Of a stretch of DNA of 64,000 nucleotides, positions 1 to 64,000 are shown one piece after another. This DNA is from Patescibacteria group bacterium (GTDB lineage Bacteria; Patescibacteriota; Microgenomatia; 2-02-FULL-39-11): the NCBI GenBank assembly GCA_023379265.1, contig JAMCUI010000009.1, forward strand, positions 36,091-100,090, in the 5' to 3' direction. Both the position numbers and the translations under genes were made by a program. The notes beneath the pieces were generated by a model, which searched no databases, was not told where the DNA came from, and saw only the letters and a program-made list of their open reading frames with translations. Within the stretch, counting starts at the first letter, position 1, and every line of letters begins with the position of its first letter.

Positions 1-1
1 A

Positions 2-1411
2 AAATCAGTTGAGGAGTCAAAAGAGAGGGTGCGCGCGGCTATAAAAAATTCTGGGGCTGAGTTTCCTGCGCATCGGATTACGATAAATCTTGCTCCCGCT
101 GATCTGCCCAAAGAAGGCCCGGCGTATGATTTGCCAATGGCTTTAGGGATACTTATTGCTTCCGGACAAATAAATACGGATCTGTCAAAAAGCATTGTTT
201 TTGGAGAATTATCACTTGATGGCAGTTTGCGTCATACCAAAGGGATATTGCCGGTTTCACTTATGGCAAAAGAGAAAGGTCAGCATTCTCTTTTTCTTCC
301 TGAAACGAATGCAAAGGAAGCGGCGGTCGTGGACAAAATTGATATATACCCCGTCAAAAATCTGATTGCTCTTTTTCATCATCTTGCAGGAACAGTAAAG
401 ATTGAACCTTATAAACACACGCCTTTTTCCAATATGCAAAGGGAGAGGTTGGCGGAGTTTGATCTTTCAGATATTAGAGGTCAGGAGCAAGGGAAACGCG
501 CTTTAGAGATTTCTGCTGCAGGGGGACATAATTTGCTTTTAAGGGGAGTTCCGGGAGCTGGGAAAACAATGCTTGCCCGGGCGCTTCCAGGCATACTTCC
601 TGATTTGGTAGAAAGTGAAGCTTTGGAGGTAACAAAGATATATTCAGTTACGGGCAATATTCCCGAAGGTGATTCTGTTATAAAAGTAAGACCATTCCGT
701 TGCCCGCATCATACTACTTCACAAATAGGACTTATCGGCGGCGGTGCACATCCCATGCCTGGAGAGATCTCTCTGGCTCACAGAGGGGTACTGTTTCTGG
801 ACGAGTTTCCTGAGTTTTCCAGGCATGTATTGGAGGCACTTCGCCAGCCGATTGAAGACGGGATAGTCACTATATCACGGGCTGCAGGAACAGTCAGTTA
901 TCCGGCTAAATTTGTCCTTATTGCCGCAAGCAATCCCTGTCCTTGTGGATTTTGGGGAGATCCGGTGCACAACTGTAAATGTCTACCAGGTCAAATTTCC
1001 CTGTACCAAAAAAGAATTTCCGGTCCCATAGTAGACAGGATAGACCTTCATGTTGAACTTCCTCCGGTACGTGTGGAGAAATTGACCAATGATGAGATAG
1101 AAGGTGAATTATCAGAAAAAGTAAAAAAGAGAGTACAGGCGGCACGAAATATGCAAACAAAAAGGTATAAGAAAACTTCAATGGTATGTAATAGTGATTT
1201 GAGTACCAAAGCGATAAGAGAAATGATAGTTTTGGATAAAGATTGTATAAATATTCTTCGTCAGGCCGTATCAAGTATGCATTTTTCAGCTAGAACTTAT
1301 TACCGGACAATAAAAGTCGCCAGGACAATAGCGGATCTTGAAGGGGAAAAAGAAATTGCCGTTTCCCACATCACTGAAGCGTTACAATTCAGGCCAAAAG
1401 AAAATATTTAA
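2..1411 (+). CDS. YifB/ComM-family Mg-chelatase-like AAA+ ATPase (5' truncated by window edge)
   Basis: Frame is open to window start (KSVEESKERVRAAIKNSG matches the conserved ComM/YifB motif). Walker A GVPGAGKT, Walker B VLFLDEF, and a C-terminal ChlI-like region are present. Confidence 0.8.
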   Translation, partial: KSVEESKERVRAAIKNSGAEFPAHRITINLAPADLPKEGPAYDLPMALGILIASGQINTDLSKSIVFGELSLDGSLRHTKGILPVSLMAKEKGQHSLFLPETNAKEAAVVDKIDIYPVKNLIALFHHLAGTVKIEPYKHTPFSNMQRERLAEFDLSDIRGQEQGKRALEISAAGGHNLLLRGVPGAGKTMLARALPGILPDLVESEALEVTKIYSVTGNIPEGDSVIKVRPFRCPHHTTSQIGLIGGGAHPMPGEISLAHRGVLFLDEFPEFSRHVLEALRQPIEDGIVTISRAAGTVSYPAKFVLIAASNPCPCGFWGDPVHNCKCLPGQISLYQKRISGPIVDRIDLHVELPPVRVEKLTNDEIEGELSEKVKKRVQAARNMQTKRYKKTSMVCNSDLSTKAIREMIVLDKDCINILRQAVSSMHFSARTYYRTIKVARTIADLEGEKEIAVSHITEALQFRPKENI

Positions 1412-1465
1412 TTTCATCCAATATTAAAACGGCCCACTCCGTACCACATAGTGTAAAAGGCGTTC

Positions 1466-1494
1466 TTGACAAGCTATATATGTTGGTATATATT
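1466..1494 (+). promoter_or_regulatory. sigma70-like promoter (TTGACA-17nt-TATATT) for the ilv operon leader
   Basis: Consensus -35 TTGACA at 1466-1471, 17-nt spacer, -10 TATATT at 1489-1494. It lies directly upstream of the leader region. Confidence 0.4.
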
Positions 1495-1502
1495 AAGTTA
1501 TC

Positions 1503-1598
1503 GTGTTAAGCTTCCCAACTTTATCAGTTGTTATCCTCTCAATTATTGTCCTTGTCATCGGACAGGGATTTTCTTGGGAGGCTGGATTTAGAAATTAA
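1503..1598 (+). CDS. candidate ilv attenuator leader peptide (VLSFPTLSVVILSIIVLVIGQGFSWEAGFRN, GTG start)
   Basis: A 31-codon ORF whose centre is a run of 10 branched-chain codons out of 11 (VVILSIIVLVI). It overlaps RNA element 1 and ends just upstream of a rho-independent terminator. No clear SD; GTG start lies about 8 nt after the -10, so it may be leaderless. Confidence 0.4.
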   Translation: MLSFPTLSVVILSIIVLVIGQGFSWEAGFRN

Positions 1599-1623
1599 AA
1601 ATCAGAAATTAAAAATCAGAAAA

Positions 1624-1651
1624 GCCTCTCAAGAAAGAGAGGTTTTTTTTT
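1624..1651 (+). terminator. rho-independent terminator / attenuator of the ilv leader
   Basis: Hairpin gCCTCTC-aagaaa-GAGAGG followed by 9 T. Its 5' arm (cctctcaaga) can alternatively pair with upstream tcttgggagg (1572-1581). That element can in turn pair with cctctcaa (1535-1542), inside the BCAA codon run. This gives the classic 1:2/2:3/3:4 attenuator topology. Confidence 0.55.
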
Positions 1652-1756
1652 GAGAGTAGATGATACGAATTGAGTTGTGTTCTCACATATAGTGGGAATT
1701 TCCTAAGAAATTTCTATCTATGAACGACTTAATGATTAATGGTTAAATAATTAAGT

Positions 1757-3475
1757 ATGTCTCAAAATAAATTGAAAAACAGAAGTTATATGATGACCGG
1801 GATTCCCGGAGGTAAAGATTGGGCAAAGAGAGCGGCGGCCCGGGCAATGTTGCGGGCGGTCAATTTTAACGACCGCGATTTTGAGAAACCCATAATTACT
1901 GTAGCTTGTCCTTACACAAACGCTACCCCCTGTAATGCGCAAGTACAGGAATTGGGAGAAATAGTAAAAGATGAGATAGAAAAGGGTGGAGGAAAAGCTT
2001 TTATTTTTGGTACTCCTGTAGTCAGCGATGGTGAATCGATGGGTACTTCCGGGATGAAGTATTCTCTCGTTTCCCGTGAACTTATCGCAGATAGCATAGA
2101 GACAATGCACGAGTCATATATGGCTGACGGCATCATCACTCTTTCTGGGTGTGATAAGACTATTCCCGGGGCGCTTATGCCACTTGCGCGTAACAACAGT
2201 ATTGGTTTGACTCTTTACGGAGGAAGTATTTTGCCAGGAAGGTATAATGGGAAAGACTTGACAATTGTTAGTACTTTTGAGGCAATTGGGACTCACGCTG
2301 CGGGGAAAATGAGCGATTATGAATTTAGGCAGATAGAATGTCATTCCTGCCCGGGTGCTGGAGCCTGTGGCGGGATGTTTACTGCCAATACGATGTCAAG
2401 CGCTATTGAAGCCCTAGGTATGAGTCTGCCAGGCTCAGCTACAAATCTGGCAGTAGACCGCAAAAACAAAGTTTCTTCTGATAAAAAGGCTGACTGTAGA
2501 AATTCAGTCAGGGCACTTTTCAGTCTTATGGAAAAAGGAATAAGAGCAAGGGATATTATGACCAAAAAATCCTTTGAAAACGCGATTACAGTTGTTCTAT
2601 CTCTGGGCGGTTCAACCAACGCATATCTACATCTTTTAGCCTTGGCTCATGAAGCAGATGTTGATTTGACTCTTTCTGATTTTGACAGAATCGGAAAGAA
2701 AGTGCCGCTTTTGGGTAATTTCAAACCTTTTGGTGATTATGTTATGGAGAATTTGCATACCATTGGCGGAGTACAAATGGTTTTGAAAATGCTTTATGAA
2801 GCAGGACTTATTCACGGTGAATGTATGACAGTAACAGGAAAAACGGTAGAGGAAAATATCAGGTCGGCCCGGAAGCGACCCTCAAATCAGAAGATTGTTT
2901 ATAGTGTTGATAAACCTTTGGCGCCGCCTGACCATCACATTGTTGTCATGTATGGCAATATGGCGAAAGAGGGTGCAGTGATGAAACTTTCCGGCAAGGA
3001 GATGGAAATGCATCGGGGTCCTGCCAGAGTTTTTGAGAGGGAAGAGGATGCTCTTGATGCCATCCTCGCCGGTAAGATAAAAAAAGGAGACGTAATGGTG
3101 ATAAGATATGAAGGTCCAAAAGGCGGACCAGGCATGCGGGAGATGCTTTCTCCGTCTTCCGCTCTTATGGGAAGAGGTTTGGGAAAAGATGTTGCCCTTA
3201 TCACAGATGGACGTTTCTCAGGCGGTACTCACGGAATTATGATAGGACATGTATCACCAGAAGCAAAAGTCGGAGGGATAATTGCTTTGGTGAAAGAAGG
3301 GGATATGATAACTATAAACCTGAAAAAAAGGACCGTAGATTTGGATATAAGTAAAGATGAGATCGAGAAAAGAAGGAAGAATTGGAAAACTCCGGCAGAT
3401 AAATATAAAAGGGGAGTTTTGGCAAAATACGCAAAGCTGGTGGGAAGCGCGTCATTTGGAGCTGTTACAAGTTGA
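1757..3475 (+). CDS. ilvD: dihydroxy-acid dehydratase
   Basis: 572 aa, full-length ILVD/EDD family. Conserved [16 protein letters not shown] Fe-S cluster region and a C-terminal GxxSGG motif. Confidence 0.9.
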
Positions 3476-3487
3476 CCTTAAATACAT

Positions 3488-5215
3488 ATGAATACAAAAT
3501 TTCATAGATTAAAAGAGGGTGATAAAGTCCAGGGGGCAGAGATAGTCTGCGAGTGTCTGGTGCGCCAAGGGATAAAAATAATTTTCGGCTATCCCGGAGG
3601 AGCCAATATACCCATATATGATGCCCTTTACAGATACCCGTCACTTCATCATGTGCTGGTACGTCATGAGCAGGGTGCAGCGCACGCGGCTGAGGGTTAT
3701 GCCTGGGCAACGGGAAATGTCGGAGTATGTTTTACGACAAGCGGCCCCGGCGCAACAAATCTCGTGACTGGACTAGCTGATGCGATGCTTGATAGCGTTC
3801 CTTTAGTCTGTATTACCGGTCAGGTGCCATCAGGTCTAATTGGAACTGACGCTTTCCAGGAGACAGATGTAGTTGGAGTAACGCTTCCAGTGACAAAGCA
3901 TAATTATCTTATTACCCGTCCGGAGGAAATAGTATCAGTTATTCATGAAGCTTTTTATATTGCCAGTCACGGCAGGCCCGGTCCGGTACTTATTGATATT
4001 GCCAAAGATGCACAGACAGGATATGCGGTTTTTCACTATCCCAGGCAACAGGATTATCTCAAAGAGAAAGTAAAAATGAAAGCAACAGATGATGAGGTGG
4101 TAAAGATTACCAATTTATTAAATAGTGCCCAGAAACCTCTTATCGTTGCAGGACACGGTATGCTTCTTTCAGGAGATGGGAAGACGCTCCTTGCTATTGC
4201 TGAAAAGCAGGATATTCCAGTTACATTGACACAACTCGGACTCTCTACTATACCGACAAACCACAGGCTTTATATGGGTATGCCGGGTATGCACGGAAAT
4301 GTGGCAGCAAATAGAGCGCCAAACCAATGTGATGTGCTTTTAGCTGTGGGAATGCGCTTTCATGACCGGGTTACGGGTGAGGTTGCAAATTATGCTCCAC
4401 AGGCAAAAATTATCCATATTGACATTGATCCCTCCGAAATTGGCAAAAATGTAAAACCTTACCTGGGTGTTGTTGGCGATGCTAAAACAGTTTTGGAACA
4501 GATACTTCCGCGACTCAAATCAAAGAAAAATCAGGAATGGCTTTCGCAGTTTACAGCCTGGAAAAATGAAGAAAAGGTCAAAGTTTTTGATAAAGAATTA
4601 AAATCAAAGAAATTAAAATCAGCTCAGGTAGTGGAAATGTTATCCGAGGAAACAAATAATAGCGCAACAATTGTAGCAGATGTCGGTCAAAACCAGATGT
4701 ATGCAGCTAGGTATTATTCATATAGGAGTTATAACAGTCATTTTACTTCAGGTGGATTGGGGACGATGGGTTTTGCTCTTCCTGCTGGTATGGGTGCCAA
4801 ATCAGGGGATCCTGAACGGGAAGTGTGGATTGTGATAGGGGATGGCGGAATACAGATGACTCTTCAGGAACTGGCGACAATTGTCCAGGAAAAGCTCGAT
4901 TTGAAAATAGCGCTTTTGAATAACAACTATTTGGGTATGGTACGCCAGTGGCAGGAACTTTTTTATAAAGGGAATTATTCAGAAGTGAAGCTGAAAAATC
5001 CCAATTTCCAGAAACTGTGTGAAGGTTTTGGCATCCCATCCCTCAAAGTGACAAATCAAAATGATGTGAGGAAAGCAATTCGGAAGGCCAGAAAAACAAA
5101 AGGGCCATATCTTGTGGAATTTATAGTTGAAGCCGAGGAGAATGTTTTCCCGATGATTCCAGCAGGTGCTGGACTGGATGGAATGATCGTGTGTAAAGAA
5201 GACATGAAGAAATAG
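3488..5215 (+). CDS. ilvB: acetolactate synthase large (catalytic) subunit
   Basis: 575 aa ThDP enzyme with N-terminal, central and C-terminal TPP domains (GDGGIQMTLQELAT ThDP-binding motif). Lies in the ilv operon. Confidence 0.9.
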   Translation: MNTKFHRLKEGDKVQGAEIVCECLVRQGIKIIFGYPGGANIPIYDALYRYPSLHHVLVRHEQGAAHAAEGYAWATGNVGVCFTTSGPGATNLVTGLADAMLDSVPLVCITGQVPSGLIGTDAFQETDVVGVTLPVTKHNYLITRPEEIVSVIHEAFYIASHGRPGPVLIDIAKDAQTGYAVFHYPRQQDYLKEKVKMKATDDEVVKITNLLNSAQKPLIVAGHGMLLSGDGKTLLAIAEKQDIPVTLTQLGLSTIPTNHRLYMGMPGMHGNVAANRAPNQCDVLLAVGMRFHDRVTGEVANYAPQAKIIHIDIDPSEIGKNVKPYLGVVGDAKTVLEQILPRLKSKKNQEWLSQFTAWKNEEKVKVFDKELKSKKLKSAQVVEMLSEETNNSATIVADVGQNQMYAARYYSYRSYNSHFTSGGLGTMGFALPAGMGAKSGDPEREVWIVIGDGGIQMTLQELATIVQEKLDLKIALLNNNYLGMVRQWQELFYKGNYSEVKLKNPNFQKLCEGFGIPSLKVTNQNDVRKAIRKARKTKGPYLVEFIVEAEENVFPMIPAGAGLDGMIVCKEDMKK

Positions 5216-5357
5216 TATTACAGATTGTGGGTGCAGGTGCTGGACTGGATGGAATGATCGTGTGTAAAGAAGACATGAAGAAATAGTATTACAGATTGTG
5301 GGTGCAGGTGCTGGACTGGATGGAATGATCGTGTGTAAAGAAGACATGAAGAAATAG
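5162..5357. repeat. 71-bp direct tandem repeat (about 2.75 copies) duplicating the last 54 nt of ilvB including its stop codon plus a 17-nt spacer
   Basis: The unit gcaggtgctggactggatggaatgatcgtgtgtaaagaagacatgaagaaatag + tattacagattgtgggt occurs at 5162-5232, 5233-5303 and (first 54 nt) 5304-5357 with perfect identity. Confidence 0.8.
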
Positions 5358-5398
5358 TCTAGAATTGATAATTATTATTGACAATTAGTTAAAACTAT

Positions 5399-5881
5399 AT
5401 GAGTAGAGATTTATCAAATATAATCATTTGGTCCAAAAACAAGCCGGGAGTTTTTTTCCGTATTCTTTGGCTTTTTAGGCGCAAGAGATTCAATATTGAA
5501 TCAGCTACAGTAGGACATACCGAAGTACCTGGTATCACCCGTTTTACCATAACCGTTACAGGAGACAAAGACCAGGTGAGGAATATGTGCAAGCAGGTGC
5601 ACAAGCTTATTGATATAGTCCGAGTGGAGGATGTGCCGGATGAAAAACTGGTTTCCCGCGAGCTTGCCATGATGAAAGTCGGGGTGAAGGATAAGGAGGA
5701 AAAAGCGGAAATTCTGCGCGTACTTGAACATTTCCGGGCAAGAGTGATGAATATGACTAAGGATTCCCTGGTAATCGAGGTGACGGGAAGCGAAGAAAAG
5801 ATAGACGCTTTTTATGAAAATATGAAGGATTTTCAAATTATTGAGTTTGTGCGGGCCGGAAGAACCGCATTATATAAATAA
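5399..5881 (+). CDS. ilvH: acetolactate synthase small (regulatory) subunit, ACT domain
   Basis: 160 aa. ACT-domain N-terminus (PGVFFRILWLFRRKRFNIES) and an ALS_ss_C-like C-terminus. Immediately downstream of ilvB. Confidence 0.85.
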   Translation: MSRDLSNIIIWSKNKPGVFFRILWLFRRKRFNIESATVGHTEVPGITRFTITVTGDKDQVRNMCKQVHKLIDIVRVEDVPDEKLVSRELAMMKVGVKDKEEKAEILRVLEHFRARVMNMTKDSLVIEVTGSEEKIDAFYENMKDFQIIEFVRAGRTALYK

Positions 5882-5891
5882 GGAGTTTTCT

Positions 5892-6947
5892 ATGGCAAAG
5901 ATGAAATTTGGTGATGTTACCGAAAGTGTAGTGACGAGGCAGGAGTTTCCGCTAGCCCGCGCCCGCCAAGTATTGAAAAATGAAACAGTCGCGGTACTTG
6001 GTTATGGCGTTCAGGGTCCGGCACAAGCGATGAATTTGCGAGATAACGGCATAAATGTGATTATCGGTCAACGGTCACCTTCATCTTCATGGGATAAGGC
6101 TATAAAGGATGGGTGGAAAAAAGGGAAAACCATCTTTTCTATTGAGGAAGCGGCAGAAAAAGGTACAATATTAGCCTATTTGCTTTCTGATGCCGGCCAG
6201 GTGGCACTGTGGCCGACAGTGAAAAAGTATCTGACTGCCGGCAAAGCACTCTATTTTTCCCACGGATTTGGTATCACCTACAGGAAATATACAAAGATTA
6301 TTCCTCCAAAAGATACAGACGTTATCCTTATAGCGCCTAAAGGAGCTGGAAGATCTGTAAGGCAGAATTTCCTTGCCGGAAGCGGAATAAATAGCAGTTT
6401 TGCCGTTTTCCAAGATGCCACAGGCCGGGCAAAAGAGAGAGTTATGGCAATGGGTATCGGTGTGGGATCAGGTTTTCTTTTTGAAACCACGTTTGAGAAA
6501 GAAGTCTATAGCGACTTGACTGGTGAACGTGGAGTACTTATGGGAGCGCTTGAAGGGATAATGGAGGCGCAGTTTAATGAATTCAGAAGACGAGGACACA
6601 CGCCGTCTGAAGCTTTTAACGAAACTGTGGAAGAGTTGACTCAAAGTCTTATCAGAATGGTTGCGGAAAACGGGATGGACTGGATGTATGCCAACTGTTC
6701 AACTACCGCTCAAAGAGGTGCTCTTGATTGGAAAGGAGAGTTTAGAGACGCTGTAGCTCCGGTTTTCAAGAGGCTCTATTCTTCTGTCAAAATCGGAAAA
6801 GAAGCACAACGAGTATTGAAGGCAAATTCAGCAAAAGATTATAGGAAAAAACTTGAAAAAGAATTGTCAGAAATGAGAAATATGGAGATGTGGAGGGCAG
6901 GCGCTACTGTAAGGTCTCTCCGTCCTGAAAATTGGAAGAAAAAATGA
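5892..6947 (+). CDS. ilvC: ketol-acid reductoisomerase (NADP+)
   Basis: About 351 aa from ATG 5892 (RBS aaggag). Rossmann motif VLGYGVQG and class I KARI architecture. The ORF-track start at 5841 is probably too far upstream. Confidence 0.9.
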   Translation: MAKMKFGDVTESVVTRQEFPLARARQVLKNETVAVLGYGVQGPAQAMNLRDNGINVIIGQRSPSSSWDKAIKDGWKKGKTIFSIEEAAEKGTILAYLLSDAGQVALWPTVKKYLTAGKALYFSHGFGITYRKYTKIIPPKDTDVILIAPKGAGRSVRQNFLAGSGINSSFAVFQDATGRAKERVMAMGIGVGSGFLFETTFEKEVYSDLTGERGVLMGALEGIMEAQFNEFRRRGHTPSEAFNETVEELTQSLIRMVAENGMDWMYANCSTTAQRGALDWKGEFRDAVAPVFKRLYSSVKIGKEAQRVLKANSAKDYRKKLEKELSEMRNMEMWRAGATVRSLRPENWKKK

Positions 6948-8809
6948 TATCAGATGACCACTTCTATCATATAGAATGTTTCCTCTGTCATAAAAAGGTT
7001 AACGAAAAAGAAAATACTACCGTTTGCAGAAGTTGCGGCGGGCCTCTTGACGTTGTCTACGATTATTCAAAGCTAAAAGATGGAATGAATTTCTATGTGA
7101 TGCAAAATACCCCTCCTAAAACAATAAAATATCTTGATTTTTACCCTATAATTGATAGGAATAATTTAAGCTCGCTTGGTGAGGGGGGGACACAGCTCCA
7201 TAATTTGCCAAAACTTGGCAGTAAGTTAGGACTTTCCAGACTTTATCTGAAAAATGAAGGTCTCAATCCCACTGGAGCTTTTAAGGATAGAGGGAGTTTT
7301 GTAGAAATAAATAAGGCAAAAGAATTGGGTTTTAAGAGTGTTTGTGTTGCTTCAACCGGGAATATGGCAGCGTCTGTAGCGGCATATTCTGCTCAGGCAG
7401 GCTTGGAATGTTATGTGTTTGTGCCTGAAAATACTCCTCGCGGCAAATTAGCTCAGGCCATTTCTTATGGAGCGAGGGTAATCCAGGTGCGCGGTACTTA
7501 CTCTGATGCTTTTAATCTTACAGTAAAAGTTGCGGCTGAATTCGGTTATTACCTGGCTGGAGATTATGCTTTCAGAGGTGAAGGTCAGAAATCACTGGCA
7601 TTTGAAGTCTGCGAGCAGATGTGGTTTGGTAAAATTGATTGGGTAATAGTGCCTGTGGGAATGGGAACAAACTTATCTTATATTTGGAAAGGATTTAAGG
7701 AATATTTTGAGTTTGGTCTTATTTCCCAACTCCCGAAAATGGTGGCTGTTCAGGCGGAGGGAGCATCAACAATAGTAACAGCTTTTAGAACTCACTCTGA
7801 GATAAAGCCATTGGATAAACCCCAAACTATATGTTCTGCTATTGCCTGCGGAATGCCAATTGATTATCCCAAGGTACTCAAAGCTCTGAAAGAATCACAC
7901 GGGACAGCTATAGCAGTATCAGATGATGAAACGCTTTCCGCTCAACAGACTCTTGCTAAGATGGAAGCGCTATATATAGAGCCTTCATCAGCTACTTCGA
8001 TTGTAGCGCTTCAAAGACTGGTAAAACAGAAGATTATAAAAGAAAATGATGTAGTGGTTTGTGTGGCAACTGGAGCAGGTTTGAAAGATCCTGCTACAAC
8101 TCTCAAAGTCTTGGCTGATCCCCCCACTATCGAGCCGACACTTTCTGAAGCCTTAAAAGTGATAAAAAGCGGCATTCTGTCCCTTCGGGCAGGAGGAGTA
8201 GGTGATAAAGAAAAAGTTTTGTTTACCAGAGTACCCGGGGAGATCGAGTTGAAAAAAGTCATAAAGCATGAATTCAGACTGGAATTGGATATAGAATCGC
8301 TAAAAATAATCAAAAAAGTGATCAGTAAGTTTATTACCGTAAAAGGGAAAAATATCGTAAAAGCTGATCTTCAGTCAATAATAGAGACTATCATGCAGGA
8401 CGAGAGAAGAAAAAAGACACTGGACGTTTTGGATTTCAGAATCGAGACTTCCAAAAGAAATAAACCCAGGGCATATGTCAAAATTAGTCTGGACGGCCAC
8501 GAATTTGAAAACGAAAGCGAAGGAGTAGGACCAGTAGACGCAGCAATAAACGCAATATCCTCAATTATCAAACGCAAAAATGGAGGGGAATTCCGTCTTA
8601 CCGATTTTAACGTAGAGATACCCACAACAGGAAGCGATGCTACTGTAGAAGCAAGTATGGTCTTACAGCATGAGAATGGAACTCAAGTAATTGAGAAAGG
8701 TACATCTCCTGATATTATCGTGGCATCGATAGAAGCGTTTGAAAAAGGTTATAATGAGCTAGCATATCAGTTGAAAGAGCAATCTAAAAATAGCGCGAAG
8801 AAATCTTGA
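6932..8809 (+). CDS. threonine-synthase-like PLP enzyme (N-terminal zinc ribbon) fused to a C-terminal LeuA-dimer-type allosteric domain; possible 2-oxobutanoate-forming enzyme for Ile synthesis
   Basis: CxxC...CxxC ribbon at N-terminus. PLP-lysine motif LNPTGAFKDRG, typical of ThrC rather than IlvA (FKxRGA). The last ~100 aa align with the C-terminal regulatory domain of the LeuA encoded in this same window (EGVGPVDAAINAI vs [12 protein letters not shown]; GSDATVEASMV vs [11 protein letters not shown]; DIIVASIEAF vs [10 protein letters not shown]). Confidence 0.6.
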   Translation: MEEKMISDDHFYHIECFLCHKKVNEKENTTVCRSCGGPLDVVYDYSKLKDGMNFYVMQNTPPKTIKYLDFYPIIDRNNLSSLGEGGTQLHNLPKLGSKLGLSRLYLKNEGLNPTGAFKDRGSFVEINKAKELGFKSVCVASTGNMAASVAAYSAQAGLECYVFVPENTPRGKLAQAISYGARVIQVRGTYSDAFNLTVKVAAEFGYYLAGDYAFRGEGQKSLAFEVCEQMWFGKIDWVIVPVGMGTNLSYIWKGFKEYFEFGLISQLPKMVAVQAEGASTIVTAFRTHSEIKPLDKPQTICSAIACGMPIDYPKVLKALKESHGTAIAVSDDETLSAQQTLAKMEALYIEPSSATSIVALQRLVKQKIIKENDVVVCVATGAGLKDPATTLKVLADPPTIEPTLSEALKVIKSGILSLRAGGVGDKEKVLFTRVPGEIELKKVIKHEFRLELDIESLKIIKKVISKFITVKGKNIVKADLQSIIETIMQDERRKKTLDVLDFRIETSKRNKPRAYVKISLDGHEFENESEGVGPVDAAINAISSIIKRKNGGEFRLTDFNVEIPTTGSDATVEASMVLQHENGTQVIEKGTSPDIIVASIEAFEKGYNELAYQLKEQSKNSAKKS

Positions 8810-8845
8810 TGGTGAATATAAACTTTATTATAAGAAGGTACCATT

Positions 8846-8953
8846 ATAAAAATTGAAGTTGATACCAAGAAGGCTCCAGAATTAACGTTTTATCAAATAA
8901 ACTTTTAAGGAGGAAAGTGCTATGAAAATTGAAGTTGATACCAAGAAGGCTCC
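8846..8953 (+). repeat. degenerate ~50-bp direct duplication of the ridA RBS plus first 10 codons, placed 75 bp upstream of the real start
   Basis: aaaattgaagttgataccaagaaggctcc occurs at 8850-8877 and 8925-8952. The upstream copy has ATA in place of ATG and taagaagg in place of taaggagg. Confidence 0.6.
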
Positions 8954-9350
8954 GGCGGCAATAGGACCATATTCACAAGCCATCAAGCTGGGTAATCTGG
9001 TTTTTTGTGCTGGAAATATAGGAGTGGATCCAAAAACAAACATATTAAGCGATAAAGGGATAAAAGAACAGACGAAACTTGCTTTAGAGAATATAAAGAA
9101 CATTCTTTCTTCAGCCGGTTCTGGTATGGAAAACGTGTTGAAGACAACTGTTTATCTGAAAAGCATGGATGATTTTGCCTCTATGAATGAAGTTTATGCC
9201 ACTTTTTTTTCCAAGCCGTATCCGGCACGTGCAACTATTGCTGTGGCTAAATTGCCAAAGGATGCTTTAGTTGAGATAGAATGTATAGCTTTTACAAAAG
9301 ATAAGAAAGGAGAATGTTGCGGCGAGGGCGATTGCGGCTGCTGCGACTAA
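8922..9350 (+). CDS. ridA: RidA/YjgF-family reactive enamine/imine deaminase with a C-terminal Cys-rich tail
   Basis: 142 aa with YjgF/TdcF signatures (AIGPYSQA..., ...ARATIAV). Strong RBS aaggagg. Unusual C-terminal extension KKGECCGEGDCGCCD. Confidence 0.8.
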   Translation: MKIEVDTKKAPAAIGPYSQAIKLGNLVFCAGNIGVDPKTNILSDKGIKEQTKLALENIKNILSSAGSGMENVLKTTVYLKSMDDFASMNEVYATFFSKPYPARATIAVAKLPKDALVEIECIAFTKDKKGECCGEGDCGCCD

Positions 9351-9356
9351 AATAAT

Positions 9357-10280
9357 ATGGCTGAGTCAAAAACTTTCCCTTTTGCTTTTTTTGAGGGGAA
9401 AATAATTCCTACTGAGCTTGCACGGGTTAACATCATGACCAATGCTCTTCAGTACGGCAACGGTATTTTTGGCGGTATAAGGGGGTATGTGGCCGAGGGT
9501 AAAAAATCTGTAAATATTTTTAGAGTGAACGACCACTATAAAAGATTTTTAAGTTCCCTGAAAATTTTAAATAAGTCTATTCGATATAGCCAGAGATACC
9601 TTATTGACATCACAGTAGAACTGGCAAAAAAAAACAATCCTAGAACCGATTGTTACTTCCGTCCATTTGCTTATGCCAAGAATTTTGAGATTTCACCTGA
9701 TTTAAGTAAGCTGGAATTTGATTTTGCCATGTATATGATTCCTCTGGGAGAGTATTTACCAGTGAGTAAGGGTTTGAAGTTGGCTATCTCCAATTGGGTC
9801 AGGATAAATGACAATATGATTCCTTCCCGGGCTAAAGTGACGGGAGGGTATATCAATTCTTCCCTAGCTAAAGGAGATGCAGCAAAACTGGGTTGTGATG
9901 ACGCTCTTATGCTTTCTTCCGACGGTCATTTGGCTGAGGGAAGTGGGGCAAATTTCTTTATGATAAGGGACGGGGTACTTATAACAAGCCCAAAATATAA
10001 TGATGTCCTTGAAGGTATAACCAGAAGAACTATTTTAGAGTTGGCGGGTGAATTAAAGATTTCTATAGAGGAAAGAGAAATAGACAGGACTGAAGTTTAT
10101 ATAGCTGATGAAGCTTTCCTCTCAGGGACCGGAGCTCAAGTCGCTTGGATTACAGAGGTTGACGGACGGACAATAGGGGAAGGGAAAATGGGGCCAATTA
10201 CGGGGAAAATTCAAAAACTTTTTTTTGATATTGTCCGTGGTAAGGATAAGAAATATGCCGGTTGGCTGACAAAAATATAA
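9357..10280 (+). CDS. ilvE: branched-chain amino acid aminotransferase (class IV PLP)
   Basis: 307 aa, fold-type IV aminotransferase (EAFLSGTGAQV, catalytic-Lys region). Last biosynthetic gene of the ilv operon. Confidence 0.85.
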   Translation: MAESKTFPFAFFEGKIIPTELARVNIMTNALQYGNGIFGGIRGYVAEGKKSVNIFRVNDHYKRFLSSLKILNKSIRYSQRYLIDITVELAKKNNPRTDCYFRPFAYAKNFEISPDLSKLEFDFAMYMIPLGEYLPVSKGLKLAISNWVRINDNMIPSRAKVTGGYINSSLAKGDAAKLGCDDALMLSSDGHLAEGSGANFFMIRDGVLITSPKYNDVLEGITRRTILELAGELKISIEEREIDRTEVYIADEAFLSGTGAQVAWITEVDGRTIGEGKMGPITGKIQKLFFDIVRGKDKKYAGWLTKI

Positions 10281-10312
10281 AATTGTTTACAAAGAATTGT
10301 TGGAGGGAGAAT

Positions 10313-10606
10313 ATGACAAAATACCAAAAATATTTTCGGGAAATGTTGGATAAGAATGAATATCTTTTTACCGAGTTTAAGCGCATACATGACAGTTATA
10401 CGCTTGATCCCGTCAAGTATGAAAATGAATTCAATAAACTAGGTAAAGAAGTGGTTGATGAGGTTAGGGAATGGGAGAGAAAGTTGTGCAGTCAAAGCGA
10501 ACGGGGGCAATACGGAGTGTTTTCGGCGGGATTGGCTGATAAATTTTGGAAGGAGGTCAGGATTTATTTTCCAAAGATTGATTTTGTAGGAGTCAAAATA
10601 TCGTAA
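10313..10606 (+). CDS. hypothetical protein (about 97 aa)
   Basis: ORF with RBS ggaggga before ATG 10313. No recognisable domain. Convergent with leuB. Confidence 0.35.
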   Translation: MTKYQKYFREMLDKNEYLFTEFKRIHDSYTLDPVKYENEFNKLGKEVVDEVREWERKLCSQSERGQYGVFSAGLADKFWKEVRIYFPKIDFVGVKIS

Positions 10607-10625
10607 ACATCATTCTTCGGAATTA

Positions 10626-11699
10626 TTAGATATATGAGACTATTTTATCACCTGTCTCTTTTGTGCCCAAGATTTTATTTTCAGGCGTATTTTTGTCTTT
10701 TATATCGGGAGTGCGGTAGCCTGATTTGATAAATTTCTCAATAGCTTTTTCTACGATTTTTGCCTCGTCTCCCATCCGGAAACTAATCCTTAACATCATT
10801 ACTATAGAAAGGATGGTAGCCAGGGGGTTTGCAGTATTTTTTCCTGCCGCTTTATTGTAGGCACCATGGATTGGTTCAAATAGGGAATATTTTTTTCCTA
10901 TTGAAGCTGACGGAAGAAGGCCGATAGATCCGCTTATAACCGATGCTTCGTCAGTAAGGATATCCCCAAACATATTTTCTGTCAAAATGACATCAAATTG
11001 TGCCGGATTTTTAATAATTTGCATGGCGGCATTATCGACAAACATATGATTTAGTATTACTGATGGAAAACTTCGGGCAACTTTTTCCACAGTTTCCCGC
11101 CACAATCTTGATGTCTCAAGTACATTGGCTTTATCAACGCTCGTGACTCTTTTTTGGCGTTTTTGTGCAAGATTAAAGGCTACATTAGCAATATTTATGA
11201 CTTCTTCTTTTGAATAAATTGACGTGTCAACGGCAATATTCCCCTTATTTTTTCGCAACCTTGGTTGGCCGAAATAGATACCTCCAGTAAGTTCCCTAAC
11301 AACAACCATATCAACTCCTTCTACTCTTTCTTTTTTGAGCGGTGAGATTTCTGATAAGTTTTTAAATAGTATAATTGGACGGATGTTAGCAAAAAGTTCA
11401 AGAGATTTGCGCAATTTCAAAAGTCCCTGTTCGGGTCTTATTTTTGCTTCAGGGTTGTTGTCATATTTTGGATCTCCAATTGCGCCAAAAAGCACAGCAT
11501 CGGAACTTTTACAGAGTTTCAGAGTTTCAGATGGGAGCGGGCCGCCAGTCTTATCTATGGCAATACTACCTATAAGGCCTTCCTGAAAGATAAACTGGTG
11601 ATTGAATTTCTCTCCGACTTTTTTCAAGACTTTTACCGCTTCCCAGGTTACCTCCGGGCCTACACCGTCTCCAGCTAATAATGCAATTTTCTTTTTCAT
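10626..11699 (-). CDS. leuB: 3-isopropylmalate dehydrogenase
   Basis: 357 aa. N-terminal LLAGDGVGPEV and an isocitrate/IPM dehydrogenase fold. Last gene of the minus-strand leu operon. Confidence 0.9.
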   Translation of the reverse strand: MKKKIALLAGDGVGPEVTWEAVKVLKKVGEKFNHQFIFQEGLIGSIAIDKTGGPLPSETLKLCKSSDAVLFGAIGDPKYDNNPEAKIRPEQGLLKLRKSLELFANIRPIILFKNLSEISPLKKERVEGVDMVVVRELTGGIYFGQPRLRKNKGNIAVDTSIYSKEEVINIANVAFNLAQKRQKRVTSVDKANVLETSRLWRETVEKVARSFPSVILNHMFVDNAAMQIIKNPAQFDVILTENMFGDILTDEASVISGSIGLLPSASIGKKYSLFEPIHGAYNKAAGKNTANPLATILSIVMMLRISFRMGDEAKIVEKAIEKFIKSGYRTPDIKDKNTPENKILGTKETGDKIVSYI

Positions 11700-13597
11700 A
11701 GGTAAATTCTGGGATCAACTATCTTACCCGCGATTGCAGCAGCGGTGACTGTGACCGGTGAGGCCAGAAAAATCTTGGCTTCGCGGGAACCCATTCTGCC
11801 GATATAATTTCTGTTTGACGAAGATATCATTTGCGCTCCGGCTCCGACAACTCCCATGTGTTTACCAAAACATGGTCCACAGTTGGATGATTCGATATTG
11901 GCTCCGGCATCGGCAAAAAGCGTCAGTATGCCGTCTTTTAGCAGTCTGTTATAAACTTTTCTTGAGGCAGGTATTACTACAAAGTTTACCTGAGGATTTA
12001 CCTTCCTGTCTTTTATTACCTTTGCCGCCACCACAAAATCTTCATACCGGCCATTTGTGCAGGCTCCCAAAAAAGCATCTGTTATGTGAAGAGAATTGAC
12101 TCCGGCAAAATCCACATTTTTTGATTTTTGGGATTTACGCATATACTGATCTAGTTTACTTACAGGTGTGACATTTCCCGGTTTATGGGGGAATGCCACC
12201 ATCGGTTCAAGAGAGGATAAATCAATATTGATAATTTTTTCATAATTGCAGTTCCTATCAGGCATATAAGCTTTATAGGGATATTTGGCTCTTTTATCAA
12301 TATATTTTTTTAATATTTTGTCACACTCAAAAATTGCCGTCCTTGCCCCCATTTCAACAGCCATATTTGCTACAGTGGTTCTGGCATCCATGGAGAGAGA
12401 GGAGAGCGCTGGGCCACCAAACTCGACTATTCTTCTTGATGCTCCATCCACTCCCAATTTACCTATTAAATAAAGAATAATATCTTTGGAAAATGTACCC
12501 TTGCCAAGTTTCCCGTGAAGATTTACCCTGATTGTTTTTGGTACTTCAAAATCGTAGAGATATCCTGTGGGTAGAGCGAAACTTGCATCAGTGGTGCCGA
12601 CACCAAAAGCCAAGGTGTTTAGGGCTCCGCTGGTGTCAGTGTGCGAGTCCGTGCCCAGAATAATTTCTCCGGGAACGATTTGGCCATCTTCTATAAGGAC
12701 GACATGTTCTATCCCATCTCCCTCCTTGTAGCATTTGATCCCCTGATTTTTGGCAAACTTCTCCATAAAATCTATTCCTTCAGAAACTGCAACTGATGAG
12801 GAGGGGACAGTATGGTCTGGGATAAGAAATACTCTTTTTTTATCAAATACATGGAATTTCTTTTTGTTTTTTGCATATATGTCGGAGAAATTGGATAAAC
12901 TGTCATTTAGTGCTGGAGGTGCAATGACTTCATTGAAAAAAAGGATATCTATGGATAATTTTTCCAGCTTATCGCCTGCAGAAGCATCATATCCCAGATG
13001 GTCTGAAATTATTTTTTCGGCAATAGTCTTCGGTTTGGACGATTTTATATTTGTTCTGACAAAATCAATCTTCTTCCTGTCGGCTTTTTTCAATAATTCG
13101 GATAGATGATTTCTGATTCTTCCGATTTTTCCTCCAAGAATAAATGTTTTGGCTACCTCTTCATCCATTTTGAATCCAACTTTTTTTCTGCCGTTTATCT
13201 TTATTTCCTTTTTCTCAAGATTAATCGCAAGCCGATCCGATTTGTGAAATTGGATAATATCGTCCATTGTGATTAAGACAAGTCCGTTATTCAGACAGTT
13301 ACGGAAAAATATATCAGGATACGATTTGGCAATGATTGCTTTTACACCGTTTTCCTGCAACGCATAGACTGCCTGTTCTCGGGATGAGCCGCACCCAAAA
13401 TTTTCACCGGCTACAATTATGTTATTGTTCTCTTTATTGTTGAGGTTTACAAAATCTTTGTCATAATTGGCAAAAGCATATTTGGCAAAAAAAGACCGCT
13501 TTGTAGATTCCTGAAGTGTCCAAGCAGGAATTATATCATCAGTATTTATGTCGTCAGGAAAGATGGAAGTAATTTTCCCGGAAATATCGGTAATCAT
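11696..13597 (-). CDS. leuDC: 3-isopropylmalate dehydratase, single-chain fusion with small-subunit (LeuD) domain N-terminal and large-subunit (LeuC) domain C-terminal
   Basis: N-terminal ~180 aa carry LeuD motifs (IIVAGENFGCGSSREQAVYAL, IFFRNC). The remainder carries LeuC motifs (GTDSHTDTSGALN, SSNCGPCFGK, SSSNRNYIGRMG). Start set at the internal ATG 13597, 1 nt after the leuA stop; the ORF-track start 13621 would overlap leuA by 23 nt. Confidence 0.8.
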   Translation of the reverse strand: MITDISGKITSIFPDDINTDDIIPAWTLQESTKRSFFAKYAFANYDKDFVNLNNKENNNIIVAGENFGCGSSREQAVYALQENGVKAIIAKSYPDIFFRNCLNNGLVLITMDDIIQFHKSDRLAINLEKKEIKINGRKKVGFKMDEEVAKTFILGGKIGRIRNHLSELLKKADRKKIDFVRTNIKSSKPKTIAEKIISDHLGYDASAGDKLEKLSIDILFFNEVIAPPALNDSLSNFSDIYAKNKKKFHVFDKKRVFLIPDHTVPSSSVAVSEGIDFMEKFAKNQGIKCYKEGDGIEHVVLIEDGQIVPGEIILGTDSHTDTSGALNTLAFGVGTTDASFALPTGYLYDFEVPKTIRVNLHGKLGKGTFSKDIILYLIGKLGVDGASRRIVEFGGPALSSLSMDARTTVANMAVEMGARTAIFECDKILKKYIDKRAKYPYKAYMPDRNCNYEKIINIDLSSLEPMVAFPHKPGNVTPVSKLDQYMRKSQKSKNVDFAGVNSLHITDAFLGACTNGRYEDFVVAAKVIKDRKVNPQVNFVVIPASRKVYNRLLKDGILTLFADAGANIESSNCGPCFGKHMGVVGAGAQMISSSNRNYIGRMGSREAKIFLASPVTVTAAAIAGKIVDPRIYL

Positions 13598-13598
13598 A

Positions 13599-15110
13599 TC
13601 AGTGAATCTTATTAACAGCATCTATATAAGCCATTGCTGCAGCGACTATGGTGTCGGTGTGAATTCCTGAACCGAAAGATTCCTTTTTGCCGTTTTGCAC
13701 TCCCACGTATACTTTAGCCATGGCGTTTGATCCTATTGTGGCGGCCTGGATAAGAAATTGCGTCAGTTTGTGATTTTGACCGAGACAAGTGTCTATGGCA
13801 TTAAAACTGGCATCTATTGGGCCGTCACCGGTACCTGTAGCTTCCTTATTTTTTCCATCGACTGACAACCTTACGGTTGAAGTGGGAATATTTTTATTCC
13901 CTGAAATTGTTTGGATGAGCACGAGTTTTATTTTTTTGTGGTTTGTTTCATCTTTTTGGCCCATAAGATAATATAGATCCTCGTCATAAATTTCTTTTTT
14001 GATGTCAGCAAGTTTCAAAAATTCCTTATAGACAGAGTTCAATTTATCCTGTGTCAGATCAAAACCTATTTTTTCCAGCTTGTGACGAAGTGCTGCACGG
14101 CCTGATCGGGCTGTGAGAATAATTTTTGAAGAAGTCAATCCTACAGCCCTTGGGTCAATTATTTCGTAATTTTCCCTTCTTTTCAGTACTCCGTCTTGGT
14201 GTATTCCTGATGAATGGGAAAAAGCGTTGGCTCCGATTATGGCCTTATTCGGTTGGACAGGAATGCCCATAATCTGCGAAACCATCTGGCTGGTTTTGTA
14301 AATTTCGCCGGTCTTAATTCTTGTTGTATAAGACAGATAATCGCGTCGTGTGTAAAGCGCCATGATTACTTCCTCAAGTGAGGTATTTCCTGCTCTTTCG
14401 CCAATTCCGTTCATTGTTACCTCTACCTGTCTTGCTCCGTTAAAAACACCAAACAAAGTGTTGGCTGTAGCTACACCCAGATCATTATGACAATGTACAG
14501 AAATGATGGCTTTATCAATATTGGGTACATTTTTGGTGATATATTTTATTTTTTGGCCAAATTCTTCGGGAAAACAATAACCAGTGGTATCGGGAATATT
14601 GACGACTGTTGCTCCTGCAGTTATTACCTTCATAATCATTTCCGAAAGAAATTTATTATCTGCGCGTCCGGCATCTTCAGCATAAAATTCCACGTCAGAA
14701 ACAAATTTTTTGGCATACCGGACAGCCTCAATCGCCCTTTCTAGTATATCTTTTCGGTTTGATTTGAATTTGTACTTTATATGGACATCTGAGACACCGA
14801 TTCCGGTATGTATCCGGGGACTTTGTGCGTATTTAAGCGCTTTGGCGGCGCATTCTATATCTTCTTTTATGGCACGAGTCAGGCCGCAGACGGTACAGTT
14901 TCTGACTATTTTTGAGACAGCCACGATTGATTCAAAATCCCCAGGTGAAGAGATAGGAAATCCTGCTTCAATTATGTCCACTCCCAACTTTTCTAATTGT
15001 CTGGCCAATTCAACTTTTTGGGAAGTGTTCAATTTAGCCCCAGGTGACTGTTCGCCGTCACGCAGTGTTGTGTCAAAGACAAAGATTTTATTTTTCATGA
15101 AGTTTATCAA
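13599..15110 (-). CDS. leuA: 2-isopropylmalate synthase (or citramalate synthase) with C-terminal LeuA-dimer regulatory domain
   Basis: HMGL-like TIM barrel ([20 protein letters not shown]) plus a C-terminal allosteric domain ([14 protein letters not shown]). Start is TTG 15110 or ATG 15098. Confidence 0.85.
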
Positions 15111-15111
15111 T

Positions 15112-15143
15112 AATAAAAAAACTCTCTTTGTTGAGAGAGTTTA
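15112..15143 (-). terminator. rho-independent terminator-type hairpin immediately upstream of leuA start (putative attenuator)
   Basis: On the minus strand: AACTCTCT-caacaa-AGAGAGTT followed by TTTTTTAT, ending about 2 nt before the leuA start codon. The promoter lies ~150 nt upstream. Confidence 0.45.
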
Positions 15144-15262
15144 TATTTGTCTGTTTGTAAATAGTTTATTCGCTAATTTTCTACCCTCTCAAACCATTAG
15201 AAATCTCCTCTGAAGGAGGAGATCAAGGCTTGAAAGAGTCAGATTTCGCATAAGAATAGTTT

Positions 15263-15291
15263 AATATACGACATTTTGATTTTAGTGTCAA
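15263..15291 (-). promoter_or_regulatory. sigma70-like promoter for the leuA-leuDC-leuB operon (TTGACA-17-TATATT on minus strand)
   Basis: Minus-strand reading gives TTGACActaaaatcaaaatgtcgTATATT. It overlaps a divergent plus-strand promoter. Confidence 0.4.
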
Positions 15292-15304
15292 CATTTGTTA
15301 TACT
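15276..15304 (+). promoter_or_regulatory. sigma70-like promoter (TTGATT-17-TATACT) for the methyltransferase-cutA unit
   Basis: Plus-strand -35/-10 hexamers with 17-nt spacer, ~18 nt upstream of ATG 15322. Confidence 0.35.
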
Positions 15305-15321
15305 CTATAAAAGCCGCTTTA

Positions 15322-15950
15322 TGCGACTAACCCACCTACATCTTTTTGATTACCTTTATCGCGCGTATAACGCGTGGCCTCGGATTTATGACGGAATTAC
15401 CCAACTGTTTTCCATCGGTCAATGGGAAAAATGGCAGAATCGGGTATTTGATGATTTAGAAGGCAAAAAAATACTGGAAATCGGTGTTGGCCCGGGACAT
15501 CTGCTTTTAAAGATGGTTCAGAAAGGGTATCGAGTAACTGGTCTGGAACTTCGAAAAGGTATGGCCTATGAGGCGAGGAGAAAGGTAAAGAAAGCGGGTT
15601 TGGATATTGATATTTTACAGCAGTCAGTATACCGCCTTCCGTTTAAGAGTGAAACGTTTGATTGTATCGTGATGACGTTTGTCTTAGCTGAGATTGTAAA
15701 TTTAGATAAAGCAATAATCGAGATGAAAAGAGTATTGAAAAAAGGCGGAAAAGTGATTGTTATAGCTGGAGGTATTCCTCAGGACAGAAATATTATCGCC
15801 AAATTATTATTTAAGTTCATTGGCAGTCAGACTACGCTCAGAATTGAGAGAGATAATAAGGGTTATTTTGAAAGATACGGATTTGCCGTGACTCGCACTG
15901 ATTTTGGCCCCTTTAACGTGGTTAATAAGATTGTCTCCATAAAGAAATGA
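15322..15950 (+). CDS. class I SAM-dependent methyltransferase (Methyltransf_11/UbiE-like)
   Basis: SAM-binding motif I LEIGVGPG, and motifs post I/II/III (DCIVMTFVL, LKKGGKVIV). The ORF-track start at 15276 is probably upstream extension. Confidence 0.75.
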
Positions 15951-16258
15951 AGATTTTATATGTCCCCTGTAAAGATTTACATGAAGCAAAACTAATCGCA
16001 CGATCAATGATTGAAGCGAAGTTGGCAGCGTGTGTGAATATAATTCCTTCAATTTTTTCTGTATACCGATGGAAAGGTAAAATCGAAGAGCAAAAAGAAG
16101 CGTTAATTATAATAAAGACGAGTTCAAATCTTGTTGACAAGGCAGTTTCTCATATCCAAAGGATTCATTCATATAATACTCCCGAAATCATTATTTTTGA
16201 TAAAACCGATACGACGAAAGCGATAGATAAATGGCTTGGAGAAGAATTGACGGGTTAA
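15947..16258 (+). CDS. cutA: divalent-cation tolerance protein CutA
   Basis: 103 aa. CutA1 fold motifs (AACVNIIP..., YRWKGKIE, SYNTPEII). ATGA overlap with the upstream gene. Confidence 0.8.
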   Translation: MKILYVPCKDLHEAKLIARSMIEAKLAACVNIIPSIFSVYRWKGKIEEQKEALIIIKTSSNLVDKAVSHIQRIHSYNTPEIIIFDKTDTTKAIDKWLGEELTG

Positions 16259-16289
16259 TAAAAGGGAATCTTGAATTATTTCTGTCAAT

Positions 16290-16318
16290 AAAAACCCCTC
16301 TAAAAAGAGGGGTTTTTG
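16290..16318. terminator. bidirectional rho-independent terminator
   Basis: AAAAA-CCCCTCT-aaaa-AGAGGGG-TTTTT. Lies between cutA (+) and the convergent small minus-strand gene. Confidence 0.6.
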
Positions 16319-16463
16319 GTAATTACCGATTTGAAAATTTCAAATAAGTTTAATGTTGTACCCAAACTTATAATCCACTTCCACAATTCAACTTTCATAT
16401 TGAATCAGAAATATTCATTTGAGTACGGGAAGGTAAAACATTAAATTTACCAAATTACCTATT

Positions 16464-16604
16464 TCAGCCGCCAATTTTGTACATTCCTGTACCGCAGACT
16501 GGGCATTTACCTTTCATAGCGGGTTTGCCGTTTTTCATGGTAACTTTGGTAGCGTTTGGATCGTCTCTTTTTGCGCGGCATTTTACACAATACATCTGTG
16601 CCAT
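16464..16604 (-). CDS. small zinc-ribbon protein (DUF5679-like), 46 aa; not in the ORF track (<60 aa)
   Basis: ATG at 16604 preceded by the strong RBS agggaggtg. Product MAQMYCVKCRAKRDDPNATKVTMKNGKPAMKGKCPVCGTGMYKIGG has CxxC...CxxC. Confidence 0.55.
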   Translation of the reverse strand: MAQMYCVKCRAKRDDPNATKVTMKNGKPAMKGKCPVCGTGMYKIGG

Positions 16605-16686
16605 TAATATTCACCTCCCTTCATTATGTCAAATCTAAATCAATGCTATAAAAAGATTCTTTCTGACAGAAAACTGATTTATTGTT

Positions 16687-17073
16687 TTAAGCCCTATGTA
16701 GCAGAAAATATAGCACACCTTGAAGCAGGAATGCAAACACGGTGAATATAGTAATTTTTATCAAGTCGTGCCTGACATAAGAATAATCAGTCATTAATGA
16801 GGACGATTTGGGCTTTGGGATAGTCTGAATATTTGATGTACCACTAAAGCTATCCCGTATGGAATAGCTTGTTTTGTCAGTTGTTAATTGGCTCTTGACA
16901 GAAGTGTCAGTAAGACTGATAGAGATACTACTGCTATTACGGCGGGGAAAACGCGTTTCATCATTTTTTTTAGAAATATGCGATTGAGGTTGAATTACAG
17001 AATGAATATCGGCAACTGCCATTTTGCGGTGTAGTTCAGCCAAGAGTTTCTGCTTTTTTGTTTTCTTAGGCAT
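16687..17073 (-). CDS. hypothetical Ser/Thr-rich protein with C-terminal transmembrane anchor
   Basis: 128 aa ORF with low-complexity S/T-rich middle and a hydrophobic C-terminal helix. No recognisable domain. Confidence 0.35.
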   Translation of the reverse strand: MPKKTKKQKLLAELHRKMAVADIHSVIQPQSHISKKNDETRFPRRNSSSISISLTDTSVKSQLTTDKTSYSIRDSFSGTSNIQTIPKPKSSSLMTDYSYVRHDLIKITIFTVFAFLLQGVLYFLLHRA

Positions 17074-17174
17074 GGGGCCAAGATATCATATTGACATAAA
17101 GTTGTAAAGTAAGTACAATCTGAATACTTCGTTTACTCATTCGGAGAATAGTTGTTGAAATTCCGATTAATTTT

Positions 17175-17762
17175 TTGGTTGGAAACATAAAAGTGGTTGA
17201 AAATATTACTCTCATAATTTTAGCTTTTATCCTTATATGGTTAGGCGTATTGAGTTTTTATCTTTATAAATCATTGGCTCATTATGGTAAGCTGACAAGA
17301 CTGACTGGTAAGGAACAATTGGGTGATATTTTAGATGGTATTGTTGATAAATTAAAAGGAAACAGTAATGAACTTGAACTTTTAAGGAAGGAACTGGAGA
17401 AAGTCATAAATGAAAATAAATATCATATACAGAGAGTAGGTATTCTTCGGTTTAATCCTTTTTCTGATGTTGGGGGAGAACAGAGTTTTGTCTTGGCCGT
17501 TCTTGATAGTTGTGATACGGGTATTGTCTTGACGTCTCTTCACAATAGAGGTGCAACCCGTTGGTATGTGAAAAGTGTCAAGGAAGGGAAGGGATTAGAT
17601 TTTCAATTGTCAGAAGAGGAAAAAAAGGTTATTGCCATTGCTGGAAATCTATCAAAGGAGAGAAAGGAAAAGACGACAATAAGACAAAATGGTCAAACTG
17701 GTTCACAAACGGGTTATTTGAGAAGCGGCCGTGTTACGATAAGGAAGATAGGTTCGGATTAG
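17175..17762 (+). CDS. DUF4446-family membrane protein
   Basis: N-terminal TM helix, then the conserved GILRFNPFSDVGGEQSFVLAVLDSCDTGIVLTSLHNRGATRWYVK block typical of DUF4446. The 3' end may be shorter than the ORF. Confidence 0.6.
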   Translation: MVGNIKVVENITLIILAFILIWLGVLSFYLYKSLAHYGKLTRLTGKEQLGDILDGIVDKLKGNSNELELLRKELEKVINENKYHIQRVGILRFNPFSDVGGEQSFVLAVLDSCDTGIVLTSLHNRGATRWYVKSVKEGKGLDFQLSEEEKKVIAIAGNLSKERKEKTTIRQNGQTGSQTGYLRSGRVTIRKIGSD

Positions 17763-17895
17763 AAGAGATTATTCCAACCAGATATTTATTCAGAAAGCTT
17801 GACAGACATAAATATATATCTTAAAAAAAAGGATTAATTAGTTGACGTAATCGCCGGAAAAATGTAGGATTGTAATTATTTTGTAATTTATTCTT

Positions 17896-19074
17896 ATGAC
17901 TAAGCAGAAATTAGTTTATATTCTTTCAGGACTTGGGCTTTATTTTATTGTCACCGGTTTGTCATTTGCAGGTTTTAGCTTTTTTGCAAAAGGAAACTCT
18001 TCGGCTCAAGTAGTGACTTCTCCAGTTGGTGTTTCCCCTGGGGTAAAACCCAAATATAAAGTAGATCCTTCAGTCCCAAGAGACCAAGTTTGTCCGTTGG
18101 ATGGAGAAATGTATACTAAACAGGAAAAAGATATTTGGGATACAAGGCGTCCGCTTGCTGTCATGATTGAAAATTCAGAGGAGGCAAGACCACAATCTGG
18201 TATCTCCCGAGCAGATATAGTATATGAGGCATTAGCTGAAGGATGGATTACTAGATTTATGGCTGTTTTTTACTGTAATACTCCAATGGAAAATATTACT
18301 GTTGCTCCGGTCAGATCAGCTAGAACCTATTTTGTCGATTGGGTGTCAGAATACGATGCTTTATACAATCATGTTGGCGGAGCGGGGATGTGTGATGATG
18401 ATACTGTAGATACACGTGCCAAAGCTCTTTGTCAGATCCGCCAATTCGGCATAAAAGATATGGATCAGTTTGGCATAGGGTTTCCAGATTGTTATAGAAA
18501 TCCGGATAGGCTTGACCATCCTGTTGCAACAGAGCATACGATGGTCTGTTTTTCCGAAAATCTTTATAAGATAGCTTCAAACCGAGGATGGACGAATGTG
18601 GATGAAAACGGTGTATCATGGGATAAAAATTTTACGGAATGGTCATTTAAGGACGATCCTTCTGCAGCTGATCTTGGTACGGTGACAAAAGTGAAATTAG
18701 TTTTTGCTCCAGGTTATGACAAATATGATGTGATGTGGCAATACGATAAAGCGACAAACAGCTATAAGAGGTTTAACGGAGGAGTACCACATATCGATTT
18801 GGAAAATAAACAGCAACTAACAGCAAAAAATGTAGTGGTGCAACTGACTAAACTTACCGGTCCGGTTGATGAGCACGGCCATCTATTATATACAACAATC
18901 GGCAGCGGTAAAGCCCTAATTTTCCAGGATGGGAAAGTGGTGGTAGGTACATGGTCAAAGAAGTCTAGGGTATCCAGGACAATGTTTTACGGGCCAAACG
19001 GAAAACAAGTAAGTTTCACTAGAGGCCCAATTTGGATAGAAGTATTGCCAAGTGAACAGCAGGTAACATATTAG
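17896..19074 (+). CDS. DUF3048 (YerB-like) lipoprotein/secreted protein
   Basis: Signal/TM N-terminus. Conserved RPLAVMIENSEEARPQSGISRADIVYE motif and C-terminal DUF3048_C-like region. Confidence 0.7.
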   Translation: MTKQKLVYILSGLGLYFIVTGLSFAGFSFFAKGNSSAQVVTSPVGVSPGVKPKYKVDPSVPRDQVCPLDGEMYTKQEKDIWDTRRPLAVMIENSEEARPQSGISRADIVYEALAEGWITRFMAVFYCNTPMENITVAPVRSARTYFVDWVSEYDALYNHVGGAGMCDDDTVDTRAKALCQIRQFGIKDMDQFGIGFPDCYRNPDRLDHPVATEHTMVCFSENLYKIASNRGWTNVDENGVSWDKNFTEWSFKDDPSAADLGTVTKVKLVFAPGYDKYDVMWQYDKATNSYKRFNGGVPHIDLENKQQLTAKNVVVQLTKLTGPVDEHGHLLYTTIGSGKALIFQDGKVVVGTWSKKSRVSRTMFYGPNGKQVSFTRGPIWIEVLPSEQQVTY

Positions 19075-19197
19075 ATACTTTTGACCAATTGCGGTAAACC
19101 TGCCCCGTCGTCACGTCTTATGACGGATCTCGGGGGAAATCAAGTTTTCAAATCTTGATGCCCGGCGGATCAACTATAAAGAAAGGAGAAAAAATAT

Positions 19198-19773
19198 ATG
19201 TTGTCAGACCTTATAGTTTCCCGGGTACGGGTAAAGGTACTTGAACTATTTTTTCTAAATTTGGGAAATATTTATCACGTCAGAGAAATAGTCAGGAGGA
19301 CAAGTGAGGAAATAAATGCAGTCAGACGTGAGTTGTCCCATCTGGAGAAAGCTGGGCTTTTATCCAAAGAAAGACGGGCAAATCGGCTTTTTTATAATCT
19401 TCGCAAAGACTATCCACTCTACTTTGATATTCTCGCTCTAGTCATAAAAAACTCAGGTCTCGGTGGAGATATGCTGAAAAATAAAGTAAAACTCGGGAAA
19501 GTAAAGTATGCCATGATTTCAGGAAGATACGCCCGTGGAATGCAAAGGGCGGCAAATACAGTAGATCTTCTTGTTGTTGGTAAGGTTGTGTTGCCTGAGT
19601 TGTCCCAAATAGTCAGACAAGAGGAAGTGAGGAGGGAAAGAGAGATAAATTATACCGTGATGAGTGAGGAAGAATTTGATTTCAGGAAAAAGAGGAGGGA
19701 TCCGTTTGTTCTTGAAATCCTAAAGGGTTCAAGAATTATGCTTATTGGTGATGAAGAAGAACTGGTCTCATAG
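19198..19773 (+). CDS. winged-helix DNA-binding domain fused to a minimal nucleotidyltransferase-like domain
   Basis: N-terminal ArsR/wHTH-like segment (IYHVREIVRRTSEEINAVRRELSHLEKAGLL). C-terminal GRYARG...VDLLVVG resembles the GSxARG/DxD NTase motif. Confidence 0.45.
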   Translation: MLSDLIVSRVRVKVLELFFLNLGNIYHVREIVRRTSEEINAVRRELSHLEKAGLLSKERRANRLFYNLRKDYPLYFDILALVIKNSGLGGDMLKNKVKLGKVKYAMISGRYARGMQRAANTVDLLVVGKVVLPELSQIVRQEEVRREREINYTVMSEEEFDFRKKRRDPFVLEILKGSRIMLIGDEEELVS

Positions 19774-19808
19774 TTGTTTTATAAATTAAGCATAAAAAAT
19801 CTGTTAAA

Positions 19809-20009
19809 ATGAGACAAAAGATTATTAGGGTAGGCAGGTCGAGTCTAGCAGTAATCATTCCTGCAAATTTTGTCCATTCACTCGGGATAAGATCAGGCGA
19901 CAGCGTACTGGTAAAGACAATGATTGATAAGGGAGTTATAAATCTTCATTTCTCCGGTGCCGTCCAATTGCGTCTTCCTTCCGGGAATAAACCCAAACTA
20001 AAAAAATAA
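19809..20009 (+). CDS. AbrB/MazE/SpoVT-family swapped-hairpin DNA-binding protein
   Basis: 66 aa. IIRVGRSSLAVIIPANFVHSLGIRSGDSVLV matches the SpoVT_AbrB looped-hinge helix. Confidence 0.5.
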   Translation: MRQKIIRVGRSSLAVIIPANFVHSLGIRSGDSVLVKTMIDKGVINLHFSGAVQLRLPSGNKPKLKK

Positions 20010-20010
20010 A

Positions 20011-21348
20011 ATGAAACACATAAGATTACTTCTGTGGTTTATCGCTTTTTTGACTGTTGTATCGGTGGTTATTGACTTGCCGAGAAGTTACGGATTGAAA
20101 TTTTCTTTGGGTTCGATAAAAGTCGATAGGGTAATACGTGGTCCGGATATCAATTTTCAACTTGGTCCGATATTAGTCATGAAAAATCTGGCAGGACACT
20201 ATGGTCTTGATTTGTCAGGTGGTACTCATCTTACGCTTGAGGCAGATATGAGTAAGATCGCTTCTACCGACAGAGATAACGCCTTCAGTGCTGCAAAGGA
20301 TGTAGTGGAAAGAAGAATAAATCTTTACGGTCTTACGGAACCGGTAATCCAACAGTCAAAAGTGGGTCAGTCATACAGGTTAATTGTGGAAATACCTGGG
20401 GTGTCGGATGTGTCAAGCGCAATTGATCTCATTGGAAAAACTGCACAGCTGACATTTTACGCCGAAGGAACCCAATCTGCTAAGATTGCCACCACGTCGT
20501 CTTCTATAGCAGACATATGGACCAAGCCGACAGGATTGACTGGAAAAGACCTGAAAAGCTCATCGGTCACTTTCGATCCAAATACCGGTAAACCTGAGGT
20601 ATCGTTAGTATTCAATTCTGCCGGGGCTAACCTTTTTGAAAAGATTACAAGAGAAAATGTAGGTAAGACTATCGCTATATTTTTGGATAATCAGTTAATA
20701 ACAGCTCCTCGTGTAAACGAGCCTATATCTGGAGGAAATGCTGTAATACAGGGATCGTTTACATTGGATGAAGCCAAGCGGCTTTCAATAGATTTGAACG
20801 CTGGAGCATTGCCTGTTCCTCTCAAAGTGATTGAGGAAAGGAATATAGGCGCTACGTTGGGATTTCAATCAATCGAAAAAAGTATGGTAGCTGGTGCGGT
20901 CGGGTTGACATTGGTTGCCCTTTTTATGCTTTTCAATTATGGGACATTGGGGCTTTTGGCTGATATTGCATTGATTATCTATTCTCTTATTGTTTTTGCC
21001 CTCTTTAAGCTTATTCCGGTGACGTTAACGCTAGCTGGAATTGCCGGTTTTATACTGTCTATAGGGATGGCTGTAGATGCCAATATACTTATATTTGAGA
21101 GGATGAAAGAAGAATTAAGGTGGGGTAAAGATCATATGACCGCCATAAGACTCGGTTTTGACAGAGCTTTCCCTTCGATCCGCGATTCCAACATTTCGTC
21201 ACTAATTACTTGCGGTATACTTTACTGGTTTGGTACGGGAATAATAAGGGGTTTTGCTATCACGTTGGCAATAGGAATAGTGGTATCATTATTTTCCGCA
21301 ATTACAGTGACTAGGACTTTTTTGAGAATGCTTTACCGGCATTCTTAA
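20011..21348 (+). CDS. secD: protein translocase subunit SecD
   Basis: 445 aa. Periplasmic P1 domain plus 6-TM SecD/SecF RND-like core. Directly followed by secF. Confidence 0.85.
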   Translation: MKHIRLLLWFIAFLTVVSVVIDLPRSYGLKFSLGSIKVDRVIRGPDINFQLGPILVMKNLAGHYGLDLSGGTHLTLEADMSKIASTDRDNAFSAAKDVVERRINLYGLTEPVIQQSKVGQSYRLIVEIPGVSDVSSAIDLIGKTAQLTFYAEGTQSAKIATTSSSIADIWTKPTGLTGKDLKSSSVTFDPNTGKPEVSLVFNSAGANLFEKITRENVGKTIAIFLDNQLITAPRVNEPISGGNAVIQGSFTLDEAKRLSIDLNAGALPVPLKVIEERNIGATLGFQSIEKSMVAGAVGLTLVALFMLFNYGTLGLLADIALIIYSLIVFALFKLIPVTLTLAGIAGFILSIGMAVDANILIFERMKEELRWGKDHMTAIRLGFDRAFPSIRDSNISSLITCGILYWFGTGIIRGFAITLAIGIVVSLFSAITVTRTFLRMLYRHS

Positions 21349-21362
21349 AAGCTTAAATTAGT

Positions 21363-22298
21363 TTGCATATCAATATGAAATCGCCAGACATAATAGGCAA
21401 AAAGATATTGTATTTCATCCTTTCTGGGGTGGTTATTGTTCCGGGAATAATCTCTTTGGCATTATGGGGTATAAGACCGGCTATAGATTTTACCGGAGGG
21501 ACAACGATGGAAATACGGGTTGAAAACCCGCCAAAAAATACAAATGACCCAATATTGATAAAAGACATTGAGGGAATTGTCCAGTCAGACAAGATTGGGC
21601 TTGCCTCAGTACAGGTAACAAATACAAAGACTTATCTTTTAAGGATGAAGCCAATAGATAAAAGTCAGACACAAAGATTGGAGTCTGATATGAATATAAA
21701 GCTTGGACAAATTTCCGTTTTGAGTTTGCAGACAGTCGGGCCAACAATTGGTGCTGAGACTACTTTGAATGCGGTCAAATCAGTTCTTATCGCTTCGCTT
21801 GCAATAATTATTTTTATCGCATTGGCTTTCAGGAAAATTCCCAAACCATACTCTTCATGGAAATTCGGTATTTGCGCTGTCATTGCTTTAATTCATGATG
21901 TGTTAGTGGTTGTTGGAATTTTTTCCATCATGGGCCATTTTTTCAATGTGGAGGTGGATAGTCTTTTTATTACTGCGCTTCTGACCATCATGGGATTTTC
22001 GGTACACGATACAATCGTGGTTTTTGACAGAATTAGGGAAAACCTGCATAAAATGCCTAGCCTTTCTTTTGCCGATGTTACCAATGAGTCGATAGTTCAG
22101 ACATTAGCCAGATCTCTCTCTACATCACTGACGGTACTTTTTACCCTTTTTGCCCTGCTTCTTTTCGGTGGGGAAACAATAAGATGGTTTATAGTAGCGC
22201 TTCTTATAGGAATTGCCTCAGGAACTTATTCTTCTATTTTCAACGCTTCTCCTCTTCTTGTATTATGGGAGGAATGGGGACAAAATAGGAAAAATTAA
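21363..22298 (+). CDS. secF: protein translocase subunit SecF
   Basis: 311 aa with the SecF signature region (IDFTGGT...) and 6 TM helices. Confidence 0.85.
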   Translation: MHINMKSPDIIGKKILYFILSGVVIVPGIISLALWGIRPAIDFTGGTTMEIRVENPPKNTNDPILIKDIEGIVQSDKIGLASVQVTNTKTYLLRMKPIDKSQTQRLESDMNIKLGQISVLSLQTVGPTIGAETTLNAVKSVLIASLAIIIFIALAFRKIPKPYSSWKFGICAVIALIHDVLVVVGIFSIMGHFFNVEVDSLFITALLTIMGFSVHDTIVVFDRIRENLHKMPSLSFADVTNESIVQTLARSLSTSLTVLFTLFALLLFGGETIRWFIVALLIGIASGTYSSIFNASPLLVLWEEWGQNRKN

Positions 22299-22299
22299 A

Positions 22300-23694
22300 T
22301 TAATTAGACAGGATTTTTTTACTTTTTAGTTCTTTCAGTTTTGTGAGAAGAATTTCTCTTTCGTTTGGCAGTTTCCCTTCAACAACGTCGTTAAAAAGCA
22401 TGTCCAGCACCTTTCCTACTAATGGACCTGGTCTGGTGTCAAAAATCTTCATTACGTCGTAGCCGTCTATTTTCAGATCAGCCGCGGTAAAAGGCTGTTT
22501 TTGGACCTCTAGTAACCTTTTTTTGAATAGCTCAAGTCTCCACGAAGTTTCCCTAGCACCACCGCCAAGTCTGTCGCCGGTACGAAGATGAAGCATATGA
22601 GTCAAGTATTCAGGCGTGACATTTCTTATAAAGCGCCTGACTGAAGTATCGGTTTGTCTCTCATCCACCGTAAACTGATGATAGCGGACAAGAGTCAAAA
22701 GCAAATTCGAATCTTTTTTTGACAAATGTAGTCGTTGAGCGATATTTCTGACGATTGAAGTACCGATTATCTCGTGGTTATAAAAAGTGATTATTCCTTC
22801 AGAGGTTTTGTTAAAAGTAGCAGGTTTACCGATATCATGTAGGAGTGTTGCCAGTCTGACAATAGGATTTGATGATGGGCAGTTTTTTAATGACATAAGA
22901 AGATGTGTACCCACATCAAAAATGTGGTGGCGTTTGGGGCTTTTTTGTTCTACGCCAAAACATTTTTCTAGCTCAGGCAATATAAAAGGCAGAAGGCCTG
23001 CATTTTTCAAAAGCATTATGCCGTCTGCTGGAAAGTCGGAGGCAAGAACTTTTAGTAACTCATCCCTTACTCTCTCGGTTGAGATTTTGGCAAGTAGCGA
23101 TGCGTTTTTTTTAATAGCCATAAATGTTTTTTCTTCAATAAGAAATTGGAGTTCTGTAGCGATACGGATAGCCCGCATCATGCGTAGCGCGTCTTCCGTG
23201 AAGCGTAGATTTGCATCTCCTACAGCTTTGATGAGTTTTTGTGAAATGTCTTTCTGTCCGCCATAAAGATCAATAATCTTTTCCCCGTTTGTGGCCATCG
23301 CGTTTATGGTAAAATCTCTTCTTTCCAGGTCTTCCTCAAGAGTTTTACCCCAGATGATTTTGTCAGGATGACGATGGTCCGAATAACCCATTTCACTTCT
23401 GAATGTAGTAATTTCATATATATCAGATGTATCCAATTTCTTGCCATTTGATGTTTTTACCTCGACGCCGACAGTGCCAAATTTATTGTCATAGAAACTG
23501 TCAGGAAACAGTTTTATAATTTCTTCCGGAGTAGCATCAGTGGTGAAATCCCAGTCTTTTGTGGGTTTTAGAAGGATAATATCTCTCACACAACCGCCTA
23601 CGGCATATGCTTGAAATCCTGCTTTTTCCAGTATCAATAGTGTAGTATTTACCTCTTTCGGAAGTGCAATCTTCATAGTAATATTATTTGGCAT
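22300..23694 (-). CDS. cca: CCA-adding tRNA nucleotidyltransferase with HD domain
   Basis: PolyA_pol head domain (GGCVRD, DxD), a tRNA-NT body and a C-terminal HD motif (HDIGK). Confidence 0.8.
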   Translation of the reverse strand: MPNNITMKIALPKEVNTTLLILEKAGFQAYAVGGCVRDIILLKPTKDWDFTTDATPEEIIKLFPDSFYDNKFGTVGVEVKTSNGKKLDTSDIYEITTFRSEMGYSDHRHPDKIIWGKTLEEDLERRDFTINAMATNGEKIIDLYGGQKDISQKLIKAVGDANLRFTEDALRMMRAIRIATELQFLIEEKTFMAIKKNASLLAKISTERVRDELLKVLASDFPADGIMLLKNAGLLPFILPELEKCFGVEQKSPKRHHIFDVGTHLLMSLKNCPSSNPIVRLATLLHDIGKPATFNKTSEGIITFYNHEIIGTSIVRNIAQRLHLSKKDSNLLLTLVRYHQFTVDERQTDTSVRRFIRNVTPEYLTHMLHLRTGDRLGGGARETSWRLELFKKRLLEVQKQPFTAADLKIDGYDVMKIFDTRPGPLVGKVLDMLFNDVVEGKLPNEREILLTKLKELKSKKILSN

Positions 23695-23808
23695 ATTGTT
23701 CCAACTCTAGAGCCAGTCTCATAAATTTTGACTCTTGTACCAGTTTAGAAAAACGGATAAAAATCAAATGAACAAAGTTTTAGTTTTATTATATCCCATC
23801 ATGAATTT

Positions 23809-25521
23809 ATGAAGAAGTGGATAATACTTGAAAAATCAGCATCCGGTCATAAAAAAGACATTCTGGGAATTCTTCTGGAAAATAGAAATATTTTCAGTGA
23901 GAAAGAAAAAAAGGAGTTTCTTCATCCAGAACTTTCCGATCTGACTCTGGAAAGCGTTAATCTTAAGGCCAAAGAATTGGAGAATGCTGCAAAACGGATA
24001 AAACTGGCGATTGAAAGAAAGGAATCGGTTACTGTTTATACGGATTATGACGCTGATGGGGTATGTGGGGGGGCGATAGTTTGGGAAACGCTTTACAAAT
24101 TGGGAGTGAAGACAATGCCTTATGTTCCGCATAGGGTGAATGAAGGTTATGGTTTGTCAAGAAAAGGGATTGACAAAATTATCGAACAATTTGGCACAAA
24201 ACTTATTGTGACAGTTGATCACGGGGTTACAGCGGTAAAAGAAGTCGCCTATGCCAAGGAAAAAGGCATTGACACGATTATACTGGATCATCATATACTC
24301 CCCAAAAAATTGCCGGATTCGGTAGCATTGATACACACGACTTCTCTTGCTTCAGGCGGACTTGCCTACTTTTTTTCCAATTTCCTTTCAAAACATCTCT
24401 ATTTCAGAAAAAATGACTTGAGTAAATCTGGTCAGATGGATAAAAGCAAACTTGATTTGGCAGCAATAGCCACAGTCGCTGATCTTGTTCCGCTTTTGGG
24501 CGCAAACAGGGTAATAGTGAAATACGGTATAGATGAGATTAAAAATACGCGCCGTGTAGGTTTGAGGTCTCTTATAAAGCAATCGGGTCTTGAAAATGGG
24601 GATGTGTCTACATATGAGATAGGGCACATTCTTGCTCCAAGGATAAATGCCATGGGCAGGTTGATGCACGCAATGGATGCGCTCAGGCTTTTATGCACTA
24701 AAGATATAGATAGGGCAGAGTCTTTGGCCAGAAAACTTTCTTCGACAAATAGGGAAAGACAAATACTTACGGAAAAAGCTTCTCTTCTGGCAATGGATAT
24801 CGTCAGAAACGAAAGGATTTATAAAAGCGAAAAAGGTAACAATCTGATTTTCGTGTCGCATAGTCAGTTCCAGGAAGGAATAATCGGACTTGTTGCGGGT
24901 AAACTGACAGAGACTTATTATCGTCCTTCAATAGTCGTGTCAGAGGGAAAGGAATATTCAAAAGCTTCAGCCAGATCAGTAATCGGATTGAATATTGTGG
25001 AAGTGATAAGGGAAGCGGGGGATTTGCTTGAGGATGCCGGGGGACACGCGATGGCGGCGGGTTTTACGGTAGCGACGAAAAATATAAATACGCTTAAAAA
25101 AAGATTAAATTCGGTTGTAGAGGAAAAACTTTCTGGAATAAAATTGGAAAGAACTCTTAAAATAGATGCGATTTTGACTCTTGATGAGATAACAGAGGAT
25201 TTTTATGAGAAAATAAACACACTTTCTCCATTTGGTGTGGGCAATCCTGAACCAGTATTTGCCGTAAAAAACGCAGAAATTGTTGGTTTGTCGTTGGTTG
25301 GTAGGGAACAGAAACATATAAAAATGTTCATGAGACAAAACGATGGAGGAATAATACATCAGGCTGTGGGTTTTGGGATGGGTGAGTTTTTTAATAAGCT
25401 TTATCCGCACAAATTGGTGGATATCGCTTTTTCAATAAACATAGACAGCTGGAATGGAAGTAAACGTTTGCAATTAAAACTTAAAGATGTTATCATCACG
25501 AGCAAATCGGAAATTGACTAA
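23809..25521 (+). CDS. recJ: single-stranded-DNA-specific exonuclease RecJ
   Basis: 570 aa. DHH (DYDADG, DHH) and DHHA1 (GGGH) motifs. Confidence 0.85.
   Translation: MKKWIILEKSASGHKKDILGILLENRNIFSEKEKKEFLHPELSDLTLESVNLKAKELENAAKRIKLAIERKESVTVYTDYDADGVCGGAIVWETLYKLGVKTMPYVPHRVNEGYGLSRKGIDKIIEQFGTKLIVTVDHGVTAVKEVAYAKEKGIDTIILDHHILPKKLPDSVALIHTTSLASGGLAYFFSNFLSKHLYFRKNDLSKSGQMDKSKLDLAAIATVADLVPLLGANRVIVKYGIDEIKNTRRVGLRSLIKQSGLENGDVSTYEIGHILAPRINAMGRLMHAMDALRLLCTKDIDRAESLARKLSSTNRERQILTEKASLLAMDIVRNERIYKSEKGNNLIFVSHSQFQEGIIGLVAGKLTETYYRPSIVVSEGKEYSKASARSVIGLNIVEVIREAGDLLEDAGGHAMAAGFTVATKNINTLKKRLNSVVEEKLSGIKLERTLKIDAILTLDEITEDFYEKINTLSPFGVGNPEPVFAVKNAEIVGLSLVGREQKHIKMFMRQNDGGIIHQAVGFGMGEFFNKLYPHKLVDIAFSINIDSWNGSKRLQLKLKDVIITSKSEID
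25468..25496 (+). promoter_or_regulatory. candidate promoter (TTGCAA-17-TATCAT) inside the 3' end of recJ, feeding the T-box leader
   Basis: Hexamers with a 17-nt spacer. The predicted TSS is ~25503. Confidence 0.3.
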
Positions 25522-25529
25522 AAGCTGTA

Positions 25530-25750
25530 ATGGCGACGACACGTCATAGTTAGATTTCTCTAACAAGCTGCAGGAAGAAATCCATATAGACGGAAATTAG
25601 ATCCTTGCCGGGTATGCCCGTGACAGCTGGAATAAGTAGTTGTGAGTCGTGTTATGAAATGTAATTTTTAATAACTCATCACACACCACTCATAACCAAA
25701 ATAAGGTGGTATCGTGATAATCTCACCCTTAGAAAAAGGTGAGATTTTTT
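25530..25750 (+). promoter_or_regulatory. T-box riboswitch-like leader, predicted Asp specificity, ending in a terminator 60 nt upstream of the PEPC gene
   Basis: T-box-like AGGTGGTATCGTG at 25704-25716. Canonical antiterminator can be drawn: A1 TAAGG/CCTTA, 7-nt bulge UGGUAUC (consensus UGGNACC), A2 GTGA-taatc-TCAC. It competes with terminator ATCTCACC-cttagaaaaa-GGTGAGAT-TTTTTT (25720-25750). Candidate specifier GAC followed by A at 25622-25625, on the 3' side of a possible stem I (AGCTG / CAGCT). Confidence 0.5.
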
Positions 25751-25812
25751 ATGGGTAAAATCTTAGACTATATGGTTATACAACATTCAGAAGATTTAGA
25801 GCTGGTGTTACC

Positions 25813-27327
25813 ATGGCCACTATAAACCGTAAAATCTCAGCTTGCATGGCCACGCAGCATCCGGATAATGCTGCGAGGCCTTACTGGAATCCAAGGCCTT
25901 TTATATCAACAAGCGCTGAGATAAAAGAAAGTTACCTGAATTTTTCTGATCTTTCTATAGATGAGTATAATTGGGATTGGGAAGGGAAATTTGTGGATGA
26001 GGCGGTCATAGATAAGCTTCTGCACCGTTATTTCAATTACTTCCAAAAACACCCGATAGGGAAGGACAAACTTCTTACATTCAGGATTCCAAATCCCAGA
26101 GTGGAAAAGCAATTTAGGTTGGCTAGGGCTTTTATGGTAATTATCACGAGCAGCCAGCTGGCTCGGAGTCTGGGTTTTTCTTCACCACCAATTTTTGAAA
26201 CAATTCTTCCTTTGACGGAAACCGCAGAAGAAATCGCAGAGATTCAGGAAGCTTTCAAAGACTTGATTAGTGTAAATCACAGGCTTTTGAACATGAAGGA
26301 CTCGTTGCAATATTTGGAAATAATCCCTCTTTTTGAACAAGTGGGTAAGATTGCCGGGTCTGCCGGAATTCTGAAAAAATATATAGCATTGCACAAAAAG
26401 ATGTTTGGGTACAAACCCAAATATATAAGGCCTTATTGTGCAAGGAGCGACCCGGCGCTAAACTCTGGGCTTATACCGACGATATTATCTCTAAAAGTAG
26501 CATTATCCTCCTACTTGAAGCTGGAAGAGGATACTGATGTGAGGCTTTTTCCTATGTTGGGAACAGGTTCGTTGCCGTTTAGAGGAGGACTTAGTCCTGA
26601 CAGATTGGATATTGCATTATCTGAATATGCTGGAGTACGCACGTTGACTATACAAAGCGCTTTCAGATACGACTATCCCAAACACGATGTGAAACTTGCC
26701 ATTGAGAGGCTGAATAACGAATTGCATCATAGAAAAGCAAAGCGACTGGATAAGACAAGTGTAGACGTCATACAAAGAACCATTCCTCTTTTTGAGAAGC
26801 CCTACAGGAATTCGATAGAACAGGCAGCAGGAATGATAAATGTTTTAAGCAGGCAAGTAGCCAAAAGAAGAGAAAGGATGCTTCATATAGGACTCTTCGG
26901 ATACTCAAGAGGCGTTGGTCATGTTAGTTTGCCGAGAGCTATTCCGTTTACAGCGTCCTTATATTCATTGGGTGTGCCTCCTGAATTGATAGGGACAGGA
27001 AGAGGTATAAAAGAGGCAAAGAAAAAAGGCTTATGGGAAAAATCTTCACAGTATTATCTTCATATTAAAGAAGACTTGCTTCATGCAGGTAATTTCCTGA
27101 ATAAGCAGAATTTATCCCGTCTTGCAAAGCACAGTTCCTTCTGGTATGACGTAGAAGAAGATGTTAAAGAGATCGAAAAAGAATTGGGAATAGTACTTGG
27201 TCCTGGTAATTCCACACAGCTAGAACATTACAATCTTGTGGAAAAAATTTATAAGAAGATTATGGAAGGTAATGATGTTTCAAAACTGATTACTTACGGC
27301 GGTTTATTGAGGCAAAGTTTGGGTTGA
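25813..27327 (+). CDS. archaeal-type phosphoenolpyruvate carboxylase (PepcA family)
   Basis: 504 aa, begins MATINRKISACMATQHPDNA. This matches the characteristic N-terminal MxTQHPDN signature and size (~500-540 aa) of atPEPC, which is unrelated in length to bacterial Ppc (~900 aa). Confidence 0.65.
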   Translation: MATINRKISACMATQHPDNAARPYWNPRPFISTSAEIKESYLNFSDLSIDEYNWDWEGKFVDEAVIDKLLHRYFNYFQKHPIGKDKLLTFRIPNPRVEKQFRLARAFMVIITSSQLARSLGFSSPPIFETILPLTETAEEIAEIQEAFKDLISVNHRLLNMKDSLQYLEIIPLFEQVGKIAGSAGILKKYIALHKKMFGYKPKYIRPYCARSDPALNSGLIPTILSLKVALSSYLKLEEDTDVRLFPMLGTGSLPFRGGLSPDRLDIALSEYAGVRTLTIQSAFRYDYPKHDVKLAIERLNNELHHRKAKRLDKTSVDVIQRTIPLFEKPYRNSIEQAAGMINVLSRQVAKRRERMLHIGLFGYSRGVGHVSLPRAIPFTASLYSLGVPPELIGTGRGIKEAKKKGLWEKSSQYYLHIKEDLLHAGNFLNKQNLSRLAKHSSFWYDVEEDVKEIEKELGIVLGPGNSTQLEHYNLVEKIYKKIMEGNDVSKLITYGGLLRQSLG

Positions 27328-27421
27328 GATAAATTATGGCTTGGGTGTAGGAGTAGTTTCGTATATAATTGGTAGAGATTATCAAAGACCTGCTTTTTAT
27401 AAAATAAAAGGAGGAATAAAT

Positions 27422-28618
27422 ATGAAAAAAGTCTCTGTCTCAAAAAGGGCAGCAAATACGCCCGCTTCTGCCATAAGAAAACTGGTGCCTTTGGCTGACG
27501 CAGCAAAAAAAAGAGGCATTAAAGTTTACCATGTGAATATAGGCCAACCTGACCTACCAACCCCTGATCCAATACTTTCGGCAATAAGGCATTTTAAGGA
27601 ATCTACTATAGAATATGCTCCATCAACTGGTGTATATGAGACTATGGAGGCATGGAAAAAGTTTTATAGTGATAAGGGAATAAAATTTGATGCCTCTGAC
27701 ATACTGGTGACAAGTGGAGGTTCGGAAGGTCTGATTTTCGCCTTTCTTACAGTGGCAGATCCGGGGGATGAATTAATAGTCTTTGAGCCTTTTTATACGA
27801 GCTACGCCATAATTGCTGCAATGGGCAATATAAAGTTGAAAGCAGTTAGGACAAAGGTGGAAGACGGTTTTCATCTTCCGCCTAAAGCAGCAATTGAGAA
27901 AGCAATTACATCAAGAACTAAAGGGATTGTAGTGTGCAATCCGAATAATCCTACCGGTACTCTCTATACGGATGCGGAAGTGAAAATGATTGCAGAGTTG
28001 GCTCTTAAACACAATCTTTTTATCATTTCTGACGAAACCTATCAGGAGTTAGTCTTTGATGGGAAAAAAGTATTGCCGTTTGCCTCATTTCCCAAACTTG
28101 CAAACCAGTTGGTTGTGACGGATAGCGTTTCTAAACGTTTTAATAGCTGTGGAGTGAGGATAGGTTGTGTCGTGAGTAAGAATAAGGAAGTAATGCAGTC
28201 AATTTTAAGGTTTGCCCAGGGAAGATTGTCTGTAGCCACAGTCGAGCAGATGGCTCTTATCCCTATGCTGTTAAATCATAAGCCTTATGTCGCCAAGATA
28301 AGGAAACTTTATGAGAGTAGAAGGGATACGGTGGTGCGTGAGCTGAAAAGAATTCCAGGCGTGACAGCCGTCGCGCCCGAAGGAGCTTTTTATATAATTC
28401 CCAAGCTTCCTATAAAAGATAGTGATGACTTTGCATCATACCTTCTTAGTGATTTTTCTGATCGGAAAGAGACGGTTATGGTGGCGCCAGCAACAGGTTT
28501 CTATGCTACACCTGGGTTGGGTAGCAACGAGATTAGAATTGCCTATGTGTTAGAGGAAAAGAAGCTTGAAAGGGCAATAGAGTTATTGGGTTTGGCAATC
28601 AAAAAATACAACCGTTAA
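27422..28618 (+). CDS. aspC: aspartate aminotransferase (class I/II PLP aminotransferase)
   Basis: Start ATG 27422 with RBS aaaggagga. Aminotransferase class I motifs include SVSKRFNSCGVRIG (PLP-Lys region). The ORF-track start 27341 is upstream extension. Confidence 0.8.
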   Translation: MKKVSVSKRAANTPASAIRKLVPLADAAKKRGIKVYHVNIGQPDLPTPDPILSAIRHFKESTIEYAPSTGVYETMEAWKKFYSDKGIKFDASDILVTSGGSEGLIFAFLTVADPGDELIVFEPFYTSYAIIAAMGNIKLKAVRTKVEDGFHLPPKAAIEKAITSRTKGIVVCNPNNPTGTLYTDAEVKMIAELALKHNLFIISDETYQELVFDGKKVLPFASFPKLANQLVVTDSVSKRFNSCGVRIGCVVSKNKEVMQSILRFAQGRLSVATVEQMALIPMLLNHKPYVAKIRKLYESRRDTVVRELKRIPGVTAVAPEGAFYIIPKLPIKDSDDFASYLLSDFSDRKETVMVAPATGFYATPGLGSNEIRIAYVLEEKKLERAIELLGLAIKKYNR

Positions 28619-28692
28619 ACTTTCTCTAATTTCAAAATATCTATTTATCAGGTTTTAGTATTAGTGGTTTTTTTAATTTACTATTTATTTTT

Positions 28693-30069
28693 ATGTTGAG
28701 GGTACTTATAAAAGATACGGTCGGCAAAATTGGTGAAGAAGTGACTTTATACGGCTGGGTGAATGCCGTGAGAGATCACGGTAAAATCACTTTTATCGAT
28801 TTGAGAGACAGTTCGGGTATAGTACAGGCTGTAGATGCTAAAGGACTGGCTAAAGTGTCAGCAGAAAGTGTGGTAAGGATTGTAGGATTAATCAAGGCAC
28901 GTCCTGAAAAAATGGTGAACCCAAATATAGAAACGGGGAAAGTTGAGATTGAGATAAAATCTTTTGATGTTTTGTCCAAATCACAGGAGTTACCTTTTCC
29001 TATTGATGGTGATGGTTATGATATCAACGAGGAGGTAAGACTGAAGTATAGATATTTGGATTTGAGACGGAAAAGATTGAATAGGAATATAAGATTGCGC
29101 TCACAATTTGTCCAAAATATAAGAAATTTCCTATTCTCAAATAACTTTTTAGAGGTCGAGACTCCCCTTTTGTCGCAGTCAACACCTGAAGGTTCAAGAG
29201 ATTTCCTTGTTCCATCTAGACTTCAGCCTGGCAATTTTTATGCTTTACCCCAATCTCCGCAACAATATAAGCAGCTTCTGATGGTTGCGGGAATGGAAAG
29301 ATATTTTCAGATTGCCAGATGTATGAGAGATGAGGATTTGCGTGCCGACCGAGGGTTTGAGCATACGCAGATTGATATCGAGATGAGTTTTGTGGAAAGA
29401 GAAGATGTGATGAATATACTGGAGAAAATGATTACAGAAGTGATGGAAAAAATGGGACAAAAGATAAAGAAGAAACCTTTTCCAGTATTTACATATAAAG
29501 AAGCGATGGAAAAATTTAAGTCTGACAAATTTGATTTGAGAACAGAGGAGGAAAAGAAAGAAAGTGTGAAAGCTTTTGCCTGGGTGATTGATTTTCCTTT
29601 TTTTGAAAAGGATAAAGAGGGCAAATGGACGTTTACTCATAATCCTTTTTCCAATCCTATGCCGGAGTATGTTAGTGATTTATTGCAGAAGAAAAATATA
29701 GAAGGTATTCTGACAAGCCAATACGATCTTGTTTGTAACGGTTTTGAAGTGGGAGGCGGCAGTATTAGATCTCACGATCCCCAAATATTAGAATCCGTTT
29801 TTGAAGTAATGGGTTATAAAAAGGACGAGATAAAACAAAAGTTTGGACATATGCTGACAGCTTTCAGCTACGGAACTCCTCCTCATGGAGGATGCGCTTT
29901 TGGTGTTGACCGTCTTATGATGATTTTGACTGGTGAACAGTATTTGCGTGAAGTAGTAGCTTTTCCGATGACTTCAGGTGGAAGGACAGCTGTTATGGAT
30001 GCACCATCTCCAGTGAGTCCTACTCAACTTAGGGAATTAGGATTATCCCTTCGCAAAAGTGAAAAGTAA
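28693..30069 (+). CDS. aspS: aspartate--tRNA ligase, compact 458-aa form lacking the GAD insertion domain
   Basis: N-terminal OB anticodon-binding domain. Class IIb motifs FYALPQSPQQYKQLL, MRDEDLRADR, GGGSIRSHD and GFGVDRLMM. Length is far below the bacterial ~590 aa. Confidence 0.8.
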   Translation: MLRVLIKDTVGKIGEEVTLYGWVNAVRDHGKITFIDLRDSSGIVQAVDAKGLAKVSAESVVRIVGLIKARPEKMVNPNIETGKVEIEIKSFDVLSKSQELPFPIDGDGYDINEEVRLKYRYLDLRRKRLNRNIRLRSQFVQNIRNFLFSNNFLEVETPLLSQSTPEGSRDFLVPSRLQPGNFYALPQSPQQYKQLLMVAGMERYFQIARCMRDEDLRADRGFEHTQIDIEMSFVEREDVMNILEKMITEVMEKMGQKIKKKPFPVFTYKEAMEKFKSDKFDLRTEEEKKESVKAFAWVIDFPFFEKDKEGKWTFTHNPFSNPMPEYVSDLLQKKNIEGILTSQYDLVCNGFEVGGGSIRSHDPQILESVFEVMGYKKDEIKQKFGHMLTAFSYGTPPHGGCAFGVDRLMMILTGEQYLREVVAFPMTSGGRTAVMDAPSPVSPTQLRELGLSLRKSEK

Positions 30070-30100
30070 TCAAATTGAAGACTTTCAAGATAAGCCAGTA

Positions 30101-31069
30101 ATGACAAAACTTTCTAGAAAAAAATCCCCTAAAAAAAATTTTTGGAGGATAATATATTTTACTCTTTTTACTTTAGTTTTGTTTCTTTTTCCTGCGCCAA
30201 ATATTTATTTTCAGACTGTTGCTGATACAGGCGGTCTCTACTTGCCGCAAAATATAAAATTGCCTCCTCCACCAGCCTATCCGGTCATGGTTGGCAATCC
30301 TATACCCCCAGTAGTGACGGCCCAAGGGGTGTATATTGTGGATATACCCTCAAAAGTTGTACTTTACCAGAAAAATCCAGACGAAGAGTTTCTTCCAGCA
30401 TCTACTACAAAAATAGCAACAGTTCTAGTTGCTCTGGATCATTACCGTTTGGATGATGTCTTGAAAGTGAACACAGTTATAACAGATGGTAGCGTAATGG
30501 GTTTAGTACATGACGAGCAGATTACTGTTGAGTCACTTCTTTATGGAGCGCTTGTGGAGTCCGGAAATGATGCTGCATACACACTCGCAGAGAATTATCC
30601 TGGAGGGGTATCGAATTTTGTAGACATGATGAATAAAAAGGCACAGGAATTACATCTTTCCCATACTCATTTTGCCAATCCCATTGGTTTTGACGATCCG
30701 CCAAATTACACAACTCCTTCCGATTTAGCCAAGTTGGCTATGGCAGCTCTTCATAATAAAACATTTACAAAGATTATCGGTATCAAAAATATTACCGTTT
30801 CAGATGTGACTTATACCTATTTCCATTCACTGACAAACGTAAACCAATTATTGGGGAAAATTCAGGGGGTAGCAGGGGTTAAAACCGGTTATACCCAAAA
30901 TGCAGGTGAGATATTGGTTTCTGAGGTAAAAAAGAATGGACATTCGGTACTCTTTGTTATATTAAAAAGTGATGACAGGTTTGGTGAGACGACTCAACTG
31001 ATAAATTGGATTTTTAACAATTTCGGATGGAAAAATATAGAATCAGTGGTTCCGACCGGTTCGTCTTAA
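30101..31069 (+). CDS. D-alanyl-D-alanine carboxypeptidase (serine-type, PBP5/DacF family)
   Basis: N-terminal TM, then SxxK (ASTTK), SGN (ESGNDAA) and KTG (KTGYT) motifs. Start taken at the internal ATG 30101 to avoid overlap with aspS; the ORF-track start is 30059. Confidence 0.7.
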   Translation: MTKLSRKKSPKKNFWRIIYFTLFTLVLFLFPAPNIYFQTVADTGGLYLPQNIKLPPPPAYPVMVGNPIPPVVTAQGVYIVDIPSKVVLYQKNPDEEFLPASTTKIATVLVALDHYRLDDVLKVNTVITDGSVMGLVHDEQITVESLLYGALVESGNDAAYTLAENYPGGVSNFVDMMNKKAQELHLSHTHFANPIGFDDPPNYTTPSDLAKLAMAALHNKTFTKIIGIKNITVSDVTYTYFHSLTNVNQLLGKIQGVAGVKTGYTQNAGEILVSEVKKNGHSVLFVILKSDDRFGETTQLINWIFNNFGWKNIESVVPTGSS

Positions 31070-31105
31070 GAGAAATGTGTGGAAAATCGTTTGTAAAAGA
31101 AGAAA

Positions 31106-32164
31106 TTATTCCAACCAGTCAGAAATAATTGCAGGTTCATAAGCTACAAAACCGTTGTCACCTTCAAAGACAAAGATTGGCTGAAGATATGATTGTGGTT
31201 GGTCACTATCATAATAAGCCAGATATATTTTTCTTATTACAATATTTTCAGGACTGTTGTTGCCCATATCCACGATTAGTGCATATCCGTCAGTAAGGTC
31301 TTTCCAGGCCGCAGACCCGCTTTTAAGGGGATATGTTCCGAAATCATCAAAGGATATTGGCCAGAACGAATAAGACATTTCTAAAATTCTGGTGTTTGGC
31401 GTGGTTCCGGCATTAAAAAGGACGTGATTATAACTTTTATTAAATTGAGGAGGAAGGGTTCTCATTCCGTCCAGGTCGTTTCTGAAAAAATTTATTCTGA
31501 GAACATTTGCATCCGAGAGGCTTGATGCGGGAAAAAAGGTTTTTGTTTTAGTATTGTATGAGAGTAATTCATAAGTGATTTTACCCTTTAGTATGCTGTC
31601 GTCAAACAGGTTATTCAGCTGTATAAAAGTTTTCACTTCATTAAACGCATCATCTTTACTTGTAATTCCCCCTTTGACAAATATGTCAGAATTATTCTGA
31701 TAATCATATTTCAGGAGAAAATTCATAGTGTTTATATCAAGGCTCAGAGTTCTGAGGTTGTCTCCTGGATCTGTAAACAGATAATTTGTAGGCGTGATAA
31801 GCTGTGGATCGTTGGTAAATCCAAGCTTTGTGGCAAAACTTTTTGCTCTGTCGGCAGCTAAAAGTGAAGGGAGTTTTTTGGGCATGAGATATACTTTTCC
31901 GGCGGTTGTAGTTTCCGGTGGTCCTCCCTCAACCGTTTCCAGAGTGAATTTCATTCCTGATGAGGATGTAGACACATGAGTAAAGACAGGATAGGGAATT
32001 TTGCCGTATTTGACGTCAGGAGGAGGGATGGGTATAGGATGGGTGGCTTTCCAGTATTGCACGCCCACTCCGACAAACACCTTAAGTATAAGGTAACAAA
32101 TGAAAACTATTACCAGCCAAAACAAAAACTTTCTGGTGGCTATTGAGATTTCAGTAAGATTCAT
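31106..32164 (-). CDS. hypothetical membrane-anchored protein
   Basis: 352 aa with a single N-terminal TM helix and Pro-rich linker. No recognisable domain. Confidence 0.4.
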   Translation of the reverse strand: MNLTEISIATRKFLFWLVIVFICYLILKVFVGVGVQYWKATHPIPIPPPDVKYGKIPYPVFTHVSTSSSGMKFTLETVEGGPPETTTAGKVYLMPKKLPSLLAADRAKSFATKLGFTNDPQLITPTNYLFTDPGDNLRTLSLDINTMNFLLKYDYQNNSDIFVKGGITSKDDAFNEVKTFIQLNNLFDDSILKGKITYELLSYNTKTKTFFPASSLSDANVLRINFFRNDLDGMRTLPPQFNKSYNHVLFNAGTTPNTRILEMSYSFWPISFDDFGTYPLKSGSAAWKDLTDGYALIVDMGNNSPENIVIRKIYLAYYDSDQPQSYLQPIFVFEGDNGFVAYEPAIISDWLE

Positions 32165-32208
32165 ATTATAAATTGAGTATAAATGACCTCATAGGATATA
32201 ATCAACTC

Positions 32209-33657
32209 ATGACAGAAGTGCGTACTCGTATTGCTCCTTCTCCCACCGGGGAGAATTTACATATAGGCAATGCCTATACTGCTCTTATAAACTATGTTTT
32301 TGCCAAAAAAAACAAGGGCAAATTTATAGTCAGGATAGAGGATACTGACAGGATAAGATTTATCGATGGATCAGAAAAAAGGATACTGTCGTCGCTAAAA
32401 TGGTTGGGGATAGAATATGATGAGGGGCCGGATAAAAAAGGGCCGTATGCACCATACCGACAATCTGAACGTCTTTCCATATATCAGGAAAAGGTAAAAG
32501 AATTATTGAGTAAAGGTCACGCTTACTACTGTTTCTGTACACCTGAACGTTTGGCCGAAATGAGGAAAAGCCAGCAGGAAAAGGGTATACCGACATTGTA
32601 TGATGGGCGTTGCAAGAATTTATCAGTGGAGATTGCTTCGAGTAAAGCGGAAAAAGAAAAGTATGTAATCAGATTAAATGTTCCGGATGAAGGAGAGACA
32701 CAATTCTACGATATTATAAGAGGCAAAATTTCATTTGAAAATAAACTGATAGACGATCAGGTACTCCTCAAGTCCGACGGTTATCCGACTTACCATTTGG
32801 GGGTGGTGGTTGATGATTATCTTATGAAGATATCCCATATTATAAGAGGTGAGGAATGGATATCCTCTGCGCCCAAACACGTCTTGCTTTACAAGGCTTT
32901 CGGATGGGAATTGCCCAAGTTTGCCCATTTACCCCTCTTGCGCAATCCCGATAAAAGCAAGCTTTCTAAAAGAAAAAACCCCGTTTGGGTGTCTTGGTAT
33001 AAGGATGAGGGGATATTGCCCGAGTCGCTTCTAAATTATTTAGCGCTTATGGGGTGGTCCATGCCTGCCTCGCCGGCAGGCGAGCCTGAAGGACGGGATA
33101 AATTTAGTGTCCCAGAAATGATAAAAGAATTCAGACTAGAGGATATCAAAACGACTGCACCTATATTTGATATAGAGAAATTAAAATGGCTGAATAAAAA
33201 ATATATTCTAGAGATGTCTCTTCGGGATAAAGAGAAGTATTTAAGCTATGTCAAAATATATAGCAGATATACTTCAAATGCTGATTTTGGCTCAATTGTA
33301 AAGGATACCGCAGAACTTATTGCCCCAAGAATTAGTACTTTCAAAGAGTTTGACAAGCTTTCATCATTTTTCTTTGAAAAACCAACTAGTTTCGAAAAAA
33401 AACTACATGTTGATTGGATTAAGTTATTCATGAGTATAGGGGATAAAATTCTAGCTGATAAAGCCGTTTTTGAGAAGGAAATAAATGGTTTAGCCAAGGA
33501 AAAAAATATTAAGCCGAAAGATTTGTTTATGGAATTGCGAGTGGCAGTGACAGGAAAAACAGTGGGCCCTCCGCTTTTTGAATCGCTTCAGGAATTGGAA
33601 AAAATTCACAAAGGTGAAATGAAGGAAAGGTTGGAAAGTGTGATTAAATCCCCATGA
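32209..33657 (+). CDS. gltX: glutamate--tRNA ligase
   Basis: Class I motifs HIGN (APSPTGENLHIGNAYTAL) and KLSKRK. Start chosen at ATG 32209 (MTEVRTRIAPSPTG); the ORF-track start is 32173. Confidence 0.85.
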   Translation: MTEVRTRIAPSPTGENLHIGNAYTALINYVFAKKNKGKFIVRIEDTDRIRFIDGSEKRILSSLKWLGIEYDEGPDKKGPYAPYRQSERLSIYQEKVKELLSKGHAYYCFCTPERLAEMRKSQQEKGIPTLYDGRCKNLSVEIASSKAEKEKYVIRLNVPDEGETQFYDIIRGKISFENKLIDDQVLLKSDGYPTYHLGVVVDDYLMKISHIIRGEEWISSAPKHVLLYKAFGWELPKFAHLPLLRNPDKSKLSKRKNPVWVSWYKDEGILPESLLNYLALMGWSMPASPAGEPEGRDKFSVPEMIKEFRLEDIKTTAPIFDIEKLKWLNKKYILEMSLRDKEKYLSYVKIYSRYTSNADFGSIVKDTAELIAPRISTFKEFDKLSSFFFEKPTSFEKKLHVDWIKLFMSIGDKILADKAVFEKEINGLAKEKNIKPKDLFMELRVAVTGKTVGPPLFESLQELEKIHKGEMKERLESVIKSP

Positions 33658-34511
33658 AACCCCTTCATCTTAAAGGCTATATGCAGTTGGTATTATCCGG
33701 ATTGATATTCGGATTTAACGGAGTTTTTCAAAGATGGATAGATATGCCGGCTCCTGTACTCTTGGCTTTCCGTTTTTTATTTGGAGCGTTTGCTCTTTAT
33801 ATTTATTTCCTGCTGACAAAAGAAAAGATCAGTCTTTCCGGTTTTAAGGATAAAAATGTTTTAGCCGTTGCGATTTTTAACACATTGACTGCTGTTTTGT
33901 TTTTCTATGCGCTGTCCATGACAACAATTGCTAATGCTGAGATACTCCTTTACACTGCACCTGTTTTTTTAGTTGTTTTATCGCCCGCAATTTTTCATGA
34001 AAAGCTTGAGAAGATGACTATAATCAATCTTTTAATCGCTTTTTTGGGTGTGATCCTTATTTTTTCGAATACAAAAATAGCTCTTTCAAATTATACCTTG
34101 AAAGGCATAATGTTAGGTCTGTCAGCGGGTTTTGTATTTTCTCTCACTTTTATTTTCGGAAAACTGGCGAGAACAGAATTTTCCGGAATGAAATTGAATT
34201 TCTATCAAGTGTTAATAAGCGCCTTAATTCTCCTTCCTACGATATTTTTCGTCTCTTATCATATGACAGTGGACAAATTTGTCTTATTGATAATTATGGG
34301 AGTTATTATGACGACCATATCGATGTCATTATTTCTCGGAGGGCTTAAAAGTGTCAAAGCTCAGCATGCTGGAATCATTTCCTACTTTGAACCATTGTCT
34401 GCAGTAATCTATGCAGCCTTGCTTTTTGGAGAGATCCCTACTTTTTCTACGCTTATCGGAGGCGCTCTGATAATTTATGCTGGTTATAGCGTCATAAAAA
34501 AAGAAGAGTAA
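33654..34511 (+). CDS. EamA/DMT-family transporter
   Basis: 285 aa, ~10 TM helices with duplicated EamA-like halves. Confidence 0.65.
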   Translation: MKPLHLKGYMQLVLSGLIFGFNGVFQRWIDMPAPVLLAFRFLFGAFALYIYFLLTKEKISLSGFKDKNVLAVAIFNTLTAVLFFYALSMTTIANAEILLYTAPVFLVVLSPAIFHEKLEKMTIINLLIAFLGVILIFSNTKIALSNYTLKGIMLGLSAGFVFSLTFIFGKLARTEFSGMKLNFYQVLISALILLPTIFFVSYHMTVDKFVLLIIMGVIMTTISMSLFLGGLKSVKAQHAGIISYFEPLSAVIYAALLFGEIPTFSTLIGGALIIYAGYSVIKKEE

Positions 34512-34521
34512 GGATGGTATT

Positions 34522-35112
34522 ATGTCTAAACTTCTGATTGCCTCCAAAAATCCTGGTAAAGTGCGGGAAATAAAAGAAATATTCTCCGGCCTTCCTTTTG
34601 ATATTTTGTCTCTTTCGGATTTCGGAGATGACACTAACGTGAAAGAAACAGGTAAAACGTTTGAGGAAAATGCCGTACTTAAGGCCAGAACAATAGGGAA
34701 AAAGACGGGACTAATGACTTTGGCAGATGATTCTGGTTTGGAAGTGGATGCCCTTGGTGGAAAGCCGGGAATTTATTCTGCTAGGTATACGGTGGGAACT
34801 GATGAAGATAGGGTTGAAAAGGTCTTAAAGGAAATGTCAGGAGTCCCGAAAAAGAAAAGGACGGCCAGATTTGTGGCCGTTGTTGCTCTTTATGATCCTC
34901 AAGCAGACAAGGCTTTTACATTCAGAGGAGAAAGTGAAGGGTATCTTACACAAAAGCCAAGTGGCAGGAATGGTTTCGGGTATGATCCGATTTTCTATAA
35001 CTTTGATTTGGATAAAGTTAATGCTGAAGCGTCACCTGCTGAAAAAAACAACGTGAGCCACAGAGCCCGCGCGCTATTGAAATGTCGGAACAAGCTTTTG
35101 AGCTTATACTGA
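34522..35112 (+). CDS. rdgB: non-canonical purine NTP pyrophosphatase (RdgB/HAM1)
   Basis: 196 aa. IASKNPGKVREI and a FGYDPIF motif typical of the Ham1 family. Confidence 0.85.
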   Translation: MSKLLIASKNPGKVREIKEIFSGLPFDILSLSDFGDDTNVKETGKTFEENAVLKARTIGKKTGLMTLADDSGLEVDALGGKPGIYSARYTVGTDEDRVEKVLKEMSGVPKKKRTARFVAVVALYDPQADKAFTFRGESEGYLTQKPSGRNGFGYDPIFYNFDLDKVNAEASPAEKNNVSHRARALLKCRNKLLSLY

Positions 35113-35178
35113 CTTCAATAAGAAAGTCAAATTTCCATTAACGTACTCATTGGGAAGTACCGGTATAAACTGTTGAGT

Positions 35179-36042
35179 TTAAGTTAACTGGTCAATCCAG
35201 TGAGGATTTGTTTCTACCTGAATATCGATATAAACTTTCTGGTTAGTAGCCGTTTCCAACTCTTTTCTTGCAGCCATACCGATTTCCTTAATCATCCGGC
35301 CATTTTCTCCAATAATCATTTTTTTATACCTATCTGCTGAAGTAATAATTCGGGTCTTTATATAGACAATATTGTTATTACGGTGAGTTATCTCATCTAC
35401 GAGACACGTCAGAGAATAGGGCACTTCTTTGCGTAAAAAAAGAAAGGCTTTTTCTCTCACAATTTCTGCAATGTATATTTTACTGTCAATATTAAGAGCT
35501 GGAGTCGGTCTATCGGTAGCATCTACTATTTTTTTCCCTTCTGGTAAAAGTTCAAAAATTGCATCAAGCAGGTAATTCAAGTTGTTTTTGTAAAGTCCGG
35601 ATATCATTACAGTTTTGTCAAATTCTTCTTCCATGAATTTATAGTGGGGTAGATATGTGGGTTTTTTAATATCAATCTTATTTATTGCCAAAATTTTAGG
35701 AGTATTGATATTTCGTACCAAACCCAACGATTTATTTTCTTCCATGTCGCGGTCTCTAGTGTGATCAGCAAGATATACTACCACGTCTGGTCCTTGTGAT
35801 AATGTCTCTTGGGCCATGGGATTAATGGATTTAGACAACGGGTCATGGACTTTTCCGAAGATTCCCGGAGTGTCGATGAAGATTATTTGTCCTCTAACGT
35901 CTTCATAGACAGCCTGAATGGGAAATCTTGTAGTTTGCGGTTTTGGCGAGGTGATAGAGACCTTATGACCTAAAATGTTATTCAGCAAAGTTGATTTGCC
36001 GCTGTTTGGCCGGCCGACAATCGCTACATAACCTGACTTCAT
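35179..36042 (-). CDS. era: GTPase Era
   Basis: G1 GRPNSGKST, G3 DTPG, G4 NKID, and a C-terminal KH domain. Confidence 0.9.
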   Translation of the reverse strand: MKSGYVAIVGRPNSGKSTLLNNILGHKVSITSPKPQTTRFPIQAVYEDVRGQIIFIDTPGIFGKVHDPLSKSINPMAQETLSQGPDVVVYLADHTRDRDMEENKSLGLVRNINTPKILAINKIDIKKPTYLPHYKFMEEEFDKTVMISGLYKNNLNYLLDAIFELLPEGKKIVDATDRPTPALNIDSKIYIAEIVREKAFLFLRKEVPYSLTCLVDEITHRNNNIVYIKTRIITSADRYKKMIIGENGRMIKEIGMAARKELETATNQKVYIDIQVETNPHWIDQLT

Positions 36043-36105
36043 AGTTATTTCTTATAGTTGTAACTTCTTGACAATTATACATTGTTAGAATAGGATATTG
36101 ATAGT

Positions 36106-36360
36106 ATGCAAAAGTGGTGGAATGATTTTTATAAAAATAATAGATCTATAGTCTGGGCGGCTGTAGCCGGGGTAGTTTTGAGTCTAGGAGTTTTGTGGAA
36201 AGTGCCCGATGAGGTGACTAGATTTACGCTCATTATGCCTATTTTTGCCGGATTTATACTTTTTGCCATTTTGACTACTGCTGATGAGGAATTGGATGGT
36301 AATTTATCTGAAGAAAAACCGGAAAAGAAGGCAAAAACAAAAAAATCCTCAAAGAAATAA
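36106..36360 (+). CDS. small membrane protein, Lys-rich C-terminus
   Basis: 84 aa, two predicted TM helices. Hypothetical. Confidence 0.35.
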   Translation: MQKWWNDFYKNNRSIVWAAVAGVVLSLGVLWKVPDEVTRFTLIMPIFAGFILFAILTTADEELDGNLSEEKPEKKAKTKKSSKK

Positions 36361-36377
36361 TCTATTCTTAGCCGATT

Positions 36378-36998
36378 TTAGGGAGTAATTAAATCACCTA
36401 GTTTTTTAATTGTTTGGATACTTGCCATTTTCTCATTAGAGATTCTATTTAGCCAAATTATATTGAAGCGTTTTGTAGAATTCAGTTTTTCAACGACACC
36501 TGGGTGATTATCCACAATTACACTACTCTCGGGCATCGATTTGGTAAGAGAGGGCCTCAGCTTTCTTCTGGAAATAAAGATGTATTCTTTTTGGAAAAAA
36601 TCCAAAATACCTGATTGAGACAATTTGTGTAATTGAAACTTTCTAAATCCCTGCGAATATATACCTAATTTATTATTTGTCACCAGTTGGCATAATGTTT
36701 TTGTTACCTCTGGATAAAGTGCTTTTTTATAGTTTTCCTCATTTTCCCAAAAAATTTTCCAGAGTACTGCATTTTTTATTGCAAGTTTACCTGCTAAAAA
36801 TTTAATAAAAGCCTGTGGGTGAAAATCGGTACCTGACTCCAGATTTTCAAAATATTTTGAGGACACGTTTTCTACCTCTACCAGGTCTATTTTAAATGTT
36901 TTGGTAAACTGTGTCCTTACTCTTTCCCCGAAAAATCTGGAATCAAACAATGTTCCGTCAATATCAAATAGAACGATTTTTTTCCTTATTGGTAACAT
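36378..36998 (-). CDS. HAD-superfamily hydrolase
   Basis: Motif I VLFDIDGTLFDS at N-terminus. 206 aa. Confidence 0.6.
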   Translation of the reverse strand: MLPIRKKIVLFDIDGTLFDSRFFGERVRTQFTKTFKIDLVEVENVSSKYFENLESGTDFHPQAFIKFLAGKLAIKNAVLWKIFWENEENYKKALYPEVTKTLCQLVTNNKLGIYSQGFRKFQLHKLSQSGILDFFQKEYIFISRRKLRPSLTKSMPESSVIVDNHPGVVEKLNSTKRFNIIWLNRISNEKMASIQTIKKLGDLITP

Positions 36999-37051
36999 GT
37001 TTCGAATTATACTACTTTAATTCGCCTAGTTTTGCGTGTGATAATTGACAT

Positions 37052-37648
37052 ATGTTATCCGGCAGAACGACAATTTTTATACTTGGTGGATCAGGGACAG
37101 GTAAATCAATACTGGCTAAAGCATTGTCAAAGGATTTGGGCTTGTCCCTTTTTCAGACTGATACATATCGGGTCAAACTGCAAAACAAATCAAAACATAA
37201 CCATTCTCCTATTTGCCGTCTTCTTGATGAAAATAGCTATATGAAATTTTCCCAAAAAGAGCTTCTCGAAATACATCAAGAAGTTAGCCGACTCACTTGG
37301 GTAGAGTTTATGAAGGATTTTCAAAAGTTAAAAAGGAAGGAAAAAGGATTTATTATTGAAGGAGACGATTTACTGCCAAATTTTATTAAAAGGCTTAATA
37401 AATTATCTTTGCCAATCCGATCAGTTTGTCTTTATGAAGGAAAGAAAGAGATGATTGAAGAAAATATAAGGAGGCGTGATCACTCGTTTGGTGAGAAAAG
37501 TGTTATTTTCAAAAATCAAATTCTTCACGCTTATTTGAACGGAACAGAGATTTATCACGAGGCTGTAAAATATCATATTCCTTGTGTAACTTCACGACCT
37601 TTTCCAACACTAACTAAACGGGTTATGAAGATATTAAATCTGAAATAG
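37052..37648 (+). CDS. P-loop NTPase/kinase-like protein
   Basis: Walker A GGSGTGKS near N-terminus. ~198 aa; family uncertain. Confidence 0.45.
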   Translation: MLSGRTTIFILGGSGTGKSILAKALSKDLGLSLFQTDTYRVKLQNKSKHNHSPICRLLDENSYMKFSQKELLEIHQEVSRLTWVEFMKDFQKLKRKEKGFIIEGDDLLPNFIKRLNKLSLPIRSVCLYEGKKEMIEENIRRRDHSFGEKSVIFKNQILHAYLNGTEIYHEAVKYHIPCVTSRPFPTLTKRVMKILNLK

Positions 37649-38479
37649 TCTTTTTTTTGTAGTGTTTGTGTTGAGGATTGAACCAATTTCTAATGTTTGC
37701 CCCTTTTCAATTGTAATTTTATTTGTTGAGTCATTATAAAATAGAGTAACTTTCCCAAGACCTTCAACCGATAATTTCCTATGAGGAAAATCAATGAGGA
37801 GAGCGGAATGTTCGTCAATGCCGATAATTAGCGCTTCAGAAGGGAGAATTTCTTTGAGTCTCATAAATCTTTCTTTTCCCATATAACAATACCGGGTATC
37901 AAGATGTTTTCCTCCCTCTTTATTATTCCAGTGGGTTATGATTGTCGTATTCGTAAAACCAGTTTCCCTGAATATATCCAATCCATCCTCCCAGTAGAGA
38001 TCAAAGCCGGCCTTATAAATCTCATATACCGGAAGAGTGAATTTTCCCACTGCTAAAGCCCCTGCGCTTGAGAAGCATAACGTTTTTCCTTTTTTCCAGG
38101 CAGAGTGGATATATTTCAAGGCAAGAGAACCCTTCATTTGTCTTACAGTATATGTCGGGCTGCCGGGGCCCATGAATATAAAATCAGCGGTTAATAGAGG
38201 TTCAAGTATGTTTTTGTTATTTGGGCTAAGAATGCTTTTTTTATTTCTTGCAGGAATGACGGAAACACTATTAATGAATTCTCTGAGGCTGAAGTCGAAT
38301 ATATTTTTTATTTCTCCAGCAACGTATTCTGTATTTGGCTGAAAACCTGCAGGAGTTTCCAATATGGCAACTTTATATCTTTTTCTTTCCTGTTGCATGA
38401 TTCTACGCAGTATTTTCTTGCCGGAAGGCGCAGTCTCACCTGAACCCAGCAGAGCGATCTTCCCAAAATTTAGAGACAT
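37634..38479 (-). CDS. peptidase S51 family (cyanophycinase / dipeptidase E-like)
   Basis: KIALLGSGETAP, GPGSPTY and a nucleophile-Ser region LCFSSAGALA, reminiscent of peptidase E/cyanophycinase. Confidence 0.5.
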   Translation of the reverse strand: MSLNFGKIALLGSGETAPSGKKILRRIMQQERKRYKVAILETPAGFQPNTEYVAGEIKNIFDFSLREFINSVSVIPARNKKSILSPNNKNILEPLLTADFIFMGPGSPTYTVRQMKGSLALKYIHSAWKKGKTLCFSSAGALAVGKFTLPVYEIYKAGFDLYWEDGLDIFRETGFTNTTIITHWNNKEGGKHLDTRYCYMGKERFMRLKEILPSEALIIGIDEHSALLIDFPHRKLSVEGLGKVTLFYNDSTNKITIEKGQTLEIGSILNTNTTKKRLFQI

Positions 38480-38531
38480 ATTTTGATATTTTATTGTACT
38501 ATTTGAATTTAGCGCAAGAAATTAATTTTAT

Positions 38532-39314
38532 TTAATTTTTCGTGACTATTTTAGTTATAAAGTTGCAGAAAAAAAGTGAGAGAAGTAAAGGGTCTAAAAA
38601 AGAGATGTGTAGGGGATAAAGTAGAATAAAAATAATCATAACCAAAAATCCAAAAATGTACTTCCATACTCCAGAAGCAATTGAAGTCATGGGTTCCGGT
38701 AGCATGATAAAGGAGAAAAGAAAAATGGAACCATCCAAAGTCAGAGTGATTGCGGTATGGATATTTTGGAAGAAAAGTTGAAAAAGAAAATAACCAAAAA
38801 GAAAAAGAAACGGCATTTGTACTCTTTTTAGTCTGAAAAGAATAAGGAGAGATAATAATAAAATTATTAGTGAAGGACCTCCCTGCGCCACAGACCACCA
38901 TGACGCAACAGAATGTAGTTTTAAGAGTGAAATTGACAGAATACCAAAGGCTGCAGGATTAAATATATGTCTGCTTCTCAGTTTTATAAAATGTTTAGAT
39001 AGGAATGCCGCAAGGACGACTAATATTATGGTTATTATTCCTTCTTTTGGACTTATTATAAGTCCAATAAGAAGTCCAGATACCAGCGACGAAAAGGGAT
39101 AAAACAATTTCTTTTTTGTTAGAAATATAAATGCCAGATCAAGAAGTACGAAAATAATGACTGAGAGAATAGGAAATACAATATTTTCCCACTTGGGATT
39201 TCTTAATACTGCGGTAATCAAGAGAAGAACAAGAATGGAAAATATTTCAACTCTAGTATCTCTTGTAATTAACTGAAGATATCTTTTCATTACTTGAATT
39301 ATATAATAAATCAC
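38532..39314 (-). CDS. hypothetical polytopic membrane protein
   Basis: 260 aa, ~8 TM helices, HIFNPAAFG motif. No confident family. Confidence 0.4.
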   Translation of the reverse strand: MIYYIIQVMKRYLQLITRDTRVEIFSILVLLLITAVLRNPKWENIVFPILSVIIFVLLDLAFIFLTKKKLFYPFSSLVSGLLIGLIISPKEGIITIILVVLAAFLSKHFIKLRSRHIFNPAAFGILSISLLKLHSVASWWSVAQGGPSLIILLLSLLILFRLKRVQMPFLFLFGYFLFQLFFQNIHTAITLTLDGSIFLFSFIMLPEPMTSIASGVWKYIFGFLVMIIFILLYPLHISFLDPLLLSLFFCNFITKIVTKN

Positions 39315-39387
39315 TCTATATATTCTGTTTAGCCGGTTGCATTATTATTTCAGGTGTTATTAAATTATTACAGAAGGAGTTTAAGTT

Positions 39388-40161
39388 ATGCATTATATTT
39401 TTGCGGTTATATTATCAATTGTTGAAGGTATTTCGGAGTTTCTTCCTATATCATCGACAGGGCACCTGATATTGGCCAGTGATATATTGAGGATTCCTCA
39501 GACTGACTTTCAGAAGAGCTTCGAGATCTTTATACAGTTGGGGGCTATCTTATCCGTGGTTTTATTATATCGTGATACGCTTCTTCATAGCATAAAAGTC
39601 TGGGAGAGGGTATTAATCGCTTTTATACCTACCGGTATTTTGGGCTTGACTTTGTTTAAGCTGATAAAGAATTATCTTCTTGGAAATACATCAGTAGTTT
39701 TAACATCTCTTTTTTTGGGAGGAATAGCCCTGATTATTTTGGAAAAATTACATAAGGAAAAAGATTTCCATATAGAGGAAATGGAAAAAATTACATATAA
39801 GCAGGCTTTTCTTATCGGGCTTTTCCAGTCGATAGCGATGGTTCCAGGAGTGTCTAGGTCTGCTGCTACTATATTCGGAGGTTTATATCTAGGACTCAAG
39901 AGAAAAACTGCAGTGGAGTTTTCTTTTCTCTTGGCTGTACCTACCATGGTGGCTGCTACAGGACTTGATTTGGTGAAAAGTCATGCATACTTTACCAGTC
40001 AGGAATTTATTCTTTTATCCATCGGATTTATCGGATCGTTTATCACAGCCTATATGACGATTAAATACTTCCTGAAGTATATTAAAACACATAATTTCAT
40101 CCAGTTTGGAGTATATAGGATCGTCATGTCACTTGCTTTCTGGTTTTTGGTAGTTAGATAA
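39388..40161 (+). CDS. uppP: undecaprenyl-diphosphatase
   Basis: BacA/UppP signature EGISEFLPISSTGHLIL and the second SRSAATI motif. Confidence 0.85.
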   Translation: MHYIFAVILSIVEGISEFLPISSTGHLILASDILRIPQTDFQKSFEIFIQLGAILSVVLLYRDTLLHSIKVWERVLIAFIPTGILGLTLFKLIKNYLLGNTSVVLTSLFLGGIALIILEKLHKEKDFHIEEMEKITYKQAFLIGLFQSIAMVPGVSRSAATIFGGLYLGLKRKTAVEFSFLLAVPTMVAATGLDLVKSHAYFTSQEFILLSIGFIGSFITAYMTIKYFLKYIKTHNFIQFGVYRIVMSLAFWFLVVR

Positions 40162-40165
40162 ATTA

Positions 40166-40489
40166 ATGATTGTGTTAAAGGCTAAATACCTGAAAAATTC
40201 CTTACAGAAAACGGTGGGACTTATTGGTGAAAAAAATCCTCAAACCGTATACTTTAATACCCGTTTTGGCATTCATACCTTTGGTGTGGGATTTTCCATA
40301 GATGTTCTTGTGCTTTCGAGAGAAAATACTATTGTTAAAGTCAAGGAAAATATGCATCCGAATAACGTTTTTTTTTGGAATCCTATTTATGACAAGGTAG
40401 TTGAAATGCCTGCAGGTGGTGTAAAAAAGAATAAAATTAAAAAGGGAGAATTAGTGAAATTGGTACTAGATCATTCACTAGGAGGATAA
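40166..40489 (+). CDS. DUF192-domain protein
   Basis: 107 aa. FGIHTFGVGFSIDVL and PAGGV motifs typical of DUF192 (COG1430). Confidence 0.55.
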   Translation: MIVLKAKYLKNSLQKTVGLIGEKNPQTVYFNTRFGIHTFGVGFSIDVLVLSRENTIVKVKENMHPNNVFFWNPIYDKVVEMPAGGVKKNKIKKGELVKLVLDHSLGG

Positions 40490-40548
40490 TAAACAGTCTT
40501 AGATAACTCTAAGTTGTTTCTCAGCTTTATACTGATATAATTTCCCAA

Positions 40549-41226
40549 ATGAGAATTCTTGTTGTTGAGGATGAACATAAGATCGCCAATTCCATAAAGA
40601 AAGGGCTTGAGCAGGAGTCGTATGCCGTGGATGTTGCTTATGACGGTACTGATGGTTATGATCTAGCAGCAAGTGAGGATTATGATGTAATTATTCTAGA
40701 TCTTATGCTTCCCGGGATAGACGGTTGGGAAATTTGTCGCAGGCTGCGTGAAAGTAACAATCATACCCCGGTTCTGATGTTGACTGCCAGAGGACAGCTT
40801 GAGGAAAAATTAAAAGGTTTCCGTCTTGGTGCAGATGATTATCTTACAAAACCATTTGCATTTCTGGAACTTTTAGCAAGAGTGAAAGCTCTAAACAGAA
40901 GGCCCAAAAATACAATAAGTACGATACTTTCAACTGGTGGGTTAACTTTGGATACCAATACATTTGAGGTAAAAAGGGATAGGATAATAATCAATCTTTC
41001 CAGAAAAGAATTTGCTCTTTTGGAATACCTGTTACGGCATCAGGGGAAAATTTTGACAAAAGACCAGATTATTGGAAATGTTTGGAATTATGACGCGGAT
41101 ATATTACCAAATACAGTTGAGGTCTATATAGGTTATCTGCGCAATAAAATAGATAAGCCTTTTAAGAAAAAGAAAGAATTAATTCAAACAATTCGAGGAT
41201 TTGGATACAAAATCAGTACAAGATAA
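40549..41226 (+). CDS. OmpR-family response regulator
   Basis: Receiver domain (DVIILDLMLPGIDG phospho-Asp region) plus a winged-helix trans_reg_C output (TKDQIIGNVWNY). Confidence 0.85.
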   Translation: MRILVVEDEHKIANSIKKGLEQESYAVDVAYDGTDGYDLAASEDYDVIILDLMLPGIDGWEICRRLRESNNHTPVLMLTARGQLEEKLKGFRLGADDYLTKPFAFLELLARVKALNRRPKNTISTILSTGGLTLDTNTFEVKRDRIIINLSRKEFALLEYLLRHQGKILTKDQIIGNVWNYDADILPNTVEVYIGYLRNKIDKPFKKKKELIQTIRGFGYKISTR

Positions 41227-41295
41227 AAATCAAATGGCGGAAAACTAGAATTTATTAATGTAAAAGAATTACTGCGATAGATAGAAATTAAATAT

Positions 41296-42309
41296 ATGCA
41301 AATGTTTCATTCAGCCAGATTAAAACTGACACTTTTTTATGTCTTTGTCATATTTTTGATAAGCAGTGTTTTCAGTGTGGCAATATATAGGGTTTTGAGT
41401 CATGAGCTTGATAGGGGCTTGAGATTACAGAGACTTAGAATTGAAAGACCTGATCGAGTTTTGAATCCCGATTTGCCGCTTTTTTTATATCCTGCAGATA
41501 CGCAAATTCTTAGAGATGAGCTCACAAGGATAAGGCTAAATCTTATTCTTATAGATGCAGCTATTGTTTTGGTAAGTGGAATAGCTGGTTATTTTTTGGC
41601 TGGTAGAACGCTGGCTCCGATTGAAGAAATGGTAGACGAGCAAAAGAGATTTATAGCTGACGCTTCACACGAACTGCGTACTCCTCTTACTGTTTTGAAG
41701 ACTGAGTCGGAAGTAGCTTTGCGGGATACAAAATTGGATCTTTCTCAAGCTAAAAACCAAATAAAGAGCAATTTAGAAGAAGTGGCAAAATTGCAGTCGT
41801 TATCTGACCATCTTTTGACATTATCCAGATACGAGGATATAAGTCTGAGTCTGGATATGAGGAAAATAAAGCTACAAGAGATTCTGGAAAAGGCAAAAGG
41901 GAATGTTTTGCTTCTTGCCAAAAAGAAAAGAATCCAAATTAAGATAGAGAGTACACGAGTTGAGGTTTCAGGAGAAGAAGTCAGCTTAATTGAATTATTT
42001 ACCATATTTATGGATAACGCCGTCAAATACAGTCCTTTAGGAAGCAATGTTTTAGTTAAAGTAAAAACTGAAGGAAAAAAAGCAACAGTGCAGATAAAAG
42101 ACAATGGCATTGGTATTAAAGCCAGTGATCTCCCGTATATATTTAACCGTTTTTACAGGGCTGACATGTCCAGGGAAAAAAACAAAGTAGGTGGGTATGG
42201 TCTGGGATTGCCGATTGCAAAAAGTATTGTGGAATATTATCACGGAAAAATTGATGTTATAAGTTCACCAGGAAAAGGAACGATATTTACCATATCTCTT
42301 CCTTTTTAA
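41296..42309 (+). CDS. sensor histidine kinase (2 TM, HisKA + HATPase_c)
   Basis: H-box ADASHELRTPLT; N, G1 (DNGIGI) and G2 (GYGLGL) boxes. Two TM helices flanking a ~50-aa extracytoplasmic loop. Confidence 0.85.
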   Translation: MQMFHSARLKLTLFYVFVIFLISSVFSVAIYRVLSHELDRGLRLQRLRIERPDRVLNPDLPLFLYPADTQILRDELTRIRLNLILIDAAIVLVSGIAGYFLAGRTLAPIEEMVDEQKRFIADASHELRTPLTVLKTESEVALRDTKLDLSQAKNQIKSNLEEVAKLQSLSDHLLTLSRYEDISLSLDMRKIKLQEILEKAKGNVLLLAKKKRIQIKIESTRVEVSGEEVSLIELFTIFMDNAVKYSPLGSNVLVKVKTEGKKATVQIKDNGIGIKASDLPYIFNRFYRADMSREKNKVGGYGLGLPIAKSIVEYYHGKIDVISSPGKGTIFTISLPF

Positions 42310-42310
42310 T

Positions 42311-42407
42311 CCTTCGCAGAAATCATCGGGCTTTAGCCCGTGTGATGAATGCAAATTAATTCTTCGTAGGAATTATCAGGTTTAAGTCTGTAGAGTGAGA
42401 GCAAATT
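42311..42407. repeat. two degenerate ~47-bp direct repeats (period 50 bp, ~65% identity) both ending in GCAAATT
   Basis: ccttcgcagaaatcatcgggctttagcccgtgtgatgaatgcaaatt vs tcttcgtaggaattatcaggtttaagtctgtagagtgagagcaaatt. The first copy contains hairpin CGGGC-ttta-GCCCG. They lie between the HK gene and the efflux operon. Confidence 0.4.
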
Positions 42408-42579
42408 TTATCCTATCTAGGATAGAACTCCCTTTATACTTTGCTATTGCTTTTATTTTATGTCATGATGTGACATTATTTATACATAAACGATTTTTGT
42501 AGAAAGTAAGGAAGTGCTATACACCTACTACAATTTTATTTTAAGCTAATTCTCAGCTAAGTCTTTTAATATCCTTTTT

Positions 42580-43881
42580 ATGAAGAAAACAAAAGAATTG
42601 TTTTCCAGATTTTTCAAAAATCGACTGAGAGCTGGAGTCGTTATAGTACTTATTTTGACAGTCATATTTTTCGGATGGCAAAAAGTAAAAGGTTCCCAAC
42701 AGACAGTCCAATACCAGACAACAAAGGTCGCTAAAGGAACAATTGTTTCTTCGATTTCTGTTTCCGGACAGATTGCTACGGCAGGAAAAATGACAGTTAC
42801 TTCACAAGCTTCGGGAGTTGTGAAAGATATATTGGTCAAAAACGGTGATCATGTCAGTCAAGGACAGACATTAATGACCGTTACACCCGATTCCGTGGGA
42901 TTACAGCGTCAGCAGCAGGCATATGCAAGCTATCTTTCAGCACAAAACAGTTTGGCATCAGACAATGCTAAACTTTACAGCCTTCAGTCAACCATGATGG
43001 GTAATTGGAAAACGTATATGGATACAGCGCAGAACTCGACTTACCAGAATTCTGACGAGACGCCCAATACCGCCAACAGGGCGTTACCCCAATTTTACGA
43101 AGTTTATGACAACTGGCTCAATTCAGAGGCCCAGTATAAAAATCAGCAGGGCGTGATAACTCAAGATCAGGCAGCATTGTCAAATTCTTGGTTGAATTAT
43201 CAGGCTGCTTCTTCCATAATTACCGCTCCTGCTGCGGGGATAGTACAAGATATTACATTGGTTCCCGGTATGACTTTGGCTGCGCAATCAAACAGTCAAA
43301 GCAGTGCCGCTGTTTCCCAAAAGATTGCCACGATCACTACAGGTAATACTATTGCAGGGCAGTTTAGCGTCGCTGAAATTGACGTAGGTACCATAAAAGA
43401 AGGAGAAAAAACCACTCTCACTCTGGATGCATTTCCAGACAAGACATTTACAGGTACAGTTACCGGAGTAGACAGGACAGGTGCAGTCAGTTCTGGGGTT
43501 ACAAATTATCCTCTCACGATTACCTTTGATCCGACAACGGCAAATATATTGCCCAATATGTCGGCAACAGCCAATATAATTACAGCAACAAAAGATAGGG
43601 TTCTTTTAGTACCTTCATCTGCAGTACAAACAAGTGGTACACAGTCTTATGTCAGAGTATTGCAAAACGGAAATCCGGTAAGTATGCCCGTTCAAACAGG
43701 CATATCTTCTGATACGCAGATTGAAATTGTCTCAGGAATATCCGAAGGTGATGACGTAATTACAGGGACGTTAAGCGGAAGCGCGCAGACTTCAAGTGGT
43801 AGCCGATCAGTATTTAGTAGTGGTTTCGGAGGTGGTGGTGGGGGCGGAGCATTGAGAGTGGGCGGTTTTGGAGGCCGGTAA
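42580..43881 (+). CDS. HlyD/MacA-family periplasmic adaptor (membrane fusion protein) with Gly-rich C-terminal tail
   Basis: N-terminal TM. Biotinyl-lipoyl-like and beta-barrel MFP segments (GTIVSSISVSGQI, ITAPAAGIV). C-terminal GFGGGGGGGALRVGGFGGR. Confidence 0.75.
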   Translation: MKKTKELFSRFFKNRLRAGVVIVLILTVIFFGWQKVKGSQQTVQYQTTKVAKGTIVSSISVSGQIATAGKMTVTSQASGVVKDILVKNGDHVSQGQTLMTVTPDSVGLQRQQQAYASYLSAQNSLASDNAKLYSLQSTMMGNWKTYMDTAQNSTYQNSDETPNTANRALPQFYEVYDNWLNSEAQYKNQQGVITQDQAALSNSWLNYQAASSIITAPAAGIVQDITLVPGMTLAAQSNSQSSAAVSQKIATITTGNTIAGQFSVAEIDVGTIKEGEKTTLTLDAFPDKTFTGTVTGVDRTGAVSSGVTNYPLTITFDPTTANILPNMSATANIITATKDRVLLVPSSAVQTSGTQSYVRVLQNGNPVSMPVQTGISSDTQIEIVSGISEGDDVITGTLSGSAQTSSGSRSVFSSGFGGGGGGGALRVGGFGGR

Positions 43882-43927
43882 GACATTAAATTGAAATTTT
43901 ACATCATTTTTATGTCAGGAATTATAT

Positions 43928-44626
43928 ATGATCAAAGTCACACATTTGTCAAAAATCTACAAGATGGATGGGGTACAGACCGTAGCCCTTTCAGACATCA
44001 ATTTCGAGATAGATAAAGGTGAATATGTAGCCATCATGGGTCCTTCCGGATCAGGAAAATCCACACTAATGCATATGTTGGGAGCTCTTGATACTCCTAC
44101 ATCCGGTAAGTATATACTGGATGGGCAGGAAGTCGGTAACCTTTCGGATGATGAGTTGGCTGAGATCAGGAACAAAAAAATAGGATTTGTCTTCCAAGCT
44201 TTTAATCTTCTCCCTCGCACTTCCGCCCTCAAAAACGTCATATTGCCTTTATCTTACGCAAGTTACCCTAAAGAAAATAGGGAAAAAAGAGCTACCGAAC
44301 TTTTGACGATGGTAGGACTTGGTGACAGATTACATCATAACTCCAACCAGCTTTCCGGAGGTCAACAGCAGAGGGTAGCCATAGCCCGTGCCCTAGCCAT
44401 GGATCCCGCCCTACTTTTAGCTGATGAGCCCACAGGAAATCTGGCAACCAGTCAGAGCGAGGAGATAATGACAATTTTTTCGGATTTGAACAAAAAGGGG
44501 CATACTATCATTATGATTACTCATGAACCTTTGATCGCTAAATTCGCCAAGAGAATAATTACCGTGAGGGACGGTAAAATTATAAAGGACGAGAAAAATG
44601 GTAAGCATTTAAAGATTAAAGTATAA
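43928..44626 (+). CDS. ABC transporter ATP-binding protein (MacB/LolD-like)
   Basis: Walker A GPSGSGKST, signature LSGGQQQRVAIARAL, Walker B LLLADEPTGNL. Confidence 0.85.
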   Translation: MIKVTHLSKIYKMDGVQTVALSDINFEIDKGEYVAIMGPSGSGKSTLMHMLGALDTPTSGKYILDGQEVGNLSDDELAEIRNKKIGFVFQAFNLLPRTSALKNVILPLSYASYPKENREKRATELLTMVGLGDRLHHNSNQLSGGQQQRVAIARALAMDPALLLADEPTGNLATSQSEEIMTIFSDLNKKGHTIIMITHEPLIAKFAKRIITVRDGKIIKDEKNGKHLKIKV

Positions 44627-44631
44627 ATTGT

Positions 44632-45855
44632 ATGGATTTTTTTGAACTTTTAGCAGAAAGTTTGAATGCATTGACTCTAAATAAGATGCGTACCGCTTTA
44701 GCCACATTGGGTATAGTCATCGGTATTGGAGCTGTAATCGCTCTTATCTCTTTAGGGCAGGCAGGTCAGAAAGCGGTACAGTCGCAGATAGAATCTTTAG
44801 GTTCAAATCTTCTTACGGTTATGCCCGGTGCCGCAACAACAGGAGGAGTCAGGGGTGCTGCCGGAGGCGATACGACATTGACTTATGATGATGCCAAAGC
44901 TATTTCAACTTCTCCGGAAATTACAGCAATAAGTAATGTTTCTCCTGAGTTGTCCAGAAGAGCACAGGTGACGGCGGGAAGAAATAATTCCAACACACAA
45001 GTGGTGGGAGTGATACCGTCTTATGCTGCTGTAAGAAATGTGACTATGTCTGCAGGAACTTTTATTACCTCGAATAATGTTGACAGTGAGGAAAAAGTAG
45101 CTGTGTTGGGTCCACAGGTAGTTAGTGATCTTTTCGGCGACGGAGCAGATCCAGTTGGACAATCAATCAGGATAAACAAACAAGCTTTCAGGATTGTTGG
45201 AATAACAGTTTCTAAAGGAGGTACAGGGTTTCTCAATCAGGACGATATTGTGTTTGTGCCATTGACGACAGCCCAAAACCAGCTTTTTGGCGTGGATTAT
45301 GTTAGTACCATTTCTCTTGCAGCCAAAAGCGCCGATGTCATGACTGAAGCAGAGAACCAGGTAGTTTATCTGCTTTTGTCACGGCACAAAATAAAAGATC
45401 CAGCAAATGCTGATTTCAGGATTTTTTCACAGGCTGACGTTTTGGGAGCTGCATCTCAAGTAACTGGAACATTCAGCGCTCTTCTTTCAGGAATTGCCGC
45501 CATTTCACTTCTAGTTGGGGGTATAGGGATAATGAATATAATGCTAGTGACAGTGACTGAGAGGACAAGAGAGATAGGTTTGCGCAAGGCTCTTGGAGCC
45601 AAGAAGAAAACGGTTATAGCTCAGTTTTTGGCCGAATCTATAATTCTAACATTTGTCGGTGGAGTCATAGGTATGATTTTGGGGGCAGGGTTGTCACTTG
45701 TGATATCACATTTTATCAGTCTGCCGTTTACTCTTTCATTCTCAGCGATTGTTTTGGCAATAGGCGTATCAGCAGGAATAGGAATCGTGTTTGGATTGTA
45801 TCCTGCAAGGAAAGCTGCAGACTTATCACCGATAGAAGCGTTGAGATACGAATAA
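44632..45855 (+). CDS. ABC transporter permease (MacB/FtsX family)
   Basis: N-terminal TM plus a large periplasmic MacB_PCD-like domain. C-terminal FtsX 3-TM bundle. Confidence 0.8.
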   Translation: MDFFELLAESLNALTLNKMRTALATLGIVIGIGAVIALISLGQAGQKAVQSQIESLGSNLLTVMPGAATTGGVRGAAGGDTTLTYDDAKAISTSPEITAISNVSPELSRRAQVTAGRNNSNTQVVGVIPSYAAVRNVTMSAGTFITSNNVDSEEKVAVLGPQVVSDLFGDGADPVGQSIRINKQAFRIVGITVSKGGTGFLNQDDIVFVPLTTAQNQLFGVDYVSTISLAAKSADVMTEAENQVVYLLLSRHKIKDPANADFRIFSQADVLGAASQVTGTFSALLSGIAAISLLVGGIGIMNIMLVTVTERTREIGLRKALGAKKKTVIAQFLAESIILTFVGGVIGMILGAGLSLVISHFISLPFTLSFSAIVLAIGVSAGIGIVFGLYPARKAADLSPIEALRYE

Positions 45856-45894
45856 TCATCGGATTGAATATTTAATCCTCCATTATATTAGTAC

Positions 45895-46974
45895 TTGAAA
45901 TATATGATTATAAATAAAAAATTACTCAGCCTAACAGTTTTTTGTTTGATTGTTCTTGTTGCATACGGCTTGTATCGGAAGAATGTACTCACAACTTTAT
46001 CAGCGGGTCCGGATGCATCCGGGTCAGCAAGTTTGCAAACTACAGCAGATTTAAACCCTTTGACTATTGCAGCCATGAGGCAAAGAAGCTATCAGGGCAG
46101 CACTATCAAGATAGAGGAAACTCTTTCTCCAGGTAGCAATTACAACCGTTATATCGCTTCCTATATTTCCGATGGGCTTAAAATATATGGATTGTTGACA
46201 GTGCCTGACGGTCAGAAACCCAAAGGCGGCTGGCCGGCAATAATTTTTAACCATGGCTATATTCCTCCCGAGCAATATAGAACAACAGAAAGATACGTCG
46301 CTTATGTGGATGAATTTGCCAGAAACGGTTATGTAGTTTTTAAGCCTGATTATAGGGGTAACGGCAGTTCTGAAGGTAAGCCTGAAGGAGCGTACTATTC
46401 ACCTGCATATACAGTGGATGTATTAAATGCGTTGTCTTCTGTAAAAAAGTATAGTGGAGTTGATCCCAACAGAATCGGTATGTGGGGGCATTCCATGGGC
46501 GGCAACATCACTCTTCGGGCGATGGTGGTATCCAAAGATATAAAAGTGGGGGTGATCTGGGGTGGCGTAGTAGGAACTTATGATCAATTGATGAACCATT
46601 GGCATAGGACTACACCTTGGGCTCCATCTGAAAAAGAGATAGCAGCCCACGTGACATCAATAAGGCAAAATTTAGCGGTTAAGTATGGCTCATTGCAACA
46701 AAACCCGGATTTTTGGCACAGTATTGACCCCCGGTATTATTTATCCGATATTTCAGGCCCCTTGCAACTTGACCAGGGATTGGCTGATGAGGAGGTTCCT
46801 CCTGAGTTTTCTCAAAGTCTTTATGATGATTTGAAGAAAATTGGTAAAACAGTTGAGTTGTATACATATCCCGGGGCAGATCATAATATTTCCGATCCAT
46901 CATTTACGATAGCAATGCAGCATTCACTTGATTTTTTTGATAAATACTTGAAAGGGGGTGACACAGTAAAATGA
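45895..46974 (+). CDS. secreted alpha/beta hydrolase (S9 prolyl-oligopeptidase / dienelactone hydrolase-like)
   Basis: Signal/TM N-terminus. Nucleophile elbow GHSMGG. C-terminal Asp/His region (PGADHN). Confidence 0.65.
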   Translation: MKYMIINKKLLSLTVFCLIVLVAYGLYRKNVLTTLSAGPDASGSASLQTTADLNPLTIAAMRQRSYQGSTIKIEETLSPGSNYNRYIASYISDGLKIYGLLTVPDGQKPKGGWPAIIFNHGYIPPEQYRTTERYVAYVDEFARNGYVVFKPDYRGNGSSEGKPEGAYYSPAYTVDVLNALSSVKKYSGVDPNRIGMWGHSMGGNITLRAMVVSKDIKVGVIWGGVVGTYDQLMNHWHRTTPWAPSEKEIAAHVTSIRQNLAVKYGSLQQNPDFWHSIDPRYYLSDISGPLQLDQGLADEEVPPEFSQSLYDDLKKIGKTVELYTYPGADHNISDPSFTIAMQHSLDFFDKYLKGGDTVK

Positions 46975-47417
46975 ATAATAAGATTATAATCGTTATTTTA
47001 GTAATAGTGGTTGCGGTAGCTTCTTTTTATGGAGGTACTATGTATTCGGGGAGCCGCAGGAGTAATAATTTTGGTTCTGGAGGTGTAAACGGTGGACAAT
47101 TCAGACAAAGATTCGGTGGTAATGGCGGAAGTTCGAATAATATCCCAGTTAGAGGTAAAGTGACAAGTATTGATAAAAATAGTATGACTATACAGATGAA
47201 TGACGGTAGCAGTAAAATAGTCATTCTGTCCAATGATACCAGAATAAGCCAGGCACAATCTGCCAAAATATCCGATATCAAAAATGGAAATGAAGTAATG
47301 GCATTTGGCGTGTCTAATTCGGATGGAAGTGTTACAGCTCAAGATGTACAGTTGAATCCGGCCAATTTCCGTTTTGGAGCTGGTACGGGTGCCAGTCCTA
47401 GTCCTTCAGGAATGTAA
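46971..47417 (+). CDS. hypothetical secreted Gly/Asn/Ser-rich protein
   Basis: N-terminal TM/signal, low-complexity G/N/S-rich region, then a small beta-rich segment. Confidence 0.4.
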   Translation: MNNKIIIVILVIVVAVASFYGGTMYSGSRRSNNFGSGGVNGGQFRQRFGGNGGSSNNIPVRGKVTSIDKNSMTIQMNDGSSKIVILSNDTRISQAQSAKISDIKNGNEVMAFGVSNSDGSVTAQDVQLNPANFRFGAGTGASPSPSGM

Positions 47418-47648
47418 TTGAGAAAGTTGTTTATAATTTGACTCATAAAACTCATAGGGTATAAGGTATGATATCTGCCTTATACCTGAGAGTTAAACTA
47501 TATTTTATTAAACAATCAGAATTAGAAGAGGGAGAAGTCCTTTATCGGAGTATAATAAAGTTATTCTATAATATTGAACTCGGGAATTATTTATTTACCT
47601 CTAACTTTAGGTTAGAGTTTGTATTTATAGGACTGGGAAACAGAATTC

Positions 47649-48458
47649 ATGGATAATAATAACCATATTATTGAAGTAAAAAATTTGACCAAAAGATTTA
47701 GCAGTTTTACCGCCGTTGACGATATTTCTTTTAATGTTGAAAAAGGGGATATTTTTGCCTTTCTGGGTCCGAATGGTGCAGGAAAAACTACAACCATTAA
47801 GATGCTTACTACTCTTCTTTTTCCTACAGAAGGGAAAATCAGTCTCAATGGTTATAACCCGATGAGCCAAAAGGATGAAGCAAGAAGGTCTTTTGGTATA
47901 GTGTTTCAGGATCCCAGTCTTGATGATGAATTAACAGCTAGGGAGAATCTTGAATTTCACGGAGTGCTTTATAAGGTTCCTGGGAGGTTAATGAATTCTA
48001 GAATAGAAGAGTTGATGAAGTTTGTGGAACTATGGGAAAGGAGAGATCACTTGGTCAAAACTTTTTCCGGAGGGATGAAGAGGCGACTTGAAATAGCTAG
48101 AGGACTTCTTCACCACCCGAAGATTTTTTTCCTGGACGAACCTACACAGGGGCTTGACCCTCAGACAAGAAACCACATGTGGGAGTACATAGAGAATCTA
48201 AACAAAAAAGAGCACATTACTGTATTTTTTACCACACATTATATTGAGGAGGCCGAAAAAGTAGCCAGGAGGGTCGCTATAATGGATCACGGAAAGATTG
48301 TAGCTCAGGGAACGCCTGATGGACTGAAAGAAAAAACAGGCAAGCAAACACTCGAAGATGCATTCTTATCCTTAACTGGACACGGCATAAGGGATGAGGA
48401 GGCTTCAGGTGTAGATCGGATGCGGCAACACCGTGCAATGTGGCGAAGAGGTAGATAA
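47649..48458 (+). CDS. ABC-2 type transporter ATP-binding protein (DrrA-like)
   Basis: Walker A GPNGAGKTT, signature FSGGMKRRLEIARGL, Walker B FFLDEPTQGLD. Confidence 0.85.
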   Translation: MDNNNHIIEVKNLTKRFSSFTAVDDISFNVEKGDIFAFLGPNGAGKTTTIKMLTTLLFPTEGKISLNGYNPMSQKDEARRSFGIVFQDPSLDDELTARENLEFHGVLYKVPGRLMNSRIEELMKFVELWERRDHLVKTFSGGMKRRLEIARGLLHHPKIFFLDEPTQGLDPQTRNHMWEYIENLNKKEHITVFFTTHYIEEAEKVARRVAIMDHGKIVAQGTPDGLKEKTGKQTLEDAFLSLTGHGIRDEEASGVDRMRQHRAMWRRGR

Positions 48459-48462
48459 AAAT

Positions 48463-49209
48463 ATGAGTACTGTATATATACTTTGGTTAAGACAGATAAA
48501 AAGATATTTCAGGTCACGGTCTCGAATCGTTGGTTCTCTTGGTCAACCAATACTTTTTTTAGTTGCGTTGGGATTTGGTTTCGGACCTGTTTTCAGACGC
48601 GCTGGGCAGGGGAGCTATATACAATTTCTTGTGCCTGGAATAATCGCCATGAGTATACTTTTTACGTCAATTTTTTCAGGTATAGAGATCATTTGGGATA
48701 GACAATTCGGCTTTCTGAAAGAAACACTTGTTGCGCCTGTCTCAAGGCTGGAAATAATGGTTGGTAGGACACTTGGGGGAGCAACTGTTGCCATATTTCA
48801 GGGTGTAATAGTTTTTTTCATTTCGCTTTTTGCGGGTTTCAGGCTTCCTGGAGTACACGCCTTGATACCTACATTTGTGTTTATGCTTCTTATAGCAGTT
48901 CTTTTTACAGCTCTGGGTACTGCCATTGCCTCAAAACTTGAAGATATGCAGGGATTCCAGCTTATAATGAATTTTCTTATTATGCCGCTTTTCTTTCTCT
49001 CTGGAGCTCTATTTCCTCTTGATGGAGTACCGACTGTTCTGGCAACTATTGTAAGGTTTGACCCCCTTTCTTATGGTGTTGACGGATTGCGTAGCGCTCT
49101 TGTGGGAACGTCGCATTTCGGATTTACTGTAGACCTGACGATACTTTCCGTCCTCACATTTTTCCTTCTTATACTGGGAAGCTACCTTTTCTCAAAAATA
49201 GAGATATAA
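48463..49209 (+). CDS. ABC-2 family transporter permease
   Basis: 6-TM ABC-2 membrane domain. Start taken at the internal ATG 48463 (MSTVYILWL). Confidence 0.75.
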   Translation: MSTVYILWLRQIKRYFRSRSRIVGSLGQPILFLVALGFGFGPVFRRAGQGSYIQFLVPGIIAMSILFTSIFSGIEIIWDRQFGFLKETLVAPVSRLEIMVGRTLGGATVAIFQGVIVFFISLFAGFRLPGVHALIPTFVFMLLIAVLFTALGTAIASKLEDMQGFQLIMNFLIMPLFFLSGALFPLDGVPTVLATIVRFDPLSYGVDGLRSALVGTSHFGFTVDLTILSVLTFFLLILGSYLFSKIEI

Positions 49210-49271
49210 TTTGAAGTTTTTCTGAAAGACCAAACGTAGCCGATTTTAGCGTGTTTATAGAAAATTGTGCA

Positions 49272-49724
49272 TTAATATCCTAAGTTTTGGTATGGAGCCA
49301 TTTGTTTGTTTAATGCTTGGTTGATTGAGTTTACCAGGCTTTGTGTGGCCCATAGTGAAAGTATTATAGAAACAGTCGTTAGAATAATTGCGGCGATACC
49401 GATCTTTTTAGCAATTGTACCTTCCTGCCGTAAATATTTATAACCCCATATGTATCCTAGTGGTGGTAGAAGAATACTCACTAAATAAACGGTTATTTGC
49501 TTGCCAATAGATACGGAAAGAGGTTTCTGTTTTAACTTGCTGCCGCAGTTCTGGCAAAAAAAATAATCCTGCAGTGTTCTTGTGTGGCAGAACGGACAGA
49601 TTTGTTGGCTTTTCGAATCAAAAGCCTTTTGTTGTGGTAAAGCGTTTTGTTCGGTTTGAGACGAAGATATTGTTTGAGGAGAAATAATGATATTTTCCTG
49701 TTTTTGGGTGTCAGAGGTATTCAT
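49272..49724 (-). CDS. zinc-ribbon membrane protein (hypothetical)
   Basis: CPFC...CQNC ribbon followed by two TM helices. Confidence 0.4.
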   Translation of the reverse strand: MNTSDTQKQENIIISPQTISSSQTEQNALPQQKAFDSKSQQICPFCHTRTLQDYFFCQNCGSKLKQKPLSVSIGKQITVYLVSILLPPLGYIWGYKYLRQEGTIAKKIGIAAIILTTVSIILSLWATQSLVNSINQALNKQMAPYQNLGY

Positions 49725-49807
49725 GAAGTAGCAAGAATAACGACTTTTCCAACAACCAAACTTTCCTTGTAAAGGAAAAAGGATTAGTTCAGTTGTTTAT
49801 TGAATGA

Positions 49808-50026
49808 TTACGGTGTATAAAATTTTACCACGTAAATCAACAGTGCAGCTGCAGTGACCAGAAAAAATACAATACCCGTCTGTATGATCGGGCTTTTCAT
49901 AGGGTCTTGAGCTGATTTTTTTGCCGTTTGCCTGGAGACTCTTTTTGACTTTTTCATAAAATTTTTTGGTTTTACCTCCTTAAATCCAGCATAAGTTGGA
50001 CTAAATTTTTTGTCAAGAGATAACAA
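49808..50026 (-). CDS. small hypothetical membrane protein
   Basis: 72 aa with a C-terminal TM helix. Confidence 0.3.
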   Translation of the reverse strand: MLSLDKKFSPTYAGFKEVKPKNFMKKSKRVSRQTAKKSAQDPMKSPIIQTGIVFFLVTAAALLIYVVKFYTP

Positions 50027-50044
50027 GATTTGTCGTCGTTTTAT

Positions 50045-50437
50045 TTAGTGCGTTTGGGTAATTTTGTCTGCATAAAGCGTAGTTCCTGAATATTGTCCTG
50101 ATATTTCCACTTTTTGCCCTACATATTTGTCTAGATCAATATTATTTGAGGCTATTCCTGTAATTTCGTTATTATTTACCAATATGTGCGAATAGTCGTT
50201 ATTGGATTGAGGTACTTTTTGCAGAGTGCCAGCAAGTTTTACCTCTACGTTTGTAATTTGCGCAGAATTATTTTGGTTATTAACTGGTGTTTTTGTTCCG
50301 CCAAGAGCAGTAAATCCGAATATTCCGATTAAAACAATAATCGCAAAAATAAATATATATTTCATGACACCCTTTCTTATAAACTTAAATAATTTAATCC
50401 TGCTTATGATTATAATAGATTCATCAGTCTTAACCAT
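50045..50437 (-). CDS. small secreted/membrane-anchored hypothetical protein
   Basis: Internal start MKYIFIFAII... gives a signal-anchor followed by ~80 aa. Confidence 0.35.
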   Translation of the reverse strand: MVKTDESIIIISRIKLFKFIRKGVMKYIFIFAIIVLIGIFGFTALGGTKTPVNNQNNSAQITNVEVKLAGTLQKVPQSNNDYSHILVNNNEITGIASNNIDLDKYVGQKVEISGQYSGTTLYADKITQTH

Positions 50438-51822
50438 CTTAAAATATTGGCTGTGATAAGGAAATTATCGTTGATAAAATTATGTGCAGCAATACCCATA
50501 TGTCTTTCCATCTGATGATCGTCAATAAGTTTGGCGACATTTATTGCTGCCTCTTCATAATTTCTTGGTGATACTAGAAAGCCAGTTTTTCCATGCTGTA
50601 TTTGCGGAATAATACCGCCAATGTTTGAGGCTACCACGGGTTTGCCGCACCAGGAGGCTTCAGCCACCATCATGCCGAAACCTTCTAAATTGGAAAGCTG
50701 TATGATATAGGTGTTTGTCGCCTGCCAAACGGCCGCCAACTCGTGGTAATGGAATGGTCGAGGATGAGCAGTTTGAGTGTGTAGGAAGAAGTAATCTTTA
50801 TTTTCAGCAAAGCCCATCTGGTCTGCTTTTGTTCGCATCTGTTTTAAAACCATTGATGAAACTGGATTGTCGTTGGCAAACGGTCCGGTATAGATAAGTT
50901 GAAGACCATTGTATTTCTGGCGCATAATTTTGAATACCTCAAGTATTCCAAGAGGATTTTTGTCAGGATCAAACCGGGAAACCTGGACAAGTATAGGTCT
51001 TTGAGGATCAACTCCGAATTCCGAAAGTATTTTATCTGCTTCTTCTTTTGACATAGGCTGCAGTTTTTTATGGAAAGGGTCAACAAAAGGATAGTTGGTT
51101 TCCCATCTGATTTTGGTTTTAAGGTCGGAAGGGAAATACTGAGGTATGGTACAAACTGATGCGTCGTGTTTTAATATGTACGGTTCTATAAATTTCCATG
51201 ATGGCGAAGCTGGATCGCCATATGGGTGGAAGCGCCAAAACCATTTCTGTCCGTCTCTCTTTGCCTTATCTATGACAGCTACGCATTGTGGATCATCAGC
51301 GATGAAGATACAACCATTTTGGGTATTTTGTTGATAATCCTGAAGCATTTTGCCGAATGTTGAGTTTACCTCTAAGTATAAATTTTCATCTTTTTCAGTA
51401 ACAGGTCTGGGGTGGATTTTACCGTCACCGTTTTCAAAAACAAACCACATTTTACTGGAGTCCTGAAGGGAATAGTGCAAACCGGCAGTAATACCGAAGA
51501 AATCCGGAGGCGGATTGTAACCTTTTTCACTGCCGTAGGGCGAGGTCATGGTCATCCAATGGGTTTTTATGCCCAAATCATTCATCAGTGCCGCAAAAGA
51601 TGGTATAAGTTCGGCTACACCTCCTCCAAAAGAAGTTGAATTAAACCTCAAAATGGTTTTGCATTTAAGATTTTCAGCTTCCGTCTGTATTTCTGATAAA
51701 GTTTCAGGAGAGACATATCTGGCGTAATCTACAAGTCTTCTGGGGGGGAATAGGTGGTCTGCTAGATTGAAATCAAAAAATGAGGCGTCTTGGCCTTTAT
51801 CTTTTACGTCTGAGTGCATCAA
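50410..51822 (-). CDS. GT4-family glycosyltransferase (trehalose synthase TreT / sucrose-synthase-like retaining GT-B)
   Basis: 470 aa. N-terminal FNSTSFGGGVAELI, and a C-terminal GT-B nucleotide-binding half with the E-x7-E-like EGFGMMVAEA motif. Confidence 0.55.
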   Translation of the reverse strand: MMHSDVKDKGQDASFFDFNLADHLFPPRRLVDYARYVSPETLSEIQTEAENLKCKTILRFNSTSFGGGVAELIPSFAALMNDLGIKTHWMTMTSPYGSEKGYNPPPDFFGITAGLHYSLQDSSKMWFVFENGDGKIHPRPVTEKDENLYLEVNSTFGKMLQDYQQNTQNGCIFIADDPQCVAVIDKAKRDGQKWFWRFHPYGDPASPSWKFIEPYILKHDASVCTIPQYFPSDLKTKIRWETNYPFVDPFHKKLQPMSKEEADKILSEFGVDPQRPILVQVSRFDPDKNPLGILEVFKIMRQKYNGLQLIYTGPFANDNPVSSMVLKQMRTKADQMGFAENKDYFFLHTQTAHPRPFHYHELAAVWQATNTYIIQLSNLEGFGMMVAEASWCGKPVVASNIGGIIPQIQHGKTGFLVSPRNYEEAAINVAKLIDDHQMERHMGIAAHNFINDNFLITANILRWLRLMNLL

Positions 51823-51997
51823 AGAATACTTGTTTTATTAAGCAACGATTACATTATAGAAACGATTTTTTTCTCTGTAAAGTCTAGAACTAGTCTCAAA
51901 ACCTGCAAATTAATCCCGAAAGAAAACTTTGATATGGGATTAAAATAACATTTAGAAATAAATTCTAGGGATAAAGAAGAATAGATAATCTATTTTA

Positions 51998-52435
51998 CTA
52001 TTTCTTTCTTAAGAATAAGGAACTGAAGAAATAAAAAAGCAGAATTTCCAAGGCTGAAGATATAAGAGTGGGTAATAGGTTCCTAGTATTGGGGATACCG
52101 CTAATTTTCTGCGTTAACATCGGCAGCATAAAAATAAGACTGAAGACAAAAACGTATATAGTTGATAATAGTGCTACCCTGTCAGGTTTTTCTATTTCAT
52201 ATTTGCTTTTTATCATCTTTGACGCAATAAAGGTATCAAGGAGGACAATGACTAAGGGGAAAATTACCTGGTCAGCTTTTCCAAGGAGTGGAATTGATCT
52301 ATATACTGATGGATTTAGGAGATAGACTACTATTACACTGTATATAAATGATATGATAATTCCAATAAGAATATAGCTTATGAAATAGACGGCCGAAATT
52401 TTACCGCTCTTATCCAACTTTGTTTGTTTGGCCAT
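51998..52435 (-). CDS. hypothetical 4-TM membrane protein
   Basis: 145 aa hydrophobic ORF. No family. Confidence 0.35.
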   Translation of the reverse strand: MAKQTKLDKSGKISAVYFISYILIGIIISFIYSVIVVYLLNPSVYRSIPLLGKADQVIFPLVIVLLDTFIASKMIKSKYEIEKPDRVALLSTIYVFVFSLIFMLPMLTQKISGIPNTRNLLPTLISSALEILLFYFFSSLFLRKK

Positions 52436-52553
52436 ACCTCAATTATTATATATCATTTTTTCCTTTTCAATAGGGAATTTTAGTGGTATACATTTTTTAC
52501 CTAGACAATGATATGATCTCAAATGTAATAAGTATTTAAGGTTTGGAAACAAT

Positions 52554-53759
52554 ATGGCACAAGAGTATAGAAAAACTTCTAAAAGAATAGATAATAACGT
52601 CTTTTCTATAGGAATGTTAAGCTTTTTCGGCGGTGTAAGCCAGGATATTTTTCTACCAATTCTTCCTCTTTACCTAGCAAATATTCTCCATTTTAATAAA
52701 GAATTTATAGGGCTTATTGAAGGTTTGGTCACAAGTAGTGCCAGTGTATTCAAAATAGTCGCTGGTTACCTGACGGATAAATTTAGAGTAAAAAAATCTC
52801 TTGTTTTTATAGGTTATTTCCTTTCATTGGTTAGTAGGCCACTTCTTTCTATGTTGACATCCGGTATCGGTGTACTGGGGCTGCGTTTTATTGATGGAGT
52901 TGGGAAAGGGATGAAAGATACTCCCAAAGACGCTCTTATCGCCGATTCTTCAAAAGTTGAAACAAGAGGCAAGGGTTTTGGAATAGTGAGGGCTCTTGAT
53001 ACATTCGGTTCTGTAATAGGGCCGATATTACTTTTTGTCATGCTCTATTTTTTGGGTAGCAATCAACTGAAATATCATTATATATTTTTCTTTTCAGCAG
53101 TTCCCCTTCTTATAACCCTTCTTATACTTGTTTTTTTTGTTAAGGAAAAACATCTGTCTGCAGAAATTAAACATGACGATAGACCTTACAATCTTTCCAG
53201 AGACTTTTATATTTTTCTTTTGATTGTGGTCTTATTTTCTTTGGGAAATTCTTCAGATACTTTTCTGATACTGCGTGCTCAGAATGTTGGAGTGACGCTT
53301 TTAGGAATTCCATTGGTTTATGCGCTTTTCAATTTTTTCTATGCCACCGCATCAATACCTTTGGGTAGTCTGTCTGATAAAATCGGCAGGGAAAAAGTAA
53401 TTTTTTTGGGATGGTTGGCTTATGCCCTTGCTTATTTAGGTTTCGCACTTGCAGGTAAAAGTTATCAGATATGGTTTCTTTTTGCTTTTTACGGAGTTTA
53501 CTATGCTACTACAGAGGGTGTAGCAAAAGCCTTTGTTGCTGATATGACTTCACCCGAACATCGAGGTAAAGCTTATGGCATATATAACGCTGTGGTTGGA
53601 GCAGTGACTTTACCTGCCAGTCTTATTGCCGGATTCCTTTGGGATAAATTTAATCCCTCAATGCCTTTTTTCTTTGCCAGTGCAATTGCAGCAGTCTCAA
53701 GCTTATTACTTTTGGGATTTACAAGGTATAGAAGTTTAGAGTATTCAAAGGACAAATAG
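52554..53759 (+). CDS. MFS transporter
   Basis: 401 aa, 12 predicted TM helices. MFS motif A-like region GYLTDKFRVKK. Confidence 0.8.
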   Translation: MAQEYRKTSKRIDNNVFSIGMLSFFGGVSQDIFLPILPLYLANILHFNKEFIGLIEGLVTSSASVFKIVAGYLTDKFRVKKSLVFIGYFLSLVSRPLLSMLTSGIGVLGLRFIDGVGKGMKDTPKDALIADSSKVETRGKGFGIVRALDTFGSVIGPILLFVMLYFLGSNQLKYHYIFFFSAVPLLITLLILVFFVKEKHLSAEIKHDDRPYNLSRDFYIFLLIVVLFSLGNSSDTFLILRAQNVGVTLLGIPLVYALFNFFYATASIPLGSLSDKIGREKVIFLGWLAYALAYLGFALAGKSYQIWFLFAFYGVYYATTEGVAKAFVADMTSPEHRGKAYGIYNAVVGAVTLPASLIAGFLWDKFNPSMPFFFASAIAAVSSLLLLGFTRYRSLEYSKDK

Positions 53760-53768
53760 ATAATGTTG

Positions 53769-54422
53769 TCAGATTTTCTTGCTGCTATTGCAGCTGTAGT
53801 CTCTTGAGTTTGGCGCTCTTCCTTGAAAAGCGAAAAATGGGTCTTGTCTAAGCATCTGCCACCCGGCAAAAATAAAAATTATCAATGTTGCTAGTACTAA
53901 ACCTACCCATTTTCTTTCCGCCTTTTTTAGCGAATCATCCAATATCTTCGGGCATATATCTTTATGACAATTTTTGTTTTTCAGATTTCTAATCGCCATA
54001 ATTACAGAAAGAAGTATAAGTCCAAACGATAGTGTTTTTATTTCAAGTCCCTGAAAAGGCAATGAGGATAATCCTCCGATTACTCCAAGGCCAGAAAGGA
54101 TGGTAGAACCGCAGACCGGACAAGACGAGGCAAGGATACCAATGAGAGCTCCGGCACCTCCTCCTGATGTATGAAAAAGATTGGCAATACCGTATTTCCT
54201 GTAATGATAAAGGAAAAGGGAGACGCTGATACCGAAAAGTATAGCAGTGCCCGATGTCAGCACTATATAAGAGATGAAGTATGTTAGCGAATTATGTACA
54301 TATAGGCTGTGAAGATCGGAGTTTATAAGAAGTATCCGGTAATACAGGAGAAGAAGTCCAAGGGCAGATGTAGCGCCGAAAATATAATAATAGAATATTG
54401 TGAGCAGGTGTTTTTTTATCAT
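53769..54422 (-). CDS. membrane protein with membrane-embedded CPVC and a second Cys pair (CHKDIC); possible thiol-disulfide oxidoreductase partner
   Basis: ~217 aa from the internal start MIKKHLL, ~5 TM helices. SCPVCGS within a Gly-rich helix, NCHKDICPK in a later loop. Adjacent to a DsbA-like gene. Confidence 0.35.
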   Translation of the reverse strand: MIKKHLLTIFYYYIFGATSALGLLLLYYRILLINSDLHSLYVHNSLTYFISYIVLTSGTAILFGISVSLFLYHYRKYGIANLFHTSGGGAGALIGILASSCPVCGSTILSGLGVIGGLSSLPFQGLEIKTLSFGLILLSVIMAIRNLKNKNCHKDICPKILDDSLKKAERKWVGLVLATLIIFIFAGWQMLRQDPFFAFQGRAPNSRDYSCNSSKKI

Positions 54423-54435
54423 GGGCTGTCCTTCT

Positions 54436-54855
54436 CTAGTATAATTTCTTATTTGGACTTTTTCCATTCTTTATAAATTTCATCAGGCAAGAGTTCATTA
54501 TGACTGTTAAACCGTGAGCTTGTGCATACTTTTGCGCTTTATCATCTGCGACTCCTTCCTGCATCCATACAGTTTTTACATCTCCACGTCTAACTGCTTC
54601 TTTTACGTGGGGAAAAACGAATTCATTTTTTCGGAAAATGTCAGCAATGTCCACTTTTACGCTCTTGGGTATAGACAAAAGATTTGGAAAGGCTTTTTCA
54701 CCCAGAGTTTCGGAAATATTTGGATTAACTGGAATTATTTTATATCCCTGAGATTGCAAAAAAGCTCCAACCTTGTGGCTATATTTTTCACCGTCGTTTG
54801 AAAGACCGATTATAGCTATGGTTTTTGTCTCTTCTAATATTTTATTTTGATCCAT
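54436..54855 (-). CDS. CoA-binding domain protein (YccU-like)
   Basis: 139 aa. IAIIGLSNDGEKYSHKV and IIPVNPN match the CoA_binding_2 Rossmann-like fold. Confidence 0.7.
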   Translation of the reverse strand: MDQNKILEETKTIAIIGLSNDGEKYSHKVGAFLQSQGYKIIPVNPNISETLGEKAFPNLLSIPKSVKVDIADIFRKNEFVFPHVKEAVRRGDVKTVWMQEGVADDKAQKYAQAHGLTVIMNSCLMKFIKNGKSPNKKLY

Positions 54856-54896
54856 TTTTAGGGTATTTTAGTATATCATGATATATTAAAAAGGTC

Positions 54897-56117
54897 TTGT
54901 ATTATGGAGGAATAATAAATAAAATATACGAACAAAATATGTCAGGCGAGAAAAGATTTATTATAGGCACAATTATTGTCACTGTGTTGGTTATTGTGGC
55001 TGCGGTGATGTTTTCTTCTTCAGGAAATAAATCTTCAAACAACACTGATCTTTCCGGACCCAAGGTGAATTCTAATCTTTTAGTCAGAGCCGACAGCGAG
55101 AAAATATCTTCTCCATCAGCCCAGGCTACACTTGTGGAATTTGGAGATTTCCAGTGTCCGGCTTGTGGAGCGTATCATTCGCTTGTCCAGCAAGTACTAG
55201 ACCAATTCAAGGGAAAATTAAATTTTGTCTTCCGTAATTTTCCTCTTACTTCAATTCATCAGAATGCCCAAATAGCAGCACAGACTGCAGTGGCGGCGGG
55301 TCTACAGGGGAAATTTTTTGATATGTATAATCTCCTATATGAAAACCAATCTGAATGGTCTGATTTAGGTAACCCTCGAGACACTTTTGACAAATATGCT
55401 CAATCACTTCACCTAGATATCAATAAATTTAATTCCGATATAGACTCAAAGAAAGTACAGGATCTTATACAAGAAGATGTGAACGATGCCAATTCTTTGG
55501 GGGTGGATGCTACTCCAACTTTTTACCTTAACGGAGTCAAACTGAATAATCCTTCAGGTTTTGATGAATTCAGTAATTTGGTTAAAACTGCCATAAAAGA
55601 TATCCCGATCACCCAGTCGCCTGCAGCGGAGGCTTATCACGTCCATGTTGATTTTAAGGTCTATTTGAACGATATACCTGTAGATTTTTCTTTAGCAAAG
55701 TACCAATCGGTTGAAGGTAAGGAACTTGATCCGTACGTGCATCTCCATGACGGCAACGGGAAAATAATCCATTTCCACAAAAAGGATGTTACTTTTGGAG
55801 AGTTTTTCAAATCTTTGAAAATGCAGTTAAGCAATGATTGTTTTGTCATGGATAGTGGTAAAAAGTATTGTAATATTAACGGCACAACTTTGAAAATGTA
55901 CGTGAATGGGAAAGAGAATAATCAATTTGATAAGTACGTACCAAACGATTTAGACAGGATTCTTATCACTTACGGAAATGATAACCAAGTTGTTATCACT
56001 AAACAAATAGGTTCAGTCACAAATGACGCGTGTATCTATTCCCTCAAGTGCCCTGAGAGAGGCAAACCTCCCACAGAGAACTGCGTAGGCGGTTTGGGTA
56101 CAAATTGTACAGAATAA
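54897..56117 (+). CDS. membrane-anchored DsbA-like thioredoxin-fold oxidoreductase with ~170-aa Cys-containing C-terminal extension
   Basis: N-terminal TM. Thioredoxin active site FQCPACGAYH and a cis-Pro region (ATPTFYLNG). C-terminal domain of unknown function with 6 Cys. Confidence 0.6.
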   Translation: MYYGGIINKIYEQNMSGEKRFIIGTIIVTVLVIVAAVMFSSSGNKSSNNTDLSGPKVNSNLLVRADSEKISSPSAQATLVEFGDFQCPACGAYHSLVQQVLDQFKGKLNFVFRNFPLTSIHQNAQIAAQTAVAAGLQGKFFDMYNLLYENQSEWSDLGNPRDTFDKYAQSLHLDINKFNSDIDSKKVQDLIQEDVNDANSLGVDATPTFYLNGVKLNNPSGFDEFSNLVKTAIKDIPITQSPAAEAYHVHVDFKVYLNDIPVDFSLAKYQSVEGKELDPYVHLHDGNGKIIHFHKKDVTFGEFFKSLKMQLSNDCFVMDSGKKYCNINGTTLKMYVNGKENNQFDKYVPNDLDRILITYGNDNQVVITKQIGSVTNDACIYSLKCPERGKPPTENCVGGLGTNCTE

Positions 56118-56174
56118 GCGGATTTGACTTCACGCAATTGTTGTTTAACGATATTTATATCCTCTTTTCCTTAG

Positions 56175-56204
56175 TTGCATTTTTACTTTCCAAAAAGATA
56201 TACT
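56175..56204 (+). promoter_or_regulatory. sigma70-like promoter (TTGCAT-18-TATACT) upstream of RuBisCO gene
   Basis: Hexamers at 56175-56180 and 56199-56204. Strong RBS aggaggt 8 nt before ATG 56245. Confidence 0.4.
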
Positions 56205-56244
56205 GGATAAGTATCAGTTATTTTTTCAATAGGAGGTAAATTTT

Positions 56245-57633
56245 ATGGCTGTCCAATTAAATTATATTGCGGGGGAAGGCTGGCAACCTGAGAATCCCGA
56301 TGAGAATTATGTGTTGGTTCAGTTCAAGATGGAGCTTGCTGATAACGTTGACCCTTCAAATTTCAGGAATGCCGCAGCCTCTGTGGCGGCAGAATCATCC
56401 ACAGGTACATGGACAAAAGTAGAGGATCGTCCAGACTCAGGTATAAAGGTGGCGGATGATTACAAAGCTATAGTATACGACCTGGATGAAATCAACCACA
56501 TGTTTAAGGTGGCCTATAAAGTGGATTTGTTTGAATATGACAATATGTCAGGTTATTTGGCGGGGCCTGCCGGAAACATTGGTGGGATGAAAATGGTCAA
56601 GGGGCTTCGAATTTTTGACATGAGATTTCCAAAGAAAATGGTGGATGCATTTCCTGGACCCAGATATGGTATTGATGGAGTCAGGGATATGCTTGCCCAA
56701 GATGAAAACCAAAGGAGGATGCCGATATTGGGAACTGTGCCAAAACCAAAAGTGGGAAGGACAGCTCAGGAACAGGCAGATTTAGCAAGAAGACTTTGGA
56801 CTGCGGGAGACGGGACTTATGATTTCATTAAAGATGATGAAAATCTGACCAGTCTGCCTTTCAATAAGTTTGACGATAGAGCAAAACTTGTTCTTGCAGT
56901 ACAAAGGGAGCTTGAGGAAAAAGGCGGCAAGAAAAAACTTTATCTGTGTAACCTGACGCATTCCAATCTTGATACCATGATTTATAGAGCAAACTTGATA
57001 AAGGAAAATGGCGGCAGGTGCATGATGATAGATGTGGTGACGACCGGTATGGCAGCAGTCCATACTATGAGGCTTAAGAATCCAGAACTTATTATTCATG
57101 CGCATCGGGCTATGCATGCCTTTATGACTCGTGAAAGCGGTAGCGGAATAACTGGTGTGGGTAACCTGCAAGGTTTTAGTATTTCCATGATTGTACTCGC
57201 CAAAATATACAGACTTTTGGGAGTTGATAGCCTTCACAGCGGTTCTCCCAAAGCCAAAATGGAAGATTATGGGGAGAGTGAGGAGATTATGCGTATTCTT
57301 ACAAAAGATATGACAGAGCCGAATACAAAATTCCATACGTTGGGACAGAACTGGTTTGGGAAAAAGACGGTTTGGCCTACCGCTTCTGGCGGTTTACATC
57401 CGGGAGTAATGGATATGGTCATGAGAAAGATGGGTAAAGACTGTTACATTCAGATGGGAGGTGGAGTTTTAGGACATCCCAAAGGAGCAGAGAGGGGAGT
57501 TGAGGCTGCCATTGAGGCGAGAAAGGCAATCACAGAAGGCCAATCTGTAAAGGAATACGTAGCCGCACATCCTGAAAGTGCACTGGCTGAAGCAGTGCAA
57601 TTGTGGGGTACCGAACCTAAAATAGTATATTGA
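56245..57633 (+). CDS. rbcL: ribulose-1,5-bisphosphate carboxylase/oxygenase large subunit, archaeal form III-like
   Basis: 462 aa with all diagnostic RuBisCO motifs. These are AAESSTGTWT, AGNIGGMKMVKGLR, GTVPKPKVG, YDFIKDDEN (carbamylated Lys + Mg ligands), HAHRAMHA, LHSGSPKAKMED, PTASGGLHPG and MGGGVLGHP. Long collinear similarity by eye to Thermococcus-type form III. Confidence 0.85.
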   Translation: MAVQLNYIAGEGWQPENPDENYVLVQFKMELADNVDPSNFRNAAASVAAESSTGTWTKVEDRPDSGIKVADDYKAIVYDLDEINHMFKVAYKVDLFEYDNMSGYLAGPAGNIGGMKMVKGLRIFDMRFPKKMVDAFPGPRYGIDGVRDMLAQDENQRRMPILGTVPKPKVGRTAQEQADLARRLWTAGDGTYDFIKDDENLTSLPFNKFDDRAKLVLAVQRELEEKGGKKKLYLCNLTHSNLDTMIYRANLIKENGGRCMMIDVVTTGMAAVHTMRLKNPELIIHAHRAMHAFMTRESGSGITGVGNLQGFSISMIVLAKIYRLLGVDSLHSGSPKAKMEDYGESEEIMRILTKDMTEPNTKFHTLGQNWFGKKTVWPTASGGLHPGVMDMVMRKMGKDCYIQMGGGVLGHPKGAERGVEAAIEARKAITEGQSVKEYVAAHPESALAEAVQLWGTEPKIVY

Positions 57634-57698
57634 GTCGAAATATTGCTGATAACATTTTTTCGGAAACGTTCTGAAAAAACGCTTCAAAAAAGAAGCAT

Positions 57699-58355
57699 TT
57701 AGTTTATCAACTGGAGAAGTTCATTGGGATAGTCGATTAGTTTTTTGGCTCCACCTTCTTGGATCTGTGTTATTGATTGGTATCCCCAAGAAGCTCCTAC
57801 TGGATACATTCCTGATGATTGTGCTGTTTTCATATCAATATCCGAGTCACCTAAGTATATCCAATTTCCTGGGTTAATTTTCATATTTCGGCAAATATTT
57901 AACACTTCTGTCGGATCGGGTTTTTCAGGAGTAACACCGGGGATGATACCTGAGACTTCGCTAAAATAATCATTTCCAAGAAGGCCTTTAACTAAAGATT
58001 GTGTGAAACTGTTTTCCTTGTTAGAAAATACTGCCATTTTCATATCAATTTTTTTTAACTCATTCAATAAGGGAAGAACACCCGTAAAGATTCTTGTCTC
58101 AGGTAAACATCTTTTACCGTACTCTTTTTGTGCTTCTTTATAGACAGCATCAATAACTTCACTCATTTGTTTTCCAGTTGGTAGAGATTGCATTACTAGA
58201 TTTCTGAAGCCCTTACCGATAATTTTTTTATAGAAAGCGATATCGTGTACCGGAAGGTTATGTAATGATAATACACTGTTCATGGTGGCAGCCAATCCGC
58301 CTGCTGTATCAAGGAGGGTTCCGTCAAGATCAAAAAGTACTGCTTGGAATTTCAT
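57699..58355 (-). CDS. HAD-IA phosphatase resembling phosphoglycolate phosphatase (Gph/CbbZ-like)
   Basis: Motif I LFDLDGTLLDTAGGLAA, motif III KPDP, motif IV GDSDIDMKTAQSSG. Co-directional, 4-nt gap to the PRK gene. Confidence 0.6.
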   Translation of the reverse strand: MKFQAVLFDLDGTLLDTAGGLAATMNSVLSLHNLPVHDIAFYKKIIGKGFRNLVMQSLPTGKQMSEVIDAVYKEAQKEYGKRCLPETRIFTGVLPLLNELKKIDMKMAVFSNKENSFTQSLVKGLLGNDYFSEVSGIIPGVTPEKPDPTEVLNICRNMKINPGNWIYLGDSDIDMKTAQSSGMYPVGASWGYQSITQIQEGGAKKLIDYPNELLQLIN

Positions 58356-58358
58356 CGT

Positions 58359-59429
58359 TCACTGCTTCCCGAGTTCGTTATATTTCCAGTTCACCTGTTC
58401 CAAAAATCTCCATGCGATAATAAGTTGTGCAAATTTAGTGGCTGAGACATTTTCATTACTCTCTTTAGGATCAAGTAAGTCACCTTTCATGGCTTCCTTA
58501 ATTGGTATGCCTGTGCAGCTGACAATAAAATTTTCCAGACTGGCAATTGTTTGTTCAGGAAGTAAGCCATCAATGGTAACATCCATAACTTTTCTTCCCC
58601 AATATAGACTGGGAACAGCTGCCAGAAGAAAAGGAGGTTGGTTATTATCTAGTATTGACCCCATATTAAGAGGAAGCATAAGACTGGGCAAAGGTTTTTG
58701 TGAGGGTTGGATAATTAATTCCACTTTGTAGGACATCTCCGGCATGGCATAGACCAGTTCATATCGGGCATAGTTTGCCATTTGGGTAAGATTTACTTTA
58801 ATGACGATATTGGCGCTTGTTTTTTGGAAATCTATCCATCTTTTATAAGCTGCTTCACGTTTTAGCATTTCCTCTATCAGTTTTTCTGCAGCATGGCCTC
58901 TTTTTTCCATATCCCGTCTGTATTTCCATTTCCATTTTACTTCCCTAGAGGGATCAACATAGATACTCAGATCCAGAAGAGGTAGAAATTCCGGATAAAG
59001 AGCATGAAGTCCTTCAATTATAATAATTGGAGCAGGGGCAAACGGTCTTGGATTATCAAAATCACCTGTGGCATGATTATATACAGGGATCTCTATTGCC
59101 TTTCCCTTTTTCAGATCTGTCAGGTGCTGATGTAATAGATCAAGTTTGTTTATAGATGGATCTAAGGGCAAATGGCCAGTTTTTAGGCGTTCGGCCCGGT
59201 TTTCCTTGTGATAACCGTCCATTTCAATCGTTTTGACCACGCTTTCACCCAATAGCCTTCTGATTCCATCGCTAAAGACAGTTTTGCCGCTTCCGCTGTC
59301 TCCGGAAATGCCGATAATGAACGGTTCTTTAATCCTGTCCAACATAGAACGCAGAAATAAACAAGTAGGGTGCGATTCAAAAGAGCCGAATTGGAAATGT
59401 TTATTCTGATAATTTAATGATTGGCTCAT
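58359..59429 (-). CDS. prk: phosphoribulokinase (PRK/uridine-kinase superfamily, plant/cyanobacterial/archaeal-type PRK)
   Basis: P-loop GISGDSGSGKT. Collinear PRK blocks: DGYH, LDPSINKLDLL, KKGKAIEIPVYNHATG, IIIEGLHALY, DLSIYVDPSREVKWKWKYRRDMEKRGH. Confidence 0.8.
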   Translation of the reverse strand: MSQSLNYQNKHFQFGSFESHPTCLFLRSMLDRIKEPFIIGISGDSGSGKTVFSDGIRRLLGESVVKTIEMDGYHKENRAERLKTGHLPLDPSINKLDLLHQHLTDLKKGKAIEIPVYNHATGDFDNPRPFAPAPIIIIEGLHALYPEFLPLLDLSIYVDPSREVKWKWKYRRDMEKRGHAAEKLIEEMLKREAAYKRWIDFQKTSANIVIKVNLTQMANYARYELVYAMPEMSYKVELIIQPSQKPLPSLMLPLNMGSILDNNQPPFLLAAVPSLYWGRKVMDVTIDGLLPEQTIASLENFIVSCTGIPIKEAMKGDLLDPKESNENVSATKFAQLIIAWRFLEQVNWKYNELGKQ

Positions 59430-59540
59430 AACGTTGGAAACAAATATATAAATTAAGCATATGGTGAATAATTTTAGATGTCAATATAACTATTTTAAAA
59501 GATTGACTAGGACAAAAAGCTATGGAACAATTAGATTGTT

Positions 59541-60758
59541 ATGTTAGGTAGTACACTCAGGGATAAGAAATTCGGGGAGTTATTTGCAGATTTGGCAAAA
59601 GGAGCATGCATGTCTTTACGAGACAGGAGAGTTTTAGAGAAAAGGTATGGTTTTAATGGAGAAAAACCGTTGACTTTTTTTCAAATATCCAAGCAAACGG
59701 GTCTCCCTTTACAAAAAATAAAAAAAATTTCCAGATCTGCCATAATTCTCATAAGATCAAAAATGACAGCGGATATGAAAAATATAGATGAAGATAGTGC
59801 ATCACAGAGAATTTCTTCATACCTCAAAAACAGATTTGGTGATACAGGTAAAAAGGATAAAAGACTGGCCGGACGTATATCAAGATACGTAAAAAGATAT
59901 TTTTCCTATTTGCCGGCAAGATATGGAATAGAAAATCTGATTCTACTTCTGGCTTATCCTTCATTTTCCCGACATAAAATACTTATTAAAAAAGTCAGGA
60001 GATTGATGAATAAATCCGGAAAGACTTCACCTCTTTACCTAAACAATAAGCAATCTTTGGTTTTTAGGAAATTGCTTTCCGAGGTTGAGTGGTTTGGACA
60101 GTCGGAGGAAACGAATGACTTATCTTTACCAGATATAAATGAAATCAGTCTGGAAAGTAAAAGAAGGATAAGAAATGTACCTTTCGATTACCAGAAAAAT
60201 TCAGGATCTTTTTACAGCCACAAACTTAAAAGAGAAGTACAATTTGAATCAGGGCGCGAAAGAGAGATGTTTATTTATATGGAGAAACATGATGATGTGG
60301 TTTGGTATAAAGAACAACCCTTAAAATTATCATATCGGTTACAAGGTAAGGATAGGTATGTATATCCTGATTGTCTGTTTGAGCTTTCCAGCGGAAAACG
60401 GGTCGTGGTAGATATACGTCCAGTTTTTAAGATGGCGCTTTCGGAAAATGTATTCAAATGGAGCCTGATGCAAAAGTATTGCAGGAGGAAAGGTTATGGG
60501 TTGCTAATAACAGATGGGAAAAAATCAATCAGCCATTTTCTACGTCATGAGGTTAACAAGGAATTTGCTCAGGCGGTATTGGATAAGCTCCGGAAGATAA
60601 GGCCTAGATCATTGTGGTGGCAGGAATATAAGTCGTTATTGAGGAAACACAAAGCAATCATTGAGGATGACGTGGGACTTATACTGCAGTGCAGGTTGGT
60701 TTGGACGCTGAATCCTTTCAGTCTAAGAGGGAGAGGATTGTCAAGTTATAAATTATAA
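59541..60758 (+). CDS. hypothetical protein with sigma-70 region-4-like HTH N-terminus and a possible PD-(D/E)xK nuclease-like C-terminal domain
   Basis: LRDRRVLEKRYGFNGEKPLTFFQISKQTGLPLQKIKKI resembles sigma70_r4. C-terminal YPDCLFEL...KRVVVDIRP resembles D-x(n)-E-x-K restriction-endonuclease-like cores. Confidence 0.35.
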   Translation: MLGSTLRDKKFGELFADLAKGACMSLRDRRVLEKRYGFNGEKPLTFFQISKQTGLPLQKIKKISRSAIILIRSKMTADMKNIDEDSASQRISSYLKNRFGDTGKKDKRLAGRISRYVKRYFSYLPARYGIENLILLLAYPSFSRHKILIKKVRRLMNKSGKTSPLYLNNKQSLVFRKLLSEVEWFGQSEETNDLSLPDINEISLESKRRIRNVPFDYQKNSGSFYSHKLKREVQFESGREREMFIYMEKHDDVVWYKEQPLKLSYRLQGKDRYVYPDCLFELSSGKRVVVDIRPVFKMALSENVFKWSLMQKYCRRKGYGLLITDGKKSISHFLRHEVNKEFAQAVLDKLRKIRPRSLWWQEYKSLLRKHKAIIEDDVGLILQCRLVWTLNPFSLRGRGLSSYKL

Positions 60759-61934
60759 ATAAGCATAATCCACAATCAAGTCGGCTGCTTTTTTATATCC
60801 TCCGGCATCTTTCAGAGTCTTTTCTATTTTATGGGCATTTTCCTTATAAGTTTTATTTGTCAGTAATTCATTTACTGCCGTCATAAAACTGTCCTTTTCG
60901 ACCGGTTTTTTATCCCATGATATACCTGCTCCTAACTCTTGTACTCTGGCTGCGTTGGCTCGTTGCTCCTGTATAAAAGGGAAAAATAGCATAGGCACGC
61001 CATAATAAAGACTTTCGTTGACGCTGTTCATTCCACCGTGGCTGATGAAAAGAGAAGCTTTTTTCAGAATGGAGAGTTGAGGTAGATAGTTGCCTATGGT
61101 GATGTTTTCCGGTATCTCTCCCAAAGCCTGTGGTTTGATATAGCTGCCAAAAGAAAGATATATGCGAAAGGGAGTATTTGCAAATATTTTTACAAATGTT
61201 CTATACAGCAAGGTATTATCGTTATAGACTGTACCAAGTGCTATATAGATTATTGGTTTGTCGGATGTATTTATAGGGAGTGGGGTTTCCGGTCTTTCGT
61301 AAATGATGGGTCCAACAAACTTAAATTGTCGACTAAGTCTGTCTGAGCATGGTTGGAAGTATTTTGACGTAAAGACAAGGTTCAGTTTTTCACTATTTAT
61401 AAACATGTCGGTAATAAAGGGCACCCGCCTGCCGACCTTTTTATATAAGTTGCGGTAATCCTTAAATATCTGGAAAGTATCTTTCGTATGTTTTATCAGC
61501 CTGAAATAATCCGGTAGGAGAAATTTGGTGTATTTTAGAAGAACTGCCGGATGGAGAACCATGCTGGTTACAAGTGAAACAGACGGGGTTTTGGATCTTA
61601 TACCTGCTAGTTTACCCCACAAATTCATTGCGTCGTGAAGTACGCAGTCAGGTTTCTCGATTTCTATCATCCTTTCAAGATTAGGAAGTATTTGTTTTGT
61701 TACTTGAAGGTTTAGTTTGGCTATAATTTCCGCATTTTGCATGACGCGCAAATCCGGAATTTTGACTTTTATAGGAGGAGGGCGAAATTCTGCTCCCGTT
61801 TTTTCTATTTTTACCCTAAAATCTTCAGTATTGTAGACAATAACTTTGTGCCTTCGTCTTACTAATTCTTTTGCTACTCCAAGCGTAGGATTGAGGTGTC
61901 CATACGCCGGGAGAGTAAGGAAAATGAATTTCAT
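60753..61934 (-). CDS. GT1-family glycosyltransferase (MGT/UDP-glycosyltransferase-like)
   Basis: N-terminal LPAYGHLNPTLGVAKEL. C-terminal UDPGT-like donor-binding region (HGGMNSVNESLYYGVPM). Confidence 0.7.
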   Translation of the reverse strand: MKFIFLTLPAYGHLNPTLGVAKELVRRRHKVIVYNTEDFRVKIEKTGAEFRPPPIKVKIPDLRVMQNAEIIAKLNLQVTKQILPNLERMIEIEKPDCVLHDAMNLWGKLAGIRSKTPSVSLVTSMVLHPAVLLKYTKFLLPDYFRLIKHTKDTFQIFKDYRNLYKKVGRRVPFITDMFINSEKLNLVFTSKYFQPCSDRLSRQFKFVGPIIYERPETPLPINTSDKPIIYIALGTVYNDNTLLYRTFVKIFANTPFRIYLSFGSYIKPQALGEIPENITIGNYLPQLSILKKASLFISHGGMNSVNESLYYGVPMLFFPFIQEQRANAARVQELGAGISWDKKPVEKDSFMTAVNELLTNKTYKENAHKIEKTLKDAGGYKKAADLIVDYAYL

Positions 61935-62055
61935 AAGCGAATTATAGCAGTAATCGGAGGCTAAAAAAAATTATCGGATGCTTCTTATGAAATCGTCAAT
62001 TTTAGAGTATGTTTCGAAAAAGTACAATAAAGACTTTCGGTTTCCTTTTTATCCC

Positions 62056-62679
62056 CTATAAGGGTGCATTTTTTGACTTCTCCGCTTCCCTGGCGTTTTT
62101 AAGAGCGCGTGTCCACCAGGCAAGTTGCGAAAGAAAATCTCCTGCTTGCTGACGAAAAGCCAAAAAATGATCTATTTTGTCACCTTCCTTTTTGTTAAAT
62201 ATTTCCATCATTACCTGAAATGGAATATGTATTCCGGTTCTAATTGGTGCCATTTGTAGTTCTATAGTCACTTCTCTCAGTTGTTCTACGGATCTTGCTC
62301 CACCTACGCTGCCATAGGCAACGAAGCCTACAGCCTTTTTATTCCAAGGATAGTAAACGTGATCCAATGCGTTTTTCAGTGCTGCCGGATATCCATGGTT
62401 ATATTCGGGAGTGACAATGATATACCCGTCGGCTTCTCCAATTTTATCCGCCCATTTTTGGACAACTGGATTGTCATACTTTCCTGTGGTAATCCTTGAA
62501 GGTGAAATAGGTTCGTTAAATAAGGGTAAAGGATAATCCATAAGATCAATAATTTCTACATTCATATCATCTCTTTTTTTTGTCTCCTCAAATATGAATT
62601 GAGCCGCCTTGTCCCCGAATCTACTTTTGCGGATGCTGCCTATTATTATCTTTATTTTTAACTTGTCATTGTTTGCCAT
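62056..62679 (-). CDS. NAD(P)H-dependent FMN reductase (flavodoxin-like fold)
   Basis: IIGSIRKSRFG P-loop-like FMN site and VTPEYNHGYPAALKNALD motif. Confidence 0.75.
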   Translation of the reverse strand: MANNDKLKIKIIIGSIRKSRFGDKAAQFIFEETKKRDDMNVEIIDLMDYPLPLFNEPISPSRITTGKYDNPVVQKWADKIGEADGYIIVTPEYNHGYPAALKNALDHVYYPWNKKAVGFVAYGSVGGARSVEQLREVTIELQMAPIRTGIHIPFQVMMEIFNKKEGDKIDHFLAFRQQAGDFLSQLAWWTRALKNAREAEKSKNAPL

Positions 62680-62798
62680 AAAAGCCTCCTTTATTTTTAT
62701 AAAAGTATAATGTATAATAATACTATATAATATATAGTGCTATAATAATTATAGTACCAATCATAAAATAGTCAAGAGGGGGAAAATAGGCTAAGATT

Positions 62799-63113
62799 AT
62801 GATTATGCAAAAGACGGATCAGAAACAGTGCGGTAAACTGCTTAAAGTTATAGGAGACTTTTGGACATTGTCTATTATTATGGAGCTTAGGGACGGAGAA
62901 CTGAGATTTTGTCAATTGCAGAGGGCATTGGGAAATCTGAATCCAGTCACCCTTACAAACAGGCTGAAGAAGCTGGAAAAGGCAAAATTCATATACAGAA
63001 GAGAAAATCCGAATGAAAAACTAGCAGTCAGCTATACTTTGAGTAAAAGAGGTCAGGGTATGCTGCCTGTTTTGACTGAAGTCCAGAAATTTGCGGCTAA
63101 ATATCGTAGCTGA
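62799..63113 (+). CDS. HxlR-family transcriptional regulator
   Basis: 104 aa. CGKLLKVIGDFWTLSIIMELRDGELRFCQLQRAL matches the HxlR wHTH. Divergent from the FMN reductase (typical pairing). Confidence 0.8.
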   Translation: MIMQKTDQKQCGKLLKVIGDFWTLSIIMELRDGELRFCQLQRALGNLNPVTLTNRLKKLEKAKFIYRRENPNEKLAVSYTLSKRGQGMLPVLTEVQKFAAKYRS

Positions 63114-63147
63114 ATAATTCCTTTCGTTACCTTCGGAAAAATTTATC

Positions 63148-64000
63148 TTAGTTCTTAACTTCTTTTGTGACATCGCGAAAATCATAGAAGTGCTTGTTGT
63201 CAAGATAAATATAGTTCCTATCAGGCAAAAGCGGCATGTTGGCGTCAAAATATAAGTTGAATATTGACCTAAACGAGTTTACCGGAGTTATGGTCTGGTA
63301 AAGTTTATCTTTTGAAACTCCAGGCAGAAAATAAGCAGAGAGAATAGGGAATTTCATTTTCAACTCTTTGGTTGTAGCATTTTGCCAGCTCTCTTCCGGT
63401 TGGAGCATACCCGCGATGAACTTGGCACCCTCATCAGACTGAAGGAGTATGACGGGAGGTTTTTGTGAAGCTTTTAATATTGCGTTAATAATTGTTTCCA
63501 GTTTTTTGTTTAAGCAATTCACCTGGTCGGTATAATTTTGTGTTTCCGGCCGAAACCAGTTTTGGGCATAGGATGTTATACCGCAATTTTTATCAAAGAC
63601 ATATGGTCCATGTGGGGAGATGATATGTATAAAGACAAATTTCGGACTTGGCAGTGTTGCTACTTTGGGAAGAGCGTCAAACTGGTAAATGACTATTTCT
63701 CTTTTGTCTTCGTCCGATTCACCAATAACCTTTTCAGGAATCATACCATCAAGGAATGGTTTTAGCGCTGTTGACTCAAGGATGGCATAGGGAAAGATGC
63801 TTATACCAAGATGGTTTTCCTTTTGTATATTGTAGTTGTCATCAGCTAAGGGGTTGTAGCCTGTAGGCCACCACCAGGAACCCATCTGGTAATACCTGTA
63901 TCCTAGTGTGCGGAAAAGTTGTAAAACATTGTTGTTTTGTATCAGAGGAGCGGCAACCGATATATCTGAGGAATTGTGGTGGGATGAGAGATAATCTATA
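63148..64000 (-). CDS. sulfatase/phosphoglycerol-transferase (alkaline-phosphatase superfamily) C-terminal part; 5' end beyond window
   Basis: Frame stays open upstream of the annotated Met through the window end. C-terminal sulfatase-like segment (ISPHGPY, LLQSDEGA). Confidence 0.5.
   Translation of the reverse strand, partial: IDYLSSHHNSSDISVAAPLIQNNNVLQLFRTLGYRYYQMGSWWWPTGYNPLADDNYNIQKENHLGISIFPYAILESTALKPFLDGMIPEKVIGESDEDKREIVIYQFDALPKVATLPSPKFVFIHIISPHGPYVFDKNCGITSYAQNWFRPETQNYTDQVNCLNKKLETIINAILKASQKPPVILLQSDEGAKFIAGMLQPEESWQNATTKELKMKFPILSAYFLPGVSKDKLYQTITPVNSFRSIFNLYFDANMPLLPDRNYIYLDNKHFYDFRDVTKEVKN

Follow-up and report, generated by a model that had tools for sequence, protein, structure and literature searches.

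Which enzyme opens isoleucine synthesis in an ilv operon that lacks a gene for threonine dehydratase (IlvA), normally responsible for this entry step? The question arises in a 64,000-nt stretch of DNA from a Patescibacteria group bacterium (the whole of which we call the window). Its forward strand carries ilvD (dihydroxy-acid dehydratase, 1757-3475), ilvB (acetolactate synthase large subunit, 3488-5215), ilvN/ilvH (acetolactate synthase small subunit, 5399-5881), ilvC (ketol-acid reductoisomerase, 5841-6947), a gene for a RidA enamine/imine deaminase (8922-9350) and ilvE (branched-chain aminotransferase, 9357-10280), followed by a convergent leu operon on the reverse strand (10626-15110; leuA 13599-15110, fused leuD-leuC 11696-13621, leuB 10626-11699). 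The ilvC ORF is listed from a TTG that overlaps ilvN, and its true start probably lies later. Between ilvC and ridA-ilvE sits a gene for a threonine synthase (ThrC)-like PLP enzyme fused to a LeuA-type allosteric module. Searches of the 64-kb window found no second fold-type-II PLP gene of the ThrC/IlvA kind (tblastn, PALP HMM) and, apart from the fusion gene and leuA, no LeuA/CimA-like gene (tblastn). The first-pass annotation had noted that the cluster has no ilvA and that RidA is encoded next; both points stand, the latter with a TIGR00004 match of 166.9 bits (cutoff 106.25) and a PAR motif containing the catalytic Arg in the translated protein.

That annotation placed a 625-aa protein at 6932-8809. 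The ORF is present on the forward strand, but the protein is shorter: translation likely starts at the ATG at 6944, which overlaps the ilvC stop codon as ATGA, rather than at the TTG at 6932. The gene so defined (6944-8809) encodes 621 aa plus a stop and is 100% identical to a database protein of 621 aa (P0001). All of its features lie on the forward strand. A Cys4 zinc ribbon (aa 10-35, 6971-7048), with weak profile matches, is formed by C12, C15, C28 and C31, which are near-invariant across the fusion family; such a ribbon is also found in canonical zinc-ribbon ThrCs of the PRK08197 type. The fold-type II PLP catalytic domain of the ThrC lineage follows (Pfam PALP, aa 77-377, 7172-8074, E 2.8e-76), with the motif NPTGAFKDRG at aa 108-117 and the PLP lysine K114 at 7283-7285. 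Behind it come a region homologous to the LeuA linker subdomain that precedes the regulatory domain (aa 411-470, 8174-8353) and the LeuA_dimer allosteric domain itself (PF08502, aa 471-606, 8354-8761, E 7.4e-29). The ribbon, the ThrC rather than IlvA form of the lysine motif and the approximate domain limits (PALP ~70-400, LeuA_dimer ~480-610) had all been anticipated, and the C-terminal profile match on which the first reading had been staked is positive, at 100.7 bits against a cutoff of 24.9. Pfam detected neither an ACT domain nor an HMGL-like match in the protein, the N-terminal partner of LeuA_dimer being PALP.

The C-terminal part was expected to resemble the regulatory domain of the LeuA encoded nearby, and it does: aa 411-606 align with aa 316-501 of the window's own LeuA at 27% identity (tblastn, E 2.7e-10). 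LeuA models (NCBIfam) align to the fusion protein from aa 419-422 on. Because the linker aligns with LeuA as well, the LeuA linker subdomain was acquired together with the regulatory domain. We found no paper describing a ThrC-LeuA_dimer fusion enzyme, and the first-pass annotation likewise knew of no description of this architecture.

An architecture of this kind could arise spuriously from a thrC and a leuA fragment joined by a frameshift or in a chimeric contig. Nothing except the unusual architecture speaks for such an artefact, and we regard its probability as negligible. Relatives are encoded in at least 447 species genomes, and each of the best 80 has the full-length fusion, the hosts being CPR/Patescibacteria, NC10/Methylomirabilota and a few others. 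More than 100 protein clusters, reaching down to 48% identity, share the uninterrupted architecture, as do ~15 clusters defined at 50% identity, the most distant at 36%. Conserved residues are found in the C-terminal module throughout the family, and the AF2 model is confident over both halves (pLDDT 86). Since the same continuous ORF recurs across these clusters and in no fewer than 80 independent species genomes of several phyla, we reject an assembly or frameshift artefact; a frameshift join was a point that the first-pass annotation had wanted checked.

The catalytic core scores as a ThrC. The fusion protein reaches 244.8 bits with the ThrC model TIGR00260 (NCBIfam, cutoff 167.1), and every database labels it threonine synthase. 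The nearest solved structures are all ThrCs (38-43% identity; best PDB match E 9e-81), and Foldseek superimposes the model on ThrC structures with a TM of ~0.86 on target, IlvA structures being distant matches. The IlvA models ilvA_1Cterm and ilvA_2Cterm yield 107.6 and 69.1 bits against cutoffs of 378.75 and 411.3, respectively, and membership of the IlvA/TdcB family is rejected on these scores (69-108 bits vs 378-411). The cysteate synthase model gives 72 bits against a cutoff of 325.

To define what sets the fusion apart from housekeeping ThrCs, the catalytic domains of 59 fused proteins were compared with those of 11 canonical ThrCs. Nine positions, numbered as in Thermus thermophilus ThrC, are strictly switched: T88M, A113P, F134Y, N154G, S155D, N157 deleted, T166S, G190T and T239S. 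Position 88 is Met in 58 of the 59 fused proteins and Thr in all 11 canonical ones; N154G, S155D and the loss of N157 are found in 59/59, and canonical N188 becomes Met, Cys or Val. In the window's protein, M141 (7364-7366) turns STGNT into STGNM, and G206-D207-Y208 (7559-7567) replaces N154-S155-V156-N157, so that NSVN becomes GDY, one residue shorter. Canonical R160 (here R211), K61 and the PLP lysine are retained, and T88, N154, S155, N157, R160 and N188 are all kept in 11/11 canonical ThrCs. We take T88, N154, S155, R160 and N188 to be the substrate-phosphate ligands of T. thermophilus ThrC, an assignment reportedly due to Omi in 2003 and Murakawa in 2011; the residue types agree with the 1UIM sequence at those positions. 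Only the equivalent of R160 is kept among these five. As far as residue changes can tell, the altered site favours threonine over O-phosphohomoserine as the substrate, while, with K61 and R160 retained, phosphate may still be bound.

Proteins bearing this M/GDY/R signature form a monophyletic clade, sister to canonical ThrC (NJ bootstrap about 70/100), and score 187-254 bits on TIGR00260, where a canonical zinc-ribbon ThrC scores ~337 bits; an NC10 fusion exceeds the NF006050 cutoff (320.7 vs 303). The ThrC superfamily as a whole contains many signature variants to which no specificity is assigned. Short archaeal proteins that lack the fusion (Methanocella, DPANN) carry the signature too; their genes stand alone, with neither ridA nor ilv neighbours.

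The gene neighbourhoods of relatives were tallied at 54 fusion loci not titled NC10, with 31 NC10-titled loci kept separate. At least one ilv gene is present at 38 of the 54 loci and at least three at 25; a same-strand ilv or ridA gene abuts the fusion in 39. In CPR the gene lies within ilv operons, and five distant homologues (48-60% identity) share the ilv context. In several operons the order is exactly fusion-ilvE-ilvD-ilvC-ilvB (L037, L043, L045, L049), which makes up the five-step pathway from threonine to isoleucine only if the fusion performs the IlvA step. Flanks of 7-10 kb around the CPR fusions contain no second fold-type-II PLP gene, and neither ilvA nor cimA was found in the 7-10 kb flanks of the fusion loci or in the 64-kb window. 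The flanks of 25 of the 54 loci include ridA, which lies within 200 bp of the fusion in 17, and unfused members of the fusion's clade located outside ilv operons have ridA directly downstream (P0135/L007, P0161). Clustering of RidA genes with those for threonine dehydratase has been described before (PMC4433059).

The NC10 genomes provide a different line of evidence. Neither ilv genes nor ridA neighbour the fusion at the 31 NC10-titled loci. On one NC10 contig (L077), a fully canonical thrC lies immediately downstream of hom and 5 kb from the fusion. Canonical ThrC of 354 aa is a conserved feature of NC10, shared by Ca. Methylomirabilis oxygeniifera, whose lineage also has the fusion (L065, L081). 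Since NC10 keeps a canonical hom-thrC pair, the fusion is not its housekeeping ThrC.

The only solved structure matched by the C-terminal part is 3F6G, the Leptospira citramalate synthase (LiCMS, a CimA), whose isoleucine pocket is presumably lined by Y430, D431, L451, Y454, I458, T464, V468, P493 and Q495; these residue types agree with the 3F6G sequence. The equivalents in the fusion are V531, D532, L552, F555, I559, S564, V568, P589 and I591, all of them except S564 counting among the conserved LeuA_dimer pocket residues, and V531, D532, I559, V568 and P589 are conserved in 58-59 of 59 fused proteins. At three pocket positions the fusion has the CimA residue (I, V, P), whereas the window's own LeuA has A, A and T. 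The predicted effector pocket thus resembles the isoleucine pocket of the Leptospira enzyme, and isoleucine is the most likely effector of the module.

Taken together, these comparisons support the proposal of the first-pass annotation that the gene encodes a ThrC-derived enzyme making 2-oxobutanoate. The proposal is favoured by the position of the gene, in the place of ilvA in dozens of operons, by the pairing of unfused relatives with RidA, and by the rebuilt phosphate pocket, the canonical hom-thrC of NC10 and the conserved CimA-like regulatory pocket. We therefore consider it rather probable that the product is a class-I threonine synthase paralogue, no longer a housekeeping threonine synthase, that replaces IlvA at the entry to isoleucine synthesis under isoleucine control, with threonine as the probable and O-phosphohomoserine as the less probable substrate. 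The PLP core would form an external aldimine with L-threonine or, less likely, O-phospho-L-homoserine; loss of the β-hydroxyl (or γ-phosphate) would give PLP-bound aminocrotonate, and 2-aminocrotonate/2-iminobutanoate would be released for hydrolysis by the co-encoded RidA to 2-oxobutanoate and ammonia. IlvBN, IlvC, IlvD and IlvE from the same operon would then carry 2-oxobutanoate on to isoleucine. In the rebuilt ThrC phosphate pocket (Thr to Met, Asn-Ser to Gly-Asp, one residue lost), the invariant Asp beside the retained Arg may assume the acid/base role that the bound phosphate has in ThrC. The C-terminal linker and LeuA_dimer module, probably derived from a LeuA/CimA-type synthase, would stand in for the ACT-like domains of IlvA and bind a branched-chain amino acid, most likely isoleucine, in the dimer-interface pocket, resulting in feedback inhibition. 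Feedback by branched-chain amino acids would be sensible only on a step committed to their pathway. There is a precedent in canonical ThrCs, which have a side activity that deaminates threonine to 2-oxobutanoate (PMC12172450).

The fact that the fusion still scores above the TIGR00260 cutoff runs counter to the 2-oxobutanoate reading. Together with the ThrC identity of all its closest solved structures, the retained PLP lysine and R160 and the uniform database name, it is what one would expect of a genuine threonine synthase, owing its place in the ilv operon to the role of threonine as isoleucine precursor and tuned to branched-chain amino acids through its LeuA-type domain, with 2-oxobutanoate supplied by an ilvA or cimA at another genomic location. 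The archaeal members of the signature clade could likewise be housekeeping ThrCs; if such a protein is the sole ThrC of a threonine-prototrophic archaeon, the signature would be consistent with real threonine synthase activity. We nevertheless hold a threonine synthase to be quite unlikely. Three or four of the five presumed phosphate ligands are replaced family-wide, one of them by Asp; at ~85 loci the fusion never adjoins hom, which has its own canonical thrC in NC10; and the pairing with RidA would make no sense if the enzyme released threonine. Moreover, the five-gene operons would be left without the IlvA step, and Ile/Leu feedback on the sole route to threonine would presumably starve protein synthesis of that amino acid.

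The ilv context, RidA and the regulatory pocket would apply equally to a phospho-lyase that converts O-phosphohomoserine directly to 2-oxobutanoate by β,γ-elimination, bypassing free threonine, in which a weakened phosphate site lets the phosphate depart before it can assist water addition. ThrC reportedly gives 2-oxobutanoate if its site fails to retain phosphate (a finding ascribed to Murakawa in 2011), K61 and R160 are kept, and NC10 has the hom pathway towards O-phosphohomoserine. On the other hand, a dianionic phosphate ester should bind less readily in a phosphate pocket that contains a Met and an invariant Asp, and unfused relatives paired with ridA alone look catabolic. Aspartate-family biosynthesis is, to our knowledge, generally missing from CPR and DPANN hosts, and hom is not seen near the gene. 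We think this route possible but unlikely. Less likely still is an eliminase or dehydratase for another amino acid (serine to pyruvate, γ-elimination of homoserine or O-acyl-homoserine, or a sulfur amino acid), its ilv context reflecting a broader role, or a β-replacement enzyme like the ThrC paralogues cysteate synthase and MetM. A non-phosphorylated leaving group would fit the hydrophobic Met/Tyr substitutions, NC10 copies lie outside ilv operons, signature variants without assigned specificity are plentiful in the superfamily, and ThrC homologues such as MetM have been misannotated as ThrC (GapMind 2026 preprint). Such readings are hard to reconcile with five-gene ilv operons that require a source of 2-oxobutanoate, not pyruvate, with a conserved, CimA-like LeuA/CimA-type pocket, with a RidA pairing that implies enamine release rather than a replacement reaction, and with the low cysteate synthase score.

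Were the fusion enzyme indeed an isoleucine-controlled 2-oxobutanoate maker, hundreds of genomes (CPR/Patescibacteria, NC10 methanotrophs and possibly DPANN archaea) would be misannotated, their "threonine synthase" being the missing first enzyme of isoleucine synthesis, and predictions of auxotrophy or prototrophy for unculturable organisms would change. It would represent a non-orthologous replacement in which ThrC became a dehydratase consuming its own product through one rebuilt leaving-group pocket. The LeuA/CimA regulatory module would be a portable sensor that a PLP enzyme has taken over from a TIM-barrel synthase, and relevant to allostery research and to biosensor or pathway engineering. 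With O-phosphohomoserine as the substrate, the aspartate-family branch point in CPR and NC10 would be O-phosphohomoserine, not threonine, and its isoleucine-inhibited conversion to 2-oxobutanoate via the LeuA/CimA module would be an unrecognised entry into isoleucine synthesis, a prospect we consider unlikely.

Compared with known enzymes, the fusion shares with IlvA (EC 4.3.1.19) the fold-type II PLP chemistry, a first-gene role in ilv operons, the RidA pairing, a predicted C-terminal allosteric domain for branched-chain amino acids and the proposed formation of 2-oxobutanoate via 2-aminocrotonate. It differs in the ThrC lineage of its catalytic domain, its N-terminal zinc ribbon and its LeuA_dimer in place of ACT-like subdomain(s). 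Two reports name CTD, BTD1 and BTD2 as the known types of threonine dehydratase (PMC3851459, PMC3901761). With class-I ThrC (EC 4.2.3.1; PDB 1UIM, 2ZSJ, 6CGQ, 2D1F) the fusion has in common the fold, the PLP-Lys motif and 38-43% identity; it departs from it in the rebuilt phosphate pocket (T88M, N154G, S155D, N157 deleted, N188M/C), an extra module of ~230 aa, its location in ilv operons with ridA and never adjoining hom, and its coexistence with canonical ThrC in NC10.

Mammalian THNSL2 is a ThrC homologue of another, catabolic subfamily, an O-phosphohomoserine phospho-lyase whose physiological product is 2-oxobutanoate, not threonine; by this description it is comparable to the activity proposed here. 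We know of no LeuA-type domain in THNSL2 and of no link to isoleucine synthesis. The moonlighting ThrC of Microcystis aeruginosa makes 2-oxobutanoate from threonine; its kinetics are sigmoidal, and isoleucine inhibits it in vitro. Unlike the fusion, it is cyanobacterial and still acts as a threonine synthase, with no LeuA_dimer domain or ilv operon context reported (PMC12172450). The PF08502 domain and its preceding linker subdomain are shared with LeuA and with Leptospira interrogans CimA (PDB 3F6G/3F6H), in which the module follows an HMGL-like TIM-barrel synthase rather than a PLP enzyme. The presumed isoleucine-pocket residues of CimA are conserved or conservatively replaced in the fusion, where they resemble CimA more than they do the window's own LeuA; in place of CimA Y430 the fusion has the Val of the LeuA motif GxGPVDA.

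The fusion gene is listed among the open reading frames of the window at 6932..8809 (+), but ATG 6944 is the likelier start, and the 621-aa product from this codon has the same length and sequence as P0001, a protein of a Patescibacteria MAG. The ilvC stop codon and the fusion start share an ATGA overlap, the usual mark of translational coupling. Pfam assigns PALP to aa 77-377 (E 2.8e-76) and LeuA_dimer to aa 471-606 (E 7.4e-29), with weak zinc-ribbon matches at aa 10-35. In NCBIfam, the core fits the threonine synthase model (TIGR00260, 244.8 bits; cutoff 167.1), the IlvA models give only 69-108 bits, below their cutoffs of 378-411, and the LeuA models cover the protein from about aa 420 to the C-terminus. 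The nearest solved structures are the class-I ThrCs of Aquifex, Bacillus, Mycobacterium and Thermus (E 9e-81 to 8e-66), and the sole solved-structure match of the C-terminal part is 3F6G, the regulatory domain with which Leptospira citramalate synthase binds isoleucine. A confident AF2 model built from 62 family members (pLDDT 86.2, pTM 0.73) retrieves ThrC structures best in Foldseek, far ahead of IlvA, TdcB and serine racemase. Residues 411-606 align with the LeuA encoded in the window (27% identity, E 2.7e-10), and therefore the LeuA linker subdomain was acquired together with the regulatory domain. The first-pass annotation had described a ThrC-type enzyme joined to a LeuA/CimA-type domain; domain profiles, structures and the LeuA alignment bear out all its particulars except the start codon. 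A cysteate synthase identity was rejected (72 bits versus a cutoff of 325).

The PALP plus LeuA_dimer architecture recurs in more than 100 protein clusters at the 90% identity level, down to 48% identity, and about 15 full-length fusions, down to 36% identity, are present among 1.84 billion cluster representatives at the 50% identity level. When one genome was scanned for each species, 447 genomes were seen to carry a relative, and the best 80 of the 447 are all full-length fusions. A frameshift join, which the earlier annotation had wished to see checked, or a chimera is excluded by the same full-length architecture in these clusters and species genomes. The CPR hosts in the genome scan are Gottesman-, Woese-, Dojka-, Peregrini-/Peri- and Gracilibacteria; the others are many NC10/Methylomirabilota, including Ca. 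Methylomirabilis oxygeniifera, and one Baltobacteraceae genome. Outside this family, the LeuA_dimer domain is known to us only from HMGL-like synthases. All fusions are labeled "threonine synthase" or hypothetical in databases; the family is widespread and, if the function proposed below is right, systematically misannotated. A literature search found no description of the architecture or its function; in the GapMind 2026 preprint, MetM is the only ThrC homologue mentioned as a misannotated ThrC.

When 59-62 fusions are aligned with four ThrCs of characterised structure, six canonical zinc-ribbon enzymes and one NC10 canonical ThrC, only nine positions of the catalytic domain prove to be strictly switched (T88M, A113P, F134Y, N154G, S155D, N157 deleted, T166S, G190T and T239S in T. 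thermophilus numbering). In addition, N188, invariant in canonical ThrCs, is M, C or V in the fusions, while the PLP lysine K61 (K114 in the fusion) and R160 (R211) are retained. We take T88, N154, S155, R160 and N188 of the T. thermophilus enzyme to be the ligands of the O-phosphohomoserine phosphate; as a partial check, the sequence of 1UIM has the expected residue types at these positions. With T88, N154 and S155 strictly switched, the few family-defining residues are concentrated at the presumed phosphate site, where S155D introduces an invariant Asp. Structural and kinetic work on T. thermophilus ThrC, reportedly by Omi et al. in 2003 and Murakawa et al. in 2011, is said to show that water adds at C-beta only if the released phosphate stays bound and that the product is otherwise 2-oxobutanoate. 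The catalytic domain of the fused family belongs to a distinct ThrC clade with an apparently rebuilt leaving-group pocket, the pocket role of the residues being the one assumed here.

Proteins bearing the active-site signature (STGN-M, GDY and R, versus STGNT, NSVN and R in canonical ThrC) are monophyletic (34 representatives), make up the sister clade of canonical ThrC (NJ bootstrap ~70/100) and score 187-254 bits against TIGR00260 versus ~337 for canonical zinc-ribbon ThrC. One part of the clade contains all fusions and six interspersed unfused proteins, which implies either domain loss or repeated gain; a single origin of the fusion without later loss is rejected, as the fused forms do not make up a single exclusive group in the NJ tree. 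The other part comprises short unfused archaeal proteins from Methanocella and DPANN (Nano-, Woese- and Aenigmarchaeota). Three genes of this archaeal subclade (loci L088, L089 and L090) stand alone, with no ridA or ilv neighbours, and the subclade may have a role different from that of the fused form. Threonine synthesis is not expected in DPANN hosts; should a prototroph, Methanocella for example, have the archaeal-type protein as its sole ThrC, the signature would not preclude threonine synthesis. Eight further ThrC-like proteins of ~470-500 aa (P0147, P0175, P0179, P0198, P0210, P0214, P0232 and P0255) carry an extra C-terminal ~110-120 aa and have I, L, N or M in place of the PLP lysine, which makes them unlikely to be PLP enzymes.

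In Leptospira CimA, isoleucine presumably binds in a pocket formed by Y430, D431, L451, Y454, I458, T464, V468, P493 and Q495, and the residue types in the 3F6G sequence agree at these positions. The fusion equivalents are V531, D532, L552, F555, I559, S564, V568, P589 and I591, of which V531, D532, I559, V568 and P589 are conserved in 58-59 of 59 members of the fused family. I559, V568 and P589 are identical to CimA, whereas the LeuA of the window has A, A and T. The regulatory module thus looks functional, and its residues suggest isoleucine as the effector.

In the window, the fusion gene is preceded on the same strand by ilvD, ilvB, ilvN and ilvC and followed by ridA (TIGR00004, 166.9 bits) and ilvE, with leuA, a fused leuD-leuC and leuB convergent on the opposite strand. 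Searches by tblastn and by PALP HMM over all open reading frames found no further ThrC/IlvA-type or LeuA/CimA-type gene in the 64 kb, and neither ilvA nor cimA occurs in the window or in the fetched flanks of relatives (up to 10 kb). The annotated portion of the window consists of housekeeping genes. When the window's own proteins were used as tblastn queries against all fetched loci, 38 of the 54 fusion loci not titled NC10 had at least one ilv gene and 25 had at least three; an ilv gene or ridA abuts the fusion on the same strand in 39, and ridA lies in the flank of 25, within 200 bp in 17. The corresponding counts for the 31 NC10-titled loci are one (a single ilvD) and zero for all other categories. 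Five distant homologues (48-60% identity) all have ilv genes alongside. Several Peregrinibacteria-type operons (L037, L043, L045 and L049) read exactly fusion-ilvE-ilvD-ilvC-ilvB, an order that covers all five steps from threonine to isoleucine only on condition that the fusion performs the IlvA step. No second fold-type-II PLP gene adjoins the CPR fusions in the fetched flanks (PALP HMM).

PLP-dependent dehydratases release an enamine/imine, which RidA hydrolyses. Both unfused members of the fusion subclade inspected for ridA have it next to them: P0135 is followed by ridA after 5 bp with no ilv gene nearby, and P0161 has an HMGL-like gene on one side and an overlapping ridA on the other. RidA goes with the ThrC-like enzyme itself and not solely with the ilv operon. 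Clustering of RidA genes with those of threonine dehydratases has been described (PMC4433059).

In NC10, the fusion coexists with a canonical enzyme. On contig L077, 5 kb separate the fusion (4747-6603) from a thrC with entirely canonical motifs (NPTGSFKDRGM, CASTGNTSAS, LVNSVNPYR, PVGNAGN) that is located directly after the homoserine dehydrogenase gene. A canonical 354-aa ThrC is kept throughout NC10, including the 2.75-Mb contig of Ca. M. oxygeniifera, whose lineage also has the fusion in the genome scan. Where this can be checked, namely in NC10, the fusion is not the housekeeping threonine synthase. Apart from L077, hom adjoins no fusion locus, nor does it occur anywhere in the window.

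The fusion is probably a paralogue of ThrC whose product, 2-oxobutanoate, feeds isoleucine synthesis. Its PLP chemistry would eliminate the beta-hydroxyl of L-threonine or, less probably, the phosphate of O-phosphohomoserine; the released 2-aminocrotonate would be turned into 2-oxobutanoate by RidA, and IlvBN, IlvC, IlvD and IlvE would complete the pathway. The invariant Asp207 beside the retained Arg211 may replace the phosphate ion as acid/base for the beta-hydroxyl. The LeuA/CimA-type module would impose isoleucine feedback, a form of control that is reasonable solely at a committed step of isoleucine synthesis. Threonine beta-elimination is already documented as a side reaction of canonical ThrCs (PMC12172450). 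Although proposed to work like IlvA, the fusion falls outside the IlvA family by sequence and by ACT-domain content; fold and profile place it in the ThrC superfamily, from whose threonine synthases proper it departs in phosphate site and threonine-pathway context, and its LeuA_dimer domain is genuine, but is not borne on an HMGL-like synthase as in LeuA and CimA.

A true threonine synthase regulated by branched-chain amino acids would fit the profile scores and the retention of lysine and arginine, but is unlikely given the altered phosphate pocket, the absence of hom neighbours, the canonical ThrC alongside it in NC10 and the pairing with RidA, which a threonine-releasing synthase does not need. 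Direct phospho-lyase action on O-phosphohomoserine, a sub-variant of 2-oxobutanoate formation, shares the evidence for that product; the Asp and Met of the pocket make it doubtful, as do the reduced hosts. A different substrate or reaction seems quite improbable overall, though less so for the NC10 and archaeal members. If it makes 2-oxobutanoate from threonine, the fusion would plausibly take the place of a textbook enzyme by non-orthologous replacement and would carry a transplanted allosteric module.

Several features of the loci merit mention. NC10-titled fusions stand alone, sometimes behind a second non-canonical ThrC-like paralogue (NPTGTIKDRS, STGNAGSS, PVAVGE) directly upstream (L029 4656-5888, L036 1291-2559, L022 1-585), and several have a panE-like 2-dehydropantoate reductase gene downstream. 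On the JGI contig of P0161, where reading frames overlap, the HMGL-like neighbour is 410 aa long and has no LeuA_dimer domain; such a regulatory-domain-less citramalate/isopropylmalate-type synthase may bear on the origin of the fusion. The complete mini-operon of locus L001 comprises ilvB, a 77-aa ORF, the fusion, a 218-aa ORF (11825-12481) without Pfam match, ridA and an ATP-cone protein. In L018, the 685-bp gap between the fusion end (4577) and the ridA start (5262) resembles the 218-aa ORF in size, and no ORF is called there.

Within the window, a 33-nt direct repeat (8845-8877 and 8921-8953, 97% identity) duplicates the ridA start codon and the ten codons after it; the copy lies 76 nt upstream, in the fusion-ridA spacer, and has ATA in place of ATG. 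RidA itself (8922-9350, +) has an unusual Cys-rich C-terminal tail (KGECCGEGDCGCCD) outside the Rid fold. The isopropylmalate isomerase subunits are fused in a 641-aa ORF (11696-13621, -) with LeuD N-terminal and LeuC C-terminal; among related Gottesmanbacteria loci, leuD and leuC are fused in L012 and are two genes in L010 and L015-L017. An Rfam scan of window 1-64000 found no family at gathering score, no tRNA, and no T-box or leader in front of the ilv and leu operons. An archaeal-type PEP carboxylase gene (25813-27327, +; PF14010, E 4.5e-131) is followed by a class I/II aminotransferase gene (27341-28618, +), and the two products could convert PEP to aspartate by a short route in this CPR genome.

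What the first reader, a model, noticed from the sequence alone, without database searches (positions are those of the whole stretch)
25468..25750. T-box riboswitch-like leader with GAC (Asp) specifier upstream of an archaeal-PEPC / AspAT / AspRS operon
The ~230-nt region between recJ and the PEPC gene ends in a strong intrinsic terminator (ATCTCACC/GGTGAGAT + T6) 60 nt before the ATG.

Antiterminator: just upstream is AGGTGGTATCGTG, close to the T-box consensus AGGGUGGNACCGCG. The textbook antiterminator can be drawn exactly: helix A1 TAAGG/CCTTA, 7-nt bulge UGGUAUC (UGGNACC; UGGU can pair with the tRNA NCCA end), and helix A2 GTGA/TCAC. It is mutually exclusive with the terminator.

Specifier: a GAC followed by A lies on the 3' side of a possible stem I.

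Inference: an Asp-tRNA-sensing T-box would coherently control oxaloacetate supply (PEPC), transamination to aspartate, and Asp-tRNA charging in a single transcription unit. That is an unusual extension of T-box control to an anaplerotic carboxylase.
Basis: partly seen in the sequence, partly recalled or inferred. Interest (0 to 1): 0.6.

Follow-up and report, generated by a model that had tools for sequence, protein, structure and literature searches.

The report
Minimal aspartate T-box riboswitch in Patescibacteria
The leader is a genuine tRNA-sensing T-box RNA switch that reads tRNA-Asp and sits ahead of genes that make aspartate and load it onto tRNA, but it is a stripped-down form from an ultrasmall candidate-phyla-radiation bacterium that scores below the standard detection threshold and lacks parts described as important or indispensable in textbook T-boxes.

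Summary
Window 25522-25750 holds a T-box sequence, an antiterminator with a UGGUAUC bulge, a mutually exclusive terminator with six U, and a GAC+A specifier.

The Rfam T-box model (RF00230) scores only 32.6 bits against a gathering score of 93, because Stem I is truncated. The window comes from Candidatus Gottesmanbacteria (CPR/Patescibacteria).

The same leader precedes PEPC-aminotransferase-AspRS in 11 distinct Gottesmanbacteria loci, all with GACA in the apical loop of a short Stem I. Two other Microgenomates carry the same architecture ahead of AspRS with AACA (Asn) instead.

Covariation supports Stem I, Stem II and helix A2: 96% of cells are paired and 10 of 17 pairs show compensatory changes. 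A covariance model built without the window finds 25516-25631 at 71.5 bits (E = 2e-17).

The decoding architecture matches the short-Stem-I "class III" T-boxes known from actinobacterial ileS, which control translation. Here it is joined to an intrinsic terminator. The canonical G.U wobble at the base of helix A2 is a Watson-Crick pair in all 13 leaders, and five relatives have no Stem III.

The most likely mechanism is tRNA-Asp-dependent transcription attenuation. I rate it a new variant of a known kind. I found no report of T-boxes in CPR, or of PEPC under T-box control, in the held literature.

The parts
25468..25496 (+). Promoter-like site inside the 3' end of recJ: TTGCAA, 17 nt, TATCAT, with TG upstream of the -10 hexamer. 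Function uncertain.
   Evidence: The same TTGCAA-N17-TAnnAT arrangement occurs in all T-box-bearing loci. It also occurs in T-box-less loci, where it encodes the conserved RecJ C-terminus (LQLKLKDV), so the conservation cannot be attributed to promoter function.
25522..25750 (+). Whole T-box leader, from just after the recJ stop codon (25519-25521) to the end of the terminator U-run.
   Evidence: RF00230 aligns over its full length at 25518-25733, 32.6 bits. Custom model R1 scores 71.5 bits at 25516-25631. Fold z-score is -2.7.
25523..25569 (+). Stem I domain. Basal helix AGC 25523-25525 with GCU 25567-25569. Specifier hairpin 25530-25547. Extra hairpin GUUAGA/UCUAAC 25549-25564, which forms a three-way junction where relatives have a K-turn.
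   Evidence: the basal helix is 100% paired with 2 of 3 pairs covarying, and the hairpin is 92% paired with 3 of 5 pairs covarying. An extra hairpin at the same place, with a different sequence, occurs in L001, L004, L010 and L040.
25538..25541 (+). Specifier GAC (Asp codon) plus the conserved 3' purine A, in the apical loop ACGACA (25536-25541).
   Evidence: GACA is invariant in 11 of 11 Gottesmanbacteria leaders while the other loop positions vary. AACA occupies the same position in L040 and L051.
25570..25608 (+). Stem II. Basal helix GCAGG/CCUUGC. Purine-rich internal loop AAGAAA (25575-25580) opposite AAUUAGA (25595-25601), which is S-turn-like. Distal helix UCC/GGA.
   Evidence: All 5 basal pairs show compensatory changes and 95% of cells are paired. 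AAGAAA / A(G/U)UAGA is conserved and aligns to the GAA/AGUA positions of RF00230.
25609..25623 (+). Stem IIA hairpin CGGG-UAUG-CCCG (25609-25620) and the F-box-like CCGUGA (25618-25623).
   Evidence: Invariant in 13 leaders. Aligns to the IIA/F-box columns of RF00230. No IIB pseudoknot partner could be identified.
25624..25701 (+). Linker carrying the conserved AAG (RAG-like, 25634-25636), Stem III (GUUGUGA 25639-25645 with UCAUAAC 25690-25696, variable interior), and an A-rich 3' flank.
   Evidence: this segment folds to -18.5 kcal/mol in the window. Stem III varies from 0 to about 140 nt among relatives.
25702..25731 (+). Antiterminator. Helix A1 25702-25706/25727-25731, T-box bulge UGGUAUC 25707-25713, helix A2 25714-25717/25723-25726, loop 25718-25722.
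   Evidence: 100% of cells are paired and 4 of 5 A2 pairs have compensatory changes (L006, L017). The UGGN position is U in 11 leaders and C in 2 (L017, L051).
25720..25750 (+). Intrinsic terminator: AUCUCACC 25720-25727 with GGUGAGAU 25738-25745, then the U-run 25745-25750. The 3' strand also carries the SD-like AGGUGA (25737-25742).
   Evidence: -11.1 kcal/mol. A hairpin followed by 5-8 U is present in all 13 leaders. In the T-box-less loci inspected, no U-run precedes PEPC, except the L011 deletion remnant.
25751..25825 (+). Small ORF (24 codons) in a 60-nt spacer found only in the window and L001. It starts where PEPC starts in most relatives and ends overlapping the PEPC ATG. Significance unknown.
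   Evidence: In L001 the start is TTG and the 3' half has diverged. There is no evidence that it is translated.
25813..31069 (+). Downstream transcription unit: archaeal-type PEPC 25813-27327; aminotransferase 27341-28618 (the likely true start is ATG 27422, preceded by AAGGAGG); AspRS 28693-30069; D-Ala-D-Ala carboxypeptidase 30059-31069.
   Evidence: No terminator-like site on the + strand between 27250 and 31300. The order recJ-PEPC-AT-AspRS-Dac is conserved in most of the Gottesmanbacteria loci.

Best explanation
This is a tRNA-Asp-responsive T-box riboswitch of the short-Stem-I type. It controls a PEPC / aminotransferase / AspRS (and D-Ala-D-Ala carboxypeptidase) operon in a Candidatus Gottesmanbacteria (CPR) genome, mainly by transcription attenuation.

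Inferred mechanism, by homology to characterised T-boxes:
- The GUC anticodon of tRNA-Asp pairs with GAC 25538-25540 in the apical loop of Stem I.
- The purine-rich S-turn of Stem II (25575-25580 / 25595-25601) buttresses that duplex.
- The IIA hairpin and linker position the discriminator domain.
- If the tRNA is uncharged, its 3' GCCA end pairs with UGGU 25707-25710 and stabilises the otherwise weaker antiterminator (25702-25731), so RNA polymerase reads through into PEPC.
- If the tRNA is charged, the stronger terminator (25720-25750) forms and transcription stops at the U-run.

Low Asp-tRNA charging would therefore raise oxaloacetate supply, transamination to aspartate and AspRS together.

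What is shown: the sequence elements, their conservation and covariation, the mutual exclusivity of the two folds, the gene content, and the existence of a matching tRNA-Asp.

What is inferred: tRNA binding, sensing of charging, termination in vivo, and the aspartate specificity of the aminotransferase.
For: 1. T-box core, bulge, A1/A2 and competing terminator are present at the stated coordinates.
2. RF00230 aligns over its full length in the window and in 9 relatives at 24-56 bits (E down to 1.7e-9), always at the same place.
3. Eleven distinct Gottesmanbacteria leaders precede PEPC, whose protein is 59-97% identical to the window's.
4. Covariation in the decoding half: 96.4% of cells paired against 23-46% in slid controls; 10 of 17 pairs with changes on both sides; 0 of 500 shuffles reach the observed score.
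5. Covariation in the antiterminator: 100% paired, 4 compensatory pairs. L006 rewrites helix A2 and the terminator together.
6. A covariance model built without the window and L001 finds 25516-25631 at 71.5 bits, E = 2.3e-17. It finds only the 13 known leaders in 416 kb.
7. GACA is invariant in the loop while its neighbours vary. The only alternative seen is AACA (Asn), ahead of AspRS in two other Microgenomates. This is the pattern expected of a specifier.
8. tRNA-Asp(GUC) with G73 and no encoded CCA lies on a contig carrying a leader identical to L018. The UGGN base is only ever U or C.
9. A hairpin plus 5-8 U is present in all 13 leaders. In the T-box-less loci inspected, no U-run precedes PEPC, except the L011 deletion remnant.
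10. In the window the PEPC ATG lies 62 nt beyond the terminator, so sequestration of a ribosome-binding site cannot be the main control here.
Against: - No hit reaches Rfam's gathering score: 32.6 bits against 93.
- The elbow-binding distal part of Stem I is absent. A review reports that transcriptional T-boxes generally require it for fast tRNA capture (PMC7583486).
- The base of helix A2 is G-C here (A-U in L006 and L040), not the conserved G.U wobble described as the main steric sensor of the aminoacyl group (PMC7583486).
- In the window the K-turn consensus (GA/GA) is replaced by AA/UA plus an extra hairpin.
- The IIB pseudoknot could not be identified.
- About half of the related loci lack the leader entirely, so the operon can function without it.
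- No transcript, binding or reporter data exist, and the promoter is uncertain.
Confidence: 0.85

Rival explanations
1. It is a purely translational T-box, as in actinobacterial ileS. On this reading the hairpin at 25720-25745 is a sequestrator of a Shine-Dalgarno sequence, and the U-run is only an AT-rich spacer before the start codon.
For: All previously described short-Stem-I T-boxes act on translation (PMC7583486, PMC10482949). The 3' strand of the hairpin carries SD-like AGGUGA, GAGGUGA or AAGGA. In 9 of 13 leaders a start codon follows the U-run within 0-8 nt. In the window an ATG at 25751 sits 9 nt after AGGUGA.
Against: In the window, L001, L004 and L051 the real start codon is 15-62 nt further on, and in L004 and the window it has its own SD-like sequence. 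A run of 5-8 U directly abuts a G+C-rich stem in all 13 leaders; among the T-box-less loci inspected only the L011 deletion remnant has a U-run before PEPC. The hairpin is 6-9 kcal/mol more stable than the antiterminator, as in attenuators. A dual mode (termination plus SD masking) in the relatives is not excluded.
Confidence: 0.08
2. It is a decaying or non-sensing relic. The leader keeps the T-box shape but no longer discriminates charged from uncharged tRNA, because the G.U sensor, the elbow-binding motif and the K-turn are lost. It would then act as a constitutive partial terminator, or respond only to tRNA abundance.
For: The G.U wobble is replaced by a Watson-Crick pair in 13 of 13 leaders, Stem III is missing in 5, and the window's K-turn is degenerate. 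Sister lineages have deleted the leader repeatedly.
Against: Purifying selection is strong across lineages whose PEPC proteins share only about 60% identity: invariant GACA, T-box bulge, IIA/F-box and S-turn purines, plus compensatory changes in four helices. The specifier changes to AAC exactly where the downstream operon changes. The A2 base pair itself covaries (G-C to A-U), which argues for a selected geometry rather than decay.
Confidence: 0.05
3. The specifier is not GAC. The leader might read another tRNA, for example through the overlapping ACA (Thr) triplet in the same loop, or through the second GACA at 25622-25625.
For: ACA at 25539-25541 is as invariant as GAC among the 11 Gottesmanbacteria leaders. 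A second GACA exists in the window.
Against: ACA would be followed by C, A or U rather than the conserved purine. In L040 and L051 the loop reads AACA, so the variable base is the first of GAC/AAC, which fits Asp/Asn ahead of AspRS. The second GACA is GAUA or AAUA in relatives. The downstream genes are aspartate-related.
Confidence: 0.02

Closest known systems
Short-Stem-I ('class III', ultrashort) T-box riboswitches of actinobacterial ileS (Mycobacterium, Nocardia; PMC10482949, PMC7583486, PMC11297988)
   Same: Truncated Stem I with no elbow-binding double T-loop motif. Specifier plus 3' purine in a 5-7 nt apical loop. Stem I joined to a Stem II that carries a purine-rich S-turn. IIA hairpin with F-box. 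RAG-type purines before the discriminator. A UGGN bulge flanked by helices A1 and A2.
   Different: - The known ones are Ile-specific, in Actinobacteria, and regulate translation through an SD sequestrator. This one is Asp-specific (Asn in two relatives), occurs in CPR Microgenomates, and ends in a hairpin plus U-run terminator.
- The IIA loop is only 4-5 nt and no IIB pseudoknot pairing was found.
- The base of A2 is Watson-Crick.
- Stem III is absent in 5 of 13 leaders.
- The window has a three-way junction in place of the K-turn.
Canonical transcriptional T-box leaders of Firmicutes (Rfam RF00230; e.g. B. subtilis tyrS, glyQS)
   Same: T-box sequence (AAGGUGGUAUCGUG against the consensus AGGGUGGNACCGCG). 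A 7-nt bulge that pairs with the tRNA NCCA end. Mutually exclusive antiterminator and terminator. Stem II, IIA and F-box. A specifier followed by a purine. Control of an aminoacyl-tRNA synthetase and of synthesis of the cognate amino acid.
   Different: - No long Stem I, specifier internal loop, AG bulge or distal loop; the RF00230 alignment leaves 34 nt in the window against about 86 model positions of Stem I.
- The score is far below the gathering threshold.
- G-C replaces the G.U wobble at the base of A2.
- The phylum lies outside the reported range of Firmicutes, Actinobacteria, Chloroflexi, Deinococcus-Thermus and Geobacter (PMC3766115).
Asp-specific T-box regulons of Firmicutes (hisS-aspS, glnQHMP; PMC3766115 additional file 2, PMC2494555)
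   Same: A GAC-type specifier that controls aspS.
   Different: The operon here begins with an archaeal-type PEP carboxylase and an aminotransferase. Neither ppc nor aspB/aspC appears among the T-box-regulated genes tabulated in PMC3766115.

Membership tests
T-box leader (RF00230) | Conserved T-box sequence AGGGUGGNACCGCG | tested here: met
   AAGGUGGUAUCGUG at 25704-25717, which is 11 of 14 consensus positions. Relatives read AAGGUGGUACCGUG.
T-box leader (RF00230) | Antiterminator: helices A1 and A2 flanking a 7-nt bulge that begins with UGGN | tested here: met
   Window 25702-25731. Cells are 100% paired across 11 leaders, with 4 compensatory pairs in A2.
T-box leader (RF00230) | A mutually exclusive terminator (or sequestrator) that uses the 3' strands of A1 and A2 | tested here: met
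   Terminator 25720-25745 plus U6. It overlaps 25723-25731. Energies are -11.1 against -4.6 kcal/mol.
T-box leader (RF00230) | Specifier codon followed by a purine, matching the downstream gene | tested here: met
   GAC+A at 25538-25541, invariant in 11 leaders ahead of PEPC-AT-AspRS. AAC+A in 2 leaders ahead of AspRS.
T-box leader (RF00230) | Long Stem I with a specifier internal loop, AG bulge and distal loop (elbow-binding motif) | tested here: not met
   Stem I is an 18-nt hairpin. In the RF00230 alignment only 34 nt of the window lie where the model has about 86 Stem I positions. The same holds in all relatives.
T-box leader (RF00230) | K-turn (GA motif) at the base of Stem I | tested here: not met
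   The window has AA...UA plus an inserted hairpin at 25549-25564. A consensus GA/GA K-turn is present in L013, L017, L018, L022, L023 and L028.
T-box leader (RF00230) | Stem II with S-turn, then Stem IIA/B pseudoknot and F-box | tested here: inconclusive
   The Stem II helix covaries in 5 of 5 pairs. AAGAAA / AUUAGA, the IIA hairpin and CCGUGA are conserved. No IIB pairing could be found for the 4-nt loop.
T-box leader (RF00230) | Stem III flanked by conserved purines (RRRxG ... AA) | tested here: met
   The window has AAG at 25634-25636, Stem III at 25639-25696 and an A-rich 3' flank. Five relatives have no Stem III at all.
T-box leader (RF00230) | G.U wobble at the base of helix A2 (steric sensor; PMC7583486) | tested here: not met
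   G25714-C25726 in the window. The pair is G-C in 11 leaders and A-U in 2; none has G.U.
T-box leader (RF00230) | Score at or above Rfam's gathering threshold | tested here: not met
   32.6 bits against 93. Relatives score 24-56 bits.
T-box leader (RF00230) | Binds the cognate uncharged tRNA and rejects the charged form | not testable with these tools
   Only compatibility can be shown: tRNA-Asp GUC with G73, from a contig carrying a leader identical to L018.
Class III (short Stem I) T-box | Short Stem I without the elbow-binding motif; specifier in a 5-6 nt apical loop | tested here: met
   The loop ACGACA (6 nt) is closed by GGCG/CGUC. Relatives have loops of about 5-8 nt.
Class III (short Stem I) T-box | Stem II domain present next to Stem I | tested here: met
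   Stem II at 25570-25608 directly follows the Stem I basal helix.
Class III (short Stem I) T-box | Translational control through SD sequestration, with no terminator | tested here: not met
   A hairpin plus U5-U8 is present in 13 of 13 leaders. The window's start codon lies 62 nt downstream.

The most novel reading that the evidence does not exclude
Microgenomates (CPR) may carry their own lineage of minimal T-boxes. These would sense tRNA during transcription using only an anticodon-loop-like Stem I hairpin plus Stem II. They would do so without the elbow-binding motif, often without Stem III, and with a Watson-Crick pair where other T-boxes have the G.U aminoacyl sensor. That would be a different structural solution for capturing a tRNA quickly and reading its charging state. 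The lineage also switches between Asp and Asn specifiers according to whether AspRS is coupled to de novo aspartate synthesis.
Probability: 0.3. Interest if true: 0.8.

Novelty: new variant of a known kind. Interest (0 to 1): 0.65.

Why it matters
1. It would extend T-box regulation to the candidate phyla radiation. The reported distribution is Firmicutes, Actinobacteria, Chloroflexi, Deinococcus-Thermus and Geobacter (PMC3766115). I found no paper that links T-boxes with CPR or Patescibacteria.

2. It shows that threshold-based Rfam annotation misses a whole subclass: all 13 leaders score 24-56 bits against a cut-off of 93. [quoted passage not shown]

3. It joins a short Stem I to an intrinsic terminator. 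This goes against the working rule that transcriptional T-boxes need the long, elbow-binding Stem I for fast tRNA capture (PMC7583486). The Stem-III-less, G.U-less versions, about 135 nt long, are natural minimal designs for testing what a T-box really requires.

4. Physiologically, it places an anaplerotic carboxylase and a transaminase under control of tRNA-Asp charging, in an organism type usually thought to have little biosynthesis or regulation.

Tried and rejected
- **Rfam at gathering threshold, whole window:** no hit. I did not take this as a refutation, because the sub-threshold hit spans the full model and is reproduced in relatives.
- **Long Stem I from the MFE fold** (AGCUGU 25523-25528 with ACAGCU 25623-25628, putting the second GACA on its 3' side): rejected. 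The 3' sequence is GAUAGC or AAUAGC in relatives and belongs to the F-box/linker.
- **Reading the CGGG hairpin as Stem III:** rejected. It precedes the RAG purines and carries the F-box.
- **IIB pseudoknot:** no register gives consistent pairing.
- **Promoter inside recJ:** the conservation cannot be separated from the RecJ C-terminal coding constraint, since the same motif occurs in T-box-less loci.
- **Other T-boxes:** none elsewhere in the window or in T-box-less loci.
- **AspRS upstream regions in 8 further distinct Microgenomates loci** (L039, L042/L043, L044-L050): no T-box.
- **Viral-contig scan with the IIA/F-box pattern:** 3 hits, none a T-box.
- **tRNA genes:** none in the window or most loci; only one tRNA-Asp was found.
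- **Papers not held:** Sherwood 2015, Vitreschak 2008 and Gutierrez-Preciado 2009. The known Asp regulon therefore rests on PMC3766115 and PMC2494555.
Full report
**1. What is in the sequence**

Between the recJ stop codon (25519-25521) and the PEPC start (25813) lies a 291-nt spacer.
- Helix A1 is UAAGG 25702-25706 with CCUUA 25727-25731.
- The bulge is UGGUAUC 25707-25713.
- Helix A2 is GUGA 25714-25717 with UCAC 25723-25726.
- The terminator is AUCUCACC 25720-25727 with GGUGAGAU 25738-25745, followed by a U-run to 25750.
- The terminator reuses the 3' strands of A1 and A2, so the two folds exclude each other.
- The terminator is the more stable fold: -11.1 against -4.6 kcal/mol. This is the usual arrangement for a T-box, where the antiterminator needs the tRNA to hold it.

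The flanking genes are RecJ, an archaeal-type PEP carboxylase (TIGR02751, 461 bits), a class I/II aminotransferase (PRK07568), a bacterial-type AspRS without the GAD insert, and a D-Ala-D-Ala carboxypeptidase. There is no terminator-like site on the + strand within that gene string.

**2. The Rfam test**

At gathering thresholds nothing in the window matches any Rfam family. With E-value reporting, RF00230 aligns over its whole length to 25518-25733, but at 32.6 bits against a gathering score of 93. E is 1.4e-5 for the local search and 0.0017 for the whole window, and it is the only T-box hit.

The alignment explains the shortfall. Only 34 nt of the window lie where the model has about 86 Stem I positions. 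Stem II, the IIA hairpin with F-box, Stem III and the antiterminator all align.

**3. Where the window comes from, and relatives**

The PEPC protein retrieves 18 genome loci. Ten are labelled Candidatus Gottesmanbacteria and one Candidatus Roizmanbacteria; the other seven are labelled 'uncultured Gammaproteobacteria' in their record titles but share the locus organisation. L001 is 97% identical. A further 20 loci came from metagenomes.

The order recJ-PEPC-aminotransferase-AspRS-carboxypeptidase is conserved. In about half of the loci recJ abuts PEPC and there is no leader. In the rest a 170-380-nt spacer carries AAGGTGGTACCGTGA plus a hairpin and U-run. That gives 11 distinct leaders including the window. 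RF00230 hits each of those tested at 34-56 bits, always sub-threshold, and hits none of the leader-less loci.

**4. Architecture of the decoding half**

Aligning the 5' halves shows the following elements.
- A basal helix (window AGC 25523-25525 with GCU 25567-25569).
- A short hairpin (25530-25547) whose loop always contains GACA (window 25538-25541), while the other loop bases vary.
- A Stem II with a conserved purine-rich internal loop (AAGAAA opposite A(G/U)UAGA).
- An invariant hairpin CGGG-NNNN-CCCG, followed by GU(A/G)A(C/U)AGC.

In six relatives the junction between the basal helix and the hairpin is a consensus K-turn (bulge, then GA opposite GA). In the window, L001, L004 and L010 a hairpin is inserted at that point (window 25549-25564), forming a three-way junction.

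Pair counts:
- 96.2% of cells are paired, against 22-43% when the partners are slid.
- 10 of 17 pairs have changes on both sides.
- All five basal pairs of Stem II covary.

For the antiterminator, 100% of cells are paired and four A2 pairs show compensatory changes. L006 rewrites GUGAG/CUCAC as ACGGU/ACCGU, and changes its terminator to match.

**5. An independent test for the window**

I built a covariance model of the decoding half from 11 relatives, leaving out the window and its near-twin L001. With filters off it finds 25516-25631 at 71.5 bits, E = 2.3e-17. The next best hit in the 64 kb scores 17.8 bits. Across 416 kb of held sequence it finds exactly the 13 leaders. On the resulting alignment, 96.4% of cells pair and 10 of 17 pairs are compensatory.

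**6. Specifier and tRNA**

The loop reads ACGACA, CUGACA, CCAGACA, CCCGACA, UUGACA and so on. Only GAC plus the following A is fixed.

Sampling the upstream regions of AspRS homologues in other Microgenomates gave two more leaders of the same architecture.
- L040/L041 (Microgenomates bacterium GW2011_GWA2_47_8) carries one directly ahead of AspRS.
- L051 carries one ahead of two unknown genes, an Asp/Glu-racemase-family gene and AspRS.
- In both, the loop is AUAACAA, which is AAC (Asn) plus A.

A base that changes only between GAC and AAC, in step with the downstream genes, is what a specifier should do. It also excludes the overlapping ACA frame.

One tRNA-Asp gene was found, on a contig (L038) that carries a leader identical to L018. 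It has anticodon GUC, discriminator G73 and no encoded CCA. The variable base of the UGGN bulge is U in 11 leaders and C in 2, and both can pair with G73.

**7. How it most likely works**

By homology with characterised T-boxes (PMC7583486, PMC10482949, PMC11297988):
- Uncharged tRNA-Asp pairs its anticodon with the Stem I loop, and the Stem II S-turn supports that duplex.
- Its 3' end pairs with UGGU, which stabilises the antiterminator, so transcription continues.
- Charged tRNA cannot complete this, and the terminator forms.

I favour transcription attenuation for three reasons. A G+C-rich hairpin directly followed by 5-8 U is present in all 13 leaders. Among the leader-less loci inspected, no such U-run precedes PEPC, apart from the L011 deletion remnant. 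In the window the PEPC ATG lies 62 nt beyond the terminator.

In 9 of 13 relatives the start codon follows the U-run within 0-8 nt, and an SD-like GGUGA or AAGGA lies in the 3' strand of the hairpin. Masking of the ribosome-binding site may therefore add to termination in those relatives.

All steps involving tRNA are inferred, not shown.

**8. Comparison with what is known**

The decoding half matches the 'class III' T-boxes: short Stem I without the elbow-binding motif, specifier in a penta- or hexanucleotide apical loop, and dependence on Stem II (PMC10482949). Those are ileS leaders of Actinobacteria that regulate translation (PMC7583486). The review states that transcriptional T-boxes generally require the long Stem I.

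The leaders found here differ in six ways.
- Phylum: CPR Microgenomates.
- Specificity: Asp or Asn.
- A terminator with a U-run.
- A Watson-Crick pair (G-C in 11, A-U in 2) where the conserved G.U wobble at the base of helix A2 is described as the primary sensor of the 3'-aminoacyl group.
- Complete absence of Stem III in five relatives. These have a constant 23-24-nt unstructured purine-rich linker, although Stem III is described as indispensable (PMC7583486).
- A 4-5-nt IIA loop for which I found no pseudoknot partner.

On regulon content, the Asp T-box regulons tabulated for Firmicutes are hisS-aspS and a transporter. Neither ppc nor aspB/aspC occurs among the listed T-box targets (PMC3766115 supplements).

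On distribution, the reported range is Firmicutes, Actinobacteria, Chloroflexi, Deinococcus-Thermus and Geobacter (PMC3766115). [quoted passage not shown] Full-text searches pairing T-box with CPR or Patescibacteria returned nothing. That is absence from the held library, not proof of absence.

**9. Evolution**

On a rough PEPC neighbour-joining tree, leaders with and without the T-box are interleaved, including apparent sister pairs. L011 keeps only the last bases of the terminator 3' strand and the U-run of its sister L013 (CTGAGGTTTTTTATGAG against GTGAGATTTTTTTATGAG). This looks like a clean deletion. Repeated loss from an ancestral leader is therefore more likely than repeated gain.

**10. 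Verdict**

- The element is a new variant of a known kind. It is not a new mechanism, but it is an unreported lineage and architecture that conflicts with several current generalisations about T-boxes.
- Confidence that it is a functional tRNA-Asp T-box is about 0.85.
- Confidence that transcription termination is the main output in this window is about 0.75.

Noticed in passing
window 1412-1756 (+), upstream of ilvD 1757-3475 and ilvB 3488-5215: A strong promoter (TTGACA, 17 nt, TATATA), then a 31-codon ORF starting at GTG 1503 that is rich in Val/Ile/Leu (MLSFPTLSVVILSIIVLVIGQGFSWEAGFRN), then an intrinsic terminator (GCCUCUC...GAGAGG plus U9, about 1624-1652). It looks like a leader-peptide attenuator for a branched-chain amino-acid operon in a CPR genome. 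The weak Rfam hit BTnc231 at 1515-1649 probably reflects this structure.
   Followed up: partly
L040 5755-6000 and L051 856-1070: The same short-Stem-I T-box class occurs ahead of AspRS in other Microgenomates, but with an AAC (Asn) specifier. These AspRS genes carry an inserted YbaK-type domain, and PEPC is absent. This suggests that AspRS serves tRNA-Asn charging there.
   Followed up: partly
window 28693-30069; homologues P0011, P0015, P0114 and others: The window's AspRS is bacterial-type but lacks the ~120-residue GAD insertion (458 aa). Many close homologues (about 610-650 aa) instead carry a PF04073 (YbaK / tRNA_edit) domain, which is an unusual architecture for AspRS.
   Followed up: no
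window 25714/25726; same columns in all 13 leaders: The base pair at the bottom of helix A2 is G-C (A-U in L006 and L040) instead of the conserved G.U wobble that is held to sense the aminoacyl group. The pair covaries as a Watson-Crick pair.
   Followed up: partly
L004 3390-3413, L010 3920-3943, L013 3915-3938, L022 2927-2949, L028 2921-2944: Five leaders have no Stem III. A 23-24-nt unstructured purine-rich linker joins the IIA hairpin to the T-box (MFE 0.0).
   Followed up: partly
L011 3975-4003 versus L013 3825-4003: The leader-less L011 retains only the tail of the terminator 3' strand and the U-run of its sister L013, which indicates loss of the T-box by deletion. Presence and absence are interleaved on the PEPC tree.
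   Followed up: partly
window 25751-25825: A 24-codon ORF fills a 60-nt spacer found only in the window and L001. It begins right after the U-run, where PEPC starts in most relatives, and ends overlapping the PEPC ATG. In L001 the start is TTG and the 3' half differs.
   Followed up: partly
window 25613-25616 and 25625-25629; alignment A4 columns 194-197 and 207-211: Position 3 of the IIA loop and the variable base of the linker AGC[N]G are correlated as U/U or A/A in 9 of 13 leaders, so they are not complementary. The cause could be phylogeny or a tertiary contact.
   Followed up: no
window 25468-25496 and the recJ 3' ends of all loci: TTGCAA-N17-TAnnAT with an upstream TG coincides with the codons for the conserved RecJ C-terminus (LQLKLKDV). 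It also occurs in leader-less loci, where it would give PEPC an almost leaderless mRNA.
   Followed up: partly
window 6932-8809, 11696-13621 (-), 56245-57633: Three features: a threonine synthase fused to a LeuA-type C-terminal domain; a fused LeuD-LeuC protein (small subunit first); and a RuBisCO large-subunit homologue that scores below the NCBIfam cut-offs for both form III and the general family. Together with ilvD, ilvB and leuA, this is an unusually biosynthesis-rich stretch for a CPR genome.
   Followed up: no
L038 2959-5633: In one metagenome contig with a leader identical to L018, PEPC stops after about 84 residues. It is followed by a 296-aa ORF of unknown function, possibly mobile-element-derived, and further on by tRNA-Asp(GUC) on the opposite strand. 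L024 has the intact gene.
   Followed up: no

Follow-up and report, generated by a model that had tools for sequence, protein, structure and literature searches.

Recurrent adjacency of a form III-like RuBisCO gene and a predicted non-classical phosphoribulokinase gene in Gottesmanbacteria-type Patescibacteria

In the 64-kb window, the whole stretch of DNA analysed here, a small-genome, groundwater-type, Gottesmanbacteria-like member of the Patescibacteria carries a gene for a form III-like RuBisCO large subunit (RbcL) beside a gene for a predicted non-classical phosphoribulokinase (PRK). This adjacency recurs among its relatives, and the two genes appear to be co-inherited. A carboxylating shunt leading from pentose phosphate to 3-phosphoglycerate (3-PGA) through PRK and RuBisCO is the best explanation of the locus and, in our judgement, a probable one. 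The pairing itself does not have the novelty first ascribed to it, as PRK together with form III-like/III-c RuBisCO in Gottesmanbacteria, and a partial CBB cycle for it, were published by Jaffe, Castelle, Dupont and Banfield in Mol Biol Evol in 2019 (PMC6389311). The locus is thus a further example, not a discovery, and NCBI already lists the window's own proteins under the annotations RuBisCO-like, HAD and PRK. What is new here is the physical linkage of the RbcL and PRK genes, found in 8/17 species representatives of one RbcL subclade versus 0/13 elsewhere, and their apparent co-inheritance. Both bear on a question raised by Jaffe et al. 2019, namely whether the RuBisCO of CPR/Patescibacteria serves nucleotide salvage only or is fed by PRK as well.

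Locus organization and the RuBisCO large subunit

An ORF check placed the three ORFs (462, 218 and 356 aa) exactly where the original prediction had them, in two transcription units, a monocistronic RbcL gene converging on a PRK-HAD operon. RbcL (56245..57633, plus strand; 462 aa) is preceded by the Shine-Dalgarno sequence AGGAGG (56231..56236, plus strand), 8 nt 5' of its ATG, and by a possible promoter, TTGCAT-18 nt-TATACT (56175..56204, plus strand), which was picked out by eye on weak evidence and went unlisted by the consensus scan because its -35 hexamer matches at only 3/6 positions. A gap of 65 bp separates RbcL from the gene for a HAD-IA phosphatase (57699..58355, minus strand; 218 aa). 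Between the convergent 3' ends, a terminator-like scan returned the hairpin GCTTC-AAAAAA-GAAGC (57681..57696, plus strand), which is only a candidate terminator, since such sites in the region are not above shuffles. The HAD gene is the second of its operon, with its ATG 3 nt after the stop codon of the PRK gene (58359..59429, minus strand; 356 aa), and the scan's best promoter-like site, TTGACA-17 nt-TATGCT (59456..59484, minus strand; 10/12, by consensus only), lies upstream of PRK. Divergent from PRK, an ORF at 59541..60758 (plus strand) encodes a TnsA-N-like endonuclease with a sigma-70 region 4-like HTH, matching Pfam PF08722 at 1.9e-07 and NCBIfam TnsA_like at 1e-13, the latter below cutoff; it stands outside the pathway, yet is kept beside the locus in the closest relative, L012 (87% identical).

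Judged by sequence, RbcL is a bona fide form III-related RuBisCO and not a form IV RuBisCO-like protein (RLP), in line with the original prediction. Both of its Pfam domains, RuBisCO_large_N (PF02788; 2.9e-27, 95.7 bits) and RuBisCO_large (PF00016; 2.6e-61, 207.9 bits), score above gathering and place it in the RuBisCO large-subunit superfamily, and the Pfam E-values of all three ORFs lie far beyond chance. Its best NCBIfam model is the form III model TIGR03326 (400.8 bits), whereas the RLP-type models OiaX and MtnW reach only 118-160 bits. In an alignment to spinach RbcL, whose sequence was confirmed as 100% identical to 1IR1/8RUC, 21/21 catalytic or substrate-binding positions are carboxylase-compatible (E50, T55, W56, N111, V165, K167, K169, K196 (=K201), D198, E199, H287, R288, H291, H331, K338, M339, S381, G382, G383, G405 and G406), and the equivalents of K201, K175 and H294, the residues singled out for checking, are all present, as are those of the metal ligands D203/E204, of K334 and of the Gly residues that bind phosphate. 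The sole departures from spinach are T173 to V (V165, as in T. kodakarensis) and L335 to M (M339, clade-wide).

The TIGR03326 score falls below the equivalog cutoff (400.8 versus 497.45), which sets RbcL apart from canonical archaeal form III and is consistent with a separate deep clade. An 11-aa insertion, GITGVGNLQGF, follows HAHRAMHAFMTRESGS; it is common to close homologues and is not found in the aligned spinach or T. kodakarensis RbcL. RbcL thereby carries the mark of form III-like RuBisCO (Wrighton 2016; Jaffe 2019), an insertion of about 11 aa after HxHRAMH (PMC6389311). Sequence identity is 75-81% to Gottesmanbacteria proteins (78-79% to the nr entries named "RuBisCO long chain, Form III-like"), 41% to the form III-b enzyme of T. 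kodakarensis and 36.5% to spinach RbcL. An NJ tree, built without labelled III-c, II/III or IV references and with T. kodakarensis as the outgroup, places RbcL with homologues from CPR/DPANN; all our trees were computed by NJ from simple distances rather than by ML. Among solved structures, RbcL matches 8DHT and 1GEH best (~1e-80). Like the form III-b enzyme of the T. kodakarensis AMP pathway (1GEH/3A12), RbcL would work with large subunits only, as far as its genes suggest, and its catalytic residues agree with those of that enzyme, down to the V at spinach position 173; it differs from that enzyme in the 41% identity, the insertion and the sub-cutoff score, and from that system in having PRK, not deoA or e2b2, nearby. 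Soluble expression has been achieved for form III-like and other deep-branching Patescibacteria RuBisCOs, and at least one unclassified Patescibacteria rubisco has a measured carboxylation rate.

The kinase and the phosphatase

The 356-aa ORF matches PF00485 at 2.1e-39 and scores 291.1 bits against the NCBIfam model NF005655 "phosphoribulokinase" (cutoff 236), versus 102 bits against the uridine kinase model udk (cutoff 180) and 36 against the pantothenate kinase model panK. Among PDB entries, the M. hungatei PRK 5B3F (159.8 bits) and the Synechococcus PRK 6HZK (142.5 bits) rank above a uridine kinase (81 bits), and the 5B3F match spans the full length of the protein, including a C-terminal half with no counterpart in uridine kinases. 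The P-loop, DxYH, EGLH and KxxRxxxxR motifs are all intact (GDSGSGKT at 43, DGYH at 71, EGLH at 139 and KYRRDMEKR at 169); DxYH and KxxRxxxxR are presumably the ribulose-5-phosphate (Ru5P)-site motifs, as in the studied R. sphaeroides and plant enzymes. The profile, structure and motif matches point to a PRK-family protein and not to a uridine or pantothenate kinase, which bears out the original call.

The protein contains only two cysteines, Cys23 and Cys305. The Cys16/Cys55 pair of classical class II enzymes is not present, as the P-loop reads GDSGSGKT and a Glu aligns with the Cys of ICLDDYH, and a Cys-less P-loop is found in 115/123 aligned sequences (the window's PRK and its relatives). 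Lacking this plant/cyanobacterial pair, the enzyme should not be thioredoxin/CP12-regulated. It therefore differs from redox-regulated classical class II PRKs, and it is not of proteobacterial class I either (NF011997, 34.9 bits versus a cutoff of 362). It is closest to Gottesmanbacteria proteins and to a non-classical group from cyanobacteria (51-61% identity), with 37.6% identity to Synechococcus 7942 PRK and 33% to M. hungatei PRK. The Cys-less subfamily is thus one shared with cyanobacteria, not an archaeal one; in cyanobacteria its genes have neighbors of other kinds, lying within a hox hydrogenase cluster or next to enolase. The earlier suggestion of laterally acquired, archaeal-derived carbon metabolism consequently finds no backing in the kinship of PRK, nor in GC and GC3, which are unremarkable at the locus, the composition giving no sign of recent transfer. 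An archaeal-type PEPC, which had been drawn into that suggestion, lies 29 kb from the locus in an unrelated context.

A pairing of form III-a RuBisCO with archaeal PRK (structure 5B3F) reportedly operates in the reductive hexulose-phosphate pathway of methanogens, as described by Kono et al. in 2017. The present locus resembles that system in combining a form III-type RuBisCO with a predicted non-redox-regulated PRK bearing a GDSGSGK[ST] P-loop, with 5B3F as the best solved match. In contrast, its PRK is only 33% identical to that of M. hungatei, its RbcL is form III-like rather than III-a, its host is a bacterium, and hps/phi are not found in the window.

The third protein matches HAD_2 at 5.9e-29 and carries the HAD core motifs DLDGT (9), SNK (111) and GDSDID (169). 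Its best family matches are phosphoglycolate-phosphatase models, and among solved structures its top match is 2HI0, named "putative phosphoglycolate phosphatase" (84.7 bits); nonetheless, it falls below all phosphoglycolate-phosphatase equivalog cutoffs, TIGR01449 and NF009695 (106.8 versus 180; 122.7 versus 225). Its nearest homologues, from unrelated phyla, are 40-47% identical, no close orthologue was found among them, and the gene is not in L012, whose RbcL is 97% identical. Of the Gph/CbbZ-like assignment, the Gph-like HAD-IA part holds and the phosphoglycolate-phosphatase part does not, and the protein would best be described as a generic COG0546-type, Gph-like HAD. As it is missing from L012 and without close orthologue, the module cannot depend on it; its coming and going between near-identical strains likewise indicates that the phosphatase is not essential. 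The joint presence of RuBisCO, PRK and a Gph-family HAD recalls bacterial cbb operons with CbbZ, yet here there is no small subunit and no other cbb gene, and unlike CbbZ the HAD is sub-cutoff and not conserved.

Linkage of RbcL and PRK across relatives

Within the Gottesmanbacteria-type subclade of 462-aa RbcLs, eight of 17 species representatives have PRK next to RbcL, and about half have RbcL without an adjacent PRK; among 13 loci elsewhere (Parcubacteria, Dojkabacteria and archaeal form III-like loci), none has the two side by side. At least 10 further metagenome contigs, some of only 2.8-6 kb, show the same length in the RbcL and PRK match lists and therefore probably carry both genes. 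Over nine adjacent pairs, the pairwise identities of RbcL and PRK are strongly correlated (Pearson 0.95, Mantel p ~0.0004), as expected for a pair inherited together. Recurrent adjacency in eight species representatives and correlated divergence together argue that PRK and RuBisCO are functionally linked, as had been proposed, and make real coupling a better account than a chance association of genes in binned genomes.

The RbcL type, the 11-aa insertion, the Cys-less PRK clade and the proposed function all agree with the Gottesmanbacteria system of Jaffe et al. Beyond that account, the physical PRK-RbcL linkage is here recurrent and apparently co-inherited, and an extra HAD accompanies PRK in its operon; the main text of Jaffe et al. 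contains neither "adjacent" nor "phosphoglycolate", and quantifies gene proximity for deoA/e2b2 only (PMC6389311).

The order PRK then HAD is also found in L015 and L017, though with the operon in divergent, not convergent, orientation to RbcL. The HADs of these two loci and of the window form one NJ clade (bootstrap 65/100) despite ~40% identity, which leaves room for an ancestral three-gene module. That RbcL, PRK and a Gph-like HAD were a self-contained module ancestral to the Gottesmanbacteria-type lineage, in which the HAD, lost repeatedly, cleared 2-phosphoglycolate or another by-product, nevertheless seems unlikely to us; if true, the module would provide, without recourse to AMP salvage and in micro-oxic surroundings, a carboxylating pentose shunt or even net CO2 fixation. 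In L005, RbcL is followed by an adenylate-kinase-like P-loop kinase, not a PRK, and an unrelated HAD.

A probable carboxylating pentose shunt and its alternatives

The most likely and most economical reading, already that of the original prediction, runs from Ru5P through ribulose-1,5-bisphosphate (RuBP) to 3-PGA. Ru5P would be supplied by ribose/nucleoside catabolism or by the oxidative pentose-phosphate branch; PRK would convert it with ATP to RuBP, the small-subunit-less RuBisCO would carboxylate RuBP to two molecules of 3-PGA, and 3-PGA would feed lower glycolysis. We infer these activities and the direction of flux from the genes. Such a two-enzyme shunt, matching the "partial CBB" that Jaffe et al. 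2019 proposed, need not imply autotrophy. The HAD, whose presence differs even among close relatives, may serve as an accessory phosphatase and perhaps clear a by-product such as 2-phosphoglycolate. In the window, no rpiA, rpe, tkt, zwf, gnd or lower-glycolysis gene was found, so the locus does not itself document the source of Ru5P or the fate of 3-PGA.

A rival reading, which overlaps with the shunt and differs in the dominant supply of RuBP, assigns the RuBisCO mainly to AMP salvage (DeoA to E2b2 to RuBisCO), with the partner genes elsewhere in the genome and PRK as a minor source; we regard it as possible, if somewhat doubtful. Jaffe et al. did offer augmentation of the AMP pathway by PRK as an alternative to a partial CBB cycle, and reported the full set of three AMP-pathway genes in ~91% of the Gottesmanbacteria genomes that have form III-c RuBisCO (PMC6389311). 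Against it, no Glycos_transf_3 or IF-2B family ORF, and hence no deoA/e2b2 candidate, occurs in ~76 kb around the locus (the 64-kb window, ~8 kb to its left and ~3.6 kb to its right). The description of the locus as lacking AMP-salvage partners is accordingly correct for this stretch, but it carries little weight as an argument, because the form III-like RbcL loci of relatives are generally not beside deoA/e2b2 either and their absence from the window is uninformative. Also against this reading, the conserved, co-inherited neighbor of RbcL in the subclade is PRK and no AMP-pathway gene. A complete autotrophic CBB cycle, or a variant with transaldolase or bifunctional FBPase, in which the HAD would detoxify the oxygenase product as CbbZ does, strikes us as improbable. 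RuBisCO, PRK and a Gph-like HAD do make up the classic cbb-specific trio, phosphoglycolate phosphatases are the top family models of the HAD, the genome has more biosynthetic capacity than is usual among Patescibacteria, including a complete gene cluster for branched-chain amino acids, and some Gottesmanbacteria bins lack SBPase alone among CBB enzymes (PMC6389311). Yet no further CBB gene (tkt, rpe, rpiA, fba/fbp/SBPase, gap or pgk) is found in the window or its flanks, no energy-conserving system for autotrophy is found in the window, the HAD is dispensable in the nearest relative, and Jaffe et al. themselves held a working CBB-like pathway in CPR to be uncertain (PMC6389311).

It is highly improbable, finally, that the kinase acts on another substrate, a nucleoside or other sugar phosphate, in nucleotide or sugar salvage rather than RuBP synthesis, the HAD then possibly completing a kinase/phosphatase pair on a salvage intermediate. 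The subfamily is only 33-38% identical to proven PRKs, with no assayed member according to Jaffe et al. 2019 (PMC6389311) and no later enzymatic report found in the literature; its cyanobacterial members have unrelated neighbors, and the pair in L005 suggests that a kinase and a HAD beside RuBisCO need not be PRK-specific. These points are countered by the score above the curated PRK cutoff and far above the uridine-kinase models, by the full-length 5B3F match and by the Ru5P-site motifs. With its three genes and two putative promoters, the locus forms a compact unit suited to cloning and assay.

Organization of the RuBisCO-PRK-HAD locus

The RuBisCO-PRK-HAD locus is a real feature of the window and was correctly observed. 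It consists of a 462-aa plus-strand ORF at 56245-57633 encoding a RuBisCO large subunit-like protein (RbcL), a 218-aa minus-strand ORF at 57699-58355 encoding a Gph-like HAD-IA phosphatase (HAD), and a 356-aa minus-strand ORF at 58359-59429 encoding a phosphoribulokinase (PRK), each located exactly where the original prediction had placed it. The PRK stop codon precedes the HAD ATG by only 3 nt, indicating that PRK and HAD form an operon, and the RbcL and HAD genes are convergent, separated by 65 bp with a short hairpin. In a consensus scan, the strongest promoter-like site of the region, TTGACA-17-TATGCT (10/12 matches), lies upstream of PRK. RbcL is provided with an AGGAGG ribosome-binding site and a weaker candidate motif, TTGCAT-18-TATACT, which starts at 56175, the start coordinate chosen in the original prediction. 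The GC content of RbcL (0.444) is close to that of ilvD (0.438), and the GC and GC3 values of all three genes fall inside the range of the window; thus, composition gives no sign of recent acquisition, and the argument for a recent lateral transfer was abandoned.

RbcL matches both RuBisCO domains of Pfam. Its top NCBIfam model is TIGR03326 (form III) at 400.8 bits, under the cutoff of 497, and the form II models and those of the form IV RuBisCO-like protein (RLP) type, OiaX and MtnW, score far below it. A MAFFT alignment against spinach RbcL (100% identical to 1IR1/8RUC) shows compatible residues at 21 of 21 catalytic or substrate positions, the sole departures from spinach being T173 to V, which is also found in the Thermococcus kodakarensis form III enzyme, and L335 to M, which is clade-wide. 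Overall identity is 41% to the T. kodakarensis enzyme and 36.5% to spinach RbcL. Directly past HAHRAMHAFMTRESGS, RbcL carries an insertion of 11 residues; an insertion of this kind, of about 11 aa, is a feature of the "form III-like" CPR/DPANN clade (Jaffe et al. 2019, PMC6389311). Its nearest homologues, 75-81% identical, come from Candidatus Gottesmanbacteria or are nr entries named "RuBisCO long chain, Form III-like". Collectively, the domain and model scores, active-site residues, insertion and nearest homologues argue that RbcL is a genuine RuBisCO, form III-related and "III-like", rather than an RLP, and both the RuBisCO call and its active-site alignment check hold. A match labelled Kerfeldbacteria (P0065) is 68% identical to RbcL, and a form III-like enzyme from Kerfeldbacteria, along with other Patescibacteria rubiscos, has been found soluble on expression and biochemically characterised.

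Relatives of the kinase and the phosphatase

The PRK protein matches PF00485 and retains the motifs GDSGSGKT, DGYH, EGLH and KYRRDMEKR. It scores 291 bits with NF005655, an NCBIfam PRK subfamily model with a cutoff of 236, versus 102 for uridine kinase and 36 for pantothenate kinase, which supports its assignment to the PRK family. Among solved structures, its top relative is the archaeal Methanospirillum hungatei PRK (5B3F; 159.8 bits, full length), followed by cyanobacterial PRKs at about 143 bits and a uridine kinase at 81 bits. Classical class II PRKs possess a Cys16/Cys55 redox pair; the window PRK lacks it, since Cys23 and Cys305 are its only cysteines. Together with its best 120 matches, the protein belongs to one subfamily, in which 115 of 123 aligned sequences have a Cys-less P-loop and whose members, under Gottesmanbacteria and cyanobacterial labels alike, are 51-61% identical to it. 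Identity drops to 37.6% with the Synechococcus 7942 PRK and to 33% with that of M. hungatei. An archaeal origin of PRK was therefore ruled out, and the archaeal derivation proposed in the original prediction was an overstatement, the nearest proteins being those of Gottesmanbacteria and non-classical cyanobacterial type. As judged from its sequences, this subfamily matches the Gottesmanbacteria PRK clade that Jaffe et al. (2019, PMC6389311) found nested among unassayed non-classical cyanobacterial sequences; we found no assay of the subfamily in the later literature. Its cyanobacterial genes occupy unrelated neighbourhoods. An Aerosakkonema member (L047, 6001-7077) is embedded in a gene cluster for the bidirectional NiFe hydrogenase (hox), near a CBS-CP12 gene, and a Gloeobacter member (L046, 6001-7038) lies directly upstream of enolase.

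The HAD protein has the core motifs DLDGT, SNK and GDSDID. Its top family matches are phosphoglycolate-phosphatase models, which it hits far under cutoff (122.7 vs 225 and 106.8 vs 180 bits), and its top solved relative is a merely "putative" phosphoglycolate phosphatase from structural genomics. With identical copies of the same organism set aside, the nearest homologues belong to unrelated phyla and share 40-47% identity with it. In the closest relative locus, L012, RbcL and PRK are 97% and 94% identical to those of the window and the flanking genes are the same, yet HAD is absent: 738 bp of the window (57634-58371) correspond to 175 bp (L012 11390-11564), within which 43 bp (11407-11449) duplicate the PRK 3' end, possibly as a rearrangement scar. 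A PRK-then-HAD operon is also present in two other species, at loci L015 and L017, where it is divergent from RbcL. Identity between these two HADs is 67% and drops to 39-43% against that of the window; all three form one neighbour-joining clade among 122 sequences (bootstrap 65/100). Linkage of PRK to a Gph-like HAD thus recurs but is dispensable. Naming the protein a 2-phosphoglycolate phosphatase went too far, given the sub-cutoff scores and its absence from L012; 2-phosphoglycolate as its substrate would be a guess.

Linkage of RbcL and PRK across relatives

Among 30 species-representative RbcL loci, compared by neighbour-joining rather than maximum-likelihood trees as throughout, PRK adjoins RbcL in eight. 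The two genes are convergent in L012, L021, L022, L024, L033 and L039, sharing a few bases at their 3' ends in four of the six, and divergent in L015 and L017. All eight loci belong to a 462-aa Gottesmanbacteria-type RbcL subclade with 17 representatives; in the other 13 loci (Parcubacteria, Dojkabacteria, Saccharibacteria-labelled or archaeal), PRK never adjoins RbcL. Within the subclade, adjacency is found in several early branches, and in a derived, well-supported group RbcL has relocated beside dnaA-rnpA-yidC-nadE without PRK. Pairwise identities of RbcL and PRK are strongly correlated over nine adjacent pairs (Pearson 0.95, Mantel p ~0.0004), as expected from joint inheritance. At least 10 further metagenome contigs, some of only 2.8-6 kb, probably carry both genes, because contigs of identical length occur in the RbcL and PRK match lists.

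In L015 (8107-9062), a "Woesebacteria"-labelled MAG, the PRK beside RbcL is split: tblastn matches it in two segments, and the longest ORF has 148 aa. Either the gene is a pseudogene with a frameshift or the assembly is in error. On a 1.1-Mb Gottesmanbacteria contig (L005, identical to L016; 10001-12892), two genes lie downstream of RbcL in the same orientation, one for a 183-aa adenylate-kinase-like P-loop kinase and one for a 257-aa HAD with no relationship to that of the window (BLASTP E = 1.3). This locus was ruled out as the same module and is, by its sequences, a different kinase and HAD pair next to the same RuBisCO type. Many TPA MAGs with Gottesmanbacteria/Parcubacteria-type RbcL and PRK (L012, L017, L022-L026, L033, L036, L039, L041) are titled "uncultured Gammaproteobacteria bacterium", probably wrongly.

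Jaffe et al. (2019, PMC6389311) reported 31 PRK-carrying genomes of Gottesmanbacteria and Peregrinibacteria, with a form III-like RuBisCO in some of the former. A RuBisCO and PRK system of this kind is therefore already published, and NCBI already annotates all three genes (identical proteins MCL4338635.1 for RbcL and MCL4338636.1 for HAD, and one for PRK, on a 355,528-bp contig of a "Patescibacteria group bacterium"), so that the novelty first claimed was too strong. Three points seem not to have been stated before, namely that the physical linkage of RbcL to PRK is conserved, that the two genes are apparently inherited together and that a Gph-like HAD is a variable member of the PRK operon: the words "adjacent" and "phosphoglycolate" are absent from the main text of that paper, and we found no report of an RbcL-PRK-HAD gene cluster in the later literature.

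Proposed pathway and genomic surroundings

The best-supported reading, which we consider probable, is a two-step carboxylating shunt with both activities predicted: PRK would convert Ru5P to RuBP at the expense of ATP, and the L-only RuBisCO would turn RuBP and CO2 into two 3-PGA for lower glycolysis. The same route was proposed in 2019 as a "partial CBB" or oxidative-PPP-fed pathway (Jaffe et al., PMC6389311); the CBB-like idea of the original prediction is sound, but not new. A full CBB cycle with HAD acting as CbbZ is improbable: phosphoglycolate-phosphatase models do lead the HAD matches, but below their cutoffs, and L012 dispenses with the gene. That the kinase is PRK-like but acts on a different substrate is more doubtful still; its subfamily is unassayed, and its PRK model score is well ahead of those of the other kinases.

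AMP salvage through genes located elsewhere, to which PRK would add only a minor supply of RuBP, is unlikely but deserves more weight than either. The window and its flanks (~8 kb on the left, ~3.6 kb on the right) have no gene for a Glycos_transf_3 (AMP phosphorylase) or IF-2B (E2b2) protein, and to this extent the claimed lack of AMP-salvage partners stands. However, four related form III-like loci whose neighbours have Pfam labels are also without such genes nearby, and most Gottesmanbacteria genomes with form III-c encode deoA/e2b2 elsewhere (Jaffe et al. 2019, PMC6389311); the claim thus cannot be carried beyond the window, and independence from AMP salvage was overstated.

The window otherwise holds an ordinary chromosomal gene set, including SecDF, RecJ, aminoacyl-tRNA synthetases, Era, a two-component system, ABC exporters and a TreT-like glycosyltransferase, with no tRNA and no Rfam match. 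Descriptions of Patescibacteria usually state that the group lacks amino-acid synthesis. In the window, 1757-15110 is a complete cluster for making branched-chain amino acids (ilvD, ilvB, ilvN, ilvC, RidA, ilvE, leuB, leuA), with two unusual fusions, one of a PALP domain with a LeuA allosteric domain (6932-8809) and one of LeuD with LeuC, the small subunit ahead of the large (11696-13621). The stretch 25813-28618 encodes an archaeal-type PEP carboxylase (PF14010, 438 bits) and, directly after it, a class I/II aminotransferase, plausibly a PEP to oxaloacetate to aspartate pair; the carboxylase, also present on the L012 contig, is unlinked to the RuBisCO locus, 29 kb away. Divergent from PRK, a plus-strand gene at 59541-60758 encodes a 405-aa protein that combines an N-terminal TnsA-like endonuclease domain with an HTH of the sigma-70 region-4 type and is kept at 87% in L012; TnsB/TnsC partners are absent, hence no intact transposon is obvious here. 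In each of three independent Logan assemblies of the window organism (L001-L003), the sequence breaks off, at its left end, ~230 bp past the sulfatase gene that extends over the right end of the window. The NCBI contig runs on from there to genes for a serine recombinase and an HTH protein (L004 1965-3311), which suggests that the region beyond is variable or mobile.
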